IMG/VR virus record: IMGVR_UViG_3300044675_002599
Location: 359 to 64,358 of that record
DNA from: a virus
Lineage: Duplodnaviria; Caudoviricetes
DNA length: 64,000 bases
Reading direction: 5' to 3' (one strand)
The notes under the pieces were generated by a model that was not told the origin of the DNA, did no database searches, and was given only the letters and a program-made list of their open reading frames with translations. The first letter of the stretch is position 1; each line of letters begins with the position of its first letter. A program made the translations under genes and the position numbers. Positions 1 through 64,000 of the stretch are shown here, piece after piece.

Positions 1-74
1 AAGCCAAGATCAATATCACAGACAAAAGTATCACCATCAATAAGTCTTTTAAATCTAATGTTATACTCATACAT
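1..74 (-). CDS. Thermonuclease/SNase-like nuclease, 5' part only (runs off the window)
   Basis: Manual translation MYEYNIRFKRLIDGDTFVCDIDLG. The IDGDT...DIDLG(F) motif is typical of phage SNase-like proteins. TAATG overlap with the upstream stop. Not in the ORF track. Confidence 0.75.
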   Translation of the reverse strand, partial: MYEYNIRFKRLIDGDTFVCDIDLG

Positions 75-460
75 TATCTGTGCCTCGCTGCTTTTTGTGC
101 AACTGTACGTGGCTGCGCTACAAATTGTTTACCTGCTTTATTACCAGCGGCTTTAGCCCTATTAGTAGAAGCTACTTCGCTTTTAGTTAATGATCCCCAC
201 GCCTTATCTGGTAGATAGCGCTTCTTACCTTCGCTTGGTTTGCCATCACTGGTACGCCACTTCTGTTCAGTCCATTTAGACAGACTGTTGTCAGCCTTCT
301 TAGGTCCTACGTATGAACCACCAGAAGCCTTGTATTGTTGTGTTGCAAGTTGTGCTTTACGCGCTGACCATTCGCCGGGATCTCCGCCTTTTGTACCAGC
401 TTTTACACTAGCAACAACACGCTTCCATTTAGTCGGATCTTTTTTAATTGCGCTTGTCAT
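74..460 (-). CDS. Small basic protein, DUF5872-like
   Basis: KGGDPGEWSARKAQLATQQYKASGGSY and KWTEQKWRT...RYLPDKAW motifs recalled for this family. Start placed at ATG 460, 6 nt after a TATACT box (ORF track start is 475). Confidence 0.7.
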   Translation of the reverse strand: MTSAIKKDPTKWKRVVASVKAGTKGGDPGEWSARKAQLATQQYKASGGSYVGPKKADNSLSKWTEQKWRTSDGKPSEGKKRYLPDKAWGSLTKSEVASTNRAKAAGNKAGKQFVAQPRTVAQKAARHR

Positions 461-466
461 GAACAC

Positions 467-472
467 AGTATA
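467..472 (-). promoter_or_regulatory. -10 box (TATACT), probable leaderless promoter
   Basis: TATACT, 6 nt, then ATG at 460. No Shine-Dalgarno sequence. Confidence 0.5.
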
Positions 473-501
473 CAAACAAAAACCACCGCAAATGGGTGGT
501 T
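473..501 (-). terminator. Intrinsic terminator
   Basis: AACCACC-7 nt-GGTGGTT stem followed by TTTGTTTG on the minus strand. Confidence 0.65.
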
Positions 502-564
502 CTTGCCTAATCCAGTACAGGGCTTTCTCTAATAAATTCCCTTTCGGGTACTCATATTATAAGT

Positions 565-1461
565 TCAAATTTCTAGAGTATCCACTACAACGACACCAGC
601 TCCATGCCCTCTAGTAGCATGAGGCTTGCTAACTGAAAGGTTTAACATAAGGCCACCTTTAGGCAGTGAAGGGCTATCCCATAACGCTGCGTATGAATCT
701 TTTCTGCCATGCTTGATCAAATCAGCACTGGTTGTTCCTTTATATGTATCAAAGTAAGATCCAGTCCTAAGAGTAAGCACATCACGTGTTTGCACACGGT
801 TCTCTAAATTGACAATGCTCTTATTAAACATAATCTTGTTATCTCGCCCAGCCTGCCTGTGATGCGTGTGTCCACGCCATATAGCATCTGCGCCTTCGAT
901 CCACATAGCAGCCCGTGAGAAGGTGATGGCGCCCTTAGTTACAGGTGCTGCACCACCAGCCCCATGATGATAGTGAATGACGTAGTGCCCTACACGAGCA
1001 TGTTCTTTATATGGTCGCATCTGAATATGGATAAACCCGTGATATCCACCGTATTGGATCTTGCCATCAGTGCCATTAAGTAATACAACAAGTTGTTTGA
1101 CTGGTTCTATGTGGTGATATCTTGCGACGCTATCATCGTGGTTGCCATCACCAAGCATAATAATGTCATCTCTATAGGGCAGTAGTATTTCGTACGCCCA
1201 TCTGATGCTTTCACCAAGCATGTCATCACCAGCGCTATACATGCGTGGATGTAAATTATTAGCCCGGTATCTTTTACGATCACCGGGCATAATAGCGTCA
1301 AAAATATCACCGTTAACAAGTATCTTAGCTCCGCGTTTCTTAGCGGTTGCAAGTTCTTTTTCTATTAAAGCGTAATCAACATGTAGTCCACCGATATGAA
1401 GATCACTCATTAAGCATAACATTAACTCAGGTGTCTCAACGCAATAGTCAATAACTGTCAT
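565..1461 (-). CDS. Calcineurin-like metallophosphoesterase
   Basis: Motifs SDLH, NGDIFD, GNHD, HG and GHTH. Start moved to ATG 1461, which follows a GGAGG RBS. Confidence 0.85.
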   Translation of the reverse strand: MTVIDYCVETPELMLCLMSDLHIGGLHVDYALIEKELATAKKRGAKILVNGDIFDAIMPGDRKRYRANNLHPRMYSAGDDMLGESIRWAYEILLPYRDDIIMLGDGNHDDSVARYHHIEPVKQLVVLLNGTDGKIQYGGYHGFIHIQMRPYKEHARVGHYVIHYHHGAGGAAPVTKGAITFSRAAMWIEGADAIWRGHTHHRQAGRDNKIMFNKSIVNLENRVQTRDVLTLRTGSYFDTYKGTTSADLIKHGRKDSYAALWDSPSLPKGGLMLNLSVSKPHATRGHGAGVVVVDTLEI

Positions 1462-1491
1462 TTGTTGTCCTCCACTATCAACACTGATTTG

Positions 1492-1500
1492 AGTATAGCA
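1492..1500 (-). promoter_or_regulatory. Extended -10 promoter (TGCTATACT)
   Basis: TGn-TATACT about 30 nt upstream of the phosphoesterase start. Confidence 0.55.
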
Positions 1501-1502
1501 AC

Positions 1503-1531
1503 AAAAAAGACCAGCGTGGCTGACTGGTCTT
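1503..1531 (-). terminator. Intrinsic terminator downstream of tRNA-Asn
   Basis: AAGACCAG-9 nt-CTGGTCTT followed by TTTT. Confidence 0.7.
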
Positions 1532-1687
1532 AATTGTTTGCAGAGTCCAAATTTGTCGGGCAAGAAGGGAGGTTTCTGGCCTTTCAAAGCTCACCTCTCG
1601 GTGGCGAGAATATAATACCACCCTCTGGCAGAAAGAGTAAGAACCAGAGAGTGGCGTTATCCCCAGTGCGTTTGCATACATGGGGGA

Positions 1688-1759
1688 CTCCTACTGCTGG
1701 GATCGAACCAGCGACCGTCCGGTTAACAGCCGGATGCTCTACCGCTGAGCTAAGTAGGA
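1688..1759 (-). tRNA. tRNA-Asn (GTT)
   Basis: TCCTACT/AGTAGGA acceptor stem, TAGCTCAGCGGTAGAGC D-arm, TCCGG-CTGTTAA-CCGGA anticodon arm, GGTTCGATCCC T-loop. CCA not encoded directly after the discriminator. Confidence 0.95.
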
Positions 1760-1765
1760 TTGTGA

Positions 1766-1957
1766 CTATTTAGCCTTATCAGCTATAGCCTTTAGATGGT
1801 CCATATAGTGTTCTAATGCTCTTCTCACGAACCAGCTCCGATTCCGTTTCCCGGCATAGTTCTCTATCATCGCTAACATTTCCGGTGTTAGCCGTAATAC
1901 TAACATCGCTGGAAAGTTTAGTGGACGTATTGCCCGTTTCTTCTTCTCTAAGCTCAT
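1766..1957 (-). CDS. Small ribbon-helix-helix-like DNA-binding protein
   Basis: LVLRLTPEMLAMIENYAGKRNRSWFVRRALE fits the RHH strand-helix-helix pattern. Overlaps the tail of the upstream ORF. Confidence 0.6.
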   Translation of the reverse strand: MSLEKKKRAIRPLNFPAMLVLRLTPEMLAMIENYAGKRNRSWFVRRALEHYMDHLKAIADKAK

Positions 1958-2183
1958 GCATTAATCCTTTACATACATGCACTACAGTCTCAGCATACTT
2001 TGAGTTCTTGGTTAATGCGTATGCTAAAAACCATAGTGCCTTAAGTACGTCTTCGTTGTATGAGGAACCGTCCTTCTTACCAGCTCTAGCAATATAAGCC
2101 GTAGCGGTAAAAAGATACCTGTCAAGGTTCCAAGCGTCAGCTGCATGTACAGGTTGCAGATCACCCTGATTGTAATACGCCAT
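1779..2183 (-). CDS. DUF3310-like phage protein
   Basis: YYNQGDLQP...YIARAGKKDG...EDVLKALWFL resembles the DUF3310 pattern. Confidence 0.6.
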   Translation of the reverse strand: MAYYNQGDLQPVHAADAWNLDRYLFTATAYIARAGKKDGSSYNEDVLKALWFLAYALTKNSKYAETVVHVCKGLMHELREEETGNTSTKLSSDVSITANTGNVSDDRELCRETESELVREKSIRTLYGPSKGYS

Positions 2184-2641
2184 TATAATCCCGTGGACCC
2201 TAGTCCTTTGTCACCCCGAACACTATCCCCATCATCAAACAAGTCGCCATCAACAGGCAATGCAAGGACAACAACAGGAACAGTATTAATAACAAGCTGC
2301 GCAATACGCATACCGGGCTGTACAAAAAATGGTTCATCACTTGAGTTCTGAAGTATCACAAAGATCTGTCCAGTGTAGTCACTGTCGATGGTACCGGGAG
2401 AGTTAAGCACCCATACGCCATACTTATGCGCTAGTCCAGAACGGCTACGTACCTGAGCTTCCCAGCCTTGATCTAGGCGCACTCCATACCCAGTTGCAAT
2501 AGTTGTACGCTTGCCGGGATCAATCCTCACAGCGCTCGATATATGGGCAAATAGGTCATATCCTGATGCACCATCAGTCGCCTTCTGCGGACGATACATA
2601 TCAGGTGCATCTTTAAACCGTATTAGGTTAAACCAGTTCAC
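2183..2641 (-). CDS. dut: dUTPase (trimeric)
   Basis: Motifs ASGYDL, RSGLA, GTIDSDYTG, RIAQLV and RGDKGLGSTG. Confidence 0.95.
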   Translation of the reverse strand: MNWFNLIRFKDAPDMYRPQKATDGASGYDLFAHISSAVRIDPGKRTTIATGYGVRLDQGWEAQVRSRSGLAHKYGVWVLNSPGTIDSDYTGQIFVILQNSSDEPFFVQPGMRIAQLVINTVPVVVLALPVDGDLFDDGDSVRGDKGLGSTGL

Positions 2642-2880
2642 TCGACAGGAGCCTTTTCCATTGCAAGCTCAGACAGTGCAGTCTGCTGGAAGTCAATGAG
2701 GAACCTAGATGGAACCTTATGGCCATCGTTACGTAATACATATATCATTGTGGCCGCATCAGCAAGATTATTGCAGACATGCTTATTGCCACCAAGGGTA
2801 ATCTCATACTTACCACCAACCAACATCTTCACTTCAATGTCGCTATCTTTACCAGTCTTGATCAAGTACATATCTTCCAT
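2638..2880 (-). CDS. Hypothetical protein, first gene of the leftward operon
   Basis: 80-aa ORF coupled to dut and preceded by an extended -10 box. Confidence 0.6.
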   Translation of the reverse strand: MEDMYLIKTGKDSDIEVKMLVGGKYEITLGGNKHVCNNLADAATMIYVLRNDGHKVPSRFLIDFQQTALSELAMEKAPVE

Positions 2881-2899
2881 CCTTTATTGGGTGTAATAC

Positions 2900-2908
2900 A
2901 TTATAGCA
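2900..2908 (-). promoter_or_regulatory. Extended -10 promoter (TGCTATAAT)
   Basis: Perfect TGn-TATAAT 20 nt upstream of ATG 2880. Confidence 0.65.
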
Positions 2909-3142
2909 CAGAACATTAAAGAGGGGAGGCTCATTTTGATGGGGTGGTAGTGTTTCTCCGGCGGGAGAAGATATATAGAGCAGAGATGATCTGTAGCTTT
3001 CTGAGTCCCATATAGGTTGACTGGGATAGGGTAGGGGGTTGCCATGCCACCCGGTGTACCCGCCCCCCACCCCCAGCACAACTAAGTTGAATTTGGTTTC
3101 TGGGTTATTATAGGTGTAGGCTCGAACCGGTGGTTCGGGTAT

Positions 3143-3195
3143 GCGGTACGGGGACATGATGCAGGGTAATACTTTGCAATATGTCCCCGTATCGC
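3143..3195 (+). repeat. Long inverted repeat / hairpin
   Basis: GCGGTACGGGGACAT (3143-3157) pairs with ATGTCCCCGTATCGC (3181-3195). Inner stem TGCAGGGTA/TACTTTGCA. Confidence 0.8.
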
Positions 3196-3202
3196 TTTAC
3201 TA

Positions 3203-3230
3203 CAAAAACAAAAACAAAAACAAAACAAAA
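3203..3230 (+). repeat. (CAAAAA)3(CAAAA)2 tract
   Basis: Read directly. Ends 15 nt upstream of ATG 3246. Confidence 0.9.
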
Positions 3231-3245
3231 GGGTGGTATTAGACA

Positions 3246-3671
3246 ATGTCTACAATGTTTATTGATGCAGTCAAGCGCGAAGGTTTCGCGGGTAGTGTAG
3301 CGGGTTCGTTCGATGGTATCGCGGGTGTATTGGATACCTGCGGTATAGAATCGCGGGTTATTACGTCCGCGTTCAATACCCTACTAGATGTAGCGGTAGT
3401 GTTCGATATGTCTGAAACGGACGCGAACGGCGAACGTTTGGCGAAGGTTGCGGAGGCGTTCGTCGCCTTCGTTTCCCCGGTGGTACAAGATGCTACGAAT
3501 CGTCGTACCCGTGCTGAGTTTGAAGCACACTTTGAAGTTATCGCCGCGCTGAAGACTGTCAAGTCTACGGTGGTGGTGTTGACGGATGAGCAAAAAGCCG
3601 CTCGAAAGCGTTTCAACGCTACAGCGACTCGTGTAAAGAGCGAGAAGGCCTTCTCACCCTACACCGGGTGA
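3246..3671 (+). CDS. Hypothetical protein, first rightward (early) gene
   Basis: 141-aa ORF between an A/C-rich leader and a strong terminator. Confidence 0.7.
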   Translation: MSTMFIDAVKREGFAGSVAGSFDGIAGVLDTCGIESRVITSAFNTLLDVAVVFDMSETDANGERLAKVAEAFVAFVSPVVQDATNRRTRAEFEAHFEVIAALKTVKSTVVVLTDEQKAARKRFNATATRVKSEKAFSPYTG

Positions 3672-3679
3672 GTTGGTCG

Positions 3680-3711
3680 CTACCCAGTACACAATACTGG
3701 GTAGTTTTTTT
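3680..3711 (+). terminator. Intrinsic terminator
   Basis: CTACCCAGTA-CACAA-TACTGGGTAG followed by T7, running straight into TATAAT (3711-3716). Confidence 0.85.
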
Positions 3712-3779
3712 ATAATCACTTACTTTCTCCCTAGTGCGTTCAGTACTAGGGAGTATTTGTTTGTATGGAGGTTAGGACA

Positions 3780-4379
3780 ATGGGATTGAACACACGTTCA
3801 ATAGGTAATGCGTTACGCTTACAGCATGAGCTGGACGAGCATCGCGACGACATTATTGCGCACATACAGAGAGTAATGCTCTCTAGTGCAGTCTTGTACT
3901 CACCGGCTGCGAAAGCAATCATGAGCGATAGCCAAGAGATGTTTGATGCATCCTTTGAAGGTATCAGTGCTACAGAGTGTGAGCCTATCTATTACTGGAT
4001 GGTTGCGCTTGGCGCTATGATTATGGAGCGTCCAGACCACGCTCTCTCCCTAGTGCATGTTGATGAGATTTCAGGCAACATCATGCGTACATTCCAGTAC
4101 CTTGAGACCAATGTAGCCAAGCGTGATGCTAATGACTACAAATACTCCCTAGAGCACAGGGACGGTCACTGGTGTTTGATGGCTGCCGCGACAGCTGAAG
4201 TACTAGGCCATACATTCCCTACCACGGTAGAGATTGGCTTCTTGCACTTTAGTCGCCAGCACGTGACTAATCTCGAAATCGAGATGTACGAACGTGTTGC
4301 TCGTGTGTTCATCACACAACACTGGGATGCACGTAAGTCTGAAGAGGTCCGCAATGGCCTCGACTACTCCAACGACTAA
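3780..4379 (+). CDS. Hypothetical early protein
   Basis: Long ORF. GGAGG upstream of ATG 3780. Confidence 0.7.
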   Translation: MGLNTRSIGNALRLQHELDEHRDDIIAHIQRVMLSSAVLYSPAAKAIMSDSQEMFDASFEGISATECEPIYYWMVALGAMIMERPDHALSLVHVDEISGNIMRTFQYLETNVAKRDANDYKYSLEHRDGHWCLMAAATAEVLGHTFPTTVEIGFLHFSRQHVTNLEIEMYERVARVFITQHWDARKSEEVRNGLDYSND

Positions 4380-4436
4380 TAATGGTGAGGGTGGTGGCAA
4401 CATCACCCTCCCGTGGTTCGATTCCACGGTTAGTTA
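4374..4436 (+). ncRNA. tRNA-like element lacking an anticodon loop and D-stem
   Basis: GACTAA/TTAGTT closing stem, TAATGGT linker, 10-bp GCAA-capped hairpin, CCGTGG-TTCGATT-CCACGG T-arm. Confidence 0.6.
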
Positions 4437-4496
4437 TCTCCCTAGTGGGGAACAACAGGTGAGCGACCTTCATACGCATACACAAGGATAACAACA

Positions 4497-4697
4497 ATGT
4501 TCAAATTTCTTAAGCTCCGCAACCTCACTGCATTCGAGTGCACACTCATCAAAGCGTGGTTCTGTGCATGTATCTTCATCATTGGCGCATGCTTTACAAT
4601 GCTCGGACAGAATATGCGTATCATGGAACTTGAATCACACATCGCGTCAATGCAAGACGAAGACGCTAACGCGGACGCTATCGCGCAAGTCAACTAA
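4497..4697 (+). CDS. Small membrane protein
   Basis: 66 aa with hydrophobic segment AWFCACIFIIGACFTMLG. AAGGA RBS. Confidence 0.6.
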   Translation: MFKFLKLRNLTAFECTLIKAWFCACIFIIGACFTMLGQNMRIMELESHIASMQDEDANADAIAQVN

Positions 4698-4708
4698 TCA
4701 ATACACAG

Positions 4709-4742
4709 GCCATCACCTCCGGGTGGTGGCTTTTCTTTTTTT
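4709..4742 (+). terminator. Intrinsic terminator
   Basis: GCCATCACC-TCCG-GGTGGTGGC followed by TTTTCTTTTTTT. Confidence 0.85.
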
Positions 4743-4766
4743 GCGTGTCTGGAGGCACATTAACAA

Positions 4767-4988
4767 ATGCGTAATTCATTCGAACTTAAAATGGATGTTA
4801 ATACTGCACGTGATGCAGAACACCAACTACACAAAATGTACGGCGATCTACGCCACCCTATGGTTATTGCTGCGACCTCTCGCAAGCGTGACCTCATCCG
4901 CCAAATGGATGACGCAATCATGCGTGAAATGATGGACGGTAAACGCAAAGACGTAGAAGCTTTCTACGGTATGAGGAAAAAGAAATGA
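4767..4988 (+). CDS. Hypothetical early protein
   Basis: GGAGG RBS. ATGA-coupled to the next gene. Confidence 0.65.
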   Translation: MRNSFELKMDVNTARDAEHQLHKMYGDLRHPMVIAATSRKRDLIRQMDDAIMREMMDGKRKDVEAFYGMRKKK

Positions 4989-5218
4989 CAAGAGAACAAG
5001 CAATCATGGCTGTGCGCGTATACGCAGCATGGCAATACGACACTGACATCAACGTGTGGTCGGTAACATCACGCGAAAAATATATTGAGCGTTACCTTGA
5101 TAGCGTCAAAGACCTGCCAGATACATTCCTTATCAGCATTGGGCAAACCGCACTGGACGCTATGCAAAACCCCGTCGGTGATCTCGTCAAACAACTTAGG
5201 ACACTGCAAGCACTATGA
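4985..5218 (+). CDS. Hypothetical early protein
   Basis: Translationally coupled on both sides. Confidence 0.65.
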   Translation: MTREQAIMAVRVYAAWQYDTDINVWSVTSREKYIERYLDSVKDLPDTFLISIGQTALDAMQNPVGDLVKQLRTLQAL

Positions 5219-5601
5219 TAATCCCCTCCGATTTCTGCACCCTTGATGTAGAACCAAAAGTCTACACAATAAGCCAACAACCTCATCTCAAAACAACCCC
5301 GATAGCATACGCCCTCTTCACTGAGGGCGGACACTACGATGAAGAGAACGACGAATACGAAGAAGGCACATATGTAGTACATATGGACCATCACAACATT
5401 GCACACGTGATCATGTGCAAAGACTTCTTTGTGGCACAAAGCGTACTCAAAGAATATATGGATGCAACACAGAACACCGCATACATAAGTGGATGCCCGT
5501 TGGAATCTGTCAATGATGGACACAACATCCGCTATTACGAATCATCAACCGTAATCGTAGATATGACACTCGCCGAATACCTAGTAAGGATAAAGAAATG
5601 A
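5215..5601 (+). CDS. Hypothetical acidic early protein
   Basis: Coupled ORF with acidic patch YDEENDEYEEG. Confidence 0.65.
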   Translation: MIIPSDFCTLDVEPKVYTISQQPHLKTTPIAYALFTEGGHYDEENDEYEEGTYVVHMDHHNIAHVIMCKDFFVAQSVLKEYMDATQNTAYISGCPLESVNDGHNIRYYESSTVIVDMTLAEYLVRIKK

Positions 5602-5933
5602 AAGTAACAATCGACACCAAGAACTATACGGAAGCACAGCTCCGTACACTCGTACGCCAAGGCATCATCGACAAGAGTGTTCTCCGCAAGGAAACACTCG
5701 ACCCCATTGCGATGGAAGCAATGCAGTTCATGCACGTCCACTACACCAACGATCAGATCTCTGCAATGGCCGGTGTCAAATCCGCAACATGGGTCTGGAA
5801 CATGGCACAAGGCAACATTGTCAAGATGTACAAACTCGTCATTGACAACATGAACATCACACCAAGTGAACTGCTGATTATCCAGTCAGCTGCACACGTG
5901 ATGACACGCATATCACAACGTAGCATCAAGTAA
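5598..5933 (+). CDS. Hypothetical protein, possible HTH
   Basis: YTNDQISAMAGVKSATWVWN resembles a helix-turn-helix. Confidence 0.55.
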   Translation: MKVTIDTKNYTEAQLRTLVRQGIIDKSVLRKETLDPIAMEAMQFMHVHYTNDQISAMAGVKSATWVWNMAQGNIVKMYKLVIDNMNITPSELLIIQSAAHVMTRISQRSIK

Positions 5934-5935
5934 GG

Positions 5936-6050
5936 GGGAGGGTCTAAAAATTAGTACCCTCCCAAAAATAGTAACCGGGAGGGTCTAAATTTAGTAACCC
6001 TCATTACATTGAATGATAATTAATTTAACTATATATTGTCCATGGACAAT
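5936..6050. repeat. Tandem palindromic repeats, AT-rich tract and 16-bp palindrome (candidate origin)
   Basis: GGGAGGGTCTAAAAATTAGTACCCTCCC (5936-5963), GGGAGGGTCTAAATTTAGTAACCCTC (5977-6002), AT-rich 6003-6035, ATTGTCCATGGACAAT (6035-6050). Confidence 0.75.
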
Positions 6051-6066
6051 GGGAGCTAGGTAATAC

Positions 6067-6381
6067 ATGGAGCTGAGAGTAGGACAGAACGTACGCAACG
6101 TACGACGCCCAGATGTCATAGGAATAATCACATCATTGGAAGCGCCCAACAATCAATGGGCAAGACCACAAGACCGTAGAGTCATGGTCAGATACCCACG
6201 AGTAACCATCATGTCCAATGGTAAATGGAAAGGTGGCATCCTTGATGAACTGCCAATAGACCTTCTCCCTACAGGAGAACCTATTCATCCTGCCTTTGAC
6301 TCATATAAACGTAGCGGAGATCAAGGCACCGGTGAAGTTAGAATGCTCGCACACAAAAGAACAAGAAGGAAAAATAAATGA
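6067..6381 (+). CDS. Hypothetical protein, possible SH3-like barrel
   Basis: LRVGQNVRN...IGIITSL...VMVRY pattern. Confidence 0.6.
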   Translation: MELRVGQNVRNVRRPDVIGIITSLEAPNNQWARPQDRRVMVRYPRVTIMSNGKWKGGILDELPIDLLPTGEPIHPAFDSYKRSGDQGTGEVRMLAHKRTRRKNK

Positions 6382-6491
6382 TAATCATCGGATGTTTCTG
6401 CATCGTAATACTATCCATCCTATTTCTATTAGGATGGTTTTTTAATTCAATCGAAATCGCACAAGGCAAAATAGATGACAACAAAGAATAA
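6378..6491 (+). CDS. 37-aa single-pass membrane protein
   Basis: Manual translation MIIIGCFCIVILSILFLLGWFFNSIEIAQGKIDDNKE. ATGA overlap, fills the gap. Below the ORF-track cutoff. Confidence 0.55.
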   Translation: MIIIGCFCIVILSILFLLGWFFNSIEIAQGKIDDNKE

Positions 6492-6879
6492 ACAAATCAT
6501 CAGTGCCCATGAGTTGGCACGTAACGTAATCAAGGCCTACGAGATAGCTGACGCCCTCATCACGGGCGTTGAGTTCCATAACTCAGAGAATGGTAGGTCA
6601 AAGCATCGATCGACTATCAATGGCGTACTTGAAGTCAGATTACATATGCATTATGAACGCATGACTTCTGCTGTGTACACAATCTACATTCAGATACATG
6701 ACAACAAGTGGACTTTAACCACAAGCGGTTATCTCAATGATGTCAATGTCGAGTATTCAAGTACTGATACTGACATGACATACAACTACCTTGATCTTAA
6801 AGAATGGGTTAATGACTTTGTTGCCACCGTCTATCAACTCAAAGTTGCAGAAGTACACGGCATCGTAGTCATCCCATAG
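6475..6879 (+). CDS. Hypothetical early protein
   Basis: 134-aa ORF in the co-oriented array. Confidence 0.65.
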   Translation: MTTKNKQIISAHELARNVIKAYEIADALITGVEFHNSENGRSKHRSTINGVLEVRLHMHYERMTSAVYTIYIQIHDNKWTLTTSGYLNDVNVEYSSTDTDMTYNYLDLKEWVNDFVATVYQLKVAEVHGIVVIP

Positions 6880-6885
6880 TTAGAC

Positions 6886-6914
6886 GTGAGGGATGCGTCT
6901 CACCAACAACGCAT
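6886..6914 (+). repeat. 29-nt intergenic repeat, copy 1 (predicted H-type pseudoknot)
   Basis: GTGAGGGATGCGTCTCACCAACAACGCAT. Confidence 0.9.
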
Positions 6915-6928
6915 GAAAGAGAAACACA

Positions 6929-7147
6929 ATGACTGACGAACAAAAGAAACATCGTTACTATAACTGGGTTCGTGAACAAAGATGTCTTAGCCTTATGCTT
7001 GGCACAACGTGGGAAGAGCCAGTTAAAGAAGATGGTACCGATGAAGATGACATCAATATCTTATGGGATTTTTATGTCAATACCATCAAACGTCAATTGG
7101 ATGAAATTGTAGCTAAACTTACAGAGTTAGAAAGAAAAACACAATGA
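6929..7147 (+). CDS. Hypothetical early protein
   Basis: 72 aa. A-rich leader after repeat copy 1. Confidence 0.65.
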   Translation: MTDEQKKHRYYNWVREQRCLSLMLGTTWEEPVKEDGTDEDDINILWDFYVNTIKRQLDEIVAKLTELERKTQ

Positions 7148-7476
7148 CAGATCTTACACATTACAGGACTATCATCCTGCGATTCGCTTACTTACATATC
7201 CACCCCGGTGGTGGTCTTGCCGCGATGATTATGCTTAAACCCGGCTTTGAAGACAAACTCGATCACATAGCACAAGCTAATCTGTGTGAGTTGCTCAAGT
7301 TTGCAAATGGTCATGTACCACATGACACACGCAATGCACAAGGATTCAATGACTGGCTTGGCGAGGAGCCAAACATGTTTGAGAAAGAGTCATTCAATAA
7401 GTGGATGTCGGCAATCACACCGATGCCACGACCTACACCAGCAGGATGGGAGGAAGTAGATACTACAAATGGCTAG
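7144..7476 (+). CDS. Hypothetical early protein
   Basis: Coupled 110-aa ORF. Confidence 0.65.
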   Translation: MTDLTHYRTIILRFAYLHIHPGGGLAAMIMLKPGFEDKLDHIAQANLCELLKFANGHVPHDTRNAQGFNDWLGEEPNMFEKESFNKWMSAITPMPRPTPAGWEEVDTTNG

Positions 7477-7717
7477 GTATACCTACCACAATCAACAGCA
7501 TAACTTTCAAGGCCAAGCAATTGGCCTCCCTGATGTTTATACAAATGCATCGGCTGCACAAAAAATTGCTGGACTTCATGTTTACTGTGATCCAACAATT
7601 ATGCATATACGGATCTCGCGATGCTTAGAGCATACATATGAGTTTAAGCCATACGCGATCGTTTATATGAACATAGTGACTGATAAACCAATTACCAGTA
7701 GAAGGAAAGTGTTTTAA
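7469..7717 (+). CDS. Hypothetical early protein
   Basis: GGAGG RBS. 82 aa. Confidence 0.6.
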   Translation: MARYTYHNQQHNFQGQAIGLPDVYTNASAAQKIAGLHVYCDPTIMHIRISRCLEHTYEFKPYAIVYMNIVTDKPITSRRKVF

Positions 7718-7972
7718 ATGAGATTTAAATACGAAGTACTTTACGGAAGCTTAGTTATTGAAGCGCTCCTTAAAGAGAAATTGATTACAAAGGATCATTA
7801 CGATCACATGTGGGAAATCTTTGTTGATCGAGGTAATGAATTGACATATACATTGATTGACTTAGCTGATGTTTTAATTAATCTTGAGCAAGTTGATTGC
7901 GAAATGATTGTTAATTACATGACTGCTAACCATAACTTAATCGAGTTTTACACAACTAAGCTCGCTATCTAA
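7718..7972 (+). CDS. Hypothetical early protein
   Basis: 84 aa. Abuts the upstream stop. Confidence 0.6.
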   Translation: MRFKYEVLYGSLVIEALLKEKLITKDHYDHMWEIFVDRGNELTYTLIDLADVLINLEQVDCEMIVNYMTANHNLIEFYTTKLAI

Positions 7973-7979
7973 TGTTTGT

Positions 7980-8008
7980 GTGAGGGGTGCGTCTCACTAA
8001 CAACGCAT
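7980..8008 (+). repeat. 29-nt intergenic repeat, copy 2 (predicted H-type pseudoknot)
   Basis: GTGAGGGGTGCGTCTCACTAACAACGCAT. Confidence 0.9.
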
Positions 8009-8024
8009 AGAAAAGAAACACATT

Positions 8025-8516
8025 ATGTCTATCGAATTGTACACAAAGTATTTCCGCGAAACTCTTCTCGCTGTTCCTGCAAAAGTAGCAGACGGTACAT
8101 TGCTTTCGTATGCTGGATACCACACCACATCACATACAGATACCGTTGAACTCAACGGGCATTACATATCAATGGAGTACAAGCTGCGTATGGACGTAGC
8201 TAATGGTGAAGAGAAGACTCTTCATCCTATTCCTCTTGTTCAAATTGAACTAACTATGACATTGCGTCCTGACAAGGATAGCCGTGAAACATCGTCATTT
8301 ATGAGCAAGGTCATCAAGGTTCAGCTTAACAGCGAGACTCTTGAAGAGCAGATTGATGAGGCGATTCAGACACTGGAGCGCATCATTATAGATGTAAAGT
8401 TGCCAACTATAGCTTTTGACTTCTGGAAGTATGTTGCAACTGCAATGCCAGACTTTGAGAAGCAGGTGTCTAAAGCGGTTGTGACTAACCACACTCGTCT
8501 ATCCTATAAGGACTAG
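8025..8516 (+). CDS. Hypothetical early protein
   Basis: 163 aa, flanked by repeat copies 2 and 3. Confidence 0.7.
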   Translation: MSIELYTKYFRETLLAVPAKVADGTLLSYAGYHTTSHTDTVELNGHYISMEYKLRMDVANGEEKTLHPIPLVQIELTMTLRPDKDSRETSSFMSKVIKVQLNSETLEEQIDEAIQTLERIIIDVKLPTIAFDFWKYVATAMPDFEKQVSKAVVTNHTRLSYKD

Positions 8517-8522
8517 TTAGAT

Positions 8523-8551
8523 GTGAGGGGTGCGTCTCACTAACAACGCAC
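8523..8551 (+). repeat. 29-nt intergenic repeat, copy 3 (predicted H-type pseudoknot)
   Basis: GTGAGGGGTGCGTCTCACTAACAACGCAC. Confidence 0.9.
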
Positions 8552-8576
8552 AACTACACAATAAATAGGCAACACA

Positions 8577-8840
8577 ATGAAATACACAGAACCAGCGTTT
8601 CGTAAACTCGTAGATGAGCTGCTCACAAAGACTATTGGATTTGATAGCACTGATCTACCTGACTTTAGTCTTTGGGAATACTTTGACCTTGACTATGATT
8701 ACACACCACAAGAAATATCTAAAGCAGTACAAGAAGCAAGCATTGATCTACTTGTTGAGGCTGATGGGCCAAGCGATTTATTGATTGAGATAGTACAAGA
8801 CTTGATGAAACAAGAAGCAAACACACTTAGAGGAATTTAA
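8577..8840 (+). CDS. Small acidic early protein
   Basis: 87 aa, 19 D/E versus 7 K/R by manual count. Confidence 0.65.
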   Translation: MKYTEPAFRKLVDELLTKTIGFDSTDLPDFSLWEYFDLDYDYTPQEISKAVQEASIDLLVEADGPSDLLIEIVQDLMKQEANTLRGI

Positions 8841-8842
8841 TT

Positions 8843-9088
8843 ATGGAACGAGTTATCTGTTTGGTAAGCGTAGAGATGTTTAATGCACCCGGCATGTTAC
8901 GCTGGGCACGTCACTTTTACCGCATGAGTAACTGCTCCAAGAAAGACAAGAAGTATTTCTTGGGTGTCATGGAAGCATGGGTAACAGACAAGGCAACTGC
9001 TAAGTACTGCCTCGAATGCCCTGATGATGTCATTCAATGGGATGACACAGCACAGACAGCAACAATAACAATAAAGGTAACAAAATGA
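8843..9088 (+). CDS. Hypothetical early protein
   Basis: 81 aa. GAGGA RBS. Confidence 0.6.
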   Translation: MERVICLVSVEMFNAPGMLRWARHFYRMSNCSKKDKKYFLGVMEAWVTDKATAKYCLECPDDVIQWDDTAQTATITIKVTK

Positions 9089-9402
9089 GTTTTGAATTTA
9101 GACCTATCAAGTACACATTCTGGAATACGTTCGGGGATAACACCCCGAACGATTTCGTTTGTATGTATATCGAACCGCATTATGGTGAGCCATGCCTTAT
9201 CAAAATTAGGCGCAGACTTGCTACAGAAATCGGATGTAAGAGACTACGTCAAGGTGTAGAGTGGCACGTCAACGATACTGACTGCTCTATGTGGAGTCAA
9301 CGTCATGCAGTCATAGGTTACGCTGAAGTGCTTGCACCTATAACTGTTGAGTCTAAGAAACAAGCTCTAGCAGTGTGTGAATTTATGGAGTTAAAACAAT
9401 AA
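9085..9402 (+). CDS. Hypothetical early protein
   Basis: Coupled 105-aa ORF. Confidence 0.6.
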   Translation: MSFEFRPIKYTFWNTFGDNTPNDFVCMYIEPHYGEPCLIKIRRRLATEIGCKRLRQGVEWHVNDTDCSMWSQRHAVIGYAEVLAPITVESKKQALAVCEFMELKQ

Positions 9403-9650
9403 TGAAAGCTGTCGAAGGTGCTGGATTAATCATTGCAAGCCCAGTGTTAATGGGATGTGGGTGTTGTTTAGTACCTGTTATTGCATTTATCGTAATGACA
9501 ATATTCTCTACTGTTGCAATCGGTACAAGTGGATTAATAGGTGTACTAATTCACAACAAACAAACTGTACTAATAACTCTTTCAATAGGGTTAATCATTA
9601 CTGGTGGAGTGATTTTATTTAAATATTTTGGAGAAAAACCTAATGAGTGA
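9402..9650 (+). CDS. Small membrane protein (2-3 hydrophobic segments)
   Basis: Almost entirely hydrophobic 82-aa ORF with GCGCC. Confidence 0.6.
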   Translation: MKAVEGAGLIIASPVLMGCGCCLVPVIAFIVMTIFSTVAIGTSGLIGVLIHNKQTVLITLSIGLIITGGVILFKYFGEKPNE

Positions 9651-10041
9651 GAACATACTTCTGCAAGCATGGGAAGAAATAATGAGCGATGCACAAGAAG
9701 CTGAAGAGTGCATTGTTTCCATGTATAGCATTGAGCCGTATTATGGTGGCCCAGAGGAAGGAGGTTGGTGGGGCAACCTGTACATACTCAGAGAATATGT
9801 ACGATGTAGTAATCGTGAAGCAGCAGAGAGTCTACGAACAAAACTGCAAGAGAGATGTTCACAGTTAAATTATGAAGCAAAAATAGCAGACGGAGAACAT
9901 TGCTTGCGTCAGATAGAAAGGGCTGACGCACGGGGTGAAGACATTGATGACTATGGTTATGATGGACCAAGTTCATACAACGTAATCATCGAGAAGTTTC
10001 CCGGCGAGAATCAAGTAACAGAAAGATCACATTACGAATAA
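9643..10041 (+). CDS. Hypothetical early protein with YGGPEEGGWW motif
   Basis: Motif recalled from other phage early proteins. GGAG upstream of ATG 9643. Confidence 0.65.
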   Translation: MSENILLQAWEEIMSDAQEAEECIVSMYSIEPYYGGPEEGGWWGNLYILREYVRCSNREAAESLRTKLQERCSQLNYEAKIADGEHCLRQIERADARGEDIDDYGYDGPSSYNVIIEKFPGENQVTERSHYE

Positions 10042-10550
10042 TGCCACTCAAGAAACTGACGCCTGAACAAACAGAATCAATACGTCATCAAGCAAACAAT
10101 GGTGTAAGTGTAGTTGCACTTGCTACTAAATACAAAGTGTCTGAACAACACATATACAGAATTAAAAGTAATCAACGACGAGACAGAAAGACAAAACAAA
10201 TGAGTACATACAACGGCTGGACTAATTACGCGACATGGTTGTTTTATCTGCATCACCAAGAAAATGTAGAGCACTGGTATTACGATGAGCCAGCAAGCAC
10301 ACGCAAAGATCTTGATGAAACACATCTTCAAAATTATTTTGAGGAAATGTACGGCGAACTGATGCATGATGTTGCAAATACTTACATCACTGACGTTTTC
10401 AATAATGAGCTACGTGATGTGAATTGGAAGGAGGTAATGAAGACATTACGAGCAGAAGATGAGACATATGATGCCAATTGGACAGAAGAAGGCGCAATAA
10501 CAAACTACTTAGACCACATAGCAGAAAACAAAGATAAAGAAAGAAACTAA
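10041..10550 (+). CDS. HTH domain fused to an acidic YNGWTNYATW-type domain
   Basis: N-terminal KLTPEQTESIR...VVALATKYKVSEQHIYRIK HTH. The second domain begins MSTYNGWTNYATW at ATG 10200. Confidence 0.65.
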   Translation: MPLKKLTPEQTESIRHQANNGVSVVALATKYKVSEQHIYRIKSNQRRDRKTKQMSTYNGWTNYATWLFYLHHQENVEHWYYDEPASTRKDLDETHLQNYFEEMYGELMHDVANTYITDVFNNELRDVNWKEVMKTLRAEDETYDANWTEEGAITNYLDHIAENKDKERN

Positions 10551-11443
10551 TGACAGCACAACAATATCTCGCTAAGTTCGGGCTGGATGCAAATCCAGCC
10601 CTTTTCACCAATGTACACAATGGCAAACACATGAAGCCCAAGTACAACTCATACTGTATCTACGATGGCGTTAGCCAACTAGACAGACGGTCTCGCATCA
10701 TATGTGTCATGTCTAACTGCCAGACCAATAATGAGGACTGGAACATCAAGACTGGTGACATGATTCAGTCATACATCATCATGCGTGATGTACATCCACA
10801 AGTTGCAATCGACCAGCTACTCGATGGTTGTATCTGTGGTAACTGCACACACCGCAAGCGACGCAAGCGCCACACACGTACAGCCAAGGTCAAGGATGTA
10901 CGTACTTGCTACGTCAACATCGGCAAGGGTACAGCAGCTGTCTGGGAGTCATTTCAAAAGGGCAACATACCTATTGTGTCTAGCACTGTTGCCGCTACTA
11001 TTCAGGTAGTTGCTGGCAAGAAACTACGCATGGGTACATACGGTGACCCAGTTGCTGTACCATTCCCAATCTGGGGTGACATGCTACGCTATGAGCTTGG
11101 TCATACTGGCTATACACATCAATGGCGTATGCCAATAGCCAAGCCGTTCCGTGGTGTACTTCAAGCATCATGTGACTCATACATTGATCGATGGGAAGCC
11201 AAACAGGCTGGCTGGGGTACGTTTCTAGTTCGTCCACACGATGGATATATTGACAAGCGCCACACTGCTTATGCCCGTGGCGCCAAACAATGCCCAAGCG
11301 ATCCATTCATTAACGAGATGCGAGTAATGCGGAATATGCTGAAAATGCATACTACATGCGATACTTGTCCTGCATCTCTACGCTGTGATGGCGATAGCGA
11401 TATCGTCATCCGTGCCCACGGTTCAGCTGCGCTGTGGGTTTAA
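10550..11443 (+). CDS. Cys-rich putative Fe-S protein (gp88/DUF7227-like, radical-SAM-related by recollection)
   Basis: CICGNCTHR...CYVN, RMGTYGDP, TGYTHQW, CP...TCDTC...C...AHG. Confidence 0.6.
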   Translation: MTAQQYLAKFGLDANPALFTNVHNGKHMKPKYNSYCIYDGVSQLDRRSRIICVMSNCQTNNEDWNIKTGDMIQSYIIMRDVHPQVAIDQLLDGCICGNCTHRKRRKRHTRTAKVKDVRTCYVNIGKGTAAVWESFQKGNIPIVSSTVAATIQVVAGKKLRMGTYGDPVAVPFPIWGDMLRYELGHTGYTHQWRMPIAKPFRGVLQASCDSYIDRWEAKQAGWGTFLVRPHDGYIDKRHTAYARGAKQCPSDPFINEMRVMRNMLKMHTTCDTCPASLRCDGDSDIVIRAHGSAALWV

Positions 11444-11464
11444 TTAAACACAAGGTAAATAAAC

Positions 11465-11878
11465 ATGTTTTATTCAATATGCGAAGAAGACGAATGGTCA
11501 TCTGATCACTGGGATGGACAAGGTCACTATACAAAGGATGGAGAGTGTCACTCGCCAGCTAACGGTGTGTACTTTGCTTACAATGTTGCTCAACGTATCT
11601 TTGCTGACATAAGAGTCAGATATACAGACGAAGGCGTTAAGCAATTCATTCAGGAAGAATGCGACAGATGCAAATGCCGCGTTGATTCCGATGAAATCGA
11701 TGTGTTTTGCAAAGCTATACAAGACGCATACGATGCTGAGACAGTAGAAGAATTCAACGAGTCACTATGGGATTTTGTTCACGACAGTGACTTTAGTGAG
11801 TGGAATGACATATTTAGTGGGCATGATCTTGCTTATGCATGCAAACTTACAGAACCAGAAGGATGGGTAACACATTGA
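11465..11878 (+). CDS. Acidic hypothetical early protein
   Basis: 137 aa, D/E-rich. Confidence 0.65.
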   Translation: MFYSICEEDEWSSDHWDGQGHYTKDGECHSPANGVYFAYNVAQRIFADIRVRYTDEGVKQFIQEECDRCKCRVDSDEIDVFCKAIQDAYDAETVEEFNESLWDFVHDSDFSEWNDIFSGHDLAYACKLTEPEGWVTH

Positions 11879-12168
11879 CAGTAGAAGAAATTGATCAAGA
11901 TCAAGAGAATTTTGAGAACGAGTTGCGATGGCTGCGGGAGAAATACCCGCAGTTTTACATTGAAGTATGGGGGCCATATGACTTTGCATTGCAACTTAAT
12001 AATGGTGGATATCCGACTGGAGACGAACTTGCACAGGCTGCAGCAGAAAACTGGGATAAATGGGTAGGTGTAGTCGAGGTATTACACGACACATTTGATG
12101 CCCACGTTGGCACAAATTGGGATCGACTTACACAAGCAATAAAGGAGATAGAACGAGATGCAAAATGA
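11863..12168 (+). CDS. Acidic hypothetical early protein
   Basis: ORF track gives 11839. Likely start is ATG 11863 or TTG 11875. Confidence 0.6.
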   Translation: MGNTLTVEEIDQDQENFENELRWLREKYPQFYIEVWGPYDFALQLNNGGYPTGDELAQAAAENWDKWVGVVEVLHDTFDAHVGTNWDRLTQAIKEIERDAK

Positions 12169-12487
12169 TTACACACCTGAACACATGAAGTTTACTATTC
12201 AATCCATCAACACGGAGTGGTGGTACGAGATGATGATGGACATGATCCAATACAACGATTGGGTCAAGAATGTACGCACCGTTGAACATACAGATACAAA
12301 CTGGGTAATAGAGATCATTGATGATGAGTGTGAAACACATCTCATATCAGATCTGAATCTGTTGGAACATCTACGCAAGAGCTGGTCAATTGGCGACCGG
12401 ACGTTTGTAGAGCCACAAAATATTGATTACGACATCATTGACTGCATAGTGCAAGAACTATGCTTTGGTGAGTTAGTTTACGGATAA
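12158..12487 (+). CDS. Acidic hypothetical early protein
   Basis: AAGGAG RBS. C-terminal DYDIIDCIVQELCFGELVYG, an ending pattern recalled from other phage proteins. Confidence 0.65.
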   Translation: MQNDYTPEHMKFTIQSINTEWWYEMMMDMIQYNDWVKNVRTVEHTDTNWVIEIIDDECETHLISDLNLLEHLRKSWSIGDRTFVEPQNIDYDIIDCIVQELCFGELVYG

Positions 12488-12498
12488 GGAGTAACACA

Positions 12499-13005
12499 AT
12501 GCCTAATTGGTGCGTTAACACATTTATTGTTTCTGGTGACAACATCGACGATGTAACAAAATGGCAAACAGAAAACACAACTGTAGATAAACATGGTCTT
12601 TACCAAGTAGATTTCAATGGGTCAGTACCCATGCCAGATGAAGAAGATGGCAACAACTGGTACACATGGTCTTTATCTAACTGGGGGACTAAATGGAATG
12701 CATGCTATGGCTGCATACTAGAAAGCATTGGTAACGACAACGAGTTACGATATTCGTTCGACACAGCATGGAGTCCACCACGTGAGTGGTTCATTACTAT
12801 GAGTGCAAAGTATCCCAAGCTTAACTTTGCAATGCACTACTCAGAACCCGGCATGTGCTTTGCTGGCACTATGTCCAGACAAGACGGTTACTTTGACGAA
12901 GTGCAACGAGTAAATGAAGAGTTGACTGATGAAGACAAAGAAGCAATGGGTTACACACCATGCGAGTGTTGCAAGGGTTGGGAAGAAGAATGCATGTGTG
13001 ACTGA
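12499..13005 (+). CDS. YubB/DUF1281-like ferredoxin-fold protein
   Basis: MPNWC, WYTWSLSNWGTKWN, FDTAWSPP and YSEPGMCFAG signature motifs. Confidence 0.85.
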   Translation: MPNWCVNTFIVSGDNIDDVTKWQTENTTVDKHGLYQVDFNGSVPMPDEEDGNNWYTWSLSNWGTKWNACYGCILESIGNDNELRYSFDTAWSPPREWFITMSAKYPKLNFAMHYSEPGMCFAGTMSRQDGYFDEVQRVNEELTDEDKEAMGYTPCECCKGWEEECMCD

Positions 13006-13011
13006 TATACT
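13003..13011 (+). promoter_or_regulatory. Extended -10 promoter (TGATATACT)
   Basis: Precedes the recombination/replication block and is followed directly by AATGTATTACA. Confidence 0.5.
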
Positions 13012-13045
13012 AATGTATTACAAATCAATATCTTGAAAGGAAATT

Positions 13046-13465
13046 ATGTTAGAAGAATTAGTTTCGTTAATGAATGAGATGCAGTCAGATGCCGACCCAC
13101 AACTCAAAGAGGGGTGGAAACAAATAGAACCATTAATATCACCAAGTGGAATCATTACACTCACGTGGCCTAAATGGAAATTAAAAATCACATCATTTAA
13201 AATGCCGAACACACAAGAAGGGAAGACAAATCATTTTGAAAATTTAAAAACAATGGACGAACTATATGTAAGCAAAGTTGAAGCAGATAAACCATCGCTT
13301 CTTTGGAGAACACCACAATCAGAAACAAAATACAACTGGTCGGAATATGAAAAACCGTACGTTGTAGACGTTGTTGATTGGTTCCTCAAAGGTGACTGGA
13401 CTCCGCCATGGAAGTGCGGTCACTGTATGGCTAGGCACAAGACCTCTAGTCCTCCTAAGTTCTAA
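13046..13465 (+). CDS. Hypothetical protein
   Basis: 139 aa. AAAGGA RBS. Confidence 0.65.
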   Translation: MLEELVSLMNEMQSDADPQLKEGWKQIEPLISPSGIITLTWPKWKLKITSFKMPNTQEGKTNHFENLKTMDELYVSKVEADKPSLLWRTPQSETKYNWSEYEKPYVVDVVDWFLKGDWTPPWKCGHCMARHKTSSPPKF

Positions 13466-14019
13466 TGCCAACAAGAAGACGGAGTGCTTATCACCCTGTT
13501 TGCTACTACGTGGACTCTCCTTTAGGGAGGGTCCATATTAGCAATCAGTTCACTGCAAAGATTATCTATCAACTATGGTGTCAATACTCTTGTGATTATA
13601 ATCTCGATGGTGTAGTTACAGTTCATGCATTGATGTCACCTAATGGGTGGTCAACATGGAGTCGTAAACACGTTATTGATTTACTAAATGGTGGATGGAA
13701 AGCAAGGCTTCTATGTAAGTCGATCATAACTAATTCAGAACGTAAGGAGGTATTGTTTAACTCATCAGTAAAAATATCAACTGATGAATATGAATGGTTT
13801 TCAATACATAAATGGAACGACATGACCAATGTCGTAAATCATCAACTTACATTGACGTTGATGTATCCACAGGTATTGCAACACATATTAAGATCACCAA
13901 CTCCATTATCCGCTCGCATGGCATTAGAGATAGATAAGCTCTCTGTCTTCCCAGATGGAACATCATCAACTAAATATGTAAAACAAGTTTGGGAATACAT
14001 ACATGGAAGAAGATCCTGA
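13465..14019 (+). CDS. Hypothetical protein
   Basis: 184 aa. TAATG-coupled. Confidence 0.65.
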   Translation: MPTRRRSAYHPVCYYVDSPLGRVHISNQFTAKIIYQLWCQYSCDYNLDGVVTVHALMSPNGWSTWSRKHVIDLLNGGWKARLLCKSIITNSERKEVLFNSSVKISTDEYEWFSIHKWNDMTNVVNHQLTLTLMYPQVLQHILRSPTPLSARMALEIDKLSVFPDGTSSTKYVKQVWEYIHGRRS

Positions 14020-14113
14020 TTTCATAAGTGCCATACAAGGTGGCATGGGTTGTTTATTTATCATCTTATTAGTAGCAAGCTATTTCTACTATGCGTATAT
14101 CATTAGAATATGA
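14003..14113 (+). CDS. 36-aa single-pass membrane protein
   Basis: Manual translation MEEDPDFISAIQGGMGCLFIILLVASYFYYAYIIRI. ATGA overlap with the next gene. Confidence 0.5.
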   Translation: MEEDPDFISAIQGGMGCLFIILLVASYFYYAYIIRI

Positions 14114-14478
14114 GAAGGAAAAACGACGAAGCAGTATTTCAAAGTCAAGTCTGCATGATGTTACGAGCATGTGGATACACAATTATTGAGGTAGGTAAAT
14201 CAAGAGGCAAAACAAGATGTCGTTCATGTGGCACATTTCAATACGCTACTGGATGGCAAGGTAATACCGTTGGCGCACCTGATTTATACGTACATTGTAA
14301 AGACTGGCCAATACCAATCGGTGTTGGCCTTGAATTAAAAACAGAGAAAGGGTCTGTAAGAGAAGCACAACAATTAATAGCAAATGAAAACATGACAGTC
14401 ATCTGTAGGAATGTAGATGACGTAATAAACGCAATGAGAAAAGTCGAACTAAAGTTTGAAAGAGAATGTAAATTATGA
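14110..14478 (+). CDS. VRR-NUC-like PD-(D/E)xK nuclease with CxxC insert
   Basis: EAVFQ...GAPDL...ELKTEKG...Q motif order. Confidence 0.8.
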   Translation: MRRKNDEAVFQSQVCMMLRACGYTIIEVGKSRGKTRCRSCGTFQYATGWQGNTVGAPDLYVHCKDWPIPIGVGLELKTEKGSVREAQQLIANENMTVICRNVDDVINAMRKVELKFERECKL

Positions 14479-15125
14479 ATTATGATGTGTTTCCATTTAG
14501 TGAAACCAATCATGGATGCGACGTAACGTATGATCCATTTCACTATGTATATGTTGCAGAGAAAGATGGAGCAATAGCCCATGTAAACAAAGAAGGCTGG
14601 TCATTAGTTTGTTGTTGGACTTCTGTTTGGGATGCAGAAAAAGATGTCGAGAAGAACTTTGATAATCCTAAAGATTACGACATTAAACCTATCTCAATTC
14701 ATATCTTGGCGCACGTATCACCAGCGATTATTCTTGATGGTGAACCTATCCTAATTAAATCAACTAACATAGTCAACACAAAAGCATCTGTACTTACTTG
14801 TCCTGATGTTATGTATCCTGATGCCGCAATGCTATGGCATATTGCTGTAGACAAAGAAGCTAAGTCTCCAATAACTGATAAGAATGGTAATCCATTTGCA
14901 GATTTAGACCCATTTGAATTGATGACTTCAATTTATAAACACGTAGGTGAGGAATGCATTGATAAGTTAGCTGTTGGCGATTACGTTATTGTTGCATATA
15001 CATTGTTAGTTCTATCTAAGATGGCAACAAGCTACAACGTAAATGGAAAAGTATATAGTCCAAGTGTTTCATTACTACTAAGTAAGCATGGACGGAAAGC
15101 AAACAAAGAACACGATAATGTTTAA
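14475..15125 (+). CDS. Hypothetical protein
   Basis: 216-aa coupled ORF. Confidence 0.65.
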   Translation: MNYDVFPFSETNHGCDVTYDPFHYVYVAEKDGAIAHVNKEGWSLVCCWTSVWDAEKDVEKNFDNPKDYDIKPISIHILAHVSPAIILDGEPILIKSTNIVNTKASVLTCPDVMYPDAAMLWHIAVDKEAKSPITDKNGNPFADLDPFELMTSIYKHVGEECIDKLAVGDYVIVAYTLLVLSKMATSYNVNGKVYSPSVSLLLSKHGRKANKEHDNV

Positions 15126-15699
15126 TCCTAGAGATCACTTCATCAACTTAAAAGGCAAGCAGTACTTGCCTGTTGCTCCACGTATTGCGTGGTTCCGTGA
15201 GGAACATCCAGACTGGACAATCATGACGTATGCAGTACCCGATCTTTCGGGTGCTGACTACACTACATTTGCTGCAGAAATCTTAGATGACACTGGAAGG
15301 CTTATTGCTAAAGCTCATAAGACAGAGCATGAGAAGCACTTTGCTGATTACCGCGAGAAGGCAGAAACGGGCGCCATTGGGCGAGCACTAGCCTTGTGTG
15401 GGTATGGCACATTGTTTGCTCAGGAGTTGGAAGAACCTATTACACCAGCGGGTGAGATGCGTATTGTTGATGCACCTCAACTTGGCAAAGTAAAACTTAC
15501 GCCGGGTAAACAATTTGCATTTGAATGTAAGCGCATATGGGGACTAGGTATTACGTCATCCGATATGAAGCGCGTGTTCTTTAAATTGGCAGGACATAAT
15601 GACACTAGCGATGAAAATCTCAAGTTAGTGAATGAAGTATTGCTTGGATTCAACACACCGGAAGAAGCAGAGTCGGTGTTTTTGACAGAGGAGGAATAA
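15118..15699 (+). CDS. Rad52/Sak-like single-strand annealing protein
   Basis: KGKQYLPVAPRIAWFREEHP...EKAETGAIGRALALCGYG. Adjacent to a Gam-like gene. Confidence 0.65.
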   Translation: MFNPRDHFINLKGKQYLPVAPRIAWFREEHPDWTIMTYAVPDLSGADYTTFAAEILDDTGRLIAKAHKTEHEKHFADYREKAETGAIGRALALCGYGTLFAQELEEPITPAGEMRIVDAPQLGKVKLTPGKQFAFECKRIWGLGITSSDMKRVFFKLAGHNDTSDENLKLVNEVLLGFNTPEEAESVFLTEEE

Positions 15700-16281
15700 A
15701 TGGATACAACTAAATTTTTAGATCTGACTAAGTTTGACATTATCGGAGACAGCATTTACGAGATTGAGACCGGCGAATATGCCGGTCCAGTTGACGGCTG
15801 GTTAGGTGAGGAACTTAAAACAGAAGATGACGTTCTTTTAGCTTTACAGCGTTTACTAAAATACGAGACTGAATTAAAGGCAGAACAACTGGCTATGCAA
15901 TCAGTAGTGGAGCGTTACAAGTCCATGGTTAAGGACAAGGAACGCAAAGTGTTGTGGTTACAGGCACGTTATGGCGTACAGATTGCAGACTTTGCCAAGC
16001 AGCAACTAACTGGTAAATCTAAAACATGGAAGTGCCCATGGGGTCAAGTAGCATTTCGCACATCAGCTCCTGCGTTTTCTATACTTAATGAAGAGAAAGC
16101 AGCACAGGTCATCCCGTTGTCGCTTGACGCCATAAAGGTTGAGCATAAAGTATACAAAAGCAAGATACCAAAAGAAGTACAACTCACACTGGTTGAAGAG
16201 TATCCAGAGTTGTTTAGTATGACAGAGGCTTCTGAAAACTTCAGTATCAAAACATTGACAGCAACTGAGGTAGAAGAGTAA
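15700..16281 (+). CDS. Mu Gam-like host-nuclease inhibitor / DNA end-binding protein
   Basis: Coiled coil followed by KSKTWKCPWGQVAFR. GAGGAG RBS. Confidence 0.7.
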   Translation: MDTTKFLDLTKFDIIGDSIYEIETGEYAGPVDGWLGEELKTEDDVLLALQRLLKYETELKAEQLAMQSVVERYKSMVKDKERKVLWLQARYGVQIADFAKQQLTGKSKTWKCPWGQVAFRTSAPAFSILNEEKAAQVIPLSLDAIKVEHKVYKSKIPKEVQLTLVEEYPELFSMTEASENFSIKTLTATEVEE

Positions 16282-16334
16282 GATTGATTGCTCCGTAACT
16301 ATATTCAAACGGAGTCAACAACAACCAAACATAG

Positions 16335-16365
16335 AAGGCCACGAGTTAATACCTCGTGGCCTTTT
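16335..16365 (+). terminator. Intrinsic terminator
   Basis: AAGGCCACGAG-7 nt-CTCGTGGCCTT followed by TT. Confidence 0.75.
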
Positions 16366-16384
16366 GTGGCATAGAAAGAATTAT

Positions 16385-16933
16385 ATGAACGAAGAGATTG
16401 TACGGATTGGAAACTTACCTAGTTCGATTTTAGTTTCAGATGTAGGTATTACATTCCTTAAAGATTTAGAATTTGATGATTGGTACAAGTTAATGCAAAC
16501 ACTGCAAAGACTTGAGACTGCATTTCAATTTGGCATTGGTGACGCATTAAATTATGGGCAAACACAATATGGTGAGAAGTATTCTCAAGCAATGGATGCC
16601 ACTGGATACGCATACCAGTCATTAGCCAACTGGGCATGGGTAAGTGGATCAATACCTCATCACAATCGCGTATCAGGACTTAGCTGGTCACACCACCGTG
16701 TAGTTGCTAAGCTTCCTGTTGATCAACAAAAAGAAATATTACTATCTGCTTACTCACAACAAATGTCTGCCAGTGATATAGTTGCAGTCCTGACTGGTGA
16801 TGTAGAACCACAGAAAAGAGTGACTGTTAAAGTCCCCGACGGAATGACAGCCGATGAGGCAAGCGAGATATTAACTAAGTCAGCATCAAATAAAAAAGAA
16901 GACGTATGTGCGTCATGCCCATATAGGAAATAA
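16385..16933 (+). CDS. LmbU-like DNA-binding protein
   Basis: IGDALNYGQTQYGEKYSQAMDATGYAYQSLANWAWVS...LSWSHHRVVA. Confidence 0.75.
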   Translation: MNEEIVRIGNLPSSILVSDVGITFLKDLEFDDWYKLMQTLQRLETAFQFGIGDALNYGQTQYGEKYSQAMDATGYAYQSLANWAWVSGSIPHHNRVSGLSWSHHRVVAKLPVDQQKEILLSAYSQQMSASDIVAVLTGDVEPQKRVTVKVPDGMTADEASEILTKSASNKKEDVCASCPYRK

Positions 16934-16935
16934 CA

Positions 16936-17649
16936 ATGATAACAGTGTTCAACGGAAAGTCATTTGGCTTATCCGGTGAAAAAGCATCTGGGTTTGTACA
17001 GATAGATAGATTACTTGTAGACCATATAACTAACTTTACTCCATCAGGGTTTGTCGTTTTTATGGTTATCGTAATGCATGTAGACAATGATGGTTATTGT
17101 TGGCCTAGCATCAAGAGACTTACTGAATGCACCGGGCTTTCAGAAGCAACTGTTAGAAATGCATTGCATTATCTGACTGGGATGAAGATTAACGATAAAC
17201 GATTATTGGAAGTCAATTCTAGAACTTCTTCCAATGGGAGAACAACAAGTAATGGCTATAAGTTATTTCCAGATTCAATTGATCATGATCCTGAAACAAA
17301 GGTTAGTTCAGTCAAGCAAGAGAAGAAGGAACTCGTAAAGGAAGATGATCCAGCGTTCTTGTTATACAAAGCATTTAAACTTGCGCGGTGGGGGATAGTG
17401 TCTGAGTCAGCAATTACCGACAAGGAATGGAAAGATGTTCGGTTAATAATCTGGCAGATGCACAAGGCTGGTGTAACAGAAGACAGCGTCATTGAGCGCG
17501 TGAACACACTCAAGGGTAAGTGGACAAACCAAGAGATGATCACGGTTCGCTCTTTGTGGAAGCATTGGGAAACACACGCGGCATCAACGTATGGTAAGCC
17601 TAAGACAGGCGTAAAGATAGAGGACTGGTTCAATGACAGCAACGGATAA
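16936..17649 (+). CDS. Replication initiator with winged HTH
   Basis: GYCWPSIKRLTECTGLSEATVRNALHYL...SNGYKL. Upstream of loader and DnaB. Confidence 0.8.
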   Translation: MITVFNGKSFGLSGEKASGFVQIDRLLVDHITNFTPSGFVVFMVIVMHVDNDGYCWPSIKRLTECTGLSEATVRNALHYLTGMKINDKRLLEVNSRTSSNGRTTSNGYKLFPDSIDHDPETKVSSVKQEKKELVKEDDPAFLLYKAFKLARWGIVSESAITDKEWKDVRLIIWQMHKAGVTEDSVIERVNTLKGKWTNQEMITVRSLWKHWETHAASTYGKPKTGVKIEDWFNDSNG

Positions 17650-18070
17650 ATTACTGGCGATTCTTTCGCAACTACCTAGTTCTATTACATGGAACGATAC
17701 AAGTGAGACTGTATACAGAGTAGCAATCAATGGTCTCAACGATGAAGACATTAAAGGTGGAGCACTACGGCTTCTTACACGTAGTAAGTTTCGTCCTACT
17801 CCATCAGAAGTGTTGCTCAGCGTGGCCATTGAGAAGTTTGGTGATGCTCAACCACATATTGTTACGTATGACATCGGTGAGGGGTTGAGGTTAGGGGTAC
17901 CTGCTGACAAGCTGCATCCTACAGTTAGACTCGTTCTAAGAAAGACTGGAGGCTATCAAGCATGGAGAGTAGAACCACCTATCAAAGGGCAATCGCTACA
18001 AGAAGTAATTAATGAAGTACACATCGTTAGGCTAACGGAATACATGAATGAGCAAAGAACAAAATCTTAG
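17633..18070 (+). CDS. Putative helicase loader / loader-inhibitor-like protein
   Basis: SKFRPTPSEV motif. Position between initiator and DnaB. Confidence 0.55.
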   Translation: MTATDKLLAILSQLPSSITWNDTSETVYRVAINGLNDEDIKGGALRLLTRSKFRPTPSEVLLSVAIEKFGDAQPHIVTYDIGEGLRLGVPADKLHPTVRLVLRKTGGYQAWRVEPPIKGQSLQEVINEVHIVRLTEYMNEQRTKS

Positions 18071-19433
18071 AAGCATTGGCTTCAACATTGAAATACCTTC
18101 AGATGTTATGAGTGAGCAATCACTTATAGCATCTGTTCTTCTTGGTGGAAAGAAGTTATTCAAGAGTCTTTCGCACATCAACAAAGGTATGTTCTACAGG
18201 GTCTCACACAGCCTCATATGGGATGCATATGTTGCAATCGATGCAGCTGGTCAAGACATTGATATCGTCACGGTAAATGAAGAACTAACAAAGCATAATG
18301 CGCTAGAGGCTTGTGGTGGACTTGGCTACATCATGCAGTGTGCGGAGTTACTACCAAGTACATCTAACTACGAGAGTTATGTCAAGTTAGTAGTCGAGTA
18401 TCATCGACGGAGAGAAATAATATTCTCATCAGAGTTAGCAAGCAAGAAGGCCTCGCTTGGAGATGATGATGTTGATTCGATCATCGCTGATTTAAATAAA
18501 TCTGTTTCGTATACCAATTCCGGAAACACATCTGAAGATTTATCTAAATTAATGTGGGACACAACAACTGAAGCATTAGAAAGAGACGTTGACAAAACAG
18601 ACTTTTCTGTACATTCTGGTTACAATGAAATAGATTTGATTACAGGAGGCTGGCGGAACGGAGAATTGATTATTTTAGGTGGTCGTCCATCTATGGGTAA
18701 ATCAAGTTTGGGGTTGCAGTATGCATGGAACGCAGCACGATTCATGCGGACGCTAGAACAAAAGACAGGAGTACTAATCATCAGCGCGGAAATGTCAAAG
18801 GACATGGTAACTGCACGTATGCTCTCAATCTACAGTGAAGTGGATAGTCAAGTTATACAGACAAAGAAACTGAATAACTATCAGAAGGATAAGCTACAAG
18901 GTGTAGCTCAGGAGGCTAGGACACTTCATGTTAGGATTATCGCAGATAAGACTGTCACCCTTGGAGGAATCAGAGATGCCATCAGGGACGCACAAAAATC
19001 TTTTCATGTTGGCTTGGTGGTTGTTGATTACTTACAGATGATTGCCATGCCAGCGTCATATAAGTCAGAGAATCGCACACGTGATATTGGCGTGATCAGT
19101 CGAGGGCTAAAAGATATTGCCCGTGAATACAAGTGTCCCGTCATTGCACTATCGAGCCTGTCTAGGGCAGTAGAGCAGCGACAGGACAAGCGCCCGATGA
19201 TGTCAGATCTAAGGGAGTCAGGAGATATTGAATCAGATGCGGACGTCATACAGTTTATTTACAGGGCTGGTTATTATGAGCAAAAGCAATCTGGTGATGA
19301 AGAACAAGAGGCTGACAAAGCAGAGGTTATAACAGCCAAAAATAGAAATGGAAAGACAGGGGTCTCATTGCTACAGTTTGAACCCCGGTACGCAAAGTTT
19401 ACAGAGTTTCAATCAGGTGGATTTTTTCTTTAG
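18048..19433 (+). CDS. dnaB: Replicative DNA helicase
   Basis: GGRPSMGKS Walker A, VVDYLQ, LSSLSRAVEQRQDKRPMMSDLRESGDIESDAD, AKNRNG. Confidence 0.97.
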   Translation: MSKEQNLRSIGFNIEIPSDVMSEQSLIASVLLGGKKLFKSLSHINKGMFYRVSHSLIWDAYVAIDAAGQDIDIVTVNEELTKHNALEACGGLGYIMQCAELLPSTSNYESYVKLVVEYHRRREIIFSSELASKKASLGDDDVDSIIADLNKSVSYTNSGNTSEDLSKLMWDTTTEALERDVDKTDFSVHSGYNEIDLITGGWRNGELIILGGRPSMGKSSLGLQYAWNAARFMRTLEQKTGVLIISAEMSKDMVTARMLSIYSEVDSQVIQTKKLNNYQKDKLQGVAQEARTLHVRIIADKTVTLGGIRDAIRDAQKSFHVGLVVVDYLQMIAMPASYKSENRTRDIGVISRGLKDIAREYKCPVIALSSLSRAVEQRQDKRPMMSDLRESGDIESDADVIQFIYRAGYYEQKQSGDEEQEADKAEVITAKNRNGKTGVSLLQFEPRYAKFTEFQSGGFFL

Positions 19434-20189
19434 ATAAACTTTCTTCTGATCGCTGTTTACCACGCAGTCATATCCTAAACTCCGTGAGATATCTCTTACA
19501 CCACAGTAGGACTTATTCTCACGGAGTACACACTGAATACCAAGCGGTGACCCATTTAGTTCAGGTCCATCATTCCAAGTTAAAGAACTATCATCTCCTA
19601 GAACAAGCTTAACCATTTCACGCACTGGAGCGTATGTTTTGCCATGTTCGTTTACGGCAATGATATGTTTATCCCCAAGAACAATCTTCCAATCTTGTTC
19701 CTGCACAATGAGGTGCCACGGATTGATAAAGTAAATATTCTTGGCATTCCTGCCAGCACGTACATTTTGACGTTCGGCAACCATATATCCATTACGACTT
19801 CCGTCGTTGTTACTATTCCCCTCAACTGAAACAAGCAATCCCGATTCTGAATACTTTGTTACGATACCAATGTGATACGCATCGTCGCCATTCACCAGTA
19901 ACACTAAGTCTCCCGGACTACCTTGCTGAGACAAACAGTTGTTCTTCCTAGCCAATGACAACCAGACATCGCAGTCTGCGCTGAAACATAATGGCCAAAC
20001 ATCCCCACTTTTATCTTCCCATTCCATCGCAACACCACTAACAAAAGACGCACACCAAAAACTACCTAACGGTGCGTGTACATTTGTATTCCATCTATCA
20101 ATGAGTACTCCCCTGTTGCTTCCCACTGGCTGTTCAGATACGCCGATGTATTTTTCAGCTATGGAAATAAATAATTCCTTATTACTCAT
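19413..20189 (-). CDS. Endolysin: CHAP domain plus copper-amine-oxidase-N-like C-terminal domain
   Basis: WCASFV, HIGIV, VEGNS. C-terminal GKTYAPVRE / YCGVRDISRSLGY repeats. Confidence 0.8.
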   Translation of the reverse strand: MSNKELFISIAEKYIGVSEQPVGSNRGVLIDRWNTNVHAPLGSFWCASFVSGVAMEWEDKSGDVWPLCFSADCDVWLSLARKNNCLSQQGSPGDLVLLVNGDDAYHIGIVTKYSESGLLVSVEGNSNNDGSRNGYMVAERQNVRAGRNAKNIYFINPWHLIVQEQDWKIVLGDKHIIAVNEHGKTYAPVREMVKLVLGDDSSLTWNDGPELNGSPLGIQCVLRENKSYCGVRDISRSLGYDCVVNSDQKKVYLKKKST

Positions 20190-23100
20190 ACGAACCACCT
20201 CCTCTGCTTCTTCGTCTTAGTGCTCTCTCTTCCATTTTTTCAAGCAATTCATCTGCTTGGCGCCGTGTCTCTTCGCCAGCATCTTCTTCTGATTCACCAA
20301 GTAGCGGTGGCATAGGCACCTTTTTCTGTATATTCTTAGCTACTGATTCTGCATATGCCTTTTTATCAATCTTAGACATGGCAGCCGTAGTTCGCGATGG
20401 ATATCCATACATAACACTAATGGGGTTATCGGGAGCGCTATCAGGAATTCCTTGCAATAAAGACTTAACACCAAATCGGTTAACAACGTCAGCTGCATTT
20501 GGATATTGTTGTTGTTCCTTGATTCCGTAGAACAACCCATCAATTCTCTTATTTTTAATAATGTCTTTTACTGCAAAATTGCTATACCGTGAATTGACTC
20601 CTAATATTTTTAAATACAAAGACCACTTCATGGCATCAGATAATTCAGTATCTCCCTTGCCCTTAGTGTCAGCGTCGTAAAGAGCAATGTCGTTAAGCAG
20701 TGATTGATACTGCACGTTAGTCATTGTGAGTGCTAACTCAGAAGCGTGTTCACCTAACGTTGTTCTATAAGCAGCATCCATTAAAGTAGTCGGACCAAAT
20801 GGTACTTTGATGCGACCTTCTCTCAAGACGTCATATCCTTTACTCTGCTGCATTGCTGCAGATTTCAAGTATGTCTTACCTGTAGCTGCTGTCTTAACTG
20901 TAGATACAAGCGATGTCAATCTAGACCAAAACAAAGCCTTGGCTACTTCGTCAAAGTAAATTTTCAATGCATCTTGCGTATTACTTGCGTTAGCAGTCCG
21001 TTGAAATGGTGCAACTAAAGATCTATTAAAGAATGTAGATGACTGAGGTAAATCATACGCAATGCTATTAAATAATCTAACACCACCATATTCTTTAGTA
21101 AACGGAATCATGCCAGTCCATACGCCCGGCGCTGGCTTTACATTTGCAAACTTACTATGATTCCATCCAAAAATAGTTGCAAAATCATACCAGTCTGTTG
21201 GAGAGTCAGCCTTGTTTAAAAATCGCCTGTTATCAATATACTGACTCATCATGTTAGATATAAGTCCAAGCAATGTAGTTTGCATTGCCATGCTCCCTAC
21301 CACTTTAGCAGTTTGCACCCATGCATCAGGACCCATAGAGAAGAATCGTTTCTCTGCTTGATTATCAACCCATCCGTCACCAATTCCTAATGGGTCAGAG
21401 TATTTATTAACTCCCATGATTAACTTGTTTGCGGTAGCCTTGAGTCCCATGCTTATAAATGCAGGTAATAAACTTTGCATCGCTTGTGACTTATGCCATT
21501 GAGGTGCACTCATTGCAGTTCTGCCAAAGTCCAATATCCCCTTGACTACTGGCTTTAATGCTGGGTCAGATCCAGATGGCGCACCAGTCATTGCATTAAT
21601 ATGCGTAGACATATCTTGTTTCATCTTCATCTTCTTGTATGGACTTAACAGAATGTTGCTATCTACCTTGGCTGCATATTCTAACCAAGTTTTAATACGC
21701 AGGATGTCAGTTGATAATGAGTTACCTCTTTCAATAGGATTAGCTAATGGAAGTAACTTAGTTAAAACTCCAGATCCAAATGTTTCAGAGGTAGTGTTTT
21801 GAATAGCATAATCATAAATATCTGTACCATTTAACATCGCTAATTCAGTAGCCTGTGAATACCATTCGCCGTAATCGGTAACCAATCCAGTCTGAGTAAG
21901 GTCATCGATAGTGTAGGCTCTACCACTTCCCGGATTACCAAATCCAAAGACTTCAGTCTTAGGGCCAAATGGAAGTATTCCTAGCCTAATGTTATTTCCC
22001 GGCGTTCCATATCTGCTAAATAATCCTTGAACAACATTGTGATATGCCTTATCCCCAAAGGCTCCAAGCTTGCGGTGCCCAGCAATAGCTCCTATTAATT
22101 TACCGGCAAACCCTTTACCTGTTGTAGCCGTAGAACCAAATGGTAAGTTTGGAGCCATCGCTGCAATGCCATAGAACTGCATCAAAGCATTCTTTGGATT
22201 CATAGATGTAAGTGCATAGTTCTGAATAAACGTACGGCCAAAGTCATAGTTTAAGACCATAGCCTTTGCAATACTGGTCAGCTCAACCCATACAGAAGAA
22301 AGGGCACTTGACACGGCCTTCCCTCGCTTAGTTTTAAACCAAGGAGTTTTAGTCATTTGACCCGGAGCAAGTTTAGTAACACTTGATGTCGGCGTTGGCC
22401 CACTTGGGCTAGGACTAATAGAGCTACTAAACAATGCAGCCGATGTTTCTTCGTAAATCCTTGATGGAATAGATACGTATAACGTATCACCCTTAACTTG
22501 AACAGAAGAAACTGTCCCTGATAACGAGTCGTCGTTATGGATGACAAGATTCTTTGGCTCAGAAGGTACAGTTCCAACTTCACGTAGGAATCTAGTTACT
22601 TGTAATTCGTTATACGCTCTAACCGCTATTGGATCATCAGCAAGATGTTCAGGTATATCAAATCCCGGATACATTGCCTTCTTATAGTTGTCTGGCATAA
22701 TCTCTTCAACGTCAATTGAATCGTTGCCAGCAGACATCCAAGTGCTATTCTCATTAGATTTAACTACCGCAGTATTGACTTCTTTGTAAACACTTCCATT
22801 TTCAGCTTCAAAGAATGCTTCACGAATAGTGGTTAACGATTTTGATTTTTCCATCCAGTCCTGTAAATCACTTGCATCTTCAATACCACGCATTATTTCT
22901 TGAGATGTCAAGAGTTTTGCAATGTGTACTTGCATTGGAACAAGCTTCTTATTACCCACAGAATCGCGTTGCTTAGAATCCAAGATGTCATTCTTGAATA
23001 CAGTATCAATTAACAATCGTGGGTTCTGGCTGGCAATGTCCTGATTATTTGACCCGTCCTCATTTACCGACTTGTATGGATTTGATAATTCCGTAGCCGT

Positions 23101-26100
23101 AAATGAAATACCAGACTCAGTTGTAATGCCCATCTTCTCGCCAAACTTTGTGTCACCCATCGACTGTGTACGCCTAACGGCTGCTACTTGATAGAATCTA
23201 AGGCCAGATGTTTGGTCTGCTAATTCATTGTTGGCAATCAAGTCTGTAATAGACATTGGCCTAGCAATCACAATAGATTTGTTTGTAGATAATTCACTAC
23301 GCTCAGAACCTGACAATATACTCAACATTTGATCTTGAGTTATATCTTGAACGACTTCACCATTAGCTTTTTTGCGTGGTGTGTCACGAGCTTCAGTGCT
23401 ATACAACGGCATTCTGTCTGCTAGATAATCTCTGTCTACCCACGTGCCTGTGAACGGATCACGTGACACTGAAACTACTGAGTTATCGTTTAAGGACACA
23501 CGGAATGATGCGCCTGATTCATTCTGGATGATCACATTATTCTTTTGTGAAAATGAATCACCTATCAATTTAAAGTTCTGCCAGTTATATAACGCGCGGC
23601 CAACTTCTCTTGATTGAAGATCACTTAGCAACGCCACGGCTTGTACTTCTGTAAATGCACGAGCGCGTACATTTAAATCTTCAGACTGCAGCCTTTGCAA
23701 GAAGTCTTTTTGTTGGGATGGTTTAGAATACACATGCTTGAACAGTAAGTTCATCACGTGTCCAGCAGCCACACTAGTAGCGCCTTGATCCAAACGGTTG
23801 TTTGACGTGATATCCAACCCGCGATTTATGTTTAATATCGTGTCGTTGTAAACTTGGTCAAATTCGTTACTTTGATCAATAAGTCTTTCACCACCAACGT
23901 CAGCAACGTTTCCGTCATTTATGTGCAACAACCCGCTACTAAACATTGTGCTAAGAGGTGACAAGATATTTATAGATTCACCATCAACATCAATGTCAAA
24001 GTATGACGCAGCGTCCTGTGTGATTGAATCGGTTGCCAAGATATCACTGATTGACTCAAGTGACATGCCTTTGTTTTCACCCGTAGGATCAAAGTTATTC
24101 ATCACATCATAGATGCGCTTGAACACTTGCTTGGCATATAGAAGGCTAGCTCCTTCATTACCTGCATCAGGAGATGTTTCAATTAATGTTTGATGAAACG
24201 CTCGTAATGCACGAGCTTCACGCGAATCTTTACCAACTAATACAACTGGTGCATCTGATGAAAGTCTACGTACTGAATTTAAAGCGTTCTCGTTATGTCG
24301 ATATAAACCTGCATTAGAAATAAATCCAGATACATCCACAAGAGCGTCGTTAATGCGACCAATAAATGCTTCACCGTCTTCTGTCAAATAACCAATGTCT
24401 GTGAAATAATCATTATTTTGCTTCATGATATTCCACATAGTGTTTTTAAATACACGGCTACCTGCAGAAATGCGAGCACCATAATCAATGCCGGATGCAT
24501 TAACAACACGCTGTTGTTCACTGCCCATGTATGCGCCAAGTCTTGTTGCTAAATCAAGTTGTGGGTCTAGAGAATAGTTACGTGCATACTTATTACTTAC
24601 ACCTAACGACAACTGTTGTTCAAGCGCCTGTTGATCCCTAAATCGCAAATTACCTCTTAAGTTATATTGGGCTAAGCTAAACTTTCTATTCATGTTGTAA
24701 ATCAAGTTAGAGAATTTAGCGTCATAACCGCCAGTGTTACCCATCATTTTAGCTTGCATGGATTGATTGGCTAATGCTGTTTGACCAAGAACAAACTTGC
24801 CGTTAACCTTTCGTTGCTTCCATGTAAATCCATCTGATGTAGGTTCTTTGTAGTGAATAACCATTGGTGATTCAGCTACGTATGCATAATCTTCTGTTAC
24901 AGCAGTTTGATAATTTGCACCACGTTGATCAGCCGTTTCAGATCCAGCAGTCTGATAAGCACGTGGAGTAAACCAGTTATCACCTTCAATAGAAGACTTA
25001 ACCCACCAGTAGTACTTATTCCTATTGACTGGATCTTGAGTTCTAAATGCAGCGACAAAACCAGCAGCCTCAACATCGGCCAAGTTTTCGAAACGAGTCT
25101 TTACAATCATCCCAACAACTTGTCCATTGAATGTGTTCGTTGCGGCGTTAGTACCCGGATCTCTACTGGCTGATGAGGCACTTGCTTGTGGTGCTATAAA
25201 TCCTTCTAACTTACCTGAACTAATATCTGCAAGAATGGCTGCTCCCTGTGCATCATCTACAGGTAAGAACGTATCTCTTTTGTACGTTCCAGATGTGTAT
25301 TCAACAGGATAACCATAACCCATATGCGCAGGATTAGCAGTTGAATTGAATGCTGGGTCAACCATTCCTCCAGCAAGACTATCTGGACCAAAATACAATC
25401 CACCAACTTGACGCGCCATCTGTGGAGTAACGCTAAACCTAATGAAGTCGTTTCTTCTCATGCTAATAAATGGACGAGTAGTACGTTCTTTGTTGTAAGC
25501 CTTTTTACTACCAACCTTTGGTGCTGGTGTTGTTGTTGTGTATGAGATAACAGGCAGGTCACTAATCCAGACTGTTCTTGGTGCTCCATTAATACTTACA
25601 AAGTCAGTTGGATTACTCTTCATAATCTGTCGAGCAAAAGCATTTAATGGACCAGAGACCTGTTCCATAACAGACATCATGTCGTAATCAATAGACGCAG
25701 CATCATTGTCTGAAATAACAAAGTCATTGCGCAGCGCAAAGTTTAATATTCCAGTAACACCCATTTCATGACCAGCGGTATGCCATCTGTCAGAATAGTT
25801 AATTAGTCTAGGATCAGTCTTCCATGCATCTTGCAGCGTTGTAAAGGTGTTGTTTTCAACTGCTTTCTTTACTGCTTGAATCTGTGCCCTCATTACTGCG
25901 TATGGATTATCATCTAAAGTGAACACAGACTTATTCAACGGATCGATGATTGTCCCAGACATATTGTCAGGAAACAAAGTCTCCATAAACTTAGTTTGAA
26001 GGACAGGATCTAGACTGTCAATCAACACGTGACTAACCTCATGGGCTAATGTAAACGCACTGCGGTATCCGTTTGACGAACCTTTTCCAATAGCCACTAA

Positions 26101-29100
26101 ATTCATAAGGGCTTCGTCTCTACGAATTTTTGTCATATATCCATAAAGTGTTTGACCATCAGGTGTTACGTCACCTATTTTAGTACCAGCTGTTTTAAGC
26201 CAAGCCCAATCAGTAAAGTGAGTCTGCGCAATATTCTGGTAAAAGTCCTTCTTGTGTCGTGCTGTTTGGTAAACCATAGTGAATCGGACTTGTTTATCAG
26301 TAAGTACTCCATCGGACTTCAACTTGTTGAGTGCCTCTCCAACAGACATCCTCTTTGCCATTGAGCGGAACTCATTAACAATCGTGTCACTACCAGTAAC
26401 TCGGCTAATAATGTCAGCGTAAGATGCAACAGTTCCTTCTGATGCATATGTCAATTCCCTATTAATAGTCCGTGTCGCATGACCATAAGCAAACATGTCA
26501 TACATGTCTGCTAACCCAGCTGCTAACGACCTAGCTGCGTCGACATCTTTTTGTAACCTAATTGCTTTTTGTGAATCACCTTGTATAGATCCTGAAGCAC
26601 GTTCTGCATAAAGCGCCTCGATTTTATTCAAGACTCTAATGTCTTCTTCGCGTAATCCTGATTTGTCTATATTGGAATAAGAGTCCCGCATGAATGCAGC
26701 TACCTTAACGTCTACGGCATTCATATCCACAGGAACTACGTACAAGGATGAGGAACCATATCGCGACGCGACCGAACCAGTTGTTGTCATTAGTGCTGGT
26801 CTATTGTCTACGGCGCTTTTGAATTCGACTGAATCACTTCTTGACTTATCGCCAAGTACTGCATGCGCTATACCAATTCGGTATGCATGATTCTCACTGG
26901 GTTTCGTTAAATCAATATCAGTATGACCAGCACGAGGGATTAATAAATTAACAGCATCAGATGGCTTAAAGTTAATCCTGCTACCCTCAGTTACAAAATA
27001 GTTAATAACATCTGCAACATTTCGGATTTCAGAACTCCTGAACATGTCGTTTAAAAACTTACGCGATACAGCAACACGTTCTTGGCGAGGCATAGTAGCA
27101 GGTAAGTACTGAACGATCTTAGGTATCCAGTTATTTAAAATAGTTCCTTTGACTGCATCGGTAACATCAATCTTTGATGGATCTGCATCCATCTTCATCA
27201 TATTTAAAACGTCTAATCCATTGATCGCGCTTTTAATTTCCGATCTATGTGACCCAACCTCGGTTCCACCAAGTGTTTCAATGTATTCAGATCCACGCCC
27301 ACTGAACGAATTGCGTAAAATGCCTTCGAATATTTCTTGTACGCCAGCTCTGTTGTGACCAACAAATGTTTTTACTAATACAGTTCCAGAGCCAAGATTG
27401 TTCTCAGATTGCAGATTAGTAGATTCATCCATGTTGAATGCATCCTGTATAAGCAAAGGCGCATCCGACACAAATGCTTTTAGATCTTCTTCAATTTCAA
27501 CTGGCTTTATTTGTACAACATCTTCGTCTGTTACATCGATATTACGTATAGGGGATTCAGAGTTATCCGCTTCAATACCACCTAGTTGTGACGCAACATC
27601 CGGTCTTAACTCTTTTGAGTCAGCAGATAATCCTTGCAATGTAATTCTGCCTGATGCATCTACATTGACTGGTTCAGTTAAAAACTCAGCAGTCTCCGCT
27701 ACTCTTGCCCTTGCAGCAGCATTAGACCCTTCCATGGTCGCGGCAGTTGTTGCCATTTGCACGGAAATAGATTTCCATTGAGTCTTAAATTCAGAATTAG
27801 TTCTGTATAAATCAGTTACACCAGTGGACAGAATGTTTTGCAAATAATTAAACACTTGTTCATCGACATCGTAAATGGATTTAAACATTCCACCTAAATC
27901 AAATGCGGATGCTTCTCTCAATAAAGCATTTACATCTTTACTAAAAACACCCAGTAGTCCGGATTCCTCTTGAGCTTCGTCGAGTGCTTCACTTTCAAAT
28001 GCACCAGATTCAAATAATGCCTTTATGTCTTCCAATTTAGAGACTAATGCCAAATTGTTTTCTTGTCTAGCCTTTGCAATTTGCTCGTCAATATTTTCAA
28101 TGTGTTCTTCAGTATCAGCTAATGTGTCTTGTAACCGCACTGTACGTCTTGTAAATTCATTTGTATTTAAGGTTGTGCCTGAATCATCAATCAACCCTAA
28201 CCCTTGTGTTGGCACAGACGCTACGGTTCTGCCTTTTACGGTTTCTCGTGCAAGCTTTCCGGATTCAGTATAAAAAGACTTAGCTTCTCCATAAGAATTA
28301 ACAGCACTGTTAATTAACACCTCCAGCCTGTTTATGAATTTTTTAACTAATGCCAATTCACCGATGTCAGTTGTTGTTCCGTCATCAGGTGTTAGATCAT
28401 TTAATGCGTCGTTAATTTTTTCAAGTGTTTTAACTAAACCCATACGCTGATTAGCAAAATCATTGAAGACCTCACTGCGTATTCTGGAAATTTCCGCACC
28501 AGCACTTTTTAATTGCTCGTCTTTACCAATAGCGTCTTTATCCATTGCCTTTGCTTGTGCATAAGCTAATTTAGCTGCAACCATATCAGGCCTTGATGAC
28601 AGGTACTCTAAGAATGCTGTTTTCTGTCCAGCGACATCCTTCGTTACCTGCTTAATGGCTTGATGGATTGCCTCGACATTCGTGTTGCGCATACCTGCCA
28701 TTAACTCATCAGCCGGAATACCCATTGCGTCTGCAAGTAATTGCATCGATCGTGTCGTTACATGATCGTCAATTTCTTTCTCAATAGACTTTGTTTCACC
28801 AGTTGTTTCTGTAATAGAAGTTGTCTTACCAGTGGCATCTGTTGTTGCTTCGTAATTAATTTTTTGAGCAGGATTTAATTCATCAACTTGCTGTAACAAG
28901 TCTTTGATCGAGTCAATGTATTTTCCCTTTGTTTCAGCGTCAACATCAGAGCTGTTAATTGTTTGAATAACCATCTGCCGATTTGCCTCGGAAGAAGAAA
29001 TCATATTTAAAAATGCCAATGTGTTTGTGCCATCTGGAGTTCCATCTTCCCCATAAGACATAAATGTTCCATCTTTTAATTTAGCGTTAGTCTCTGTCCT

Positions 29101-32100
29101 GATGATATTAACTTGCAAGTCTTTAGCAATATATCCAGCCGCTTTTCTTGCAAACTCAATTGATGCTTCTGGGTTAAGTGAATTGAGTCTAACAGTAGCA
29201 CGTTGATCTGCAGTAGATGCCTGATAGTAAAAGAACTCTAGTCCAAGAGCGTGAAGTTCTTCAAGGGCCTTCTCACCAAATGCATTGACATATTCCTTTG
29301 CATCCTTCTTTGCTTTGTTGTAACTAGTTTCATTTTTCCAAAAGTCAACTAATGAATCTGGAAGATTACTATCCTTAACCGCGACACGAATTGCTTCATC
29401 ACGTGCAGAGTAAATAGCTCTGCCTAAACTAACTTGGGCCTCAACTTTTAAACCAGCAATAGAATCAATATGCCATTGTGTAGACATATGGTAAAAGGCT
29501 TGTCCTGAAATAGAACGCATAAGCTTAGATAGACTAATTACCTTTGCCATATTTAAGTCGGCAAGTTCGCCTTCATTAAGTCGCAGTGCTTTGGCTGCAG
29601 CTCTATATAAAGCAGCATCTGTCTTAGATTGAGAAGGTCTTCCAAGAAGCAAATTAATTTGATGTGCCATCTGAAATACACGTGGCCTAGCAGTACGGCT
29701 GTATGCATTTGGGACACGAGCATTAGCAGAAGCAAAAGCGTCCGACATAATCCCAAGCGAATCTAAATGTTGATGTATTTGATTAAGCGTTACTTCAAAC
29801 CCATCACCTGCGAACATCTTTGCTACGCGAGTAATTGCACCGTAGTTCACATCACTATTAGGCCGTGTGACATTATCAAGCGCATTGTAAATAGCGCCCA
29901 TTGTGTCGATGATGCCGTGTTGTAATGAGAAAGAAACTAGAGCTTCTTGTATTTGAGTAATTGGGGCAGTGCCATTAAGAAGGACATCAAGCAAGACGTC
30001 GTTAATATCATCAGGTGTTGCAGCTTTAATTCTTTCCCATGCTTTTTGTGTGTCGCGCCATCTTGTATATGCTGCTGCATTTTCTTCATCCGTAAGTGTT
30101 CTAACTAATGGTCGTAATTCAGGTGTGCCTTCACTTGGTGTAAAGCCAGTAGCTCTTTGATCTAATTTGTAATCATCACGAGCAGCATTTAAAACCACAT
30201 CGTTTGCACTAAGAGTGTATGAAGCACCTTCTGGATCATCGAGAGACTTAACAGTAACCATTCCGTCACGTGCATCCACGACCAATGCTTCTTTTTCAGG
30301 ATTAATATTGTCGCCAATGCGAGCGTAAACCATATCACCAACACGGGCCTTGGTGTCATAGACTAACTCACCGTTAGCAACTCGACCAATAAATCCAGTC
30401 TCGGCTGACGTGTCTGCAAGGTAGTCACTAACAACTTGTGCAATAGCCAATTCTTTTGCATCATCGCTCATTTCAGAACGAGATATTTCTCCAAGTTTGG
30501 TTATCTGCTCTGCGTTTAAAACAACCTTTGTTGTTGTGCCTAAGTGGTCCATAGGCATTTCAATAGACTTGCTGTCTCCATTTACAATAGCATCAACCTG
30601 TTCAACCATAGATAGCTTAGATGCGTATGCTCCAGATAATAAATCCTGTTCAGAAATAGGTTCGTATACGGTTTGGTCTGCGCCTCTAGAAATACCTTGT
30701 GTAATCACAGAGCCATCTGGAAGTTGATAAATGCCAGTTGGGTTTAATAGATTCTCAATACTAATTAATCGACCAACAGTTTTGATCTGCTCTCCAGTTG
30801 TTTGATCCTTGCCAAGATTAATTTCGGTTGGAAATGTATCCTTGTCTCCGGATATTGGATAACTTCGATCAGTAAGTTCTGTATCAGGGCTAATCCCAAG
30901 TTGCTCAATAGACTGTCTGACTGAATCTTTTATATCGTTATTGCCACGAGGCATATCAGCAACTAGCTCTTTGTAAGACATTGTCCGCACAATATCTTCT
31001 CCATTAACCCTAGTCTTAACTGTTACTCCACCCCGGTTAGTTACACCGGTGACAACGGATATACCCATTGGTGATCTATATGACATCGCCCCTTGTGATA
31101 AATCAAGTTCATCTTTAACAAACTTTATAAGATTGTCGGTGCGGCCAATGCCCCGTAATCTAGAAACATCTTTTGCATCAATAATTTGCACGTCTGCAAA
31201 ATCAGAAAGTTCTGTTTTGATTACATCTGTAAATGTCTTGTTGTAAACCAAATACTCTTGCTTGCCGCCTTCACCTGCGTTTAACTTAACGCCGTAAAAG
31301 TTTTTAGACTGTACTGCATTGCTTTCAAGGTCAGTCGGCTCAGTTGCATCGCGAGCTTCTGGAATATCTGCACCCATAGAAACACGCATTTGTGGTTCTA
31401 TCTCTTTAGCCAGAGCAGCAATTTGCCGCTTCTTCCCAACCGCAGTAGTAGGATAAAGTGACTCATTGATTGGCAGCATCATCAACTTGCTTGTTGGTTC
31501 TACTGGAGTTGCATCGCCTTTTGCTCGCACCAATTGCAATGCAGCATCGACAGTTTCTTGATTGGCATTTCGGCCAGACATCATTTCAGCAAAAATAGCA
31601 GATGGGCTATTCCATGCAGTGCCCGGTGTTTGTCTGTCAGCCACAAATTGTTCTGCAGCTAACTTACGCAAATAACTGACAACACGCTTCAAATCATCAG
31701 TGTTTCCATCTTGTCCACCAAAAGATGACTTAAACCTATCATTTGCTAACTTGATAAATGTGTCGCCATTCTCAACAATATTACGCGCTTCTAATTGAGA
31801 ATAAGCTTTTGCGTTACTACCTGCGTAAATATCTTTGCCGCGAAACTCGGATCTAAATAAGTTACTCAACTTACCAGACGGACGCATTGCACCAAACGCC
31901 ATGGCTAGCGACCGGATGTAATCACCTTCAGATGGTGCTTGAACATCCTTGTTAAACTTAGATGAGATGGCTTGCGCGACAGGTTGTATTAAGTTCGTAA
32001 CGCCAAATGTAAGATCCGGTATAACCTCATTAGACAGTTGCATGTATTCAGCAGCAGTCTTACTTCCAAGATCACGTAATGGACTAGTACCACCAGCCTT

Positions 32101-33501
32101 GACAGTCTTATTAGCTTCTTTAACCATCTTGTATAGTTGTCTGGCGTCTTTATACACACGTCCTGTTTGACCACTAAACAATGCTAGGCTCATGCCGGTT
32201 TGACTCCATGCTAATGATGGATCATTTGCCATAATGGCAGCTCTAGCCGCTTTTTCTTCTTCAGGCTGTAACGACTCTAGGTATGTATTAATTGGATCGC
32301 CAGCAATGCCGAGTGCTCGTCCTGCTGTTGTATTAGGTCCAGCAATAGTGCTTGCCGCACCAAGGGCTGTAGGCGTCAACATACCGGCAGTACGCGCAAC
32401 GTTTAATGCTCCTGCGGTTCTTGCAAAGGGAGTGGCTAATTTCATAGCCAGCTGCCCATAGGCTTGCATTACAGGAATAGATCCAGCTAATGATACTGAT
32501 TGAGCAGCCATCTGCTCACCATAGTGACGTCCTACTTGATAAGTTTTATCATTAACGTCACCAAACTTTTTCATGTAGGCTTCTTCGTAGTCTTGGTCTT
32601 TGACTCCGAACATTCTGTTGCCAATTTGTGGTGCAAGCATTGTAAATTGCTGTGCGCCTTGTTCTGCTCCAGCACCTAAACCAAGTAAGTAATTTGGCTC
32701 AGATTCCGCACTTATGTCTTCCCATGGTTTGTATTCACCGCGAGCACGTTTTTCCTCTATTTTAGCAATGCGTTGTTGTTCTTTTGCGTAAGCGTCAGCC
32801 ATTGGTGAGTACTCTTCTTCTTCACCTGCACCGACACCACGACTATCACGTAACCTAAACGAGGATGCTAATCCACTAAGGGTTCCTGCAGTAGCAGCAA
32901 ATGTACCGCCAATTGTATTGAGAGCAGTATCATCACCACGTGCTCGTTGCTTTGCTATACCACCTGCTAAATTTGTTTTCTCATCGGCAGATTCAGCCTC
33001 AATGTCAGAGACGGAAGCGTCATTTCTAAATTGACCTCCCATCATTAACTTACTCGCAGGTACTTTCTGCTCAGTACCGGGGTCAGTAACTTCTATGTTT
33101 GAAAGGTTTTGCGTAAGAGATTTATACTTAGATGTTAGTTCATCGTATTCTGACGGCTTAATAAAACCTGACCGATAAGCATAGTTGATGTTGTTTAAAG
33201 TTTCTTTGCCTACGACTTCAGGGTTGTTTTCGTTTAACTTCTTTTTAAGTGGCTCGACAAATTCACTGCGTACTCTACGCGCCTTTGCGTTTTCTTCTGC
33301 AATTTGATTGTCGATGTCTTTAACGGCAACAGTGTAACTTGGTCCAGACAAAGACCTAGACCGCATTGCGTCGGTAAGTTTCTTTCTCTTACGTAATAAC
33401 TCATCACGTTTTGACCCAACCGCTTTGCTTGCGGGTTGCTCAACTTTAACGTTTTCGTATCTATTAGTACGTGGGTTATAACGTAAGATTGATCCTTGCA
33501 T
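20182..33501 (-). CDS. Giant (4439 aa) putative internal virion / ejection polyvalent protein with a zincin-like HExxH
   Basis: Uninterrupted 13.3-kb ORF at the end of the podovirus tail module. TLAHEVSH at 26029-26043. Confidence 0.75.
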   Translation of the reverse strand: MQGSILRYNPRTNRYENVKVEQPASKAVGSKRDELLRKRKKLTDAMRSRSLSGPSYTVAVKDIDNQIAEENAKARRVRSEFVEPLKKKLNENNPEVVGKETLNNINYAYRSGFIKPSEYDELTSKYKSLTQNLSNIEVTDPGTEQKVPASKLMMGGQFRNDASVSDIEAESADEKTNLAGGIAKQRARGDDTALNTIGGTFAATAGTLSGLASSFRLRDSRGVGAGEEEEYSPMADAYAKEQQRIAKIEEKRARGEYKPWEDISAESEPNYLLGLGAGAEQGAQQFTMLAPQIGNRMFGVKDQDYEEAYMKKFGDVNDKTYQVGRHYGEQMAAQSVSLAGSIPVMQAYGQLAMKLATPFARTAGALNVARTAGMLTPTALGAASTIAGPNTTAGRALGIAGDPINTYLESLQPEEEKAARAAIMANDPSLAWSQTGMSLALFSGQTGRVYKDARQLYKMVKEANKTVKAGGTSPLRDLGSKTAAEYMQLSNEVIPDLTFGVTNLIQPVAQAISSKFNKDVQAPSEGDYIRSLAMAFGAMRPSGKLSNLFRSEFRGKDIYAGSNAKAYSQLEARNIVENGDTFIKLANDRFKSSFGGQDGNTDDLKRVVSYLRKLAAEQFVADRQTPGTAWNSPSAIFAEMMSGRNANQETVDAALQLVRAKGDATPVEPTSKLMMLPINESLYPTTAVGKKRQIAALAKEIEPQMRVSMGADIPEARDATEPTDLESNAVQSKNFYGVKLNAGEGGKQEYLVYNKTFTDVIKTELSDFADVQIIDAKDVSRLRGIGRTDNLIKFVKDELDLSQGAMSYRSPMGISVVTGVTNRGGVTVKTRVNGEDIVRTMSYKELVADMPRGNNDIKDSVRQSIEQLGISPDTELTDRSYPISGDKDTFPTEINLGKDQTTGEQIKTVGRLISIENLLNPTGIYQLPDGSVITQGISRGADQTVYEPISEQDLLSGAYASKLSMVEQVDAIVNGDSKSIEMPMDHLGTTTKVVLNAEQITKLGEISRSEMSDDAKELAIAQVVSDYLADTSAETGFIGRVANGELVYDTKARVGDMVYARIGDNINPEKEALVVDARDGMVTVKSLDDPEGASYTLSANDVVLNAARDDYKLDQRATGFTPSEGTPELRPLVRTLTDEENAAAYTRWRDTQKAWERIKAATPDDINDVLLDVLLNGTAPITQIQEALVSFSLQHGIIDTMGAIYNALDNVTRPNSDVNYGAITRVAKMFAGDGFEVTLNQIHQHLDSLGIMSDAFASANARVPNAYSRTARPRVFQMAHQINLLLGRPSQSKTDAALYRAAAKALRLNEGELADLNMAKVISLSKLMRSISGQAFYHMSTQWHIDSIAGLKVEAQVSLGRAIYSARDEAIRVAVKDSNLPDSLVDFWKNETSYNKAKKDAKEYVNAFGEKALEELHALGLEFFYYQASTADQRATVRLNSLNPEASIEFARKAAGYIAKDLQVNIIRTETNAKLKDGTFMSYGEDGTPDGTNTLAFLNMISSSEANRQMVIQTINSSDVDAETKGKYIDSIKDLLQQVDELNPAQKINYEATTDATGKTTSITETTGETKSIEKEIDDHVTTRSMQLLADAMGIPADELMAGMRNTNVEAIHQAIKQVTKDVAGQKTAFLEYLSSRPDMVAAKLAYAQAKAMDKDAIGKDEQLKSAGAEISRIRSEVFNDFANQRMGLVKTLEKINDALNDLTPDDGTTTDIGELALVKKFINRLEVLINSAVNSYGEAKSFYTESGKLARETVKGRTVASVPTQGLGLIDDSGTTLNTNEFTRRTVRLQDTLADTEEHIENIDEQIAKARQENNLALVSKLEDIKALFESGAFESEALDEAQEESGLLGVFSKDVNALLREASAFDLGGMFKSIYDVDEQVFNYLQNILSTGVTDLYRTNSEFKTQWKSISVQMATTAATMEGSNAAARARVAETAEFLTEPVNVDASGRITLQGLSADSKELRPDVASQLGGIEADNSESPIRNIDVTDEDVVQIKPVEIEEDLKAFVSDAPLLIQDAFNMDESTNLQSENNLGSGTVLVKTFVGHNRAGVQEIFEGILRNSFSGRGSEYIETLGGTEVGSHRSEIKSAINGLDVLNMMKMDADPSKIDVTDAVKGTILNNWIPKIVQYLPATMPRQERVAVSRKFLNDMFRSSEIRNVADVINYFVTEGSRINFKPSDAVNLLIPRAGHTDIDLTKPSENHAYRIGIAHAVLGDKSRSDSVEFKSAVDNRPALMTTTGSVASRYGSSSLYVVPVDMNAVDVKVAAFMRDSYSNIDKSGLREEDIRVLNKIEALYAERASGSIQGDSQKAIRLQKDVDAARSLAAGLADMYDMFAYGHATRTINRELTYASEGTVASYADIISRVTGSDTIVNEFRSMAKRMSVGEALNKLKSDGVLTDKQVRFTMVYQTARHKKDFYQNIAQTHFTDWAWLKTAGTKIGDVTPDGQTLYGYMTKIRRDEALMNLVAIGKGSSNGYRSAFTLAHEVSHVLIDSLDPVLQTKFMETLFPDNMSGTIIDPLNKSVFTLDDNPYAVMRAQIQAVKKAVENNTFTTLQDAWKTDPRLINYSDRWHTAGHEMGVTGILNFALRNDFVISDNDAASIDYDMMSVMEQVSGPLNAFARQIMKSNPTDFVSINGAPRTVWISDLPVISYTTTTPAPKVGSKKAYNKERTTRPFISMRRNDFIRFSVTPQMARQVGGLYFGPDSLAGGMVDPAFNSTANPAHMGYGYPVEYTSGTYKRDTFLPVDDAQGAAILADISSGKLEGFIAPQASASSASRDPGTNAATNTFNGQVVGMIVKTRFENLADVEAAGFVAAFRTQDPVNRNKYYWWVKSSIEGDNWFTPRAYQTAGSETADQRGANYQTAVTEDYAYVAESPMVIHYKEPTSDGFTWKQRKVNGKFVLGQTALANQSMQAKMMGNTGGYDAKFSNLIYNMNRKFSLAQYNLRGNLRFRDQQALEQQLSLGVSNKYARNYSLDPQLDLATRLGAYMGSEQQRVVNASGIDYGARISAGSRVFKNTMWNIMKQNNDYFTDIGYLTEDGEAFIGRINDALVDVSGFISNAGLYRHNENALNSVRRLSSDAPVVLVGKDSREARALRAFHQTLIETSPDAGNEGASLLYAKQVFKRIYDVMNNFDPTGENKGMSLESISDILATDSITQDAASYFDIDVDGESINILSPLSTMFSSGLLHINDGNVADVGGERLIDQSNEFDQVYNDTILNINRGLDITSNNRLDQGATSVAAGHVMNLLFKHVYSKPSQQKDFLQRLQSEDLNVRARAFTEVQAVALLSDLQSREVGRALYNWQNFKLIGDSFSQKNNVIIQNESGASFRVSLNDNSVVSVSRDPFTGTWVDRDYLADRMPLYSTEARDTPRKKANGEVVQDITQDQMLSILSGSERSELSTNKSIVIARPMSITDLIANNELADQTSGLRFYQVAAVRRTQSMGDTKFGEKMGITTESGISFTATELSNPYKSVNEDGSNNQDIASQNPRLLIDTVFKNDILDSKQRDSVGNKKLVPMQVHIAKLLTSQEIMRGIEDASDLQDWMEKSKSLTTIREAFFEAENGSVYKEVNTAVVKSNENSTWMSAGNDSIDVEEIMPDNYKKAMYPGFDIPEHLADDPIAVRAYNELQVTRFLREVGTVPSEPKNLVIHNDDSLSGTVSSVQVKGDTLYVSIPSRIYEETSAALFSSSISPSPSGPTPTSSVTKLAPGQMTKTPWFKTKRGKAVSSALSSVWVELTSIAKAMVLNYDFGRTFIQNYALTSMNPKNALMQFYGIAAMAPNLPFGSTATTGKGFAGKLIGAIAGHRKLGAFGDKAYHNVVQGLFSRYGTPGNNIRLGILPFGPKTEVFGFGNPGSGRAYTIDDLTQTGLVTDYGEWYSQATELAMLNGTDIYDYAIQNTTSETFGSGVLTKLLPLANPIERGNSLSTDILRIKTWLEYAAKVDSNILLSPYKKMKMKQDMSTHINAMTGAPSGSDPALKPVVKGILDFGRTAMSAPQWHKSQAMQSLLPAFISMGLKATANKLIMGVNKYSDPLGIGDGWVDNQAEKRFFSMGPDAWVQTAKVVGSMAMQTTLLGLISNMMSQYIDNRRFLNKADSPTDWYDFATIFGWNHSKFANVKPAPGVWTGMIPFTKEYGGVRLFNSIAYDLPQSSTFFNRSLVAPFQRTANASNTQDALKIYFDEVAKALFWSRLTSLVSTVKTAATGKTYLKSAAMQQSKGYDVLREGRIKVPFGPTTLMDAAYRTTLGEHASELALTMTNVQYQSLLNDIALYDADTKGKGDTELSDAMKWSLYLKILGVNSRYSNFAVKDIIKNKRIDGLFYGIKEQQQYPNAADVVNRFGVKSLLQGIPDSAPDNPISVMYGYPSRTTAAMSKIDKKAYAESVAKNIQKKVPMPPLLGESEEDAGEETRRQADELLEKMEERALRRRSRGGGSYE

Positions 33502-33511
33502 ATAAATCTAC

Positions 33512-35458
33512 CTATTCTACTTTCACTGCTATAGAGTCAAGCACCTTTTTTAACGTTTCAGGTGCTTTTTGATAGAATCCAGAAGCCTTCAATTTTTTGC
33601 CTGCAGATATTGTAATTTCATTCATGCCTTTTTGCATGGCTTGGAATGACGCCACGGTTCCTTTTAATTTAAAGTTATCTTTTTCAGCACGTGCTTTATC
33701 GACAGCTCCTGCGTAAACTCGAAATCCACGCGCTAAATCTGTAGTAGTTATACCACTAGGTAGTTTCCCATCTATGATTCCAACTCCTTGTAAAATAGCT
33801 GCTTCTGTATCAGGAGTTGCAGTTTCTAATTTACTTGCCCATGTTTCATATTGCGCTTGACGTTTCATTGCAGATGCTCTTGCAATAGTAATGGAATCCG
33901 TAGCCACTTTAAGGACTTCATTATCTGCTTCACTATTAGTCACAACTGATCTAGCAGCTCTATCTAATTCGCCTTGCTTTTTGTCAAATTCACGTTTAAT
34001 ATCAGCGCGAACACCTTCCATAAGTGCTTCAGCACCTTTTAAAGAATCACTTGCTGTAGTTGCTGCACGTTTACGACTATCTTCAGATGCGTTAAATAAA
34101 TCTGGTGCACGATTATAAATAGACTTTATGACATTAGATGCTGTTGTAGTGTCATCAAGTAATGTTGCTAAGCGATTTGCACCAGATTGATCAAATAACT
34201 GTATGCTTGGCTCATCTAATCCAAGTGCAATCTGTGCCTCATACGGAGACACTTTATTTGTTGTAGCAAAGTCTTTAATAGCGTTAATGATCATTGGCAA
34301 CGCAAGACGTGTAGCCTTTATTGGATTAAATTGTATTTTGGCAGGTATTAATTCTCCCACCTTCGTAACTGTTCCATCTGGACGGGTATACGCACCACCC
34401 TGTGGATCATATTTAGCTGGCGTGTAATCATATGCTCCAATTTCATAATCATTAACGCCTCTGTCTTTCATTAACGTCCGTAATGCTTTTCGATCTTCGG
34501 CAGTCAATGATGTGTCTTTTGCAATACTATAAGGTTTACCAGCCAAGATGTCCGCAGTACTTACTGATTGAATTTTTACAGGTTCCTGCTTGGGTTGTGT
34601 ATTTACATCAATAACTGGTGGTGTATTTGGTGGTGGTGGTGGAGGTGTTGCCTGTTGAGTAGTAGTATTACCACCCATTCCACTTACGCCCATCCCATTG
34701 ACAGGAGCGACACCCATACCCTGAGTCACTCCAGTAGTAGGAGCAGTGCCCATGCCGGTATTCATGCCAGCAGTAGGAGCAGGTGATGCACCCTGAGTTG
34801 GAGGTGCAGCTTGCATATCCATCCAGTTATAAATGTCAGCATTATCCATGCCTACATTTTGGCCTTGGCCAACAGGTGCGCCTTGTTGCTGTCCAGTAGA
34901 CTTTAAACCACCTAAAGCCATTAAGTCCGGGGCTTCCCACTTTGAATCACTAAAGATGTCTCCAAGATTCAACGATTGAGCATGTTCACCAAATAGTTTT
35001 TTTGCTTCTGCGTTGCTTCTCGTAATGTCCTCAATCTGTCCTCTAATTATTGCTTCTGCTCCGGGCGACAAATTACGGTCAGTCAGTTTAGCAATCAATG
35101 GTTTAAGTTGTTCTTTTTGCTTGCCCTCAAAATCCATCCATTGAGTTTTTAATTGAAGTCTTTCTTTTGGTAATTTAGCCTTTAAATCAAAAAGACTTTG
35201 CGCACGAGTAAGATCCCTGATCGGAGCGTTAGCATTAAACTCCTGAAGCTCCCGATTGTACTGATCAATACCACGTTGGTCAGCATCAACACTACGCTTA
35301 TATGTTGCATCCGCACGTCTACCTTCAGACATACGTTGCTCTGATTGCAGTTTCTCTTGACTAAATTGTTGTTGCTGTTGTTGACGCTGACCCTTGCCTT
35401 GTTGAAGAGTATCAAGAAAAGACAATAGTCCTGTTACACCACCGGAGTTGATTTTCAT
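33512..35458 (-). CDS. Putative internal virion / ejection protein (648 aa)
   Basis: Q-rich coiled N-terminus, G/M/P low-complexity linker, position before the giant gene. Confidence 0.6.
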   Translation of the reverse strand: MKINSGGVTGLLSFLDTLQQGKGQRQQQQQQFSQEKLQSEQRMSEGRRADATYKRSVDADQRGIDQYNRELQEFNANAPIRDLTRAQSLFDLKAKLPKERLQLKTQWMDFEGKQKEQLKPLIAKLTDRNLSPGAEAIIRGQIEDITRSNAEAKKLFGEHAQSLNLGDIFSDSKWEAPDLMALGGLKSTGQQQGAPVGQGQNVGMDNADIYNWMDMQAAPPTQGASPAPTAGMNTGMGTAPTTGVTQGMGVAPVNGMGVSGMGGNTTTQQATPPPPPPNTPPVIDVNTQPKQEPVKIQSVSTADILAGKPYSIAKDTSLTAEDRKALRTLMKDRGVNDYEIGAYDYTPAKYDPQGGAYTRPDGTVTKVGELIPAKIQFNPIKATRLALPMIINAIKDFATTNKVSPYEAQIALGLDEPSIQLFDQSGANRLATLLDDTTTASNVIKSIYNRAPDLFNASEDSRKRAATTASDSLKGAEALMEGVRADIKREFDKKQGELDRAARSVVTNSEADNEVLKVATDSITIARASAMKRQAQYETWASKLETATPDTEAAILQGVGIIDGKLPSGITTTDLARGFRVYAGAVDKARAEKDNFKLKGTVASFQAMQKGMNEITISAGKKLKASGFYQKAPETLKKVLDSIAVKVE

Positions 35459-35460
35459 TG

Positions 35461-36210
35461 TTACGCTCTTCTTCTGTAGTAATCTGCTTCAGCTTGACGT
35501 ACAGCATTTTGCGACTTAAAGTCTCTATCGGCATTCATTTGGTTCAAGTATTGGCCACCAAGATTACCAAACATGCCAGAGATTTGGTCTCTCTTGTTCT
35601 GTAATGCTGCGTCTCTTTCCATAGCCGCTTGACCTTCTGCTTGATATTGACCAGTAAGATTATTAATACCTGATGTTGTATCACCAAAGAATCCACGCGC
35701 AGCATTAGATGCCGACTGATAACCTTGATCGGCTAAACCAAGTGCTCTATTTCTACGATCATCGGCTCCCATAGCATATTGCACTGCACCTTGAGACATA
35801 GCCTGACTAATAGGGTTATTGTAGAAGTTGTCTTGCATCATATTGCCAGTAATTCCGCCACCCATATTAAGTGCGTTACCTTGAGCATTGTAGCGACCCT
35901 GAGCTTGTGCGGCGTTTGCAGTAATGTTACCCATCTGGGCACCAGCGCTTCTAAGCATATTGTTAGTTGCGTCAGGATTCATAGCCCCTTCAATTGCATT
36001 CTGTCTAAGTCGTTCAGTTTGATCTTGTGCTTTATTGGCTAACTTGTTATTTTTAAAATAGTTTTCTTGAGCCATGTTAGTAAGCTGTTGATTAGCGCCA
36101 CGCTGCCTGCTAATATCTGCTTGATATGGATTACGCACTTTTCCAAATGCGCCACCCGCCATGTTTCCTAAAAACTGTGATGCTAGACCAATGCCTAATT
36201 GTGGTGGCAT
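35461..36210 (-). CDS. Putative small ejection (pilot) protein
   Basis: G/A/N/Q-rich with amphipathic GLASQFLGNMAGG N-terminus. First of three size-ascending genes after the nozzle. Confidence 0.6.
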   Translation of the reverse strand: MPPQLGIGLASQFLGNMAGGAFGKVRNPYQADISRQRGANQQLTNMAQENYFKNNKLANKAQDQTERLRQNAIEGAMNPDATNNMLRSAGAQMGNITANAAQAQGRYNAQGNALNMGGGITGNMMQDNFYNNPISQAMSQGAVQYAMGADDRRNRALGLADQGYQSASNAARGFFGDTTSGINNLTGQYQAEGQAAMERDAALQNKRDQISGMFGNLGGQYLNQMNADRDFKSQNAVRQAEADYYRRRA

Positions 36211-36222
36211 AATGCGTTCCTC

Positions 36223-36666
36223 CTACTGTAGTACAAACCAAATACCAGTTCCTGTAGTTGATGTCTGTGCGACAACTGTGATTGTCTCATACTGTGCTAC
36301 TGGCCATGCTTTAGCTGCTGGCTTAACAACAACATCTCCTGACAATGCGGCAAGTGAAACTTGATTTGCAGTACTGTCAATCTTTATTATATGGATAAAT
36401 TGTCCCTTAGCATAGTATGCCGATGGCAAAGTAATAACTACAGCTGCGGTAGCTGCATCTGTTTGAATAATTAATTGACCAGTATCAGCCTGTCCAGATG
36501 CAGTCATAGTCATTGGGGTAAAGTTCGCAGGTGTATATGGCTGTGAAAAATTACCAGCTGTCTGTATATTTTGAGTTACAACTTTACTCTTACCGGGTCC
36601 AATGGATCTGTTATTTGCCGATGATGACAGGCTATCAGGTGTGATTACAGGACCTATTATTGGCAT
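36223..36666 (-). CDS. Virion structural protein
   Basis: AVVITLPSA...IIKIDSTANQVSL...W pattern common in phage tail/fibre domains. Confidence 0.55.
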   Translation of the reverse strand: MPIIGPVITPDSLSSSANNRSIGPGKSKVVTQNIQTAGNFSQPYTPANFTPMTMTASGQADTGQLIIQTDAATAAVVITLPSAYYAKGQFIHIIKIDSTANQVSLAALSGDVVVKPAAKAWPVAQYETITVVAQTSTTGTGIWFVLQ

Positions 36667-39600
36667 TAACTTCTCCTAACTGCGCTTTCAGTCGATTGCA
36701 AAGATGCAGCATGAATTTCTAATCGTGACTGGACAGACCCTGTTAATTCTAGTTGTAACCAAGATCCACGTAAGTCAACAGGTAATTGTCTAAGCGCAAT
36801 AGCCTTATCTTCATTTACTGCAGTTGTATAGCTTTTACTATATCCAGTTGCATTTCTATTTGACGTTACTTTCCACGTAATAGTAGTTGATACTGGACTG
36901 AAATAATGTATGTTGCATTGATGTGGTCTATTGATTCCATAGTAAGCTACTCCCTCAGCATATGTCTGACCATATTGTCGAGTCAGTAATTTCCATGCAA
37001 TGTTACTATTTGCGCCGCTGTATGTAGGTCGGTCAGCAAATCCTTCTAATCTAAATACCTGTCCATTACTCCCACCGATATACATATCTGCAACATCATT
37101 AGTTGACGTACAACTTACCGCAGACGTAGCAAATGTTTGCACTGAGGAGAAGATAGGTAAATTCCATTTAACCCATCCTGTAGTCCGTGAATCCCAAACA
37201 TAGCACACTGAATTTGATGTTGCGGTAGTTGCACCAGCAACAGGAGAGAATGCATACAGTCTGCGTTCATGTGTCAGTAATATGATTCCGGAGTATGCAG
37301 CCGCGCTGATATATGAAGCAGATCCAGTAGGGCCATAATCAGATGATCTTGGATTAAGAACACCTTCAAGTGGAAGGCTGACAGGCTCAATGGTTGTACC
37401 TGCCATCGTACTAATTCCAGAACTTGTTACATACAGAGGTTTACCTATTACAGATGCAATGCCTTTTGGTGCAAGTAAACCAGCACCCGGTTCTCTCACA
37501 AACTGCTGTGCTTGAAAAGATGTTGGATCAAAACCCATAATTGGCACAATGCTGTTTTCTCTAAATGCAATAAGAACAGCTGACGTGTCTCCACCAGCAG
37601 CAACAACTCCATCTCCAGCATATGACAACAGGTTGACTATTTTCTCTTTGTCATCCTGTGAGCCAATAGTCATTAACGCGCCTTTAATGGCTAAAAACGG
37701 ATCTTGTACATTTGGAATATTAGTAGTGTATACACCGTATTCGTTATCTTTATTTAATGGCCAAGAAGCGTAAAGCGCATTGTCTTTACTAACAAACAAG
37801 CGTTGCTTGTGAGATGCGATTGAGCTTAATCCAGTTGGAAGTTGATCATTGCCTGAATGATAGAAATCTCCTTGCCTACCAATGTTTGTGCTGTATAGAA
37901 TATCTGTATCTTTTACATCATCATAAATAGTGTATGTGCCTACGTTGCCAGCCCATGTGACATCAAATGTAAGCCCATCCGCAGCAACAAGCGCTGGAGA
38001 CGCTGCGGCATAATCAAATACCTGCGCAGCTTGTCCAGTATAACTTCCTGCAGTTCCTAGATTAATTGGAATCATTCCTATTAACCGAGGCATGCCATCA
38101 GTAAAAATAGTGTCACACCGTCTATAAATTAAAAGATAATCATAGTTGTAATCTGTTGTACTATTCCGCAATCCCGTTTCAGTAAACGTAATACGACCAC
38201 GGCTATACGCTACAGATGATTCAATTTGCTGGCTAAAATCTGATGACGTTGTTTCAATGCCTTCACCCGGAGGAGCTGATATCGCATAAGCTGATGTTGC
38301 TCTCCATGCTGCAGGAGCTGCTTTCCATCGAGTAAATATGTACTTGTATTGATTATCAGGAAGTAACCCTCCTTGCCTAACAACATCGCCAAGTCCAATC
38401 AATACAGAACTATTTGATACGTCCTCAATATCCTCATCAAAACGTAAATATAACGCAGTCACAGCATCTCTGACTGTGGCAGGAATAGGAAATAATTGAA
38501 ACTCTAGGAACCGACTCTGCGCATTATATATGGCTTGCCCTGTCCAGTTAATTGCTCCAGATGACTCCTGTACGCCTAAACTAATCGGTAATCCGTTCGT
38601 TCGTATATTAGGATGCAATTCTGCGCGTATGCCAAGTGCCCTGTCAGATGACATATCAAATGCCGCACCCAATGATAATTTAATAAGCCTATTTTGTACA
38701 TATCCGCCATACATACCGGTGATGTTACTGTTAACTTGAACTGCACTTACTGTAGCAAGTCCTAAATCTGTTGTAACAGCATTATCGTTTGCGCTTGATA
38801 AAAGGCTATACATGTAAACGCCATCAATCAATATTCCGGGATCATCAAATCTTTCCCAACCACCGTTAGATAACGAAACCTGTAATGAAACTAATGTAGA
38901 TTCAAACTCCCTAAAATCAACGACATACTCAAATAAAATCCAGTCAGCTGTAGTTTGTTTTGGTGCTGCATCTGCAACTGCGCTAAAAACTGCTCCATTA
39001 ATAAGGTTCCCTAATCCCGGAACAGATCCGCTATATCCTTTAACTATGACATTAATATATTGCCCATTAAAAGGTTTAGCGTCATCGTAATTCATTAAGT
39101 AAAAAGAAAGTTTAAATAGTCCATTTACTTTAGCTGTACTACCATTTTGTGTGTATGTTGGAAGACCTGTAATATCTTGAACAATATAGTCCTGTGGTTG
39201 GTCAATATGAACTAAACGTCCACTGGTTCTACCATCAGCCCCTTTAGATACAGTGCCTTTTTTGCCTGTCCAAGGAATAGGTTTTAAGAGAACGTCATTA
39301 CCGCTGCCGGTTCCAATAGACGGCTGACCAGCGGTAACATTCCAGTTTGCACATGTTGATGTTCCAAATGTAGCAAATATTGGATTAAGTACTCTATTGT
39401 CAGATGGAGTAGAAGACGCAAACGTAGCGTTAGCAGCAGAGTCAGCATATGTCCCAGACGTGTATTGTTTTAGATTTTTTGTAATACCAACAGCATTTGG
39501 TTTTGTTGATGTTGGGCCAGCAACAACTGGCATAGATGCGCCTATTGTTCCATTGGTTCTAAACAAACTAAATGTAGAACCAGATCCACCCACACCATAT

Positions 39601-39995
39601 ATGTAACGACCATATTGAGTCATCCGTACATCTTTCCCCAGTGAGGGGAAAACAAATGACGCGCCAGTAGTTTGATCTGTAATTTCTGTTTCTACTGCAG
39701 GTGTTGCCGATGGATCGGTTGTAAATAACTTGCCATTTTTAGCATAAACTAATTTACTTACTCCACTTGTGCCTTTCAATGACGTCAATTCATATACTGG
39801 ATTAGCGTTGAACGTGTTGCAAATGCCTTTAAATCCATTGCGAACAACAAGTGAATTGCCATCAACCATCATGTTTTCTATGTTTTGCGCGTAACCATCT
39901 TTCAACTTATTTGGCTGTGTTCTGGTGTCCATGCCTATAAAGTTAATGTCACCAAGTACGTATGACTGCTGATTGTTTACTGCTCGTATAGCCAT
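36666..39995 (-). CDS. Tail nozzle / packaged-DNA stabilisation protein (P22 gp10 / T7 gp12-like) with inserted domains
   Basis: FIGMDTR...AQNIENMMVD...R.GF N-terminus, beta-propeller-like composition, RGSWLQLELTG C-terminus. Confidence 0.65.
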   Translation of the reverse strand: MAIRAVNNQQSYVLGDINFIGMDTRTQPNKLKDGYAQNIENMMVDGNSLVVRNGFKGICNTFNANPVYELTSLKGTSGVSKLVYAKNGKLFTTDPSATPAVETEITDQTTGASFVFPSLGKDVRMTQYGRYIYGVGGSGSTFSLFRTNGTIGASMPVVAGPTSTKPNAVGITKNLKQYTSGTYADSAANATFASSTPSDNRVLNPIFATFGTSTCANWNVTAGQPSIGTGSGNDVLLKPIPWTGKKGTVSKGADGRTSGRLVHIDQPQDYIVQDITGLPTYTQNGSTAKVNGLFKLSFYLMNYDDAKPFNGQYINVIVKGYSGSVPGLGNLINGAVFSAVADAAPKQTTADWILFEYVVDFREFESTLVSLQVSLSNGGWERFDDPGILIDGVYMYSLLSSANDNAVTTDLGLATVSAVQVNSNITGMYGGYVQNRLIKLSLGAAFDMSSDRALGIRAELHPNIRTNGLPISLGVQESSGAINWTGQAIYNAQSRFLEFQLFPIPATVRDAVTALYLRFDEDIEDVSNSSVLIGLGDVVRQGGLLPDNQYKYIFTRWKAAPAAWRATSAYAISAPPGEGIETTSSDFSQQIESSVAYSRGRITFTETGLRNSTTDYNYDYLLIYRRCDTIFTDGMPRLIGMIPINLGTAGSYTGQAAQVFDYAAASPALVAADGLTFDVTWAGNVGTYTIYDDVKDTDILYSTNIGRQGDFYHSGNDQLPTGLSSIASHKQRLFVSKDNALYASWPLNKDNEYGVYTTNIPNVQDPFLAIKGALMTIGSQDDKEKIVNLLSYAGDGVVAAGGDTSAVLIAFRENSIVPIMGFDPTSFQAQQFVREPGAGLLAPKGIASVIGKPLYVTSSGISTMAGTTIEPVSLPLEGVLNPRSSDYGPTGSASYISAAAYSGIILLTHERRLYAFSPVAGATTATSNSVCYVWDSRTTGWVKWNLPIFSSVQTFATSAVSCTSTNDVADMYIGGSNGQVFRLEGFADRPTYSGANSNIAWKLLTRQYGQTYAEGVAYYGINRPHQCNIHYFSPVSTTITWKVTSNRNATGYSKSYTTAVNEDKAIALRQLPVDLRGSWLQLELTGSVQSRLEIHAASLQSTESAVRRS

Positions 39996-40777
39996 TACAA
40001 ACACCCCTTACGAGTAAACTGTTTACTCAGTGTCCCGTCCCTAGTCATCGTACAAGTAGTAGAATCATCACGATAATATCCACGACTACCTATTAATTTA
40101 CTAATTGCATACATTCTAAATATTGGCAAAGTATATGGTAAATCAGCTGGTTGTCCGTTTGATGTTATGCAATTTATACTATTGCCACGATGATATTCAC
40201 TACTCGATATTACTTCTGCAAGATCATACAATCTAAATACTGGCAAAGTAAACGGTAAATCCGCCTGACTATCTGAACACTGAACTTGATTAGTCAGCCA
40301 ACTAGAAGATAATGTTGGCGGAATACGCCAAGGCGGGCATTCACATAAATCAGCATATATAGCATTTGATGTAAAAGATGCACTTGCAGTTATGCTGACT
40401 GAAGATGGAGGTATAGGTCCACCAGTCACGATACCTGAAGCTGCTGATGTTGCAAATGCACTTAATGTTGAAGAAGATATGTATGTTAGAACAGAACTTA
40501 CACTTGCTTTTGCAAGAATAGATCCACTCACATTGTAATTGATAACAGATGATGTTGTTGCAAATGCAGACTGCGTACTAGTTGCTGTTCTTGTAACGTT
40601 AGTCGTTACTGTTGCTTTTGCTGTTTGCGCACTGCTAACTGATATTGTAGGCGTTGAAGATAGAGTAGCAAAAGCACTAAGGCTTGCTGATTTGTCACCA
40701 CCGGGAGGAGGTGGTGCTGCAAGTCTTGCGGCTATAAATATCGCTGTTATATAACCAGCGCCAAGTGGTAGTGCCAT
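39995..40777 (-). CDS. S/T/A-rich virion protein with internal repeats
   Basis: SAFAT three times and two ADLP(F/Y)TLP(V/I)FR repeats. Confidence 0.55.
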   Translation of the reverse strand: MALPLGAGYITAIFIAARLAAPPPPGGDKSASLSAFATLSSTPTISVSSAQTAKATVTTNVTRTATSTQSAFATTSSVINYNVSGSILAKASVSSVLTYISSSTLSAFATSAASGIVTGGPIPPSSVSITASASFTSNAIYADLCECPPWRIPPTLSSSWLTNQVQCSDSQADLPFTLPVFRLYDLAEVISSSEYHRGNSINCITSNGQPADLPYTLPIFRMYAISKLIGSRGYYRDDSTTCTMTRDGTLSKQFTRKGCL

Positions 40778-41259
40778 TAGTCTAGGGTAATACTAATGCC
40801 TGTATTATTTGGAAACGTGATTGTTTGACCAGCTCCAAGAGTCACTGACCCACCTGTAATATCACCGTAAAATAAAATAGATGCATCTGTGCTGGCTGTG
40901 GCGCTAATTGCTTGAGCATTGCAAACAGCGATACCTGCAATAGTAATTGCTCCGGTGGCAGTAAAAGAAACAACTGGGATATTAGTCAATGGTCCGGGAG
41001 TTGCTGTGCTTGCTGCAGTATTTGCTCCGCCAACTCCAAAAACCTGTGCTGGAGTTGCACCAATAGCAATTCTATTTGTTGTGTAACCACCAGTGCCTGA
41101 TGCGATTTCAGCCAAAGCAGCATCGGATGTTACGTTTGACATTAATGCTAAGTACAATTGACCTGCAGCTCCACCACTTGCTGCAAATGTTGTTCCGCGC
41201 AATAAATGATTAATGAGATTTGCTTCAGTTGCATTTGTAAACGCTGTTGTTGTTGCCAT
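40777..41259 (-). CDS. Small tail-fibre-associated structural protein
   Basis: FTNATEANLINHLLRG...LYLAL...ILFYG...GQTITF...ITLD family pattern. Confidence 0.6.
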   Translation of the reverse strand: MATTTAFTNATEANLINHLLRGTTFAASGGAAGQLYLALMSNVTSDAALAEIASGTGGYTTNRIAIGATPAQVFGVGGANTAASTATPGPLTNIPVVSFTATGAITIAGIAVCNAQAISATASTDASILFYGDITGGSVTLGAGQTITFPNNTGISITLD

Positions 41260-41261
41260 GA

Positions 41262-42155
41262 CTATGTTCCTACCTTCACAATTGGATCTGCAGTAATGCT
41301 AGTTGTAATTGGCTGTGACCAAATTATTGTAGTATCAGCTTCATTGTACACATTAACTTGTGTGCCACCTGACGCATCTACCTTGTTGCGTAAAATGCGC
41401 AACGCATTACGAACTGTCCGCCCACTGGATGTAGTAGATACTTCATTTCCAGAACTATCAAGATTACGTTTAAGTATAGCATCGGCTATTTCTTCAACCG
41501 CGTCAGTAGCTAGCGCATTTGCATTAATAGCACCTGCCGCAAAATCAGCAGCAATGATAACGCCCGGTTGCATTTCATGTATATCAGCTGCAATATGATT
41601 TGAACCTGTTATAAATGTTTCATTAGATGGCGATGTTGATTTTGCTCTAATCGTTCTTGCACCAAAGGTGTTTGCTGTTGTGTAAGAAGCAAGCAACGCA
41701 TTCCATACTTCACTGGCAATAACGCCATCAGTAATAGATGCCGCAGTAATAGCATTAGTTGCAATACTGGCTACAGCAACAGAACCCGTCAAGTCACGAG
41801 TTGCATATGACCACACATCCGCAGCCGTAATACCCGTTGAAGCAGTAGGGTCATACGCAACAACTTGCGCCATAAGAACAACAGGCCGAATACTAGTGTC
41901 GACTACGGTTACTGTTAGAATACCCAAATCACTTAGGAATGAAGATGCCATCTCGTAGTACCAGTGACCATTTTCAATATGCACAAGTGTTGCAGGTGTA
42001 AAAGGTTGAGTAGAAAAAGCAACTCCGTTTTTATACAGACGGACTGTTGGCCCTGTAAGAGTATTAACTGGAGTATATCCATCTGCGGGATTTGCAAGAA
42101 ACATATATATGCGTCGATAAGTAGCAGTTGTTTCATTCTGTTTAAACTGTTGCAT
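41262..42155 (-). CDS. Virion fibre/adaptor protein
   Basis: ADVWSYATRDLT-type repeats. C-terminal RTVRNALRILRNKV motif shared with 43497-45089. Confidence 0.55.
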   Translation of the reverse strand: MQQFKQNETTATYRRIYMFLANPADGYTPVNTLTGPTVRLYKNGVAFSTQPFTPATLVHIENGHWYYEMASSFLSDLGILTVTVVDTSIRPVVLMAQVVAYDPTASTGITAADVWSYATRDLTGSVAVASIATNAITAASITDGVIASEVWNALLASYTTANTFGARTIRAKSTSPSNETFITGSNHIAADIHEMQPGVIIAADFAAGAINANALATDAVEEIADAILKRNLDSSGNEVSTTSSGRTVRNALRILRNKVDASGGTQVNVYNEADTTIIWSQPITTSITADPIVKVGT

Positions 42156-43279
42156 TAGTTGATCCCCGCATTAATTGTATATCGTGGAGCAGTAGCCGCT
42201 CCACTACCAGCACTTACTGGATTGTTCTCTGCCACACCTACAGATGGAGGACTAGGACGTGCATACGAATAAATGTCATTAACAGGCGCACCAGTAGCAG
42301 TACCATCGCCATTCACAATCCCAGTTAGATACGGCTGTACAAACAAATGCCTAGATGAACCCGTTAAGAATCCAGCACCGAGATCGATACCAAATGTTCC
42401 TACTGTAATTGTGTTTGCACCTGTTACTGAAAATCCAACACGAGGGACACTGAAACACGTCAATCTATTGTAGTCCTCCGAAATTTGGTCAGTTACGTTT
42501 GCTGACATAGCCGTTGTAACTCCCATAATTAAGCAGTTTCGTACAGTTACAGAGCCGACCGCATATAGAGCAGTGTTGACAAGTATTCCAGTTGCGCCAC
42601 CAAATGTAGTACAGTTAGTAATAGTAATTCCGCTTAATATCCCAGTAGTTCCTGATGACAGCAAAAAGATACAAGATGACGTACTAGCCATAATAAAGCA
42701 GTTTGTAATCGTAATACCTACATTGATTGCACCACTAGAGGCAACAGGAGCTATCTGTAACACGTTAGCCCTGCCAATTAAAATGCAGTTCTTGACAACG
42801 CTGTTTGATGTAGTACCACTAGGAATATCAAATCGGCAAGCACCACTACTTCCAGTAGTAGTCATGTGACACTTATCGAAAGTTATGTTTGTACTCGAAC
42901 CTTGTACACGAACCGCATAACCCGTGGAACTTTCAACACGTATATTTTTAAAGGACAAGTACGTCTTGCCTGACATACTTAATGTGTCACTAGTAGAACC
43001 AGCGGTGTCATCGTTAGTTAGAAATGCAGTAAGTCGAACTTCACCAGCAGTACCAAAAATAACACCATCTGTATCACCAATAATATTAGTAGTTGCTGGT
43101 GATGTAGTAAAGCCAACTGTGACAATCTCACGATAGACACCAGCAGCTATATAGATAGTGTCACCAGAGGCTACACCAGACGTTGCACCAAGAGCATAAT
43201 TAATCGTTTGCCAAGCTGCACCTTGAGATGTACCAGCAGATGCATTACTACCAGTTGTTTTAACGTAGTACGTTGCCAT
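42155..43279 (-). CDS. Right-handed beta-helix protein (tailspike/depolymerase-like), copy B
   Basis: TYYVKTTGS...AWQTI...GDTIYIAAGVYRE cap and ITNC/VRNC repeats. Confidence 0.7.
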   Translation of the reverse strand: MATYYVKTTGSNASAGTSQGAAWQTINYALGATSGVASGDTIYIAAGVYREIVTVGFTTSPATTNIIGDTDGVIFGTAGEVRLTAFLTNDDTAGSTSDTLSMSGKTYLSFKNIRVESSTGYAVRVQGSSTNITFDKCHMTTTGSSGACRFDIPSGTTSNSVVKNCILIGRANVLQIAPVASSGAINVGITITNCFIMASTSSCIFLLSSGTTGILSGITITNCTTFGGATGILVNTALYAVGSVTVRNCLIMGVTTAMSANVTDQISEDYNRLTCFSVPRVGFSVTGANTITVGTFGIDLGAGFLTGSSRHLFVQPYLTGIVNGDGTATGAPVNDIYSYARPSPPSVGVAENNPVSAGSGAATAPRYTINAGIN

Positions 43280-43500
43280 TAATCAGTACCAGCAATCTGA
43301 ACAGCCATCACCGACATAAAGATGCCTACATACTCAAGTTGAAACTCTTCACTCTGGTTATTCCACCAGTCATTGACAGATGTTCCATCTATACCAAAAG
43401 TACTAATCACATTGCCAGCATCGTCCGTAATGTCGGCTTTGATATTCCAGTCAGGAATCGGTTGAGTGACTCTAGTTATAACCACGTTATTTAGATTCAT
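43279..43500 (-). CDS. Small acidic partner protein, copy B
   Basis: Paralog of 45089-45316 (TFGxDGTSVNxWW). Confidence 0.7.
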   Translation of the reverse strand: MNLNNVVITRVTQPIPDWNIKADITDDAGNVISTFGIDGTSVNDWWNNQSEEFQLEYVGIFMSVMAVQIAGTD

Positions 43501-45089
43501 GAAGGGTCTACCGTAACGTCAGAAGTATTAGACAACGATCCAGTCCATGCCGTGTCTGCATCGTTCTCCTTGTATACGGTCATTGTGCCACTTGCTACAG
43601 CTACTTTATTACGCAAGGATCGCAATGCAGAACGGACAGTACGCTCGTTCAACGTACCAGCGTTAGCACCGTTGCCGAGGTCTGCGCTTAGGATGTCGCT
43701 GGCGACAGATAGCAGCTTGATAGTCATCACCGCTCCGTTAGTACCTGCAGCACCCTTTACAACAACTGTAACATCATCAGCACCTAGGGCTACCGCAGCA
43801 TCAGGAAGATCTAAACGGTAAACACCCGGCATCGTAGAAGCGTCAACTTCTTTAAATCCGCCAGACACCCAGATGTCAGTCATATACGTTAGATTGACAA
43901 GAGTTATTGGTACGCGGTTACTGCGTGTACGATTGAATGTAGCCGTCAACCCAGAGGTGGATGCTGTAAGACCTGTTACACCAAGGTACAACTCAATGCT
44001 TTGTCCTGTACTGCCGGGGACGATTGTGATTGCACCAGAGTTGCGCTCTGTAGGATTATATTGACCTGCAATAACGGTAGGGCGATAAGTTATTGCGCCA
44101 ACATCAGGAGTTACGCCATACCAAGTTGTGCCATAGATATCAGTTGGGAGTGAAGCAATTGTGTTGCCCGTACCAATATTTTGACTGTCTTGTAAACTTC
44201 CCAAAAACATACCAGACGTAATATTATTTATGGAAGCGTAGCCTAAATCAATTCCAACTGTTCCAGTTGTAACATTGCCACCACCATCTGTCAATGTCCA
44301 AGCATTAGTTATATTTGTTGTGTTTCCTATATATCGGTTGTTTGCATGAGTAGAAACACCCCCATTAAACAATCCAGTAGACATATGTATAAATAATGAG
44401 TTGTATAAACTTACACCAGAACCAGTATTTGGAACGTACACTCCAGTTCCACCGGCAATAAATGTGCAATTACTAACAATGTGTCCATTTCCGCCTAGAT
44501 ATATACCTTCTGCACGCGTAGCAATATATATATTATTTTTATGTGTGGAGGGGGGAGAGTAAACAGCAGAACGAAAACCAAAAAATACACATCTCGTAGT
44601 AACTGAATTACTATTGTTAATATTTATGTCGTTCACATTGTTTGCTGTTGATTTATTACTATTAATAAACGCACAGTTTGTAAACTTTATATCGGAACCA
44701 GTTATATTAATAACTGGAGTTACTGAATCTCCTGCAGCATCAAAGTATATGTTTTTAAAATGTATAAAATTTTTCGTGCCAGTAATTAAAAAGACAATAT
44801 TTCTGGCTTGATTGTAGGGTTGTGCAAATTGACTTAGTTTTACATACCCTGACGGAATTCCACTAAACTGAGCCGCTGTCGGATCTCCTACTATTTGCAC
44901 CTCAGAAGTAACAGTACCTCCAAGAGTAACAGCTTCGTTGTAGTGACCCGGTGCAATATAAACTATGTCTCCACTTGTAGCACCAGTTGCGCCAAGTACT
45001 TTTTGAAATGTCTTCCACGCTAAATTCGTTGCTGAACCTAAGCCAGTGTTAGCATCATTTCCGTCAGATCTTACATAATAAGTAGGCAT
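43497..45089 (-). CDS. Right-handed beta-helix protein with C-terminal extension, copy A
   Basis: TYYVRSDGND...AWKTF...GDIVYIAPGHYNE. C-terminal MPGVYRLDLPDAA and RTVRSALRSLRNKV. Confidence 0.7.
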   Translation of the reverse strand: MPTYYVRSDGNDANTGLGSATNLAWKTFQKVLGATGATSGDIVYIAPGHYNEAVTLGGTVTSEVQIVGDPTAAQFSGIPSGYVKLSQFAQPYNQARNIVFLITGTKNFIHFKNIYFDAAGDSVTPVINITGSDIKFTNCAFINSNKSTANNVNDININNSNSVTTRCVFFGFRSAVYSPPSTHKNNIYIATRAEGIYLGGNGHIVSNCTFIAGGTGVYVPNTGSGVSLYNSLFIHMSTGLFNGGVSTHANNRYIGNTTNITNAWTLTDGGGNVTTGTVGIDLGYASINNITSGMFLGSLQDSQNIGTGNTIASLPTDIYGTTWYGVTPDVGAITYRPTVIAGQYNPTERNSGAITIVPGSTGQSIELYLGVTGLTASTSGLTATFNRTRSNRVPITLVNLTYMTDIWVSGGFKEVDASTMPGVYRLDLPDAAVALGADDVTVVVKGAAGTNGAVMTIKLLSVASDILSADLGNGANAGTLNERTVRSALRSLRNKVAVASGTMTVYKENDADTAWTGSLSNTSDVTVDPS

Positions 45090-45316
45090 TATTCTGCTGT
45101 TCCTGCTGCAATTTGCTGAGCCATAACCAACGCAAATTGATAAACAGTACTTTGTTGAAACTGTTCATCTTGTTGAACCCACCAGACATTGACGGAAGTT
45201 CCATCTACACCAAAAGTGCCTAATAAAGTACCGTCGTCATCTTCAATGTCACCAAAAATCAGCCAGTCAGTAGACGGAGCTGGGACTTTTTCAATTTTAA
45301 AATTCTGGAGGTTCAC
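45089..45316 (-). CDS. Small acidic partner protein, copy A
   Basis: Paralog of 43279-43500. Confidence 0.7.
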   Translation of the reverse strand: MNLQNFKIEKVPAPSTDWLIFGDIEDDDGTLLGTFGVDGTSVNVWWVQQDEQFQQSTVYQFALVMAQQIAAGTAE

Positions 45317-45504
45317 TTCTTCACCTTCCTGTTTGCAATGGCAACCAACGTAAGATCACGTAGCATCTCAAGATCTGATGTACTCATAAAGTCTAGGTTG
45401 TCAGCAATCTGACGCAATACCAAAGCTTCACCAAAAGGCACTTTCACTTCAGGGACGTTAGCGATCTTCTTTACAAATTTGCTTAGCCAAGACATGTTAT
45501 TCAC
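45313..45504 (-). CDS. Small protein with amphipathic N-terminus, possible lysis accessory
   Basis: SWLSKFVKKI. Follows two membrane genes. Confidence 0.5.
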   Translation of the reverse strand: MNNMSWLSKFVKKIANVPEVKVPFGEALVLRQIADNLDFMSTSDLEMLRDLTLVAIANRKVKK

Positions 45505-45775
45505 CTAACTTCTTTACAATTTTTTCAGCCATTGCATTTACCAATTGAACTGATCGTAGTCCTAGTGTTCCAACAGCAAATGCGACACCTACTACCTGTT
45601 CAGGCGTTGTCCATTGGAATTGTTTAGCAATAAGTGGTGTGAGATAAACAGCAGATATCGTGCCGACAACTACACCGGCTAGACCATGCCAAAAGTTTTT
45701 CACTTTGGTTTTGTCCCACCAGTCAGTGCCAGCAACTGCACCAATGGCTCCTGCAATCAGCTGATCTCTATCCAT
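45497..45775 (-). CDS. Putative holin (2-3 TM segments)
   Basis: IAGAIGA...VVGTISAVYLTP...GVAFAVGTLGL. Confidence 0.55.
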   Translation of the reverse strand: MDRDQLIAGAIGAVAGTDWWDKTKVKNFWHGLAGVVVGTISAVYLTPLIAKQFQWTTPEQVVGVAFAVGTLGLRSVQLVNAMAEKIVKKLGE

Positions 45776-46064
45776 TGAAGTCCCTCGTCGTTTCACTGAT
45801 CTTGGTAACCTCCGGTAATCGTGTCGAAAACACAGGCAAGCTACTGTCTTGTCTCATAAAGAATGCAATCAACGCAGTAACCATTGCAGGTATACCAGCA
45901 CGTAGGCCTTCAATGCCAGATAAAAATAGAGCGCGAGTCACCGTACCAAATGTTGCATTATCGGCAATATGCTGTGCCTTCCAAGAGGCGTCAAATTCAG
46001 GAGCAGCACTTGCCATAAATGCAGCTAATATGATTAAGACTAATCTGCCGTAAGCTATTTTCAT
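45768..46064 (-). CDS. Membrane protein, possible holin
   Basis: Two hydrophobic segments. 98 aa. Confidence 0.5.
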   Translation of the reverse strand: MKIAYGRLVLIILAAFMASAAPEFDASWKAQHIADNATFGTVTRALFLSGIEGLRAGIPAMVTALIAFFMRQDSSLPVFSTRLPEVTKISETTRDFNG

Positions 46065-46759
46065 TTACTTGCCGATGCAACCGGAGGAATACTAAAGAGA
46101 CCATTGGGACCTTTTAGTGACATATCCATTCTAGTCCATAATTGCATTCGTACTTGATCGTACCAATCTTTCCAGAATGCTCGACCAACTAATGCTGGGT
46201 CATCATAGTTTTTCAATGCAATTTTCTGTGCAGCATAAGCAGGAAGTGCTTGCAGTAATAAATCATCGCTTACAAAAGAATAAGTACCGGATCCTTCAAG
46301 GATAGGAGTCTCTAATCCTGAACCAGCAATTGTAAATGATGTAGATGTAGTAGGTGCGGAATACAAACCTATAGCTGTAGTGCCAATTTTATACCAGTAA
46401 GATGGAGTTCCAGTTGCGGATAAATAGCCTGAATCATATGACCGCAGTTCATTTTCACCACAGTGAATCAAAGGTGCGGTGGCAGCTGATAATTTAATGT
46501 CGATTGGACTTACAAGCAACCCTTGTGCGTGTGAATATATTCTGCCAGTATGACCAGTAACATTAACGCTTACAGGAAAGTAAACACACGTCCTGCACAT
46601 ATCTGCTGCTGCTTCATTTAAATACAGCAGTATTGCATCATCTGTATCTGAAGTAGCAGCACCACCAACGCCAGTTGCAACTTCACCAACTACAGTGTCA
46701 TTTACTTCGTTCAAAAGCCTAAGCGTTTCTAGTCGCAGTGTAGTAAAGCCAACAGCCAT
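46061..46759 (-). CDS. Head-tail adaptor-like protein 2
   Basis: LYLNEAAADMCRT, GTPSYWY, IGLYSAP and ALPAYA pattern of podovirus adaptors. Confidence 0.6.
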   Translation of the reverse strand: MAVGFTTLRLETLRLLNEVNDTVVGEVATGVGGAATSDTDDAILLYLNEAAADMCRTCVYFPVSVNVTGHTGRIYSHAQGLLVSPIDIKLSAATAPLIHCGENELRSYDSGYLSATGTPSYWYKIGTTAIGLYSAPTTSTSFTIAGSGLETPILEGSGTYSFVSDDLLLQALPAYAAQKIALKNYDDPALVGRAFWKDWYDQVRMQLWTRMDMSLKGPNGLFSIPPVASASK

Positions 46760-47406
46760 TACCGTGCCCTCCGCATATATACTGATGCAAAATTCTCCAC
46801 CATAGAGAGACGATCTAGATATTCAGCTTTAAATACTTGCATTCCATTCATGTCTAACATTTGCATTGCTCTTGCTTGCAATACTCCGTATACAAGGCAG
46901 TCATGTGCTACTTCTGGTAAAGGGCAAGTAGTAGTATCAGTATTAGGTAACGCAGTCCCAGCAGAATCATATTCCCAGATGTCTCCGGGTTGAGCATAGC
47001 CTTCAATTAACAGACCATTAGGGACAGTGACGTTGGTTGCAGGGTAAACACTAATTGAATTCATACCACGTGCAACAACGATGTCTGGACGTTGAGCGCT
47101 GGGTTCATTTAACCAGCGAGTAATATACTGGTTGTCAAAATTGAATAAGCGAGTATCTTCATACTCGTCAGTTGTGTTTTTAATTTTAATTAACTTGATT
47201 TTATAAATGTCTGGAGCGCAGTAGTCATTAACATTTAAAGTTAAATCTAAAAACCGACGACCAACCAGACAGTCCGTTTGACGAGCTATCTGATTGGCCG
47301 TTTCAATAATTAAATAGTCTAGGCCAAATGGATCACGGTCAGCTTCAGTGCCAAAGTAGTTTCTACCTAGCATTTTAACGTTACGTTTAATTTGACCTAG
47401 ATTCAT
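46759..47406 (-). CDS. Head-tail adaptor-like protein 1
   Basis: MNLGQIK...IARQTDCL, ISVYPA, LPEVAHDCLVYG. Confidence 0.65.
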   Translation of the reverse strand: MNLGQIKRNVKMLGRNYFGTEADRDPFGLDYLIIETANQIARQTDCLVGRRFLDLTLNVNDYCAPDIYKIKLIKIKNTTDEYEDTRLFNFDNQYITRWLNEPSAQRPDIVVARGMNSISVYPATNVTVPNGLLIEGYAQPGDIWEYDSAGTALPNTDTTTCPLPEVAHDCLVYGVLQARAMQMLDMNGMQVFKAEYLDRLSMVENFASVYMRRAR

Positions 47407-47408
47407 AA

Positions 47409-47951
47409 TTAGATTACACCTTCTCGGCTATTTTGAACATGCATCCTAGTAACGGTAAACGTTGCCGATGAGCGAATTGCAGAGAATGTAATTTTTAGTT
47501 TTAAGAACTTAGCATATGATTGCAAGTTTAAAACGGCCATTTCATCTCCTGCTGCGGCTGCAGCTGTGTGCACAAATGTTGACAATAGCGTACCAGTCGC
47601 CGGTGTAAATCCACTTGTGTCAGAACCGTGAAGTTCAATAGTGATCGTATCGGCTGCTGTAAGTCCAGTATAATTTGCAGCAAATAGTACATACAAAGGT
47701 CGAATAACTTGACCTCGAACGTAATCTGCAGCCGTTACTGATCCATCAGCATTGGCATCCATAACTGAACCAGTAACACCATTTGTAACTAGTCCGCCAT
47801 AATTTAATTCAGCGGAAATAGCAATGGCCGCAGTTGCTGTACTAGTGAAGTTCATTGCAACAACACCACCTGCAGATGCAGTTGGAATATTAAGTTGGTT
47901 TGTTCCACCGCCAACAGCTGGATACGAGAATGTAAGTTTAGCGTCTCTCAT
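47409..47951 (-). CDS. Capsid cement/decoration protein (Bbp16-like)
   Basis: MRDAKLTFS N-terminus, beta-rich, directly after the capsid gene. Confidence 0.55.
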   Translation of the reverse strand: MRDAKLTFSYPAVGGGTNQLNIPTASAGGVVAMNFTSTATAAIAISAELNYGGLVTNGVTGSVMDANADGSVTAADYVRGQVIRPLYVLFAANYTGLTAADTITIELHGSDTSGFTPATGTLLSTFVHTAAAAAGDEMAVLNLQSYAKFLKLKITFSAIRSSATFTVTRMHVQNSREGVI

Positions 47952-47963
47952 TGTAATTTCTCC

Positions 47964-48974
47964 TTAGTTAGTAGCCAAACGTAATCTACCAATAGACCGC
48001 GTATTAGGCATCCAGAGTCCCATACCCCAGTCAAACAGGATGTTGTGCATGATTCCATTTTCAGGAGACTTGCCAAGATACTCTGGCTTAAATGGACCAG
48101 ACTGCCAACCCTGTACATATCCAGTTCCGTAACGAACAGCATAAATATCTTGAGCGTTTGTAATGGAAGTAATGACTGGAGTTGTCCCGTTGATCTTACG
48201 TCCTACTGTACGAATAGTAGCACCCTTGTACTTATCGACTGTACGGTCAAACGCGTCAACATCTGTTGCAAAACCAGTACCAGCTCCAAGCGCACGGATT
48301 AAAAATTCAATACGACGTTTGGTTTCTTCATTCATGTATAAGACAACGCCATCGCCATCAGGCGTATTCATGTTGTCAAACAATTCCTGAATAGCAGAGA
48401 TTACTCCGTTGGCCTTTGGCATGTCATACGTAGTAGTGTTTAAAGTTGCTACAGTATTGGCAGGAGCCAGCAAACAGTCAGATGGAATATCGTAATCAGC
48501 AGCATGCTCAAGACGGTACTTTAATCCGGGGAAACAGTCTGGCGAGTTGCCAGAAGCTGCGGAAGTTGGGTCGTTATTAATGAACTTGTCATTAAAGTCG
48601 TACGCAAAGCCTTCCATAAAAATCTTGACCTGAGCTTCTACCGGATCAACAATTGTGTTCTGCTGATCAAGCAATCGCTTGTCAATAGTAATCTTGTTGC
48701 GGATGAGGTACATCTGCTCTTCGTAAGACTTTGGCTTGCCCTTGACTGCATTAGGCTCAGAGTTGATAGCGGACCACGTTGGAGTAGGAATTGTTCCTGC
48801 TTCATTCGTGTAGCGCACACCCTTCTGGCTTAACTGCGGAGAAGTGTAAAACGGAATATCCTTGATCGCGTTCCAAGTCTGGTGCAAAGACTTAGTGATT
48901 TCCTTAACGAGTGGATCGTTAGAGAGAATCGCTTGATCGGCAAGTGTAAGGGCACCTGTGAAATCGATAGCCAT
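47964..48974 (-). CDS. Major capsid protein (BPP-1-like)
   Basis: ALTLADQA...DP...LHQTWNAIKDIPF N-terminus, DIYAVRYG, SIGRLR. Follows portal and scaffold. Confidence 0.8.
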   Translation of the reverse strand: MAIDFTGALTLADQAILSNDPLVKEITKSLHQTWNAIKDIPFYTSPQLSQKGVRYTNEAGTIPTPTWSAINSEPNAVKGKPKSYEEQMYLIRNKITIDKRLLDQQNTIVDPVEAQVKIFMEGFAYDFNDKFINNDPTSAASGNSPDCFPGLKYRLEHAADYDIPSDCLLAPANTVATLNTTTYDMPKANGVISAIQELFDNMNTPDGDGVVLYMNEETKRRIEFLIRALGAGTGFATDVDAFDRTVDKYKGATIRTVGRKINGTTPVITSITNAQDIYAVRYGTGYVQGWQSGPFKPEYLGKSPENGIMHNILFDWGMGLWMPNTRSIGRLRLATN

Positions 48975-48989
48975 AGTAATTGTCCTTTA

Positions 48990-49856
48990 TTAATTACCAA
49001 TTCCAAGCAATCTACTTAAACCACTTAAAGATGGTCTCCGAGATTGAGATGGTTGTTGAACGACGGGTTGTGCAGAATAGCCGGTGTCAATAGGAGTAGG
49101 AGCTGATCGCCTCTGGTCAAGCATGCTTACCAATTCAGGTACTAATGATTCCACGAGTCCAGCTACTTGTTGATGCACGGCTTGTGCTGCATCTACTGGC
49201 GAAACACCAGATTGAATTAACTTATCAACCACGTCTTCAGCTCTACGTGCATAAGGGAATGATTCAAATGCAGCTGCGCGTTGCTGTGTGAGCATGTAGT
49301 TATTCATCTCACCCATCACGCGGTCATACCGCATAGAACTAATTTCCGCTTCTGCTCTAGCTTCAGCAATAGACGGGTCTACATAAGCAGTCTCAACTTG
49401 ATCCTGCCACTTATTGCGAATATTTTGCTCTGTTTGAGCTAGTTCCTGTTCCTGACGCGCCTTTTGAAGGTCCGCTGCCGACTGGAAACCATTCGCTTCA
49501 AACTGCTTAATAACATCAGCCCACTTATTATAAGAGTCCTGTGCTTTACGCAGTTCCTTTGCTTCATCGTTTACTTCTCTGAAGCGTTCATAAGGCACGT
49601 TTCCCGGCTGTTGATTATTACCAACAGTATCGAGTAACTTCTGCCTTACCTTTGATTCAATATCTTCGCCTGAAAATAAATCATCATATGTTTCATTACT
49701 AGAGTTTTGATCTGAATCCGTGTAACTGTTTAACGCCCCATTGTCACTTGCATCGGAAGGGGCGACCTCCCGAATAGAATCCATCAATGCTCCAGCCATA
49801 CCGCCCGTTGCCACTGCTGGTGAGTCAGTGGTTCGTGTCACCATCTCTTCGGACAT
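48990..49856 (-). CDS. Capsid scaffolding protein
   Basis: Acidic N-terminus, VPYERFREVN motif, coiled coil. Between portal and capsid. Confidence 0.7.
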   Translation of the reverse strand: MSEEMVTRTTDSPAVATGGMAGALMDSIREVAPSDASDNGALNSYTDSDQNSSNETYDDLFSGEDIESKVRQKLLDTVGNNQQPGNVPYERFREVNDEAKELRKAQDSYNKWADVIKQFEANGFQSAADLQKARQEQELAQTEQNIRNKWQDQVETAYVDPSIAEARAEAEISSMRYDRVMGEMNNYMLTQQRAAAFESFPYARRAEDVVDKLIQSGVSPVDAAQAVHQQVAGLVESLVPELVSMLDQRRSAPTPIDTGYSAQPVVQQPSQSRRPSLSGLSRLLGIGN

Positions 49857-52070
49857 TTATATATTACCCTCTATTCCTTTTTCAACGCCAGCCTGTGTAG
49901 GTTCTGGTTGCATGGCTTGCATCAATCGTTGCTTGCCAAGATCTGCCATAGCGAAATCTTCATTCGCCTGAGCTTCAAGTCCAGCCTTAGTTGTAGCCAG
50001 AGTAATGTCTGCCTGTAACTTAGCTTGGATTTCAGCAGTTTTCTTTCCAATTTCAATCTGAGCCTTTATCTGCTCGACTTCAGGATTAAACTCTTCTTTT
50101 GGTTGCTGCTGTGCTGCAGCCTGTTGCTGTGCCATCATCATTTGCTGTTCTTGCATTTGTTGTTGCTTCACAGCTTGCTTCTCTAAATGCTCATAGATCT
50201 TGCTTGCGTTAGGCATGCTAGTAAGCTCGACAAATAGTCTGTTTGTTTCAGGATCCATTGGATCTCCAAGGACACCCATCTGTCTGAGTGCAGCAAGTTT
50301 CTGTAGCTTCTGATCAGGGCTATCTTCCATAGATGATCCGGGCACGTAAACAATACGGTGCTTTCCACCAGCTCTCAATGCATCAAAACGCATGATGCCT
50401 TGTCTGATTTGATCAAGTGGAAGCATGTTGCCCTGCATGTTTCCAACAAATGGCAAGATGCCAAATTGCTCAACAAGAGATACTTCCCATTCTTTAATCT
50501 TTGCAGATGACGTTTCAATATCTGCGCGAACATATGAGTGCTGCGTGTTATCGGATCGCTGTAATAACCTAACGGATTCAGCCGGTGTTCCAGCACTAGC
50601 CTGACCCTGCGAAACATCATGTAACCCAGCGACATCCATCATGTCACGCTCAATAAATTGCAGGAAAGGAAATAGGTCTGAGCCAACACCCGGTGCTCTT
50701 TGTATAGTAGGTGGATGACTACCTCTCTTGTAGTTGATACGTCTATAGATTCTATTCTTGTCGTCAATCTCATCTGACATGTTGTCGTAAGCGTCAGCTC
50801 CAACACCACTTAAGTTTTCAACAAGCACATAGTCCTTCTGGCCTTCAAACTGTTCGAGCAGTCTGGAGTACACACGGTTATACGTAGACTGTAGACTGGT
50901 TAATTCAAACCCAAGACTACATCCATATGGAGTACCCGCACGGGGTTGCCATCGCAGTGGAATAAATGGAAAAGAATCACGTTTTTCATATGGCCAAATA
51001 CCGGCATACAACAACGCACTATTTGTGCTAACGATATATCGCCCTTTTGGATAGAGCTTTGATGGTTTTTCCCAGTACTCATAAACAATAGCCGCCATCT
51101 TCTTTGCGTCATAATCATTTGTTACAGCAGAAGACTTCGGTGTGTATCCACGGCCAATCCCACCAGCACCTGACAGATATGCATCTACAAATCCTGCATT
51201 CTGACCAACGCCAGCATCAGGCTGTACTGCCTTACCTGCTTCACCATACGAATCTACAAACCAAGATAACGGCTTGACCATTGCATGGATAAGCCAGCGG
51301 ACATCATCGTCACGCTTTGCAGATGGATCAAGAAACACATCAAATGCTGGAAGGATTTGTTCTACGACATCACCAACATTCATCTTGGTATGACCAACTA
51401 CTTCAGTGCCAGTAGGGTCCATTTGAGGAACAATCTGCTCTCTGTTGCTGTCCCAGAAAATCTTTAAGTAAGATGTTCCACAAACACAAGCCCATCTAAC
51501 ACGTTCTTTTGTTTGCGTCTCTCTATCAAACTTTCTGTTGTAATGGCTAATTAAGTAGTTAGCTTCATCTGATGCTGCTCTATCAACAGGATTGTCACTC
51601 ACTGGCACAGACGATGAATCAGGAGCGCACTGTGTAAGTTTTCCAACAACACCGTCAATAAGAGGACGCATCTTATTGACAGTCATATATCTATTAGGCT
51701 CTTTGTCATTTTGAAGAGATACTAGATTCCTTGATTGACTTTCAATTCGAAACCATTGCCGTCCCTCAAAAAAAGCAGTAGCCATTGCCCATTCAAGTTC
51801 CATCTCTTGTCTATTGCGATATGACAAATCAAATTGCGTTTTGACAAACGTAATTAACTTCTTGGCTTGATCTGCTTGTTCTTTTGGTTCTACTTTCCAA
51901 TCTTTGGTTTCAACATCAATATTTAGATTGTCTTTGTTATCTTTAGTAATGTTTCCAGTATCAAAACTGCCAACAGTTCCAGTAGCTTCTTTCCTTTGAA
52001 ACATGGACATCTTTTGTTGTTTAGTATTCAATAACGAATTACGAACCATTGATTGAAGTTGATCTTCCAT
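49857..52070 (-). CDS. Portal protein (P22-like)
   Basis: FFEGRQW, TVNKMRPLIDGVVG, VFLDPSAK, FPFIP, Q-rich C-terminal barrel. Downstream of TerL. Confidence 0.85.
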   Translation of the reverse strand: MEDQLQSMVRNSLLNTKQQKMSMFQRKEATGTVGSFDTGNITKDNKDNLNIDVETKDWKVEPKEQADQAKKLITFVKTQFDLSYRNRQEMELEWAMATAFFEGRQWFRIESQSRNLVSLQNDKEPNRYMTVNKMRPLIDGVVGKLTQCAPDSSSVPVSDNPVDRAASDEANYLISHYNRKFDRETQTKERVRWACVCGTSYLKIFWDSNREQIVPQMDPTGTEVVGHTKMNVGDVVEQILPAFDVFLDPSAKRDDDVRWLIHAMVKPLSWFVDSYGEAGKAVQPDAGVGQNAGFVDAYLSGAGGIGRGYTPKSSAVTNDYDAKKMAAIVYEYWEKPSKLYPKGRYIVSTNSALLYAGIWPYEKRDSFPFIPLRWQPRAGTPYGCSLGFELTSLQSTYNRVYSRLLEQFEGQKDYVLVENLSGVGADAYDNMSDEIDDKNRIYRRINYKRGSHPPTIQRAPGVGSDLFPFLQFIERDMMDVAGLHDVSQGQASAGTPAESVRLLQRSDNTQHSYVRADIETSSAKIKEWEVSLVEQFGILPFVGNMQGNMLPLDQIRQGIMRFDALRAGGKHRIVYVPGSSMEDSPDQKLQKLAALRQMGVLGDPMDPETNRLFVELTSMPNASKIYEHLEKQAVKQQQMQEQQMMMAQQQAAAQQQPKEEFNPEVEQIKAQIEIGKKTAEIQAKLQADITLATTKAGLEAQANEDFAMADLGKQRLMQAMQPEPTQAGVEKGIEGNI

Positions 52071-52079
52071 TTTAGTCTC

Positions 52080-52229
52080 CTAAACCCATTTGCCAGATGC
52101 TTCAATCTTAGTTACTAAAATCTTTTCATCTTTAATATCATTCATGATAACGGCTAACTTGCCAATAAATGCAGTCATTACTAACTGAGTCAAACACATT
52201 ACCAATAATACACATGCGGTTAAATCCAT
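52080..52229 (-). CDS. 49-aa membrane protein between TerL and portal
   Basis: Manual translation MDLTACVLLVMCLTQLVMTAFIGKLAVIMNDIKDEKILVTKIEASGKWV. GGAG RBS. Confidence 0.55.
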   Translation of the reverse strand: MDLTACVLLVMCLTQLVMTAFIGKLAVIMNDIKDEKILVTKIEASGKWV

Positions 52230-53992
52230 TTTGTTTCTCCATCTCGCTTATTTTTCATCCATGTGGGTACATACTTCTTTCCCACTCTGTCTGTCTCTTC
52301 CGTTTCTGGGCAGCGAACAGGATACTCACGCCACATAACACCGTAACGGAAACTATCAATAGCGTGGTCATTCTTTGTCCCATTGTCAATATCCTCTGGA
52401 TCTCTTGGATTAGCCATTGTATTAGATAACTGCTTGATCAAGTTAGGGGCAGCTCCTCTTACAATCTGTAATTTTGGCCTTAAATTACCTTCAACATATT
52501 CACTAGCCGCAACCCATTCTTTAACTCTGCGCCATCCAGCTTTTCTATCTTTTACTGCACGTACCGCAGGTATGTTCATTTCCCACCAAACTTCAACTGG
52601 ATATTCACCAATGCGTTCAGCTGCATTCATAGGAGGAAACGTGTTTGCCCAGTCGAATGCTACAGCTTCTAGCTTGGTGTTCCATTGACCACCTTCTTTA
52701 GTTTTGTCTTTCGGTGATGCATATCCACGCGTCTGCAGGAACTGCAATACCTTCTTTGCTTGGTCTGAACTGACTAATCCAGCTTCATACACCTCACCGA
52801 TGACATAAACATTTTCTCGTTCATCACTTGCGTACAAAATAAAACACGCTGGAGCACCAGTACCAAAGTCATGGCTACCCCATATTCTCCACCAAGGTTG
52901 CACTTCGATGTGATCAATCACATGCCAAGGCTTACCAGTAGAATCATATTCCTTGAAGTCATTAAAGAATAATCCACCGACACCAACCTCGTGTTGACAT
53001 TCACGCAAGAACGCTAGCAGGCCATACGTGTCGATCTCGGCTTGACATACCTCTACGGACTTGTGTGACCACGTAGGCGTACCTGAATCAATCTTGTAGC
53101 CTACACGTCCATCGTCACGTTCAAACGCCGTGTACTGCAAATTTTCAATTGCTGGAACGATAGGGCTTTGAATCCTATCTTGCAACATATCTAACTCACC
53201 ACTTAGCACATGGGACATAACACTGTTTGCATGAATTCTGTTCTGCACAAATACAATTGCGCAGTCAGTGCTTTTGGCTGGAAGAATTGTTTGAGTGATT
53301 GTTTTAATCTTTTTTTCAACACCATTGACAGAATCGTCAAGCGCATCGATGTCGTCAAGAATAATCATATCTGGGCGTAAGTGATCTAACTTTACGCCAC
53401 GAGCACCAGTGTCAAGTCCAAAAGCAAGTACGTTAAATCCATTTGCTGTACGTAATTTACTAGCATTCCATCCGCGTGAGAAACCATACTTGTTGATAGC
53501 TCTCTCGATGCCACATCGCTCCATTGCTGTAGCAATATCACTAACGTGTCTATCCGCTGCATCTTGCGTTGCACAAACGTATACGGCAAACCTTCGTGTA
53601 GCTTTAACTGCAAGTCTACTTACAATTAATTCCATGGTGGTTGATTTACCACCTCCACGAAACCAACACTCAATTAATGCTTTAGGGCTAGTGCCTTGCT
53701 GCAATGATTCAGCCCACTTCCATGCGCGATGATGGTGTTCTGCTAACTCACTACTAGCGGCATGTGGTGCGTAAGTCCTTAACCAAGATTCATACTCAAG
53801 CTCATGCCCTTGTAGCGGGGACGCTTTACCACTGTCAAAATCACCATGTTCAACAGCCTCAGACAATTCCATTTTCATTGCTTCCAACAGCGCAATTTGC
53901 AACGGCTTATCTGGACGGACAAACTTTTTTAACGACCTTGGTGTTAATCGAGTATTTACACTACTCTTCATTGTCAACAACCTCTGCGTCAA
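52220..53992 (-). CDS. terL: Terminase large subunit
   Basis: RGGGKST Walker A, IILDDID Walker B, GSHDFG and NDHAIDSFRY nuclease motifs. Confidence 0.9.
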   Translation of the reverse strand: MTQRLLTMKSSVNTRLTPRSLKKFVRPDKPLQIALLEAMKMELSEAVEHGDFDSGKASPLQGHELEYESWLRTYAPHAASSELAEHHHRAWKWAESLQQGTSPKALIECWFRGGGKSTTMELIVSRLAVKATRRFAVYVCATQDAADRHVSDIATAMERCGIERAINKYGFSRGWNASKLRTANGFNVLAFGLDTGARGVKLDHLRPDMIILDDIDALDDSVNGVEKKIKTITQTILPAKSTDCAIVFVQNRIHANSVMSHVLSGELDMLQDRIQSPIVPAIENLQYTAFERDDGRVGYKIDSGTPTWSHKSVEVCQAEIDTYGLLAFLRECQHEVGVGGLFFNDFKEYDSTGKPWHVIDHIEVQPWWRIWGSHDFGTGAPACFILYASDERENVYVIGEVYEAGLVSSDQAKKVLQFLQTRGYASPKDKTKEGGQWNTKLEAVAFDWANTFPPMNAAERIGEYPVEVWWEMNIPAVRAVKDRKAGWRRVKEWVAASEYVEGNLRPKLQIVRGAAPNLIKQLSNTMANPRDPEDIDNGTKNDHAIDSFRYGVMWREYPVRCPETEETDRVGKKYVPTWMKNKRDGETKWI

Positions 53993-54695
53993 TAATGTCA
54001 GGATCGTCTTGATACTGCTTTAATAGTTTTCCAATACCAGTATTGATGTTTACCATTTCATCGTGATGTCTTACGTTAGCTTTTACAATGCCAATAACTT
54101 GCATAACTAAACTGTAAGCCTGATCTACTTCCAGTGTGTATGCTTTTGTGTGTAACATCTTCTGTTCAGCCTCTACAATGTCAGTACGTTTTTCAATTAA
54201 CGCGATTACATCATTGCTTGCTTGATATAAATCAACTCCATTAGATATCTTGTCACCAAGATCTTTAAACAACTCTTCGAATGTTTCTTGATCCCCTGTG
54301 CGTTTAGCCCTAGCCATTTGATTAAACACTGCTTGAATATCTTGGTAGTGTTGATAATTCACGCCGTGGCTGGCTGATTCAGCTCGGATATCCATCAACG
54401 CAGTTAAATAGGCTGCGTCATCTTTAAGGCTAAATAGATCTGGGTCATCTCTAAGTTCGTCAATTCTAGTAAGCAAAGTAGGGGCGACCTTTGAAAATCG
54501 TCTTCTTTGTTTTGACCACAGACCCGTTTTAAAAGCAGGACTATCCGGACCAATTAATGATGTCCCACCGTGATGCTTGCAATGGTCTCTGTCTTTCATT
54601 GCGACGTTCATGCATTTAGAACCGTCATGTTTTAATGAAGAACAAAGTTTAATCTTTGCACCATTAGCAAACTCGCGAACATGATTATTGTCCAA
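53961..54695 (-). CDS. terS: Terminase small subunit (HGGxSTG-like Zn motif)
   Basis: C...C...CKHHGGTS...FKTGLWS. Directly upstream of terL. Ends IIDAEVV. Confidence 0.65.
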   Translation of the reverse strand: MDNNHVREFANGAKIKLCSSLKHDGSKCMNVAMKDRDHCKHHGGTSLIGPDSPAFKTGLWSKQRRRFSKVAPTLLTRIDELRDDPDLFSLKDDAAYLTALMDIRAESASHGVNYQHYQDIQAVFNQMARAKRTGDQETFEELFKDLGDKISNGVDLYQASNDVIALIEKRTDIVEAEQKMLHTKAYTLEVDQAYSLVMQVIGIVKANVRHHDEMVNINTGIGKLLKQYQDDPDIIDAEVVDNEE

Positions 54696-55776
54696 AGTGT
54701 TGTACTATTTTTCCTACCAAGTTACCAAGCATTGATGTTTTACTAGCAACTGCATTTTGTCTAGCATTACTAGCTGCAGCTTTAACTGGCTGTAATACTT
54801 TATCATCATTAGTTTTGTATTTAGTTTGTAAGTCAGTCATAAATTGTTGTTGCGCTGGCGTTTGACCACCTTGCAACAATTCCATGATGCGAGCAAGATC
54901 ACCATATTGAGGATCAAGTTCACCTTTTCCACCACGTCTTGGCCTAGAGATAGGGTAGTTGCTTTCAAACTTTGACGCGCCACCCATAAAGTCAAACGCA
55001 CTGTCAACTTTTTGTTTTGCTGCGCCACGTACATTAGTTCCAAATAAAGTGTCAAAGTCACCTAATGCTTTAGAGGTGCCATGGGCTAGTGAGGAACCTA
55101 ATCCGTAGCGTTGTACTGCTTTATCAATCATAGGTTCAACAGTGTTTTGGAAAGCATAGTCCTTACTCATTTGAAGAGCGGGAGCCATATCGCTTCCAAC
55201 TATTTTTGCTGTTTGTTTACGTGCAGTTGGTCCCATTAATTTACTTGGGCCAAGGCCTCCCTTTAGACCAGTAAGTTTATTGCCAGCTAGATCAATACCG
55301 ATATCAGTGCCAACGTTTAATCCATTTTTTAATGCAATTGCAAGTAATTGATTATATGTATAGTCTCGACCTTCTTCTCCAAAAAAATCATCTGTTGTGT
55401 CATCAGGAGTATCTTTACCTTCTTGATATCCATAACCCATGTCTTTAGGATTAAACGCTTGATATGTTTGATGTGCGTAATCTAACTGGGTTGGTAAATC
55501 CGCAATAAGTCTATTTCTTAGACGTGGATCTACCTTAGTACCAGCGGTTGCTACTTGACGAACTTTTGTTAATTTAGAAGGTTCACGTCTTTGCCTAACT
55601 GCTGCTGAACCACCAGTTTTTAATGCTTTTGCATCTTTTACTTTTGTGCCAATGCCAAATCCAGTATCAACAACTTGTTTACCTTGGTTGGCGAGCATTA
55701 AGTAACTTAGCAGATCTTCACCAACGTTTAATCCACGTTGCGCAGATGGCTTATTTTTTTGGTTTTGTTGTGGCAT
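54685..55776 (-). CDS. Hypothetical basic protein, possible virion component
   Basis: GGAGG RBS before MPQQNQK. About 363 aa. Confidence 0.65.
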   Translation of the reverse strand: MPQQNQKNKPSAQRGLNVGEDLLSYLMLANQGKQVVDTGFGIGTKVKDAKALKTGGSAAVRQRREPSKLTKVRQVATAGTKVDPRLRNRLIADLPTQLDYAHQTYQAFNPKDMGYGYQEGKDTPDDTTDDFFGEEGRDYTYNQLLAIALKNGLNVGTDIGIDLAGNKLTGLKGGLGPSKLMGPTARKQTAKIVGSDMAPALQMSKDYAFQNTVEPMIDKAVQRYGLGSSLAHGTSKALGDFDTLFGTNVRGAAKQKVDSAFDFMGGASKFESNYPISRPRRGGKGELDPQYGDLARIMELLQGGQTPAQQQFMTDLQTKYKTNDDKVLQPVKAAASNARQNAVASKTSMLGNLVGKIVQHFGQ

Positions 55777-58700
55777 TTTTTGATCCTCCAAATACTCCAC
55801 CTAATTTAGCTGCAAATCCTCTACCAAAACCTATTGCCTGATTTGCTGCACTAAGCAATCCACGACCTCTTCTAGCAGTTCGTATTATTGTTCCTTGTGA
55901 AGTATCACTAGGCGGTCGCCTTTGTATAGGAGCAGTTGATTGCATTCCCTGTGGCCGTTGTTTTGGTGGTTGTGGAACCGGTGTAGTTCTTGCAGTATTT
56001 ACTGGAGCACGTTGTGTTGTAGCAGCTTTACTTGCAGGTGATTGTTTTGCACCGGCTCTTGCGCCAGCAAGTGTCCTGTCTTGACGTTCTTTAATTGCGT
56101 CAGCTTGATCTTGCGCAGCTTTTTCAGCAGCAAGTTTTTCGGCAGTGATTTTATCAGCAGCTTGCCGTTTTGCCTTAAATCCTCTATCAACAGTAACACC
56201 TTTAGCTTCTGCTAATTTTTCAAGTTGTGATACAGATTTTGCTTGTTTTAAAACAAATTCAATATCTTTTGCAATCGCAGGGGTTGGAGCAGTAAATGTC
56301 AACATTGCATCTTTAAGCAATGGACTTTCAAAAGAATATGTACGTCGATTAGACGTCTGCTTAGTATCTGGCGCTGAACCTTCTGGAACTGATGCAGTTG
56401 TAACTGTAGTTGATTTTTGTCGTGGTGGTTTTTCTGCTGCAGCACGTCTTTGATCTGTACGTTTTTGTTCTGGCGTACGTCTATTTCTATCAACTGCAGC
56501 CTGTAACTCCCTAGCTTCTTGTAATGTTTTAAGTCCAGATTCTTCCAGATCAATAGGGTTACTTGCTGTACTTTCACGTTTAATTGCTGGCATATTTGCA
56601 GCAATAGATGGCTCTAGTTTTTTCCATTGACGTTCAAACGCAGTTAAGAATCTAGGGTCATTTAAACCAGTAACTGTTTTTGTTTCGGTGTCATAGCCAA
56701 TACCTAAACTACTCCATGCCTTATCGTCTCCTCCAAGACTTTTAACAAGATCTGAATTTAAAGCAACAACCTTATTAAGCACATCTTGCGGAATATTACT
56801 TGCTTGTGCACGTAAAAACTTTTGATAATCTTCTGGGTTTCCAGTCGTCTGTGCAATTGCCCAACCAGTTGTGATTACTCTTTGTAGTTTAAAATATGCT
56901 TTCTTTTGATCAAGAACATATTGTGCTTTAGGATCTAGTTCCCCTAGTGTAGGAGGCTTCTTAATTCCACTGACAGCTTCTCTAGCCTCATCAGCTAGTT
57001 GCGCCTCTGACATCTTTGTTCTTGAGGGCTTTAAATAATCAGGAACATCTACAGTCATTGCTACGGGGTCAATTTTAATTCCCCGCTTTATCATTCCATT
57101 TAATTCATCACGTAATACAGCCTTTAGCTGTACGTCTTGATCAGAATCAATTATTGTAGTTTTTAATTGCTTTAAGGCTAGTTTTACTCTATCCTTTGAA
57201 ACTGCATCTAAACTATCTACAAATGCGGCTGCGCGTTCTGCGTTGTCTGGATCAACGAGACTTTCAATTGTTTGACTAACTGACTCACCTGCTCGTTCAC
57301 GAGCGATTCTAATGTCGTCACCGCGACCCTTGCCCGGTGATATTAATATCTGACCATCTGAAACTACTTTAGTTGGCACAGAATCTGAATTGCGTTCCCA
57401 GAATGTTAACGAGGAACCACGTAACGTATCTGCATAACGATTTTTAATTTCATCAATACCAGTGCCAGAGTAATCTCCAGCCTGTATGTCCCTAGTTAAT
57501 CTGTTGGCTGAGTCAATAAATTCAGCGCGAATGTGATCCGGTATCTTACTTGCTTCAGAAGTAATAATTTCTTGTACACGTTTTGCGTTGTCTTCAGGTG
57601 ATGCGTTTGGATCTGCATTTCTATCTACGGTTTGTGATACACGTAGTAATGACCTAGTAGCATCTGCTACATCTTCAGATGCTTTTGTTGCAATGTCATT
57701 TCTACTGATTTTGGCTACTACTCGATCATCTATTCCACGAGACTTACCACGTGTGCTTGTAGCATTGTAAGAACTAGATGCCCTCATATCTCCAGTTATT
57801 GTGCCTTGTGCATCAACTGCTTCTGCGAATGCAAGAAGCCGCTTTCCTTGATCTCTATTCATTCTGCCGAGAAAACCGGCAAACTGTATATCGGACATAC
57901 CAGCAATAGAGTCTGGATCCGTAGTAGGACCCATTAAATTAGCAATATACTTTCGTCTACCTGCATAATCAGGTGCGCCTTCAGCAAGGGAGCTTACGAT
58001 CAATGAATGCATTTGCCTAGCTTGTTGAGCAATGTATCCACCGGGGATTCCATATCTATCGCCAGATAGTCCAGCTGCAAGTAAAGAGCTAGTGCGTGTG
58101 CCAACGCCATACTGCTCACGTTGACTTTGTGGAATCGTGACAGTCATTGTCATAGGCTTACCAGTTTTTGGATCTGTAGCCTGTTCGAACTCAACCTCTA
58201 AATTGCCAACTGATTTTCGTTTTTGATAGACCGGAACAACAGCATTACCATTTTTATCAATGACCACGTCAACAGCTGGAGCTTCTTTAATAAATTCTCC
58301 GTAACTACTAACTGGATTAATCTTAACTGATGTCTGCGTTGCAGCAGAAACGGTACTTCGACCTACTTGCGAATTAGCTAAATCTACGCCACCAAAATAG
58401 TTTGGAGCGTTGATTCCTTTTTTGTTGACCCATGCATCAATAATGTCAAAGCCTTGAGCAAGTCGCTGCTTTCCAGTTACTTGTTTTGGTCTTGTGAAAT
58501 CAGCTTCATCACCTGCGCCAGCTCTTTCAAAAAATGGCGATGAGTTACGACCTGCGCCAGATGAATTACTTCGATCTAACATTTCAGACGTGTCATCTAA
58601 TTTTTCAGTCAAGAATGTCTTAAATTCATTAAGGCTCTTGTATTCAGGATCTTCTTTCCCAGTTGTTTTAAGCCTGTCATCAATTTTTGAAATGAGTCCG

Positions 58701-60658
58701 CGCATTGAGTTCATCGTGTTGTCATGGAGCTTATCTCCGTAAGCAACACCGTTTTCATCAACGGTTACACGCAGTAACTGATCAAGATCTTCCATTGCTA
58801 CATCTGGATCAAAATTCTTTAATGCTAGATCTCGATCAAAGTCTCTTTTACCAAATACAGTAGTTGTCGTGTCGATACCGAATCCTCTACCAACACCTAG
58901 TAATATGTTTTCAGGATCAGGAGCATACGTTAATTCACGCTTCTTATCTTTTGTGAGAGCTGTTTGCATGTTGCTAATATTAGTTTCCATAGCAGCTCGT
59001 CTAGATGATGTATCGCCAACACCACGCGCAGCAACGTTTTCAGCAGTATCAATACCAAATTGATTTGGCGTAGATCCATAAACTTCAATATCAACACCCG
59101 GAAAATAGACTCGCTTTTGGACCTTATTCATAAATGGAGCAAGTTCTTTTGCGGCCTTGTCATCCTCATTATTGTCTAAATATATATTTGCCCTATCAGT
59201 AGCATCTGCAAATTCTTGCTCTCTGCCACGATAATCAAATGTAGTTAAATTAGCAAGTTCTCTATTAATGCCAAACATGTCTGCTATTTGTTTTGCTGCT
59301 GTGTCACTCGCGCCAGCCATACCTGCTAATCTCTTAGCATTTTCTTTATCAATGCCTTTACTTCCACGGAAAGCTGCTGTAATGCGACGGGTGATATATG
59401 TATTAAATGGATTGTCTCCTGCGATTTGAATCTTTTCACCAACATCAGATTCTTTTTTAAATCCACCAAGCAATCGCTTTACTAACATTGCTTGCTTTTG
59501 TGCACCTACCCTAAGCCCCTTACCAGATTCAGGGCCTTCTCCAGTGTAAACACCCTTTGTTGCAAGGTCAGTTAATTTAGTGATTTCACCAGATAACCAT
59601 TTACCAGCGATTACTCTGGCTGCTGTATTAAATGTACTTGTTAATTCTGTCTCAGTTAACACAGCTTTTTCAGAAGCATTAGAGAAGAACTTTTTGTAAA
59701 TAGGTATATCTTTTAACGCACTGGCTAACACTCCGCCATTATCTGGACGGCTTGTAGGAATACCAGCAGCATCAAGTTGTTGATGAGCTGATGTAAATAC
59801 ACCTACATCATCAATATCGCCATTAAGATAGGCAGACATACCAATAATGGATTGAACAGCAGAATCTTTTTGTCCTTGCTTTGCTTTTGGATCTCCAACA
59901 ATTGCTCGTGCTCTTCGCACAGCATCACTAAAAATATCTTGTTGGTTTACTCTCTCCGTAACCCCAGCTAAAGGATCTGCGCCTTCTGCAAGCATCCCGC
60001 CTTCAGTACGTGGCTGTGGTCCAGATAAAGCGTCTTTAGCTAACTTAGATGACTGCAATCCACCCGGTAAATCTGGTAAGTCTTTTAAGACAGATGCTGC
60101 GGTGCGACCTGTCTGTAAAAGCATCTTGAACTGCGAGGCAAGTTTTTTTGATCGTTGATTATCAACAAGTGTTGGGTCATTAATAACAGAAGATGGTTTA
60201 TATTGAAGTTCAGGATAAGTCTTGCCTAATGCGTCCATCTTCTCCTTTTGTGGATTAGATGTTACTGGCGTATTTATATCTGCACTGCCTGAACCCGGTA
60301 ATGATTCCATGCCTCTGCGTTCAATATCTTGAGCGAGCGCAGCATTGTCTGGATTTACTCGGTCAGCTTCCTTTGTTCCAACTGGACTTAAAATTTCAGC
60401 TAATTTTTGTCTAACAGTATCTGTGCTTGATTGATTAGCTGGCTTTGGTAATGTCGGTGCTCCACTAGGAGGCGCTGTTACTTTACGTTTAACTTGTACA
60501 CCAGCAGGAGGCTGTTGAGGCGCTCCTACTGGTGCTGGCATGGGTGCGCCAACTGGGGCAGGTTGCCCTCCCATAGAACCCGGCATCGGAGGAGTTTCCA
60601 CTGCCTTCTTTGCTGGGTCTTCATTATCTGGAATTAACAATGATCTAAGGGAGGCCAT
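55751..60658 (-). CDS. Large hypothetical protein (1635 aa) with disordered termini
   Basis: Uninterrupted ORF. P-rich N-terminus, basic C-terminus. Confidence 0.75.
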   Translation of the reverse strand: MASLRSLLIPDNEDPAKKAVETPPMPGSMGGQPAPVGAPMPAPVGAPQQPPAGVQVKRKVTAPPSGAPTLPKPANQSSTDTVRQKLAEILSPVGTKEADRVNPDNAALAQDIERRGMESLPGSGSADINTPVTSNPQKEKMDALGKTYPELQYKPSSVINDPTLVDNQRSKKLASQFKMLLQTGRTAASVLKDLPDLPGGLQSSKLAKDALSGPQPRTEGGMLAEGADPLAGVTERVNQQDIFSDAVRRARAIVGDPKAKQGQKDSAVQSIIGMSAYLNGDIDDVGVFTSAHQQLDAAGIPTSRPDNGGVLASALKDIPIYKKFFSNASEKAVLTETELTSTFNTAARVIAGKWLSGEITKLTDLATKGVYTGEGPESGKGLRVGAQKQAMLVKRLLGGFKKESDVGEKIQIAGDNPFNTYITRRITAAFRGSKGIDKENAKRLAGMAGASDTAAKQIADMFGINRELANLTTFDYRGREQEFADATDRANIYLDNNEDDKAAKELAPFMNKVQKRVYFPGVDIEVYGSTPNQFGIDTAENVAARGVGDTSSRRAAMETNISNMQTALTKDKKRELTYAPDPENILLGVGRGFGIDTTTTVFGKRDFDRDLALKNFDPDVAMEDLDQLLRVTVDENGVAYGDKLHDNTMNSMRGLISKIDDRLKTTGKEDPEYKSLNEFKTFLTEKLDDTSEMLDRSNSSGAGRNSSPFFERAGAGDEADFTRPKQVTGKQRLAQGFDIIDAWVNKKGINAPNYFGGVDLANSQVGRSTVSAATQTSVKINPVSSYGEFIKEAPAVDVVIDKNGNAVVPVYQKRKSVGNLEVEFEQATDPKTGKPMTMTVTIPQSQREQYGVGTRTSSLLAAGLSGDRYGIPGGYIAQQARQMHSLIVSSLAEGAPDYAGRRKYIANLMGPTTDPDSIAGMSDIQFAGFLGRMNRDQGKRLLAFAEAVDAQGTITGDMRASSSYNATSTRGKSRGIDDRVVAKISRNDIATKASEDVADATRSLLRVSQTVDRNADPNASPEDNAKRVQEIITSEASKIPDHIRAEFIDSANRLTRDIQAGDYSGTGIDEIKNRYADTLRGSSLTFWERNSDSVPTKVVSDGQILISPGKGRGDDIRIARERAGESVSQTIESLVDPDNAERAAAFVDSLDAVSKDRVKLALKQLKTTIIDSDQDVQLKAVLRDELNGMIKRGIKIDPVAMTVDVPDYLKPSRTKMSEAQLADEAREAVSGIKKPPTLGELDPKAQYVLDQKKAYFKLQRVITTGWAIAQTTGNPEDYQKFLRAQASNIPQDVLNKVVALNSDLVKSLGGDDKAWSSLGIGYDTETKTVTGLNDPRFLTAFERQWKKLEPSIAANMPAIKRESTASNPIDLEESGLKTLQEARELQAAVDRNRRTPEQKRTDQRRAAAEKPPRQKSTTVTTASVPEGSAPDTKQTSNRRTYSFESPLLKDAMLTFTAPTPAIAKDIEFVLKQAKSVSQLEKLAEAKGVTVDRGFKAKRQAADKITAEKLAAEKAAQDQADAIKERQDRTLAGARAGAKQSPASKAATTQRAPVNTARTTPVPQPPKQRPQGMQSTAPIQRRPPSDTSQGTIIRTARRGRGLLSAANQAIGFGRGFAAKLGGVFGGSKNATTKPKK

Positions 60659-60663
60659 ATTAT

Positions 60664-61566
60664 TTACTTGCCTTTCATCATAATCTTACGCAGATTATTA
60701 CTTGCATACATGTTGTCTCGCACACCGGGACGAGTATTTGATGGCTGAGCAACATTTTGCCCAGATGATCTCATGCCAGATGGAGTAAACGTACGTCCAT
60801 CGGCCTTGCCCTTATTATATGCCGCAACTTCATCGCCACGCTTGCTCATTCGGCCAGCCATGGCGCCAACAACGCCTGCTGCTGCAACGGCTGCTCCAGC
60901 TATACCGCGTCCACGACGAGAACCGCCACCAGCTCCGCTACCACCGCCAGATCCACTACCACCACCGGATGGAGGACGTCTAGTGACTGCGCCAGAAGTA
61001 GATGGAGTTCTTGGTGGAGGTCCGCTTTTTTTAGTTTGCGTTCGACCACGAGTATCTTTTAAATCCATCGTAGCACCAGCTGGTTTTCGCTGATCCATAC
61101 GTGCTCGCATCACATTTGCTTGATTTGCAAGACGTTGTGTATTGTCTTGGCTTGCACGTCTATCAGCACCAGTTGTTGCTTGCCTTTTATTTGCTGCTAA
61201 ATCTTTTGTCATTTGTGCACGATATTCTGCACTAACGACCGAGTTGGGTGTTTCTTTATTAACCCTTGCTGCATTTGCACGTGCAAGACCAACATATTCT
61301 GCACCTAGTCCGCCTTCAAACTGCATCCGGCGACTAGTGCTAGAAGATAAATTTGGTCCATTGCCCGGAGATTTAACTGTTTTTTCACCTGTTTGTTGAC
61401 GAGTATAACTAAACTTGTCTTTCTTTGGTGGAGTATATTTATCAGGTACGTAATCCTGCGTTTTAGCTGTAATCTCTGTCGGCCTTGGTTGCCGTGCTGC
61501 CATTGGCTTATTAGAGCCTTTAGGCGATGGTGCTGCTTTTTTACCCTTGCTAGGATCCTGTGGCAT
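60664..61566 (-). CDS. Highly basic low-complexity protein
   Basis: R/K/G/P-rich with a poly-G/S linker. GGAGG RBS before MPQDPSK. Confidence 0.7.
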   Translation of the reverse strand: MPQDPSKGKKAAPSPKGSNKPMAARQPRPTEITAKTQDYVPDKYTPPKKDKFSYTRQQTGEKTVKSPGNGPNLSSSTSRRMQFEGGLGAEYVGLARANAARVNKETPNSVVSAEYRAQMTKDLAANKRQATTGADRRASQDNTQRLANQANVMRARMDQRKPAGATMDLKDTRGRTQTKKSGPPPRTPSTSGAVTRRPPSGGGSGSGGGSGAGGGSRRGRGIAGAAVAAAGVVGAMAGRMSKRGDEVAAYNKGKADGRTFTPSGMRSSGQNVAQPSNTRPGVRDNMYASNNLRKIMMKGK

Positions 61567-61638
61567 TTTACTGTCCTCCATTTATGGTCATTGACCAGTT
61601 TTATTTGCCGTTATTCTTATTGGCAAATAAGGCTTTGG

Positions 61639-61815
61639 CTACTTACACCTACAAGGACTCATTCCACATGAGCATTTTTTACCCTTGCCGTATTCACCTT
61701 TTTCGTGCTTCATCATAGCTTTTGCGGGTAAGCCCTTTTTGCTATATTCCTTTGCTTCCATCTTCTGTGTAGACTTCTTCATGCCCATCATTTGGGCCAT
61801 AGATGCTTTTCTCAT
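61639..61815 (-). CDS. 58-aa K/M-rich protein with C-terminal CSCGMSPCRC
   Basis: Manual translation MRKASMAQMMGMKKSTQKMEAKEYSKKGLPAKAMMKHEKGEYGKGKKCSCGMSPCRCK. ATGA overlap. Confidence 0.6.
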   Translation of the reverse strand: MRKASMAQMMGMKKSTQKMEAKEYSKKGLPAKAMMKHEKGEYGKGKKCSCGMSPCRCK

Positions 61816-62063
61816 TTACAGTTCCACGCTCTCAAGGATTTATTGATACGGCTACTTGGATCATTTGCAGTTTTAGCAGATGTTAACTTCTTTTTCATGC
61901 CACCCATACGGGCACAAAAAGAAGCCTTGCGACCAGCGTCAGACTTCGTTGTCGGATTAGGAGCAGGTGGTTTAAGATTAGCTCCTGTTGTACGTTTGTA
62001 ATGCGCACGTCCAGCAGCATTTAATCCGCCAGATGGATCTTGATATCTTTTAGTAACACCCAT
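61812..62063 (-). CDS. Small basic protein, DUF6321-like
   Basis: GGLNAAGRAHY...NLKPP...SFCARMGG...SRINKSLRAWNC. Confidence 0.75.
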   Translation of the reverse strand: MGVTKRYQDPSGGLNAAGRAHYKRTTGANLKPPAPNPTTKSDAGRKASFCARMGGMKKKLTSAKTANDPSSRINKSLRAWNCK

Positions 62064-62081
62064 TTTATTTCACCTTAAGTC

Positions 62082-62087
62082 ATTATA
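62082..62087 (-). promoter_or_regulatory. -10 box (TATAAT) at the head of the late/structural operon
   Basis: TATAAT 3 nt after the terminator T-tract. TAAGGTG RBS follows. Confidence 0.5.
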
Positions 62088-62090
62088 CAT

Positions 62091-62113
62091 AAAAAAACCC
62101 GCTATATGCGGGT
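62091..62113 (-). terminator. Intrinsic terminator after ssb
   Basis: ACCCGC-ATATA-GCGGGT followed by T6. Confidence 0.8.
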
Positions 62114-62120
62114 CTTCATT

Positions 62121-62507
62121 CTATGCAAAAGGATCATCAATGTCATCCATTTTTAGTGCACCTGCTGGCTTTGGATTAGGTGGAGCGCCATCAGATTCCT
62201 TACGTGAATCTAGTAGTTGCCAGTTATCAATCATGATTTTTACTGACTGTTGCTTCACGCCTTCCTTGTTAGTGTATTGGTCAAGTTGAATCTTTCCAAC
62301 AATACCAATGAGGCGACCCTTTTGTGCATATTCTGCAAGAGCGTCTGCCTGTTGACCAAATGCAGTACAGCTAAAGAAGTCTGTTTCCTTTTCTCTGCCC
62401 TTACGATCAACTGCAACACGAATGCTACAGATTGCTTTACCCATCTGGGTCTGGCGTGTTTCTGGATCTGCCACAAGCCGACCAACAATAGTGCACTGAT
62501 TAATCAT
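62121..62507 (-). CDS. ssb: Single-stranded DNA-binding protein
   Basis: N...IVGRLVADPE, TDFF, KGRLIGIVGKI, acidic DDIDDPF tail. Confidence 0.95.
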   Translation of the reverse strand: MINQCTIVGRLVADPETRQTQMGKAICSIRVAVDRKGREKETDFFSCTAFGQQADALAEYAQKGRLIGIVGKIQLDQYTNKEGVKQQSVKIMIDNWQLLDSRKESDGAPPNPKPAGALKMDDIDDPFA

Positions 62508-63156
62508 TTAACTCTTTATCCTTATCAATCCAATACTCTTCAAAGGCTGCCGTAGTAACAGGCAACACTTTACGTAATACATTCCAACAATCCATGGCAA
62601 CATCCCAATGCTCTGACTGCGTATGCGAGCTTAACCTCACTCGGCAGTAATGCATCCAGTCGCGCACAGTCCCCTTCATATACAGCCTTGTGCCAACGCA
62701 CATAGGCAATACCATGCGAGCCGACTCTAGTGCTACACCGCTTTTTACTAGATCATCATAAGCACGTATAGCCACAAGAATAGGAGCAAGAGCCTTATTG
62801 TCCATTTCAAGTTGTGTTTCTTTATCCTCAAATAAAACGCTACTTTGCCTATTAGTGCTTCCCTTTTTACGCATAGATGGAAGGTCTAATTCGATCTTAC
62901 TAGGGTTTGCATATCTCTGGCTAAACTCTTGAAAATGAAAGCTTCTGTGTCGTAACATCTGTGCTGAAATAGCCCTAGATGTATAGATTTCCATCACCAC
63001 ATCAACCATTTCAAACACAGACCAATGGCCTTCTCTCATACAGTAGCGTAACAGTTTCTTGTATTCAGGATTATCTTCGTCATTAGATGATACACGTGCA
63101 AGGTGAATCATAAACTCTTCTGCATCTGGTTGGATATGTTTTAAGGTTGCTGCCAT
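62500..63156 (-). CDS. thyX: FAD-dependent thymidylate synthase
   Basis: GHWSVFE, RHRSFHFQEFSQRY, ESARMVLP. Confidence 0.95.
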   Translation of the reverse strand: MAATLKHIQPDAEEFMIHLARVSSNDEDNPEYKKLLRYCMREGHWSVFEMVDVVMEIYTSRAISAQMLRHRSFHFQEFSQRYANPSKIELDLPSMRKKGSTNRQSSVLFEDKETQLEMDNKALAPILVAIRAYDDLVKSGVALESARMVLPMCVGTRLYMKGTVRDWMHYCRVRLSSHTQSEHWDVAMDCWNVLRKVLPVTTAAFEEYWIDKDKELND

Positions 63157-63482
63157 TATTCAGAGATACCCATCTCTCTATTGATCCACATTTCCACATC
63201 ATCAACAAAATGATCAATAAATAACGCAGCTATTTCTGACTGGTCGTGCATTAACACCTTACTAATGCGCATTGTTTTGCCATTAACGCCATCCATATTT
63301 AATTCAATGATATATCCGGCTTCACCAAGCTTAATATATGCATTAAAACAAACCTTCTTATCGTTTACTGTAGGAGTAATAACATCCCAGTTACTATCTG
63401 CTCCGTTTTCCTTTGCAGTATCTACTAACTTAGTAATAAAAGACACCATAAGTTTATGTAACGACGATTTCTTTACAACCAT
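63156..63482 (-). CDS. Hypothetical protein
   Basis: AGGAG RBS. Coupled to thyX. Confidence 0.65.
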   Translation of the reverse strand: MVVKKSSLHKLMVSFITKLVDTAKENGADSNWDVITPTVNDKKVCFNAYIKLGEAGYIIELNMDGVNGKTMRISKVLMHDQSEIAALFIDHFVDDVEMWINREMGISE

Positions 63483-63502
63483 TTTATTCTCCTATAACCA
63501 AG

Positions 63503-63575
63503 TGTCTACGACAGGACTTGAACCTGTGGCCAATTGCTTAGAAGGCAATTGCTCTATCCGCTGAGCTACGCAGAC
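63503..63575 (-). tRNA. tRNA-Arg (TCT)
   Basis: GTCTGCG/CGTAGAC acceptor, ATTGC-CTTCTAA-GCAAT anticodon arm, GGTTCAAGTCC. Confidence 0.95.
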
Positions 63576-63578
63576 AGG

Positions 63579-63659
63579 TGCTCCAGACGGGACTCGAACC
63601 CGTACACCTTGCGGTAACAGATTTTAAGTCTGTCGTGTCTACCATTTCACCACCGGAGC
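63579..63659 (-). tRNA. tRNA-Leu (TAA)
   Basis: GCTCCGG/CTGGAGC acceptor, ACAGA-CTTAAAA-TCTGT, variable arm ACC-GCAA-GGT, GGTTCGAGTCC. Confidence 0.95.
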
Positions 63660-63667
63660 AGTGAGTT

Positions 63668-63676
63668 ATTGTATCA
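63668..63676 (-). promoter_or_regulatory. Extended -10 promoter (TGATACAAT) for the tRNA pair
   Basis: 8 nt upstream of the tRNA-Leu 5' end. Confidence 0.55.
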
Positions 63677-63683
63677 CAATGTA

Positions 63684-63923
63684 TTACATGAGATCTGATT
63701 TATCTTCATCAGTGATTGGTATGACTTCTACTCCGGGTAGTTCTGACAGTTGCCACATGATGAAGTAATTTTTAAACTGTTCGTCAGTTACTGTTTCAGG
63801 ATCAATGTTCTTTTCTTCCATCCAGAGATACAGTTTGTTGTATTTAATGTATTTAGAAATAGACTCTATAACAATGTATAGGATTGCCGATGCAATCACC
63901 CCATAGAGGAATCCTGCTATCAT
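63684..63923 (-). CDS. Small membrane-anchored protein
   Basis: N-terminal TM segment MIAGFLYGVIASAILYIVI. Confidence 0.6.
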   Translation of the reverse strand: MIAGFLYGVIASAILYIVIESISKYIKYNKLYLWMEEKNIDPETVTDEQFKNYFIMWQLSELPGVEVIPITDEDKSDLM

Positions 63924-64000
63924 TCGGTCACCACTGCTGTAGCCTTAATGATTTTTCGTTTTGTTCCACCCGTATAGGCGTATGTGCCTAGTGTGTTGAT
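63920..64000 (-). CDS. 3' end of an unknown gene entering the window
   Basis: Open frame INTLGTYAYTGGTKRKIIKATAVVTE* ending in an ATGA overlap. Confidence 0.4.
   Translation of the reverse strand: MNTLGTYAYTGGTKRKIIKATAVVTE

What the first reader, a model, noticed from the sequence alone, without database searches (positions are those of the whole stretch)
6886..8551. Three intergenic copies of a compact H-type pseudoknot with a covarying base pair
Seen: GTGAG-GG-RTGCGT-CTCAC-YAACA-ACGCAY at 6886, 7980 and 8523, each 6-7 nt after a stop codon and 14-25 nt before the next ATG. Stem 1 is GTGAG/CTCAC and stem 2 is RTGCGT/ACGCAY. The outer stem-2 pair is A-U, G-U and G-C in copies 1-3, so the variable positions keep pairing. 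The only other change is in the loop. Known: this geometry with an AACAA-type loop resembles luteoviral frameshift pseudoknots, and T-even gene 32 mRNA uses a 5' pseudoknot as a translational operator. Inference: a repeated translational operator or enhancer, or an exonuclease block. The repeats could also serve as recombination points that shuffle early-gene cassettes (8025-8516 is exactly bracketed by two copies).
Basis: partly seen in the sequence, partly recalled or inferred. Interest (0 to 1): 0.8.

Follow-up and report, generated by a model that had tools for sequence, protein, structure and literature searches.

The report
Repeated RNA pseudoknot between phage genes
Three copies of a nearly invariant 29-base sequence between early genes of an uncultured 64-kb phage most likely fold into a small knotted RNA placed just after a stop codon, whose role (probably marking or shielding gene boundaries on a long message) is untested.

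Summary
The 29-mer occurs exactly three times in the 64,358-b phage genome (6886, 7980, 8523, all on the + strand), against 0 expected by chance. It recurs in 36 related IMG/VR contigs and 64 metagenome loci.

In 151 distinct contexts, both outer pairs keep pairing:
- Pair 1-18: G-C 141, C-G 8, U-A 2, no mismatch.
- Pair 8-29: G-C 99, A-U 28, G-U 23, one C.A, never A.C.

G-U is tolerated but A.C is absent. That points to the sense strand, meaning the mRNA, rather than to duplex DNA.

The fold is therefore S1 5 bp, L1 GG, S2 5 bp, a 1-nt junction and a 6-nt A-rich L3. The eight inner pairs never vary, so structure alone does not explain the conservation.

The motif starts 5-8 nt after a stop codon in 84 of 87 contexts. 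It occupies the only three uncoupled gene junctions in its operon. Similarity breakpoints between relatives concentrate there.

It is not a frameshift signal, a sigma-70 promoter, a PeSL or an Rfam family. No phage RNA polymerase was detected.

My best reading is an mRNA boundary or barrier element, but the function is unproven. Earlier notes of this scan (e1-5912355 and others) reported the same 29-mer and similar knots on other DNA.

The parts
6886..6914 (+). Motif copy A. S1 5' arm 6886-6890, L1 6891-6892, S2 5' arm 6893-6897, junction nt 6898, S1 3' arm 6899-6903, L3 6904-6909, S2 3' arm 6910-6914. The outer S2 pair is A-U.
7980..8008 (+). Motif copy B, with the same architecture. The outer S2 pair is G-U here. 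It is G-U or G-C in most relatives and A-U in 2 of 35. This copy always lies upstream of the 163-aa gene family.
8523..8551 (+). Motif copy C, with the same architecture. The outer S2 pair is G-C (G-C in 34 of 35 related contigs). This copy always lies directly after the 163-aa gene.
6877..6879 (+). TAG stop of the conserved 134-aa gene (6475-6879), 6 nt before copy A.
7970..7972 (+). TAA stop of the 84-aa gene (7718-7972), 7 nt before copy B.
8514..8516 (+). TAG stop of the 163-aa gene, 6 nt before copy C.
8025..8516 (+). The 163-aa gene bracketed by copies B and C. It forms a family down to 29% identity among relatives, has a confident AF2 model (pLDDT 86.2) with no clear known fold, and has no Pfam or PHROG hit.
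6915..6931 (+). A-rich spacer, an SD-like AAGAG and the ATG of the gene after copy A. The equivalent leaders run 8009-8027 after copy B and 8552-8579 after copy C.
6915..7151 (+). A 72-aa gene (6929-7147) flanked by 22-nt direct repeats of the ribosome-binding region (6915-6936 and 7130-7151). The gene is absent from the closest relative, where copy A directly precedes the 110-aa gene.
6009..6037 (+). Sigma-70-like promoter (TTGAAT-17-TATATT) upstream of the operon that contains the three copies. It is conserved in relatives and is the likely source of the transcript carrying the motif.

Best explanation
The 29-mer is a cis-acting RNA element in the phage's polycistronic early mRNA. It folds into a compact H-type pseudoknot: S1 5 bp, L1 GG, S2 5 bp, one junction nucleotide and a 6-nt A-rich L3.

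It starts 5-8 nt after the upstream stop codon. At that distance a terminating ribosome reaches its stop with the knot at the mRNA entrance channel, without unwinding it.

I infer that it acts as a boundary mark between blocks of translationally coupled genes. It would work as a mechanical or nuclease barrier, and as an insulator of the next ribosome-binding site, so that the pieces of the long message are stable and translated independently. As a side effect, the invariant sequence serves as a recombination junction where accessory early genes are exchanged.

Shown: the repeat, its placement, its conservation, the covariation of both outer pairs and the strand asymmetry.
Inferred: that both helices form at once, the barrier or insulator mechanism, and its direction (5' or 3' protection).
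For: 1. The interleaved complementarity is present in all 3 copies and far exceeds chance.

2. Both outer pairs covary in 151 unique contexts. Pair 1-18 is always complementary, with three pair types: G-C 141, C-G 8, U-A 2. Pair 8-29 is G-C 99, A-U 28, G-U 23, C.A 1 and A.C 0. Positions 1, 8, 18 and 29 were left free in the metagenome pattern.

3. On alignment A2 all 10 pairs are 100% paired. The covariation score is 0.087 against a shuffled mean of 0.045, reached by 0 of 500 shuffles.

4. Among 13 contigs whose copy A has A8, position 29 of copy A never changes. Position 29 of copy B (G8) changes at least 4 times on the same tree, and at least 11 times over 35 contigs.

5. G-U without A.C fits pairing on the sense strand. 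On the template strand those 23 contexts would be C.A mismatches.

6. The other variable positions are exactly the predicted junction (13) and loop positions (19, 20, 22).

7. The motif starts 5-8 nt after a stop codon in 84 of 87 contexts. In the 87 contexts it never overlaps a coding region, and it always has the orientation of the genes. One metagenome copy (L248) is an exception: an upstream frame ends in a TGA inside the motif.

8. [quoted passage not shown]

9. In the run of genes 6067-11443, 11 junctions are overlaps or gaps of at most 2 nt. The only 3 long junctions (49, 52 and 60 nt) carry the motif.

10. A conserved sigma-70-like promoter lies upstream. No phage RNA polymerase or sigma factor was detected.

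11. The motif stays identical while the adjacent 163-aa protein diverges to 29% identity. It also occurs next to unrelated genes in other contigs (L225, L230, L248).

12. Context pairs with one flank at least 80% identical and the other below 62% number 57, against 36 with both flanks similar. At control points 300 nt away the counts are 21 vs 82 and 15 vs 89.

13. Each helix alone is stable as a hairpin: S1 -5.6 to -6.0 and S2 -3.3 to -4.5 kcal/mol.

14. Folded viral RNAs of this general kind block exonucleases, including bacterial RNase J1, and also block ribosomes (PMC5760640 passages; PMC10520033 passages; PMC10321173 abstract and section 14).
Against: - Only the two terminal pairs covary. 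The eight inner pairs, L1 (GG) and A21, A23 and A24 are essentially invariant (one search shows a single G at position 21). Structure alone does not explain the conservation, and a sequence-specific partner (a protein, RNA polymerase or the ribosome) is implied.
- Much of the invariance in the metagenome set is imposed by the search pattern.
- Contexts are related by descent and by recombination, so the counts are not independent events. The Fisher p of 1e-16 is not corrected for phylogeny.
- Position 29 is almost fixed as C in copy C (34 of 35). It is therefore not simply free whenever position 8 is G.
- One C.A exception exists (L248). In that copy an upstream reading frame ends in a TGA inside the motif.
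- ViennaRNA cannot score pseudoknots. The nested MFE of the 29-mer is only the S1 hairpin, with z about -1.
- No transcript data exist.
- The distance to the next start codon varies: 13-26 nt in the clade and 33-56 nt in L225, L230 and L248. This argues against a strict steric role at the ribosome-binding site.
- Known frameshifter pseudoknots did not stall Xrn1 (PMC10321173 abstract). A compact knot is therefore not automatically a nuclease block.
- The host, and so its RNase set, is unknown.
Confidence: 0.5

Rival explanations
1. It is a translational operator. The knot is the nucleation or binding site for a trans-acting repressor or activator, either a phage early protein such as the bracketed 163-aa protein or a host factor such as S1. 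That factor would control the ribosome-binding site just downstream, as gp32 does at the T4 gene 32 leader.
For: - The arrangement is knot, then an A-rich unstructured spacer, then SD and ATG, with the SD starting 1-12 nt after the motif in the clade.
- Near-total sequence invariance implies a sequence-specific partner.
- The T4 precedent is a pseudoknot upstream of an unstructured leader that overlaps the RBS (PMC3014915 passages).
- The 163-aa gene is flanked by copies in 35 of 35 contigs.
Against: - No RNA-binding protein was identified. The 163-aa model has no clear fold match (best VIA Z 6.1; ssRNA-phage coat proteins only Z 3.5-4.1; Foldseek E at least 0.015).
- The distance to the start codon is variable, and reaches 33-56 nt in L225, L230 and L248.
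- Spacing is tight to the upstream stop, not to the downstream start.
- The motif occurs in contigs whose flanking genes have no homologue in this genome.
Confidence: 0.17
2. It is a promoter acting on DNA, recognised by an unidentified phage-encoded or virion-carried RNA polymerase. This would resemble the three early hairpin promoters of N4 or the conserved promoters of T7-type phages.
For: - A highly conserved motif of about 29 nt, a few copies, in early intergenic gaps, co-oriented with genes and 13-26 nt before start codons, is the classic look of a phage promoter.
- The giant 4439-aa ORF (20182-33501, - strand) has unknown function.
- A purine follows the motif in the copies aligned.
- L225 lies after a non-coding, repeat-rich region.
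Against: - Complementarity of 1-18 (151 of 151) and 8-29 (150 of 151), with G-U allowed and A.C absent, is not expected for a duplex-DNA site. It is also the wrong way round for a template-strand hairpin.
- The hairpin loops are 8 and 12 nt, not 3 nt.
- No PF00940 or sigma-70 region 2 match in six frames (the PF00940 control rang nowhere, so that result is weak).
- No PHROG or Pfam RNA polymerase hit and no DxDGD motif in the large proteins.
- The middle of the giant protein resembles, weakly, 'polyvalent protein' clusters rather than a polymerase (score 0.79, a lead only).
- No copy precedes the 43 kb of late genes.
- No sigma-70 hexamers overlap the motif, while a conserved host-type promoter lies upstream.
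- In the 87 contexts the motif never overlaps an upstream ORF.
Confidence: 0.15
3. It is not a knot. Either only one hairpin forms, or S1 and S2 are alternative states of a switch, for example one toggled by the terminating ribosome.
For: - The nested MFE is the S1 hairpin alone.
- Covariation exists for each helix separately, but nothing shows that they form together.
- Copy C with its flanks has an alternative nested fold of -15 kcal/mol, z -2.7.
Against: - S1 and S2 share no nucleotides.
- The loop lengths (2, 1 and 6 nt) match those of known compact pseudoknots, as I recall them.
- Invariant L1 guanines and L3 adenines suggest tertiary contacts of the kind described for polerovirus knots (PMC5009743 passage).
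- The alternative pairing in copy C is not kept in relatives whose downstream segment varies.
Confidence: 0.1
4. It is a DNA-level site: a recombination or cassette-exchange site, a binding site for a DNA-binding protein, or an RNA decoy that mimics a host CRISPR repeat.
For: - Breakpoints of similarity cluster at the motif, and downstream genes are swapped among relatives.
- The arms are palindromic.
Against: - No recombinase was recognised in the early region.
- Any conserved sequence attracts homologous recombination, so the breakpoints do not require a dedicated site.
- The G-U versus A.C asymmetry is unexplained by a symmetric protein-DNA site.
- The central and 3' parts are conserved but asymmetric.
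- There are 0 matches in 185,579 species genomes for the strict pattern. A looser pattern gave 43 single hits in scattered taxa with no arrays, so there is no CRISPR-repeat counterpart.
Confidence: 0.06

Closest known systems
Coremin motif (xrRNA-C) and its Watson-Crick variant, found in beny-, cucumo- and other RNA viruses
   Same: Both are tiny elements of about 20-30 nt. Each has a small hairpin whose loop pairs with a downstream spacer, a very short G-containing L1 and a 6-nt A-rich connecting loop. Both are often intergenic. Coremin acts as a physical block to 5'-3' exonuclease and to ribosomes (PMC10520033 passages; PMC10321173 abstract and section 14).
   Different: The coremin hairpin loop must fit YGAD or YGNNAD; here the loop is GGRUGCGN. 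Coremin needs a second hairpin directly downstream, and none is present here. Stems here are 5+5 bp versus about 3+3. The coremin sequence quoted in the paper (GUCCGAAGACGUUAAACUAC) is not alignable to this motif beyond an A-rich loop. Bacteria have no Xrn1, and nothing has been tested in bacteria.
Polerovirus/luteovirus -1 frameshift pseudoknots (BWYV type)
   Same: Both have a compact H-type architecture: 5-bp S1, 2-nt L1, an unpaired junction nucleotide and an A-rich loop that could lie in the S1 minor groove. The architecture is recalled; the L3-S1 triplex is described in PMC5009743. Both lie 5-9 nt from the A-site codon.
   Different: Here a stop codon, not a slippery heptamer, precedes the motif. 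There is no overlapping -1 ORF. S2 is 5 bp rather than 3. This is a dsDNA phage mRNA with 2-4 copies per genome.
T4/T2 gene 32 mRNA operator
   Same: It is a phage mRNA H-type pseudoknot upstream of an unstructured leader and ribosome-binding site (PMC3014915 passages).
   Different: That element is a single copy, lies 67 nt upstream of the start, and is bound by the gene's own product (an SSB). Here there are several copies in front of unrelated small genes, no binding protein is known, and the spacing is anchored to the upstream stop codon.
PeSL promoter-early stem-loop cassettes of T4-type phages
   Same: Both are conserved intergenic repeats, followed by an SD and a start codon, that sit at gene-content breakpoints among related phages (PMC4122927 passages).
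   Different: PeSLs are a terminator-like stem-loop plus sigma-70 -35 and -10 boxes. This motif has no such hexamers and has pseudoknot topology.
RNase III processing sites of the T7 early mRNA, and bacterial REP elements (both recalled; REP sequences are mentioned only in passing in PMC7509114)
   Same: Both are repeated structured elements in the intercistronic gaps of a polycistronic message. They define or protect mRNA ends.
   Different: Those are long irregular hairpins (T7) or imperfect palindromes present in hundreds of host copies (REP). This is a 29-nt knot with no match in bacterial genomes.

Membership tests
H-type RNA pseudoknot (structural class) | Two helices with interleaved arms (5'S1, 5'S2, 3'S1, 3'S2). 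| tested here: met
   The sequence shows GTGAG/CTCAC and RTGCG/CGCAY interleaved in all copies.
H-type RNA pseudoknot (structural class) | Base pairs of both helices supported by compensatory change. | tested here: inconclusive
   The outer pair of each helix covaries: 1-18 is G-C, C-G or U-A with 0 mismatches in 151 contexts, and 8-29 is G-C, A-U or G-U with 1 mismatch. The 8 inner pairs never vary. The proposed pair 13-24 is not kept.
H-type RNA pseudoknot (structural class) | Both helices form at the same time in the RNA. | not testable with these tools
   ViennaRNA does not score pseudoknots. Chemical probing or NMR is needed.
-1 programmed frameshift stimulator (polerovirus type) | A slippery heptamer 5-9 nt upstream and an overlapping -1 frame ORF. 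| tested here: not met
   A stop codon lies 5-8 nt upstream. The upstream sequences vary. The offsets from stop to next ATG are 52, 55 and 63 nt, which puts them in different frames. Downstream genes have their own SD and ATG.
Coremin / xrRNA-C | The hairpin-1 loop fits YGAD or YGNNAD. | tested here: not met
   The loop is GGRUGCGN, against the consensus given in PMC10520033.
Coremin / xrRNA-C | A second hairpin directly after the conserved spacer. | tested here: not met
   The motif is followed by an A-rich leader or SD. No hairpin appears there in the folds of copies 1 and 2, and the downstream sequences are diverse.
Coremin / xrRNA-C | It stalls a 5'-3' exoribonuclease. | not testable with these tools
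   This needs an in vitro RNase J, Xrn1 or RNase E assay.
T4 gene 32-type translational operator | A pseudoknot 5' of an unstructured leader overlapping the RBS, bound by a cognate protein. | tested here: inconclusive
   The arrangement is present. No binding protein was identified, and the fold search for the 163-aa neighbour gave no clear match.
PeSL (T4-type promoter-early stem-loop) | Sigma-70 -35 and -10 hexamers within the repeat. | tested here: not met
   None of the 32 promoter-like sites in 2800-20500 overlaps a motif copy. The PeSL definition comes from PMC4122927.
N4-type hairpin promoter | A template-strand hairpin with a 5-7 bp stem and a 3-nt loop, plus a virion RNA polymerase gene (features recalled). 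| tested here: not met
   The loops are 8 and 12 nt. The G-U (23) versus A.C (0) asymmetry favours the sense strand. The giant ORF has no PHROG, Pfam or PDB-sequence hit.
T7-type single-subunit RNAP promoter | A phage RNAP gene, and promoter copies before middle and late genes. | tested here: not met
   No PF00940 match (weak control). There are no copies outside 6886-8551.
Any Rfam 15 family (including preQ1 and other small pseudoknot riboswitches) | A covariance-model match. | tested here: not met
   At gathering threshold only 3 tRNAs match. At E up to 10, the scans around copies 1 and 3 return only unrelated weak hits.
RNA anti-CRISPR / solitary CRISPR repeat | Resemblance to repeats of a bacterial CRISPR array. 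| tested here: not met
   The strict pattern gives 0 hits. The looser pattern gives 43 single hits with no arrays.

The most novel reading that the evidence does not exclude
The 29-mer is a bacterial-virus counterpart of the small exonuclease- and ribosome-blocking knots of eukaryotic RNA viruses. It would be a protein-independent, triplex-stabilised pseudoknot parked at the mRNA entrance of the terminating ribosome. It would cut long phage early messages into separately stable, separately translated modules, by stopping RNase J, RNase E scanning, 3' exonucleases or post-termination ribosomes. Because it is invariant, it would also be the junction at which accessory-gene cassettes move between unrelated phages.
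Probability: 0.3. Interest if true: 0.8.

Novelty: new variant of a known kind. Interest (0 to 1): 0.6.

Why it matters
Small mRNA pseudoknots are known in phages almost only as the T4 gene 32 operator. Nuclease- or ribosome-blocking knots are known only from eukaryotic RNA viruses.

A sequence-invariant knot at a fixed distance after stop codons would be something different. It recurs in unrelated uncultured phages and is absent from Rfam. It would be a new class of intercistronic punctuation in bacterial gene expression.

It would also make three questions directly testable:
- how phages give differential stability and translation to genes on one long transcript;
- what happens to a ribosome that terminates against a folded RNA;
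- how ORFan gene cassettes are exchanged.

It may also be useful as a compact insulator for synthetic operons.

Tried and rejected
- N4-like phage hypothesis, prompted by the 4439-aa ORF. Dropped: no PHROG, Pfam or PDB-sequence hit, no DxDGD motif, and the replication module is DnaB/O-like/Gam-like.
- Megablast of 5500-10500 against phage records gave no match. tblastn with the major capsid protein found only Streptomyces and Bacillus phage capsid genes at about 25% identity.
- RNA sequencing runs: no RNA holder was listed.
- Readthrough, frameshift or bypassing. Rejected: in-frame continuation ends in stops inside or just after the motif, and the frames differ between copies.
- preQ1-like or other riboswitch: no Rfam hit, and there is no expression platform.
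- Sixth S2 pair (13-24): rejected.
- Extending S1 with a G6.U13 pair: rejected because position 13 varies.
- The alternative nested fold of copy C with its downstream ACUACACA segment is not conserved as pairing.
- Variants with a different S2 were sought using S1 and the loops fixed. Only the known clade plus 6 unrelated simple hairpins were found.
- The U-A and C-G outer-pair variants were sought in viral contigs. The result was 0 contigs and the 3 already known.
- Relatives of the gene next to the L230/L248 copies (L261, L262 read; L263 not read) show no motif upstream of that gene.
- CRISPR-repeat mimic: no arrays.
- The 163-aa neighbour as a binding protein: no family hit, no Atlas hit and no clear fold match. 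The resemblance to ssRNA-phage coat proteins is at noise level.
- The records behind L225, L230 and L248 could not be read further.
- Earlier notes describe a 'coremin-like core'. For this 29-mer the defining coremin features are not met.
Full report
WHAT IS THERE

The window is almost all of a 64,358-b IMG/VR virus record that CheckV rates as complete. It is a tailed phage:
- It has a portal, major capsid protein, large terminase, endolysin, DnaB-type helicase, O-like initiator and Gam-like protein.
- It has no close cultured relative.
- It has a 4439-aa ORF with no detectable family.

The reported 29-mer is at 6886-6914, 7980-8008 and 8523-8551, all on the + strand.
- The 18-nt core with up to 2 mismatches matches 3 times, against 0 in 100 shuffles.
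- The whole genome has only these 3 copies at up to 3 mismatches.
- It is the only long high-identity repeat in the window. The exceptions are a 22-nt ribosome-binding-site repeat (6915/7130) and a tandem hairpin pair (5929/5970).

RELATIVES

- The core occurs in 48 loci of 36 IMG/VR contigs, many 60-66 kb long, with 1-3 exact copies each.
- Scanning those loci with up to 6 mismatches added 22 variant copies. They differ only at position 13 or at positions 1 and 18 together.
- Searches with the neighbouring 134-aa protein, and with an alignment of the 163-aa family, returned the same clade.
- A metagenome scan left positions 1, 8, 13, 18-22 and 29 free. It gave 64 loci and 89 contexts, 71 of them new.
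- Two of these (L230, L248) and a third (L225) sit next to genes that have no homologue in this genome. The motif is therefore not confined to one phage lineage.
- No bacterial genome of 185,579 species holds it.

CONSERVATION AND COVARIATION

In 87 contexts from viral contigs, 21 of 29 positions are invariant. In 151 unique contexts overall:
- Pair 1-18: G-C 141, C-G 8, U-A 2, no non-complementary combination.
- Pair 8-29: G-C 99, A-U 28, G-U 23, C.A 1, A.C 0.
- Position 13: U 115, C 22, A 13, G 1, opposite an unchanging A24.
- The remaining variation is at positions 19, 20 and 22, plus one G at 21.

On alignment A2 all ten pairs are 100% paired. The covariation score is 0.087 against 0.045 for shuffles (0 of 500 reach it). 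Slid registers give 18-53% pairing.

On a tree of the 163-aa gene (35 contigs):
- Position 29 of copy B changes at least 11 times.
- In the 13 contigs whose copy A has A at position 8, position 29 of copy A never changes, while copy B changes at least 4 times in the same contigs.
- Copy C is G-C in 34 of 35. Selection on this pair is therefore copy-specific (A-U in copy A, G-U or G-C in B, G-C in C), which I cannot explain.

Cautions:
- Contexts are related by descent and recombination.
- The metagenome pattern fixed 20 positions.
- The eight inner pairs never vary, so they say nothing for or against pairing.

The motif is unchanged next to a protein family that has diverged to 29% identity. 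This means sequence-specific constraint, not mere structure.

RNA OR DNA?

G-U is tolerated (23 contexts) while A.C is absent. This is the signature of pairing on the sense strand. On the template strand the same 23 contexts would be C.A mismatches, and the state that would be G.T there never occurs. A symmetric protein-DNA site would treat the two asymmetric states alike.

The context also points to mRNA:
- The motif always has the orientation of the genes, and in the 87 contexts it never overlaps an ORF.
- It lies downstream of a conserved sigma-70-like promoter at 6009-6037.
- No sigma-70 hexamers overlap it.
- No RNA polymerase or sigma factor was found. The PF00940 control rang nowhere, so that negative is weak.
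- No copy precedes the late genes.

I therefore read it as an element of the mRNA. A structured-DNA promoter for an unrecognised polymerase remains the main rival.

FOLD

The corrected architecture is:
- S1 5 bp (1-5 with 14-18)
- L1 GG
- S2 5 bp (8-12 with 25-29)
- junction nucleotide 13
- L3 19-24 (YRAHAA)

Each helix alone is stable as a hairpin: S1 -5.6 to -6.0 and S2 -3.3 to -4.5 kcal/mol. The nested MFE is the S1 hairpin, with z about -1. The program cannot score knots, so simultaneous formation is inferred from geometry and from covariation in both helices.

The loop lengths and the invariant L1 guanines and L3 adenines resemble the compact polerovirus knots, whose third loop forms a minor-groove triplex with stem 1 (PMC5009743 passage; the detailed architecture is recalled).

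PLACEMENT

The motif begins 5-8 nt after a stop codon in 84 of 87 contexts. The stop codons are TAA 56, TAG 30 and TGA 1.

[quoted passage not shown] A terminating ribosome would therefore abut the knot without melting it. This step is inference.

In the gene run 6067-11443, 11 junctions are overlaps or gaps of at most 2 nt. The only three long junctions (49, 52 and 60 nt) carry the motif. It thus separates blocks of translationally coupled genes.

The distance to the next start is looser: 13-26 nt in the clade and 33-56 nt in L225, L230 and L248. In L225 the motif follows a non-coding, repeat-rich region. In L248 an upstream frame ends in the TGA inside the motif.

MOSAICISM

- Synteny is [134-aa gene]-A-[variable genes]-[84-aa gene]-B-[163-aa gene]-C-[variable genes].
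- At least 4 gene families follow copy A and at least 7 follow copy C.
- Pairs of contexts with one flank at least 80% identical and the other below 62% number 57, against 36 with both flanks similar. At control points 300 nt away the counts are 21 vs 82 and 15 vs 89.
- The window itself has an extra 72-aa gene after copy A relative to its closest relative. That gene is bounded by the 22-nt ribosome-binding-site repeat.

It needs no dedicated recombinase, because any invariant sequence will do.

WHAT IT IS NOT

- Not a frameshift or readthrough signal: no slippery site, inconsistent frames and independent starts.
- Not a PeSL: no promoter hexamers (PMC4122927 passages).
- Not an Rfam family.
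- Not a CRISPR-repeat mimic.
- Not a coremin member: the loop consensus and the second hairpin are both missing (PMC10520033).

MECHANISM

I commit to an intercistronic boundary element: a mechanically robust knot that acts as a barrier or insulator on the early polycistronic mRNA.

Support from precedent:
- Viral knots of similar size stall exonucleases and ribosomes.
- A flaviviral xrRNA blocks bacterial RNase J1 (PMC5760640 passages).
- Structured 3' ends impede 3'-5' RNases (PMC7509114 passage).

Against over-reading:
- Ordinary frameshifter knots did not stall Xrn1.
- The host is unknown.
- The near-total sequence invariance suggests an unidentified partner.

A gene 32-like operator (PMC3014915 passages) is the closest rival on the RNA side. 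The 163-aa protein bracketed by two copies gave a confident model (pLDDT 86.2, pTM 0.81). It has no clear fold match: best Z is 6.1, and ssRNA-phage coat proteins reach only Z 3.5-4.1.

EARLIER NOTES OF THIS SCAN

After I had formed this reading, look-ups showed that the same 29-mer was reported on another genome (e1-5912355). Similar stop-codon-anchored knots were reported in many phages, with coremin named as the closest known element. These are unchecked AI notes and not independent evidence. They agree with my reading and gave me the coremin lead. I tested that lead by reading the papers, and for this motif it fails as family membership.

PRINT SEARCHES

Searches found no paper describing such an element in phages. 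Subscription journals and supplements were not covered.

Noticed in passing
window 20182-33501 (-): A single 4439-aa ORF has no PHROG, Pfam or PDB-sequence hit. Its middle 2001 aa resemble, weakly (score 0.79, a lead only), clusters named 'large polyvalent protein'.
   Followed up: partly
window 5929-6037: Two tandem 33-nt hairpin-forming repeats (GGGAGGGT...ACCCTC) lie directly upstream of a sigma-70-like promoter (TTGAAT-17-TATATT). The block is conserved in several relatives and may be an operator or terminator-promoter unit for the early operon.
   Followed up: partly
window 3160-4460: A segment with 50% G+C, against 42% elsewhere. It begins after an (ACAAAA)n-like run at about 3205-3232. 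It contains a tRNA T-arm-like hairpin at 4411-4429 that ARAGORN and Rfam do not call as a tRNA. It may be a foreign insert or a tRNA fragment.
   Followed up: no
window 6915-7151: A 72-aa gene sits between two 22-nt copies of the ribosome-binding region. The closest relative lacks it. This looks like a one-gene cassette insertion by recombination between RBS repeats.
   Followed up: partly
window 8025-8516: The 163-aa protein gives a confident AlphaFold model: an N-terminal helix, four long antiparallel strands and two C-terminal helices. It has no convincing match in the PDB. One uncharacterised viral protein in BFVD matches at E 5e-16.
   Followed up: yes
window 6378-6491: An unlisted 37-codon ORF encodes a hydrophobic peptide and overlaps both neighbouring genes. 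The terminator-like hairpin at 6415-6437 lies inside it.
   Followed up: no
window 6886-8551 and related loci: The outer S2 pair differs by copy position across genomes: A-U in the first copy, G-U or G-C in the second, and G-C in the third (34 of 35). The predicted stability is graded along the operon, and I have no explanation for this.
   Followed up: partly
L225:1-150 (metagenome locus): A variant copy (C-G outer pair, G at position 13) follows a non-coding stretch with several TGTAGCA-type repeats, rather than a gene end. This suggests the motif can also sit in a 5' leader.
   Followed up: no
window 1688-1759, 63502-63659 (-): Three phage tRNA genes: Asn-GTT, Arg-TCT and Leu-TAA.
   Followed up: no
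window 8552-8576 and related loci: Copies of the third type carry an extra conserved leader, A(A)CTACACAAT...AAAGG, which stays the same in front of different downstream genes. Its partial complementarity to the S1 5' arm is not conserved.
   Followed up: partly
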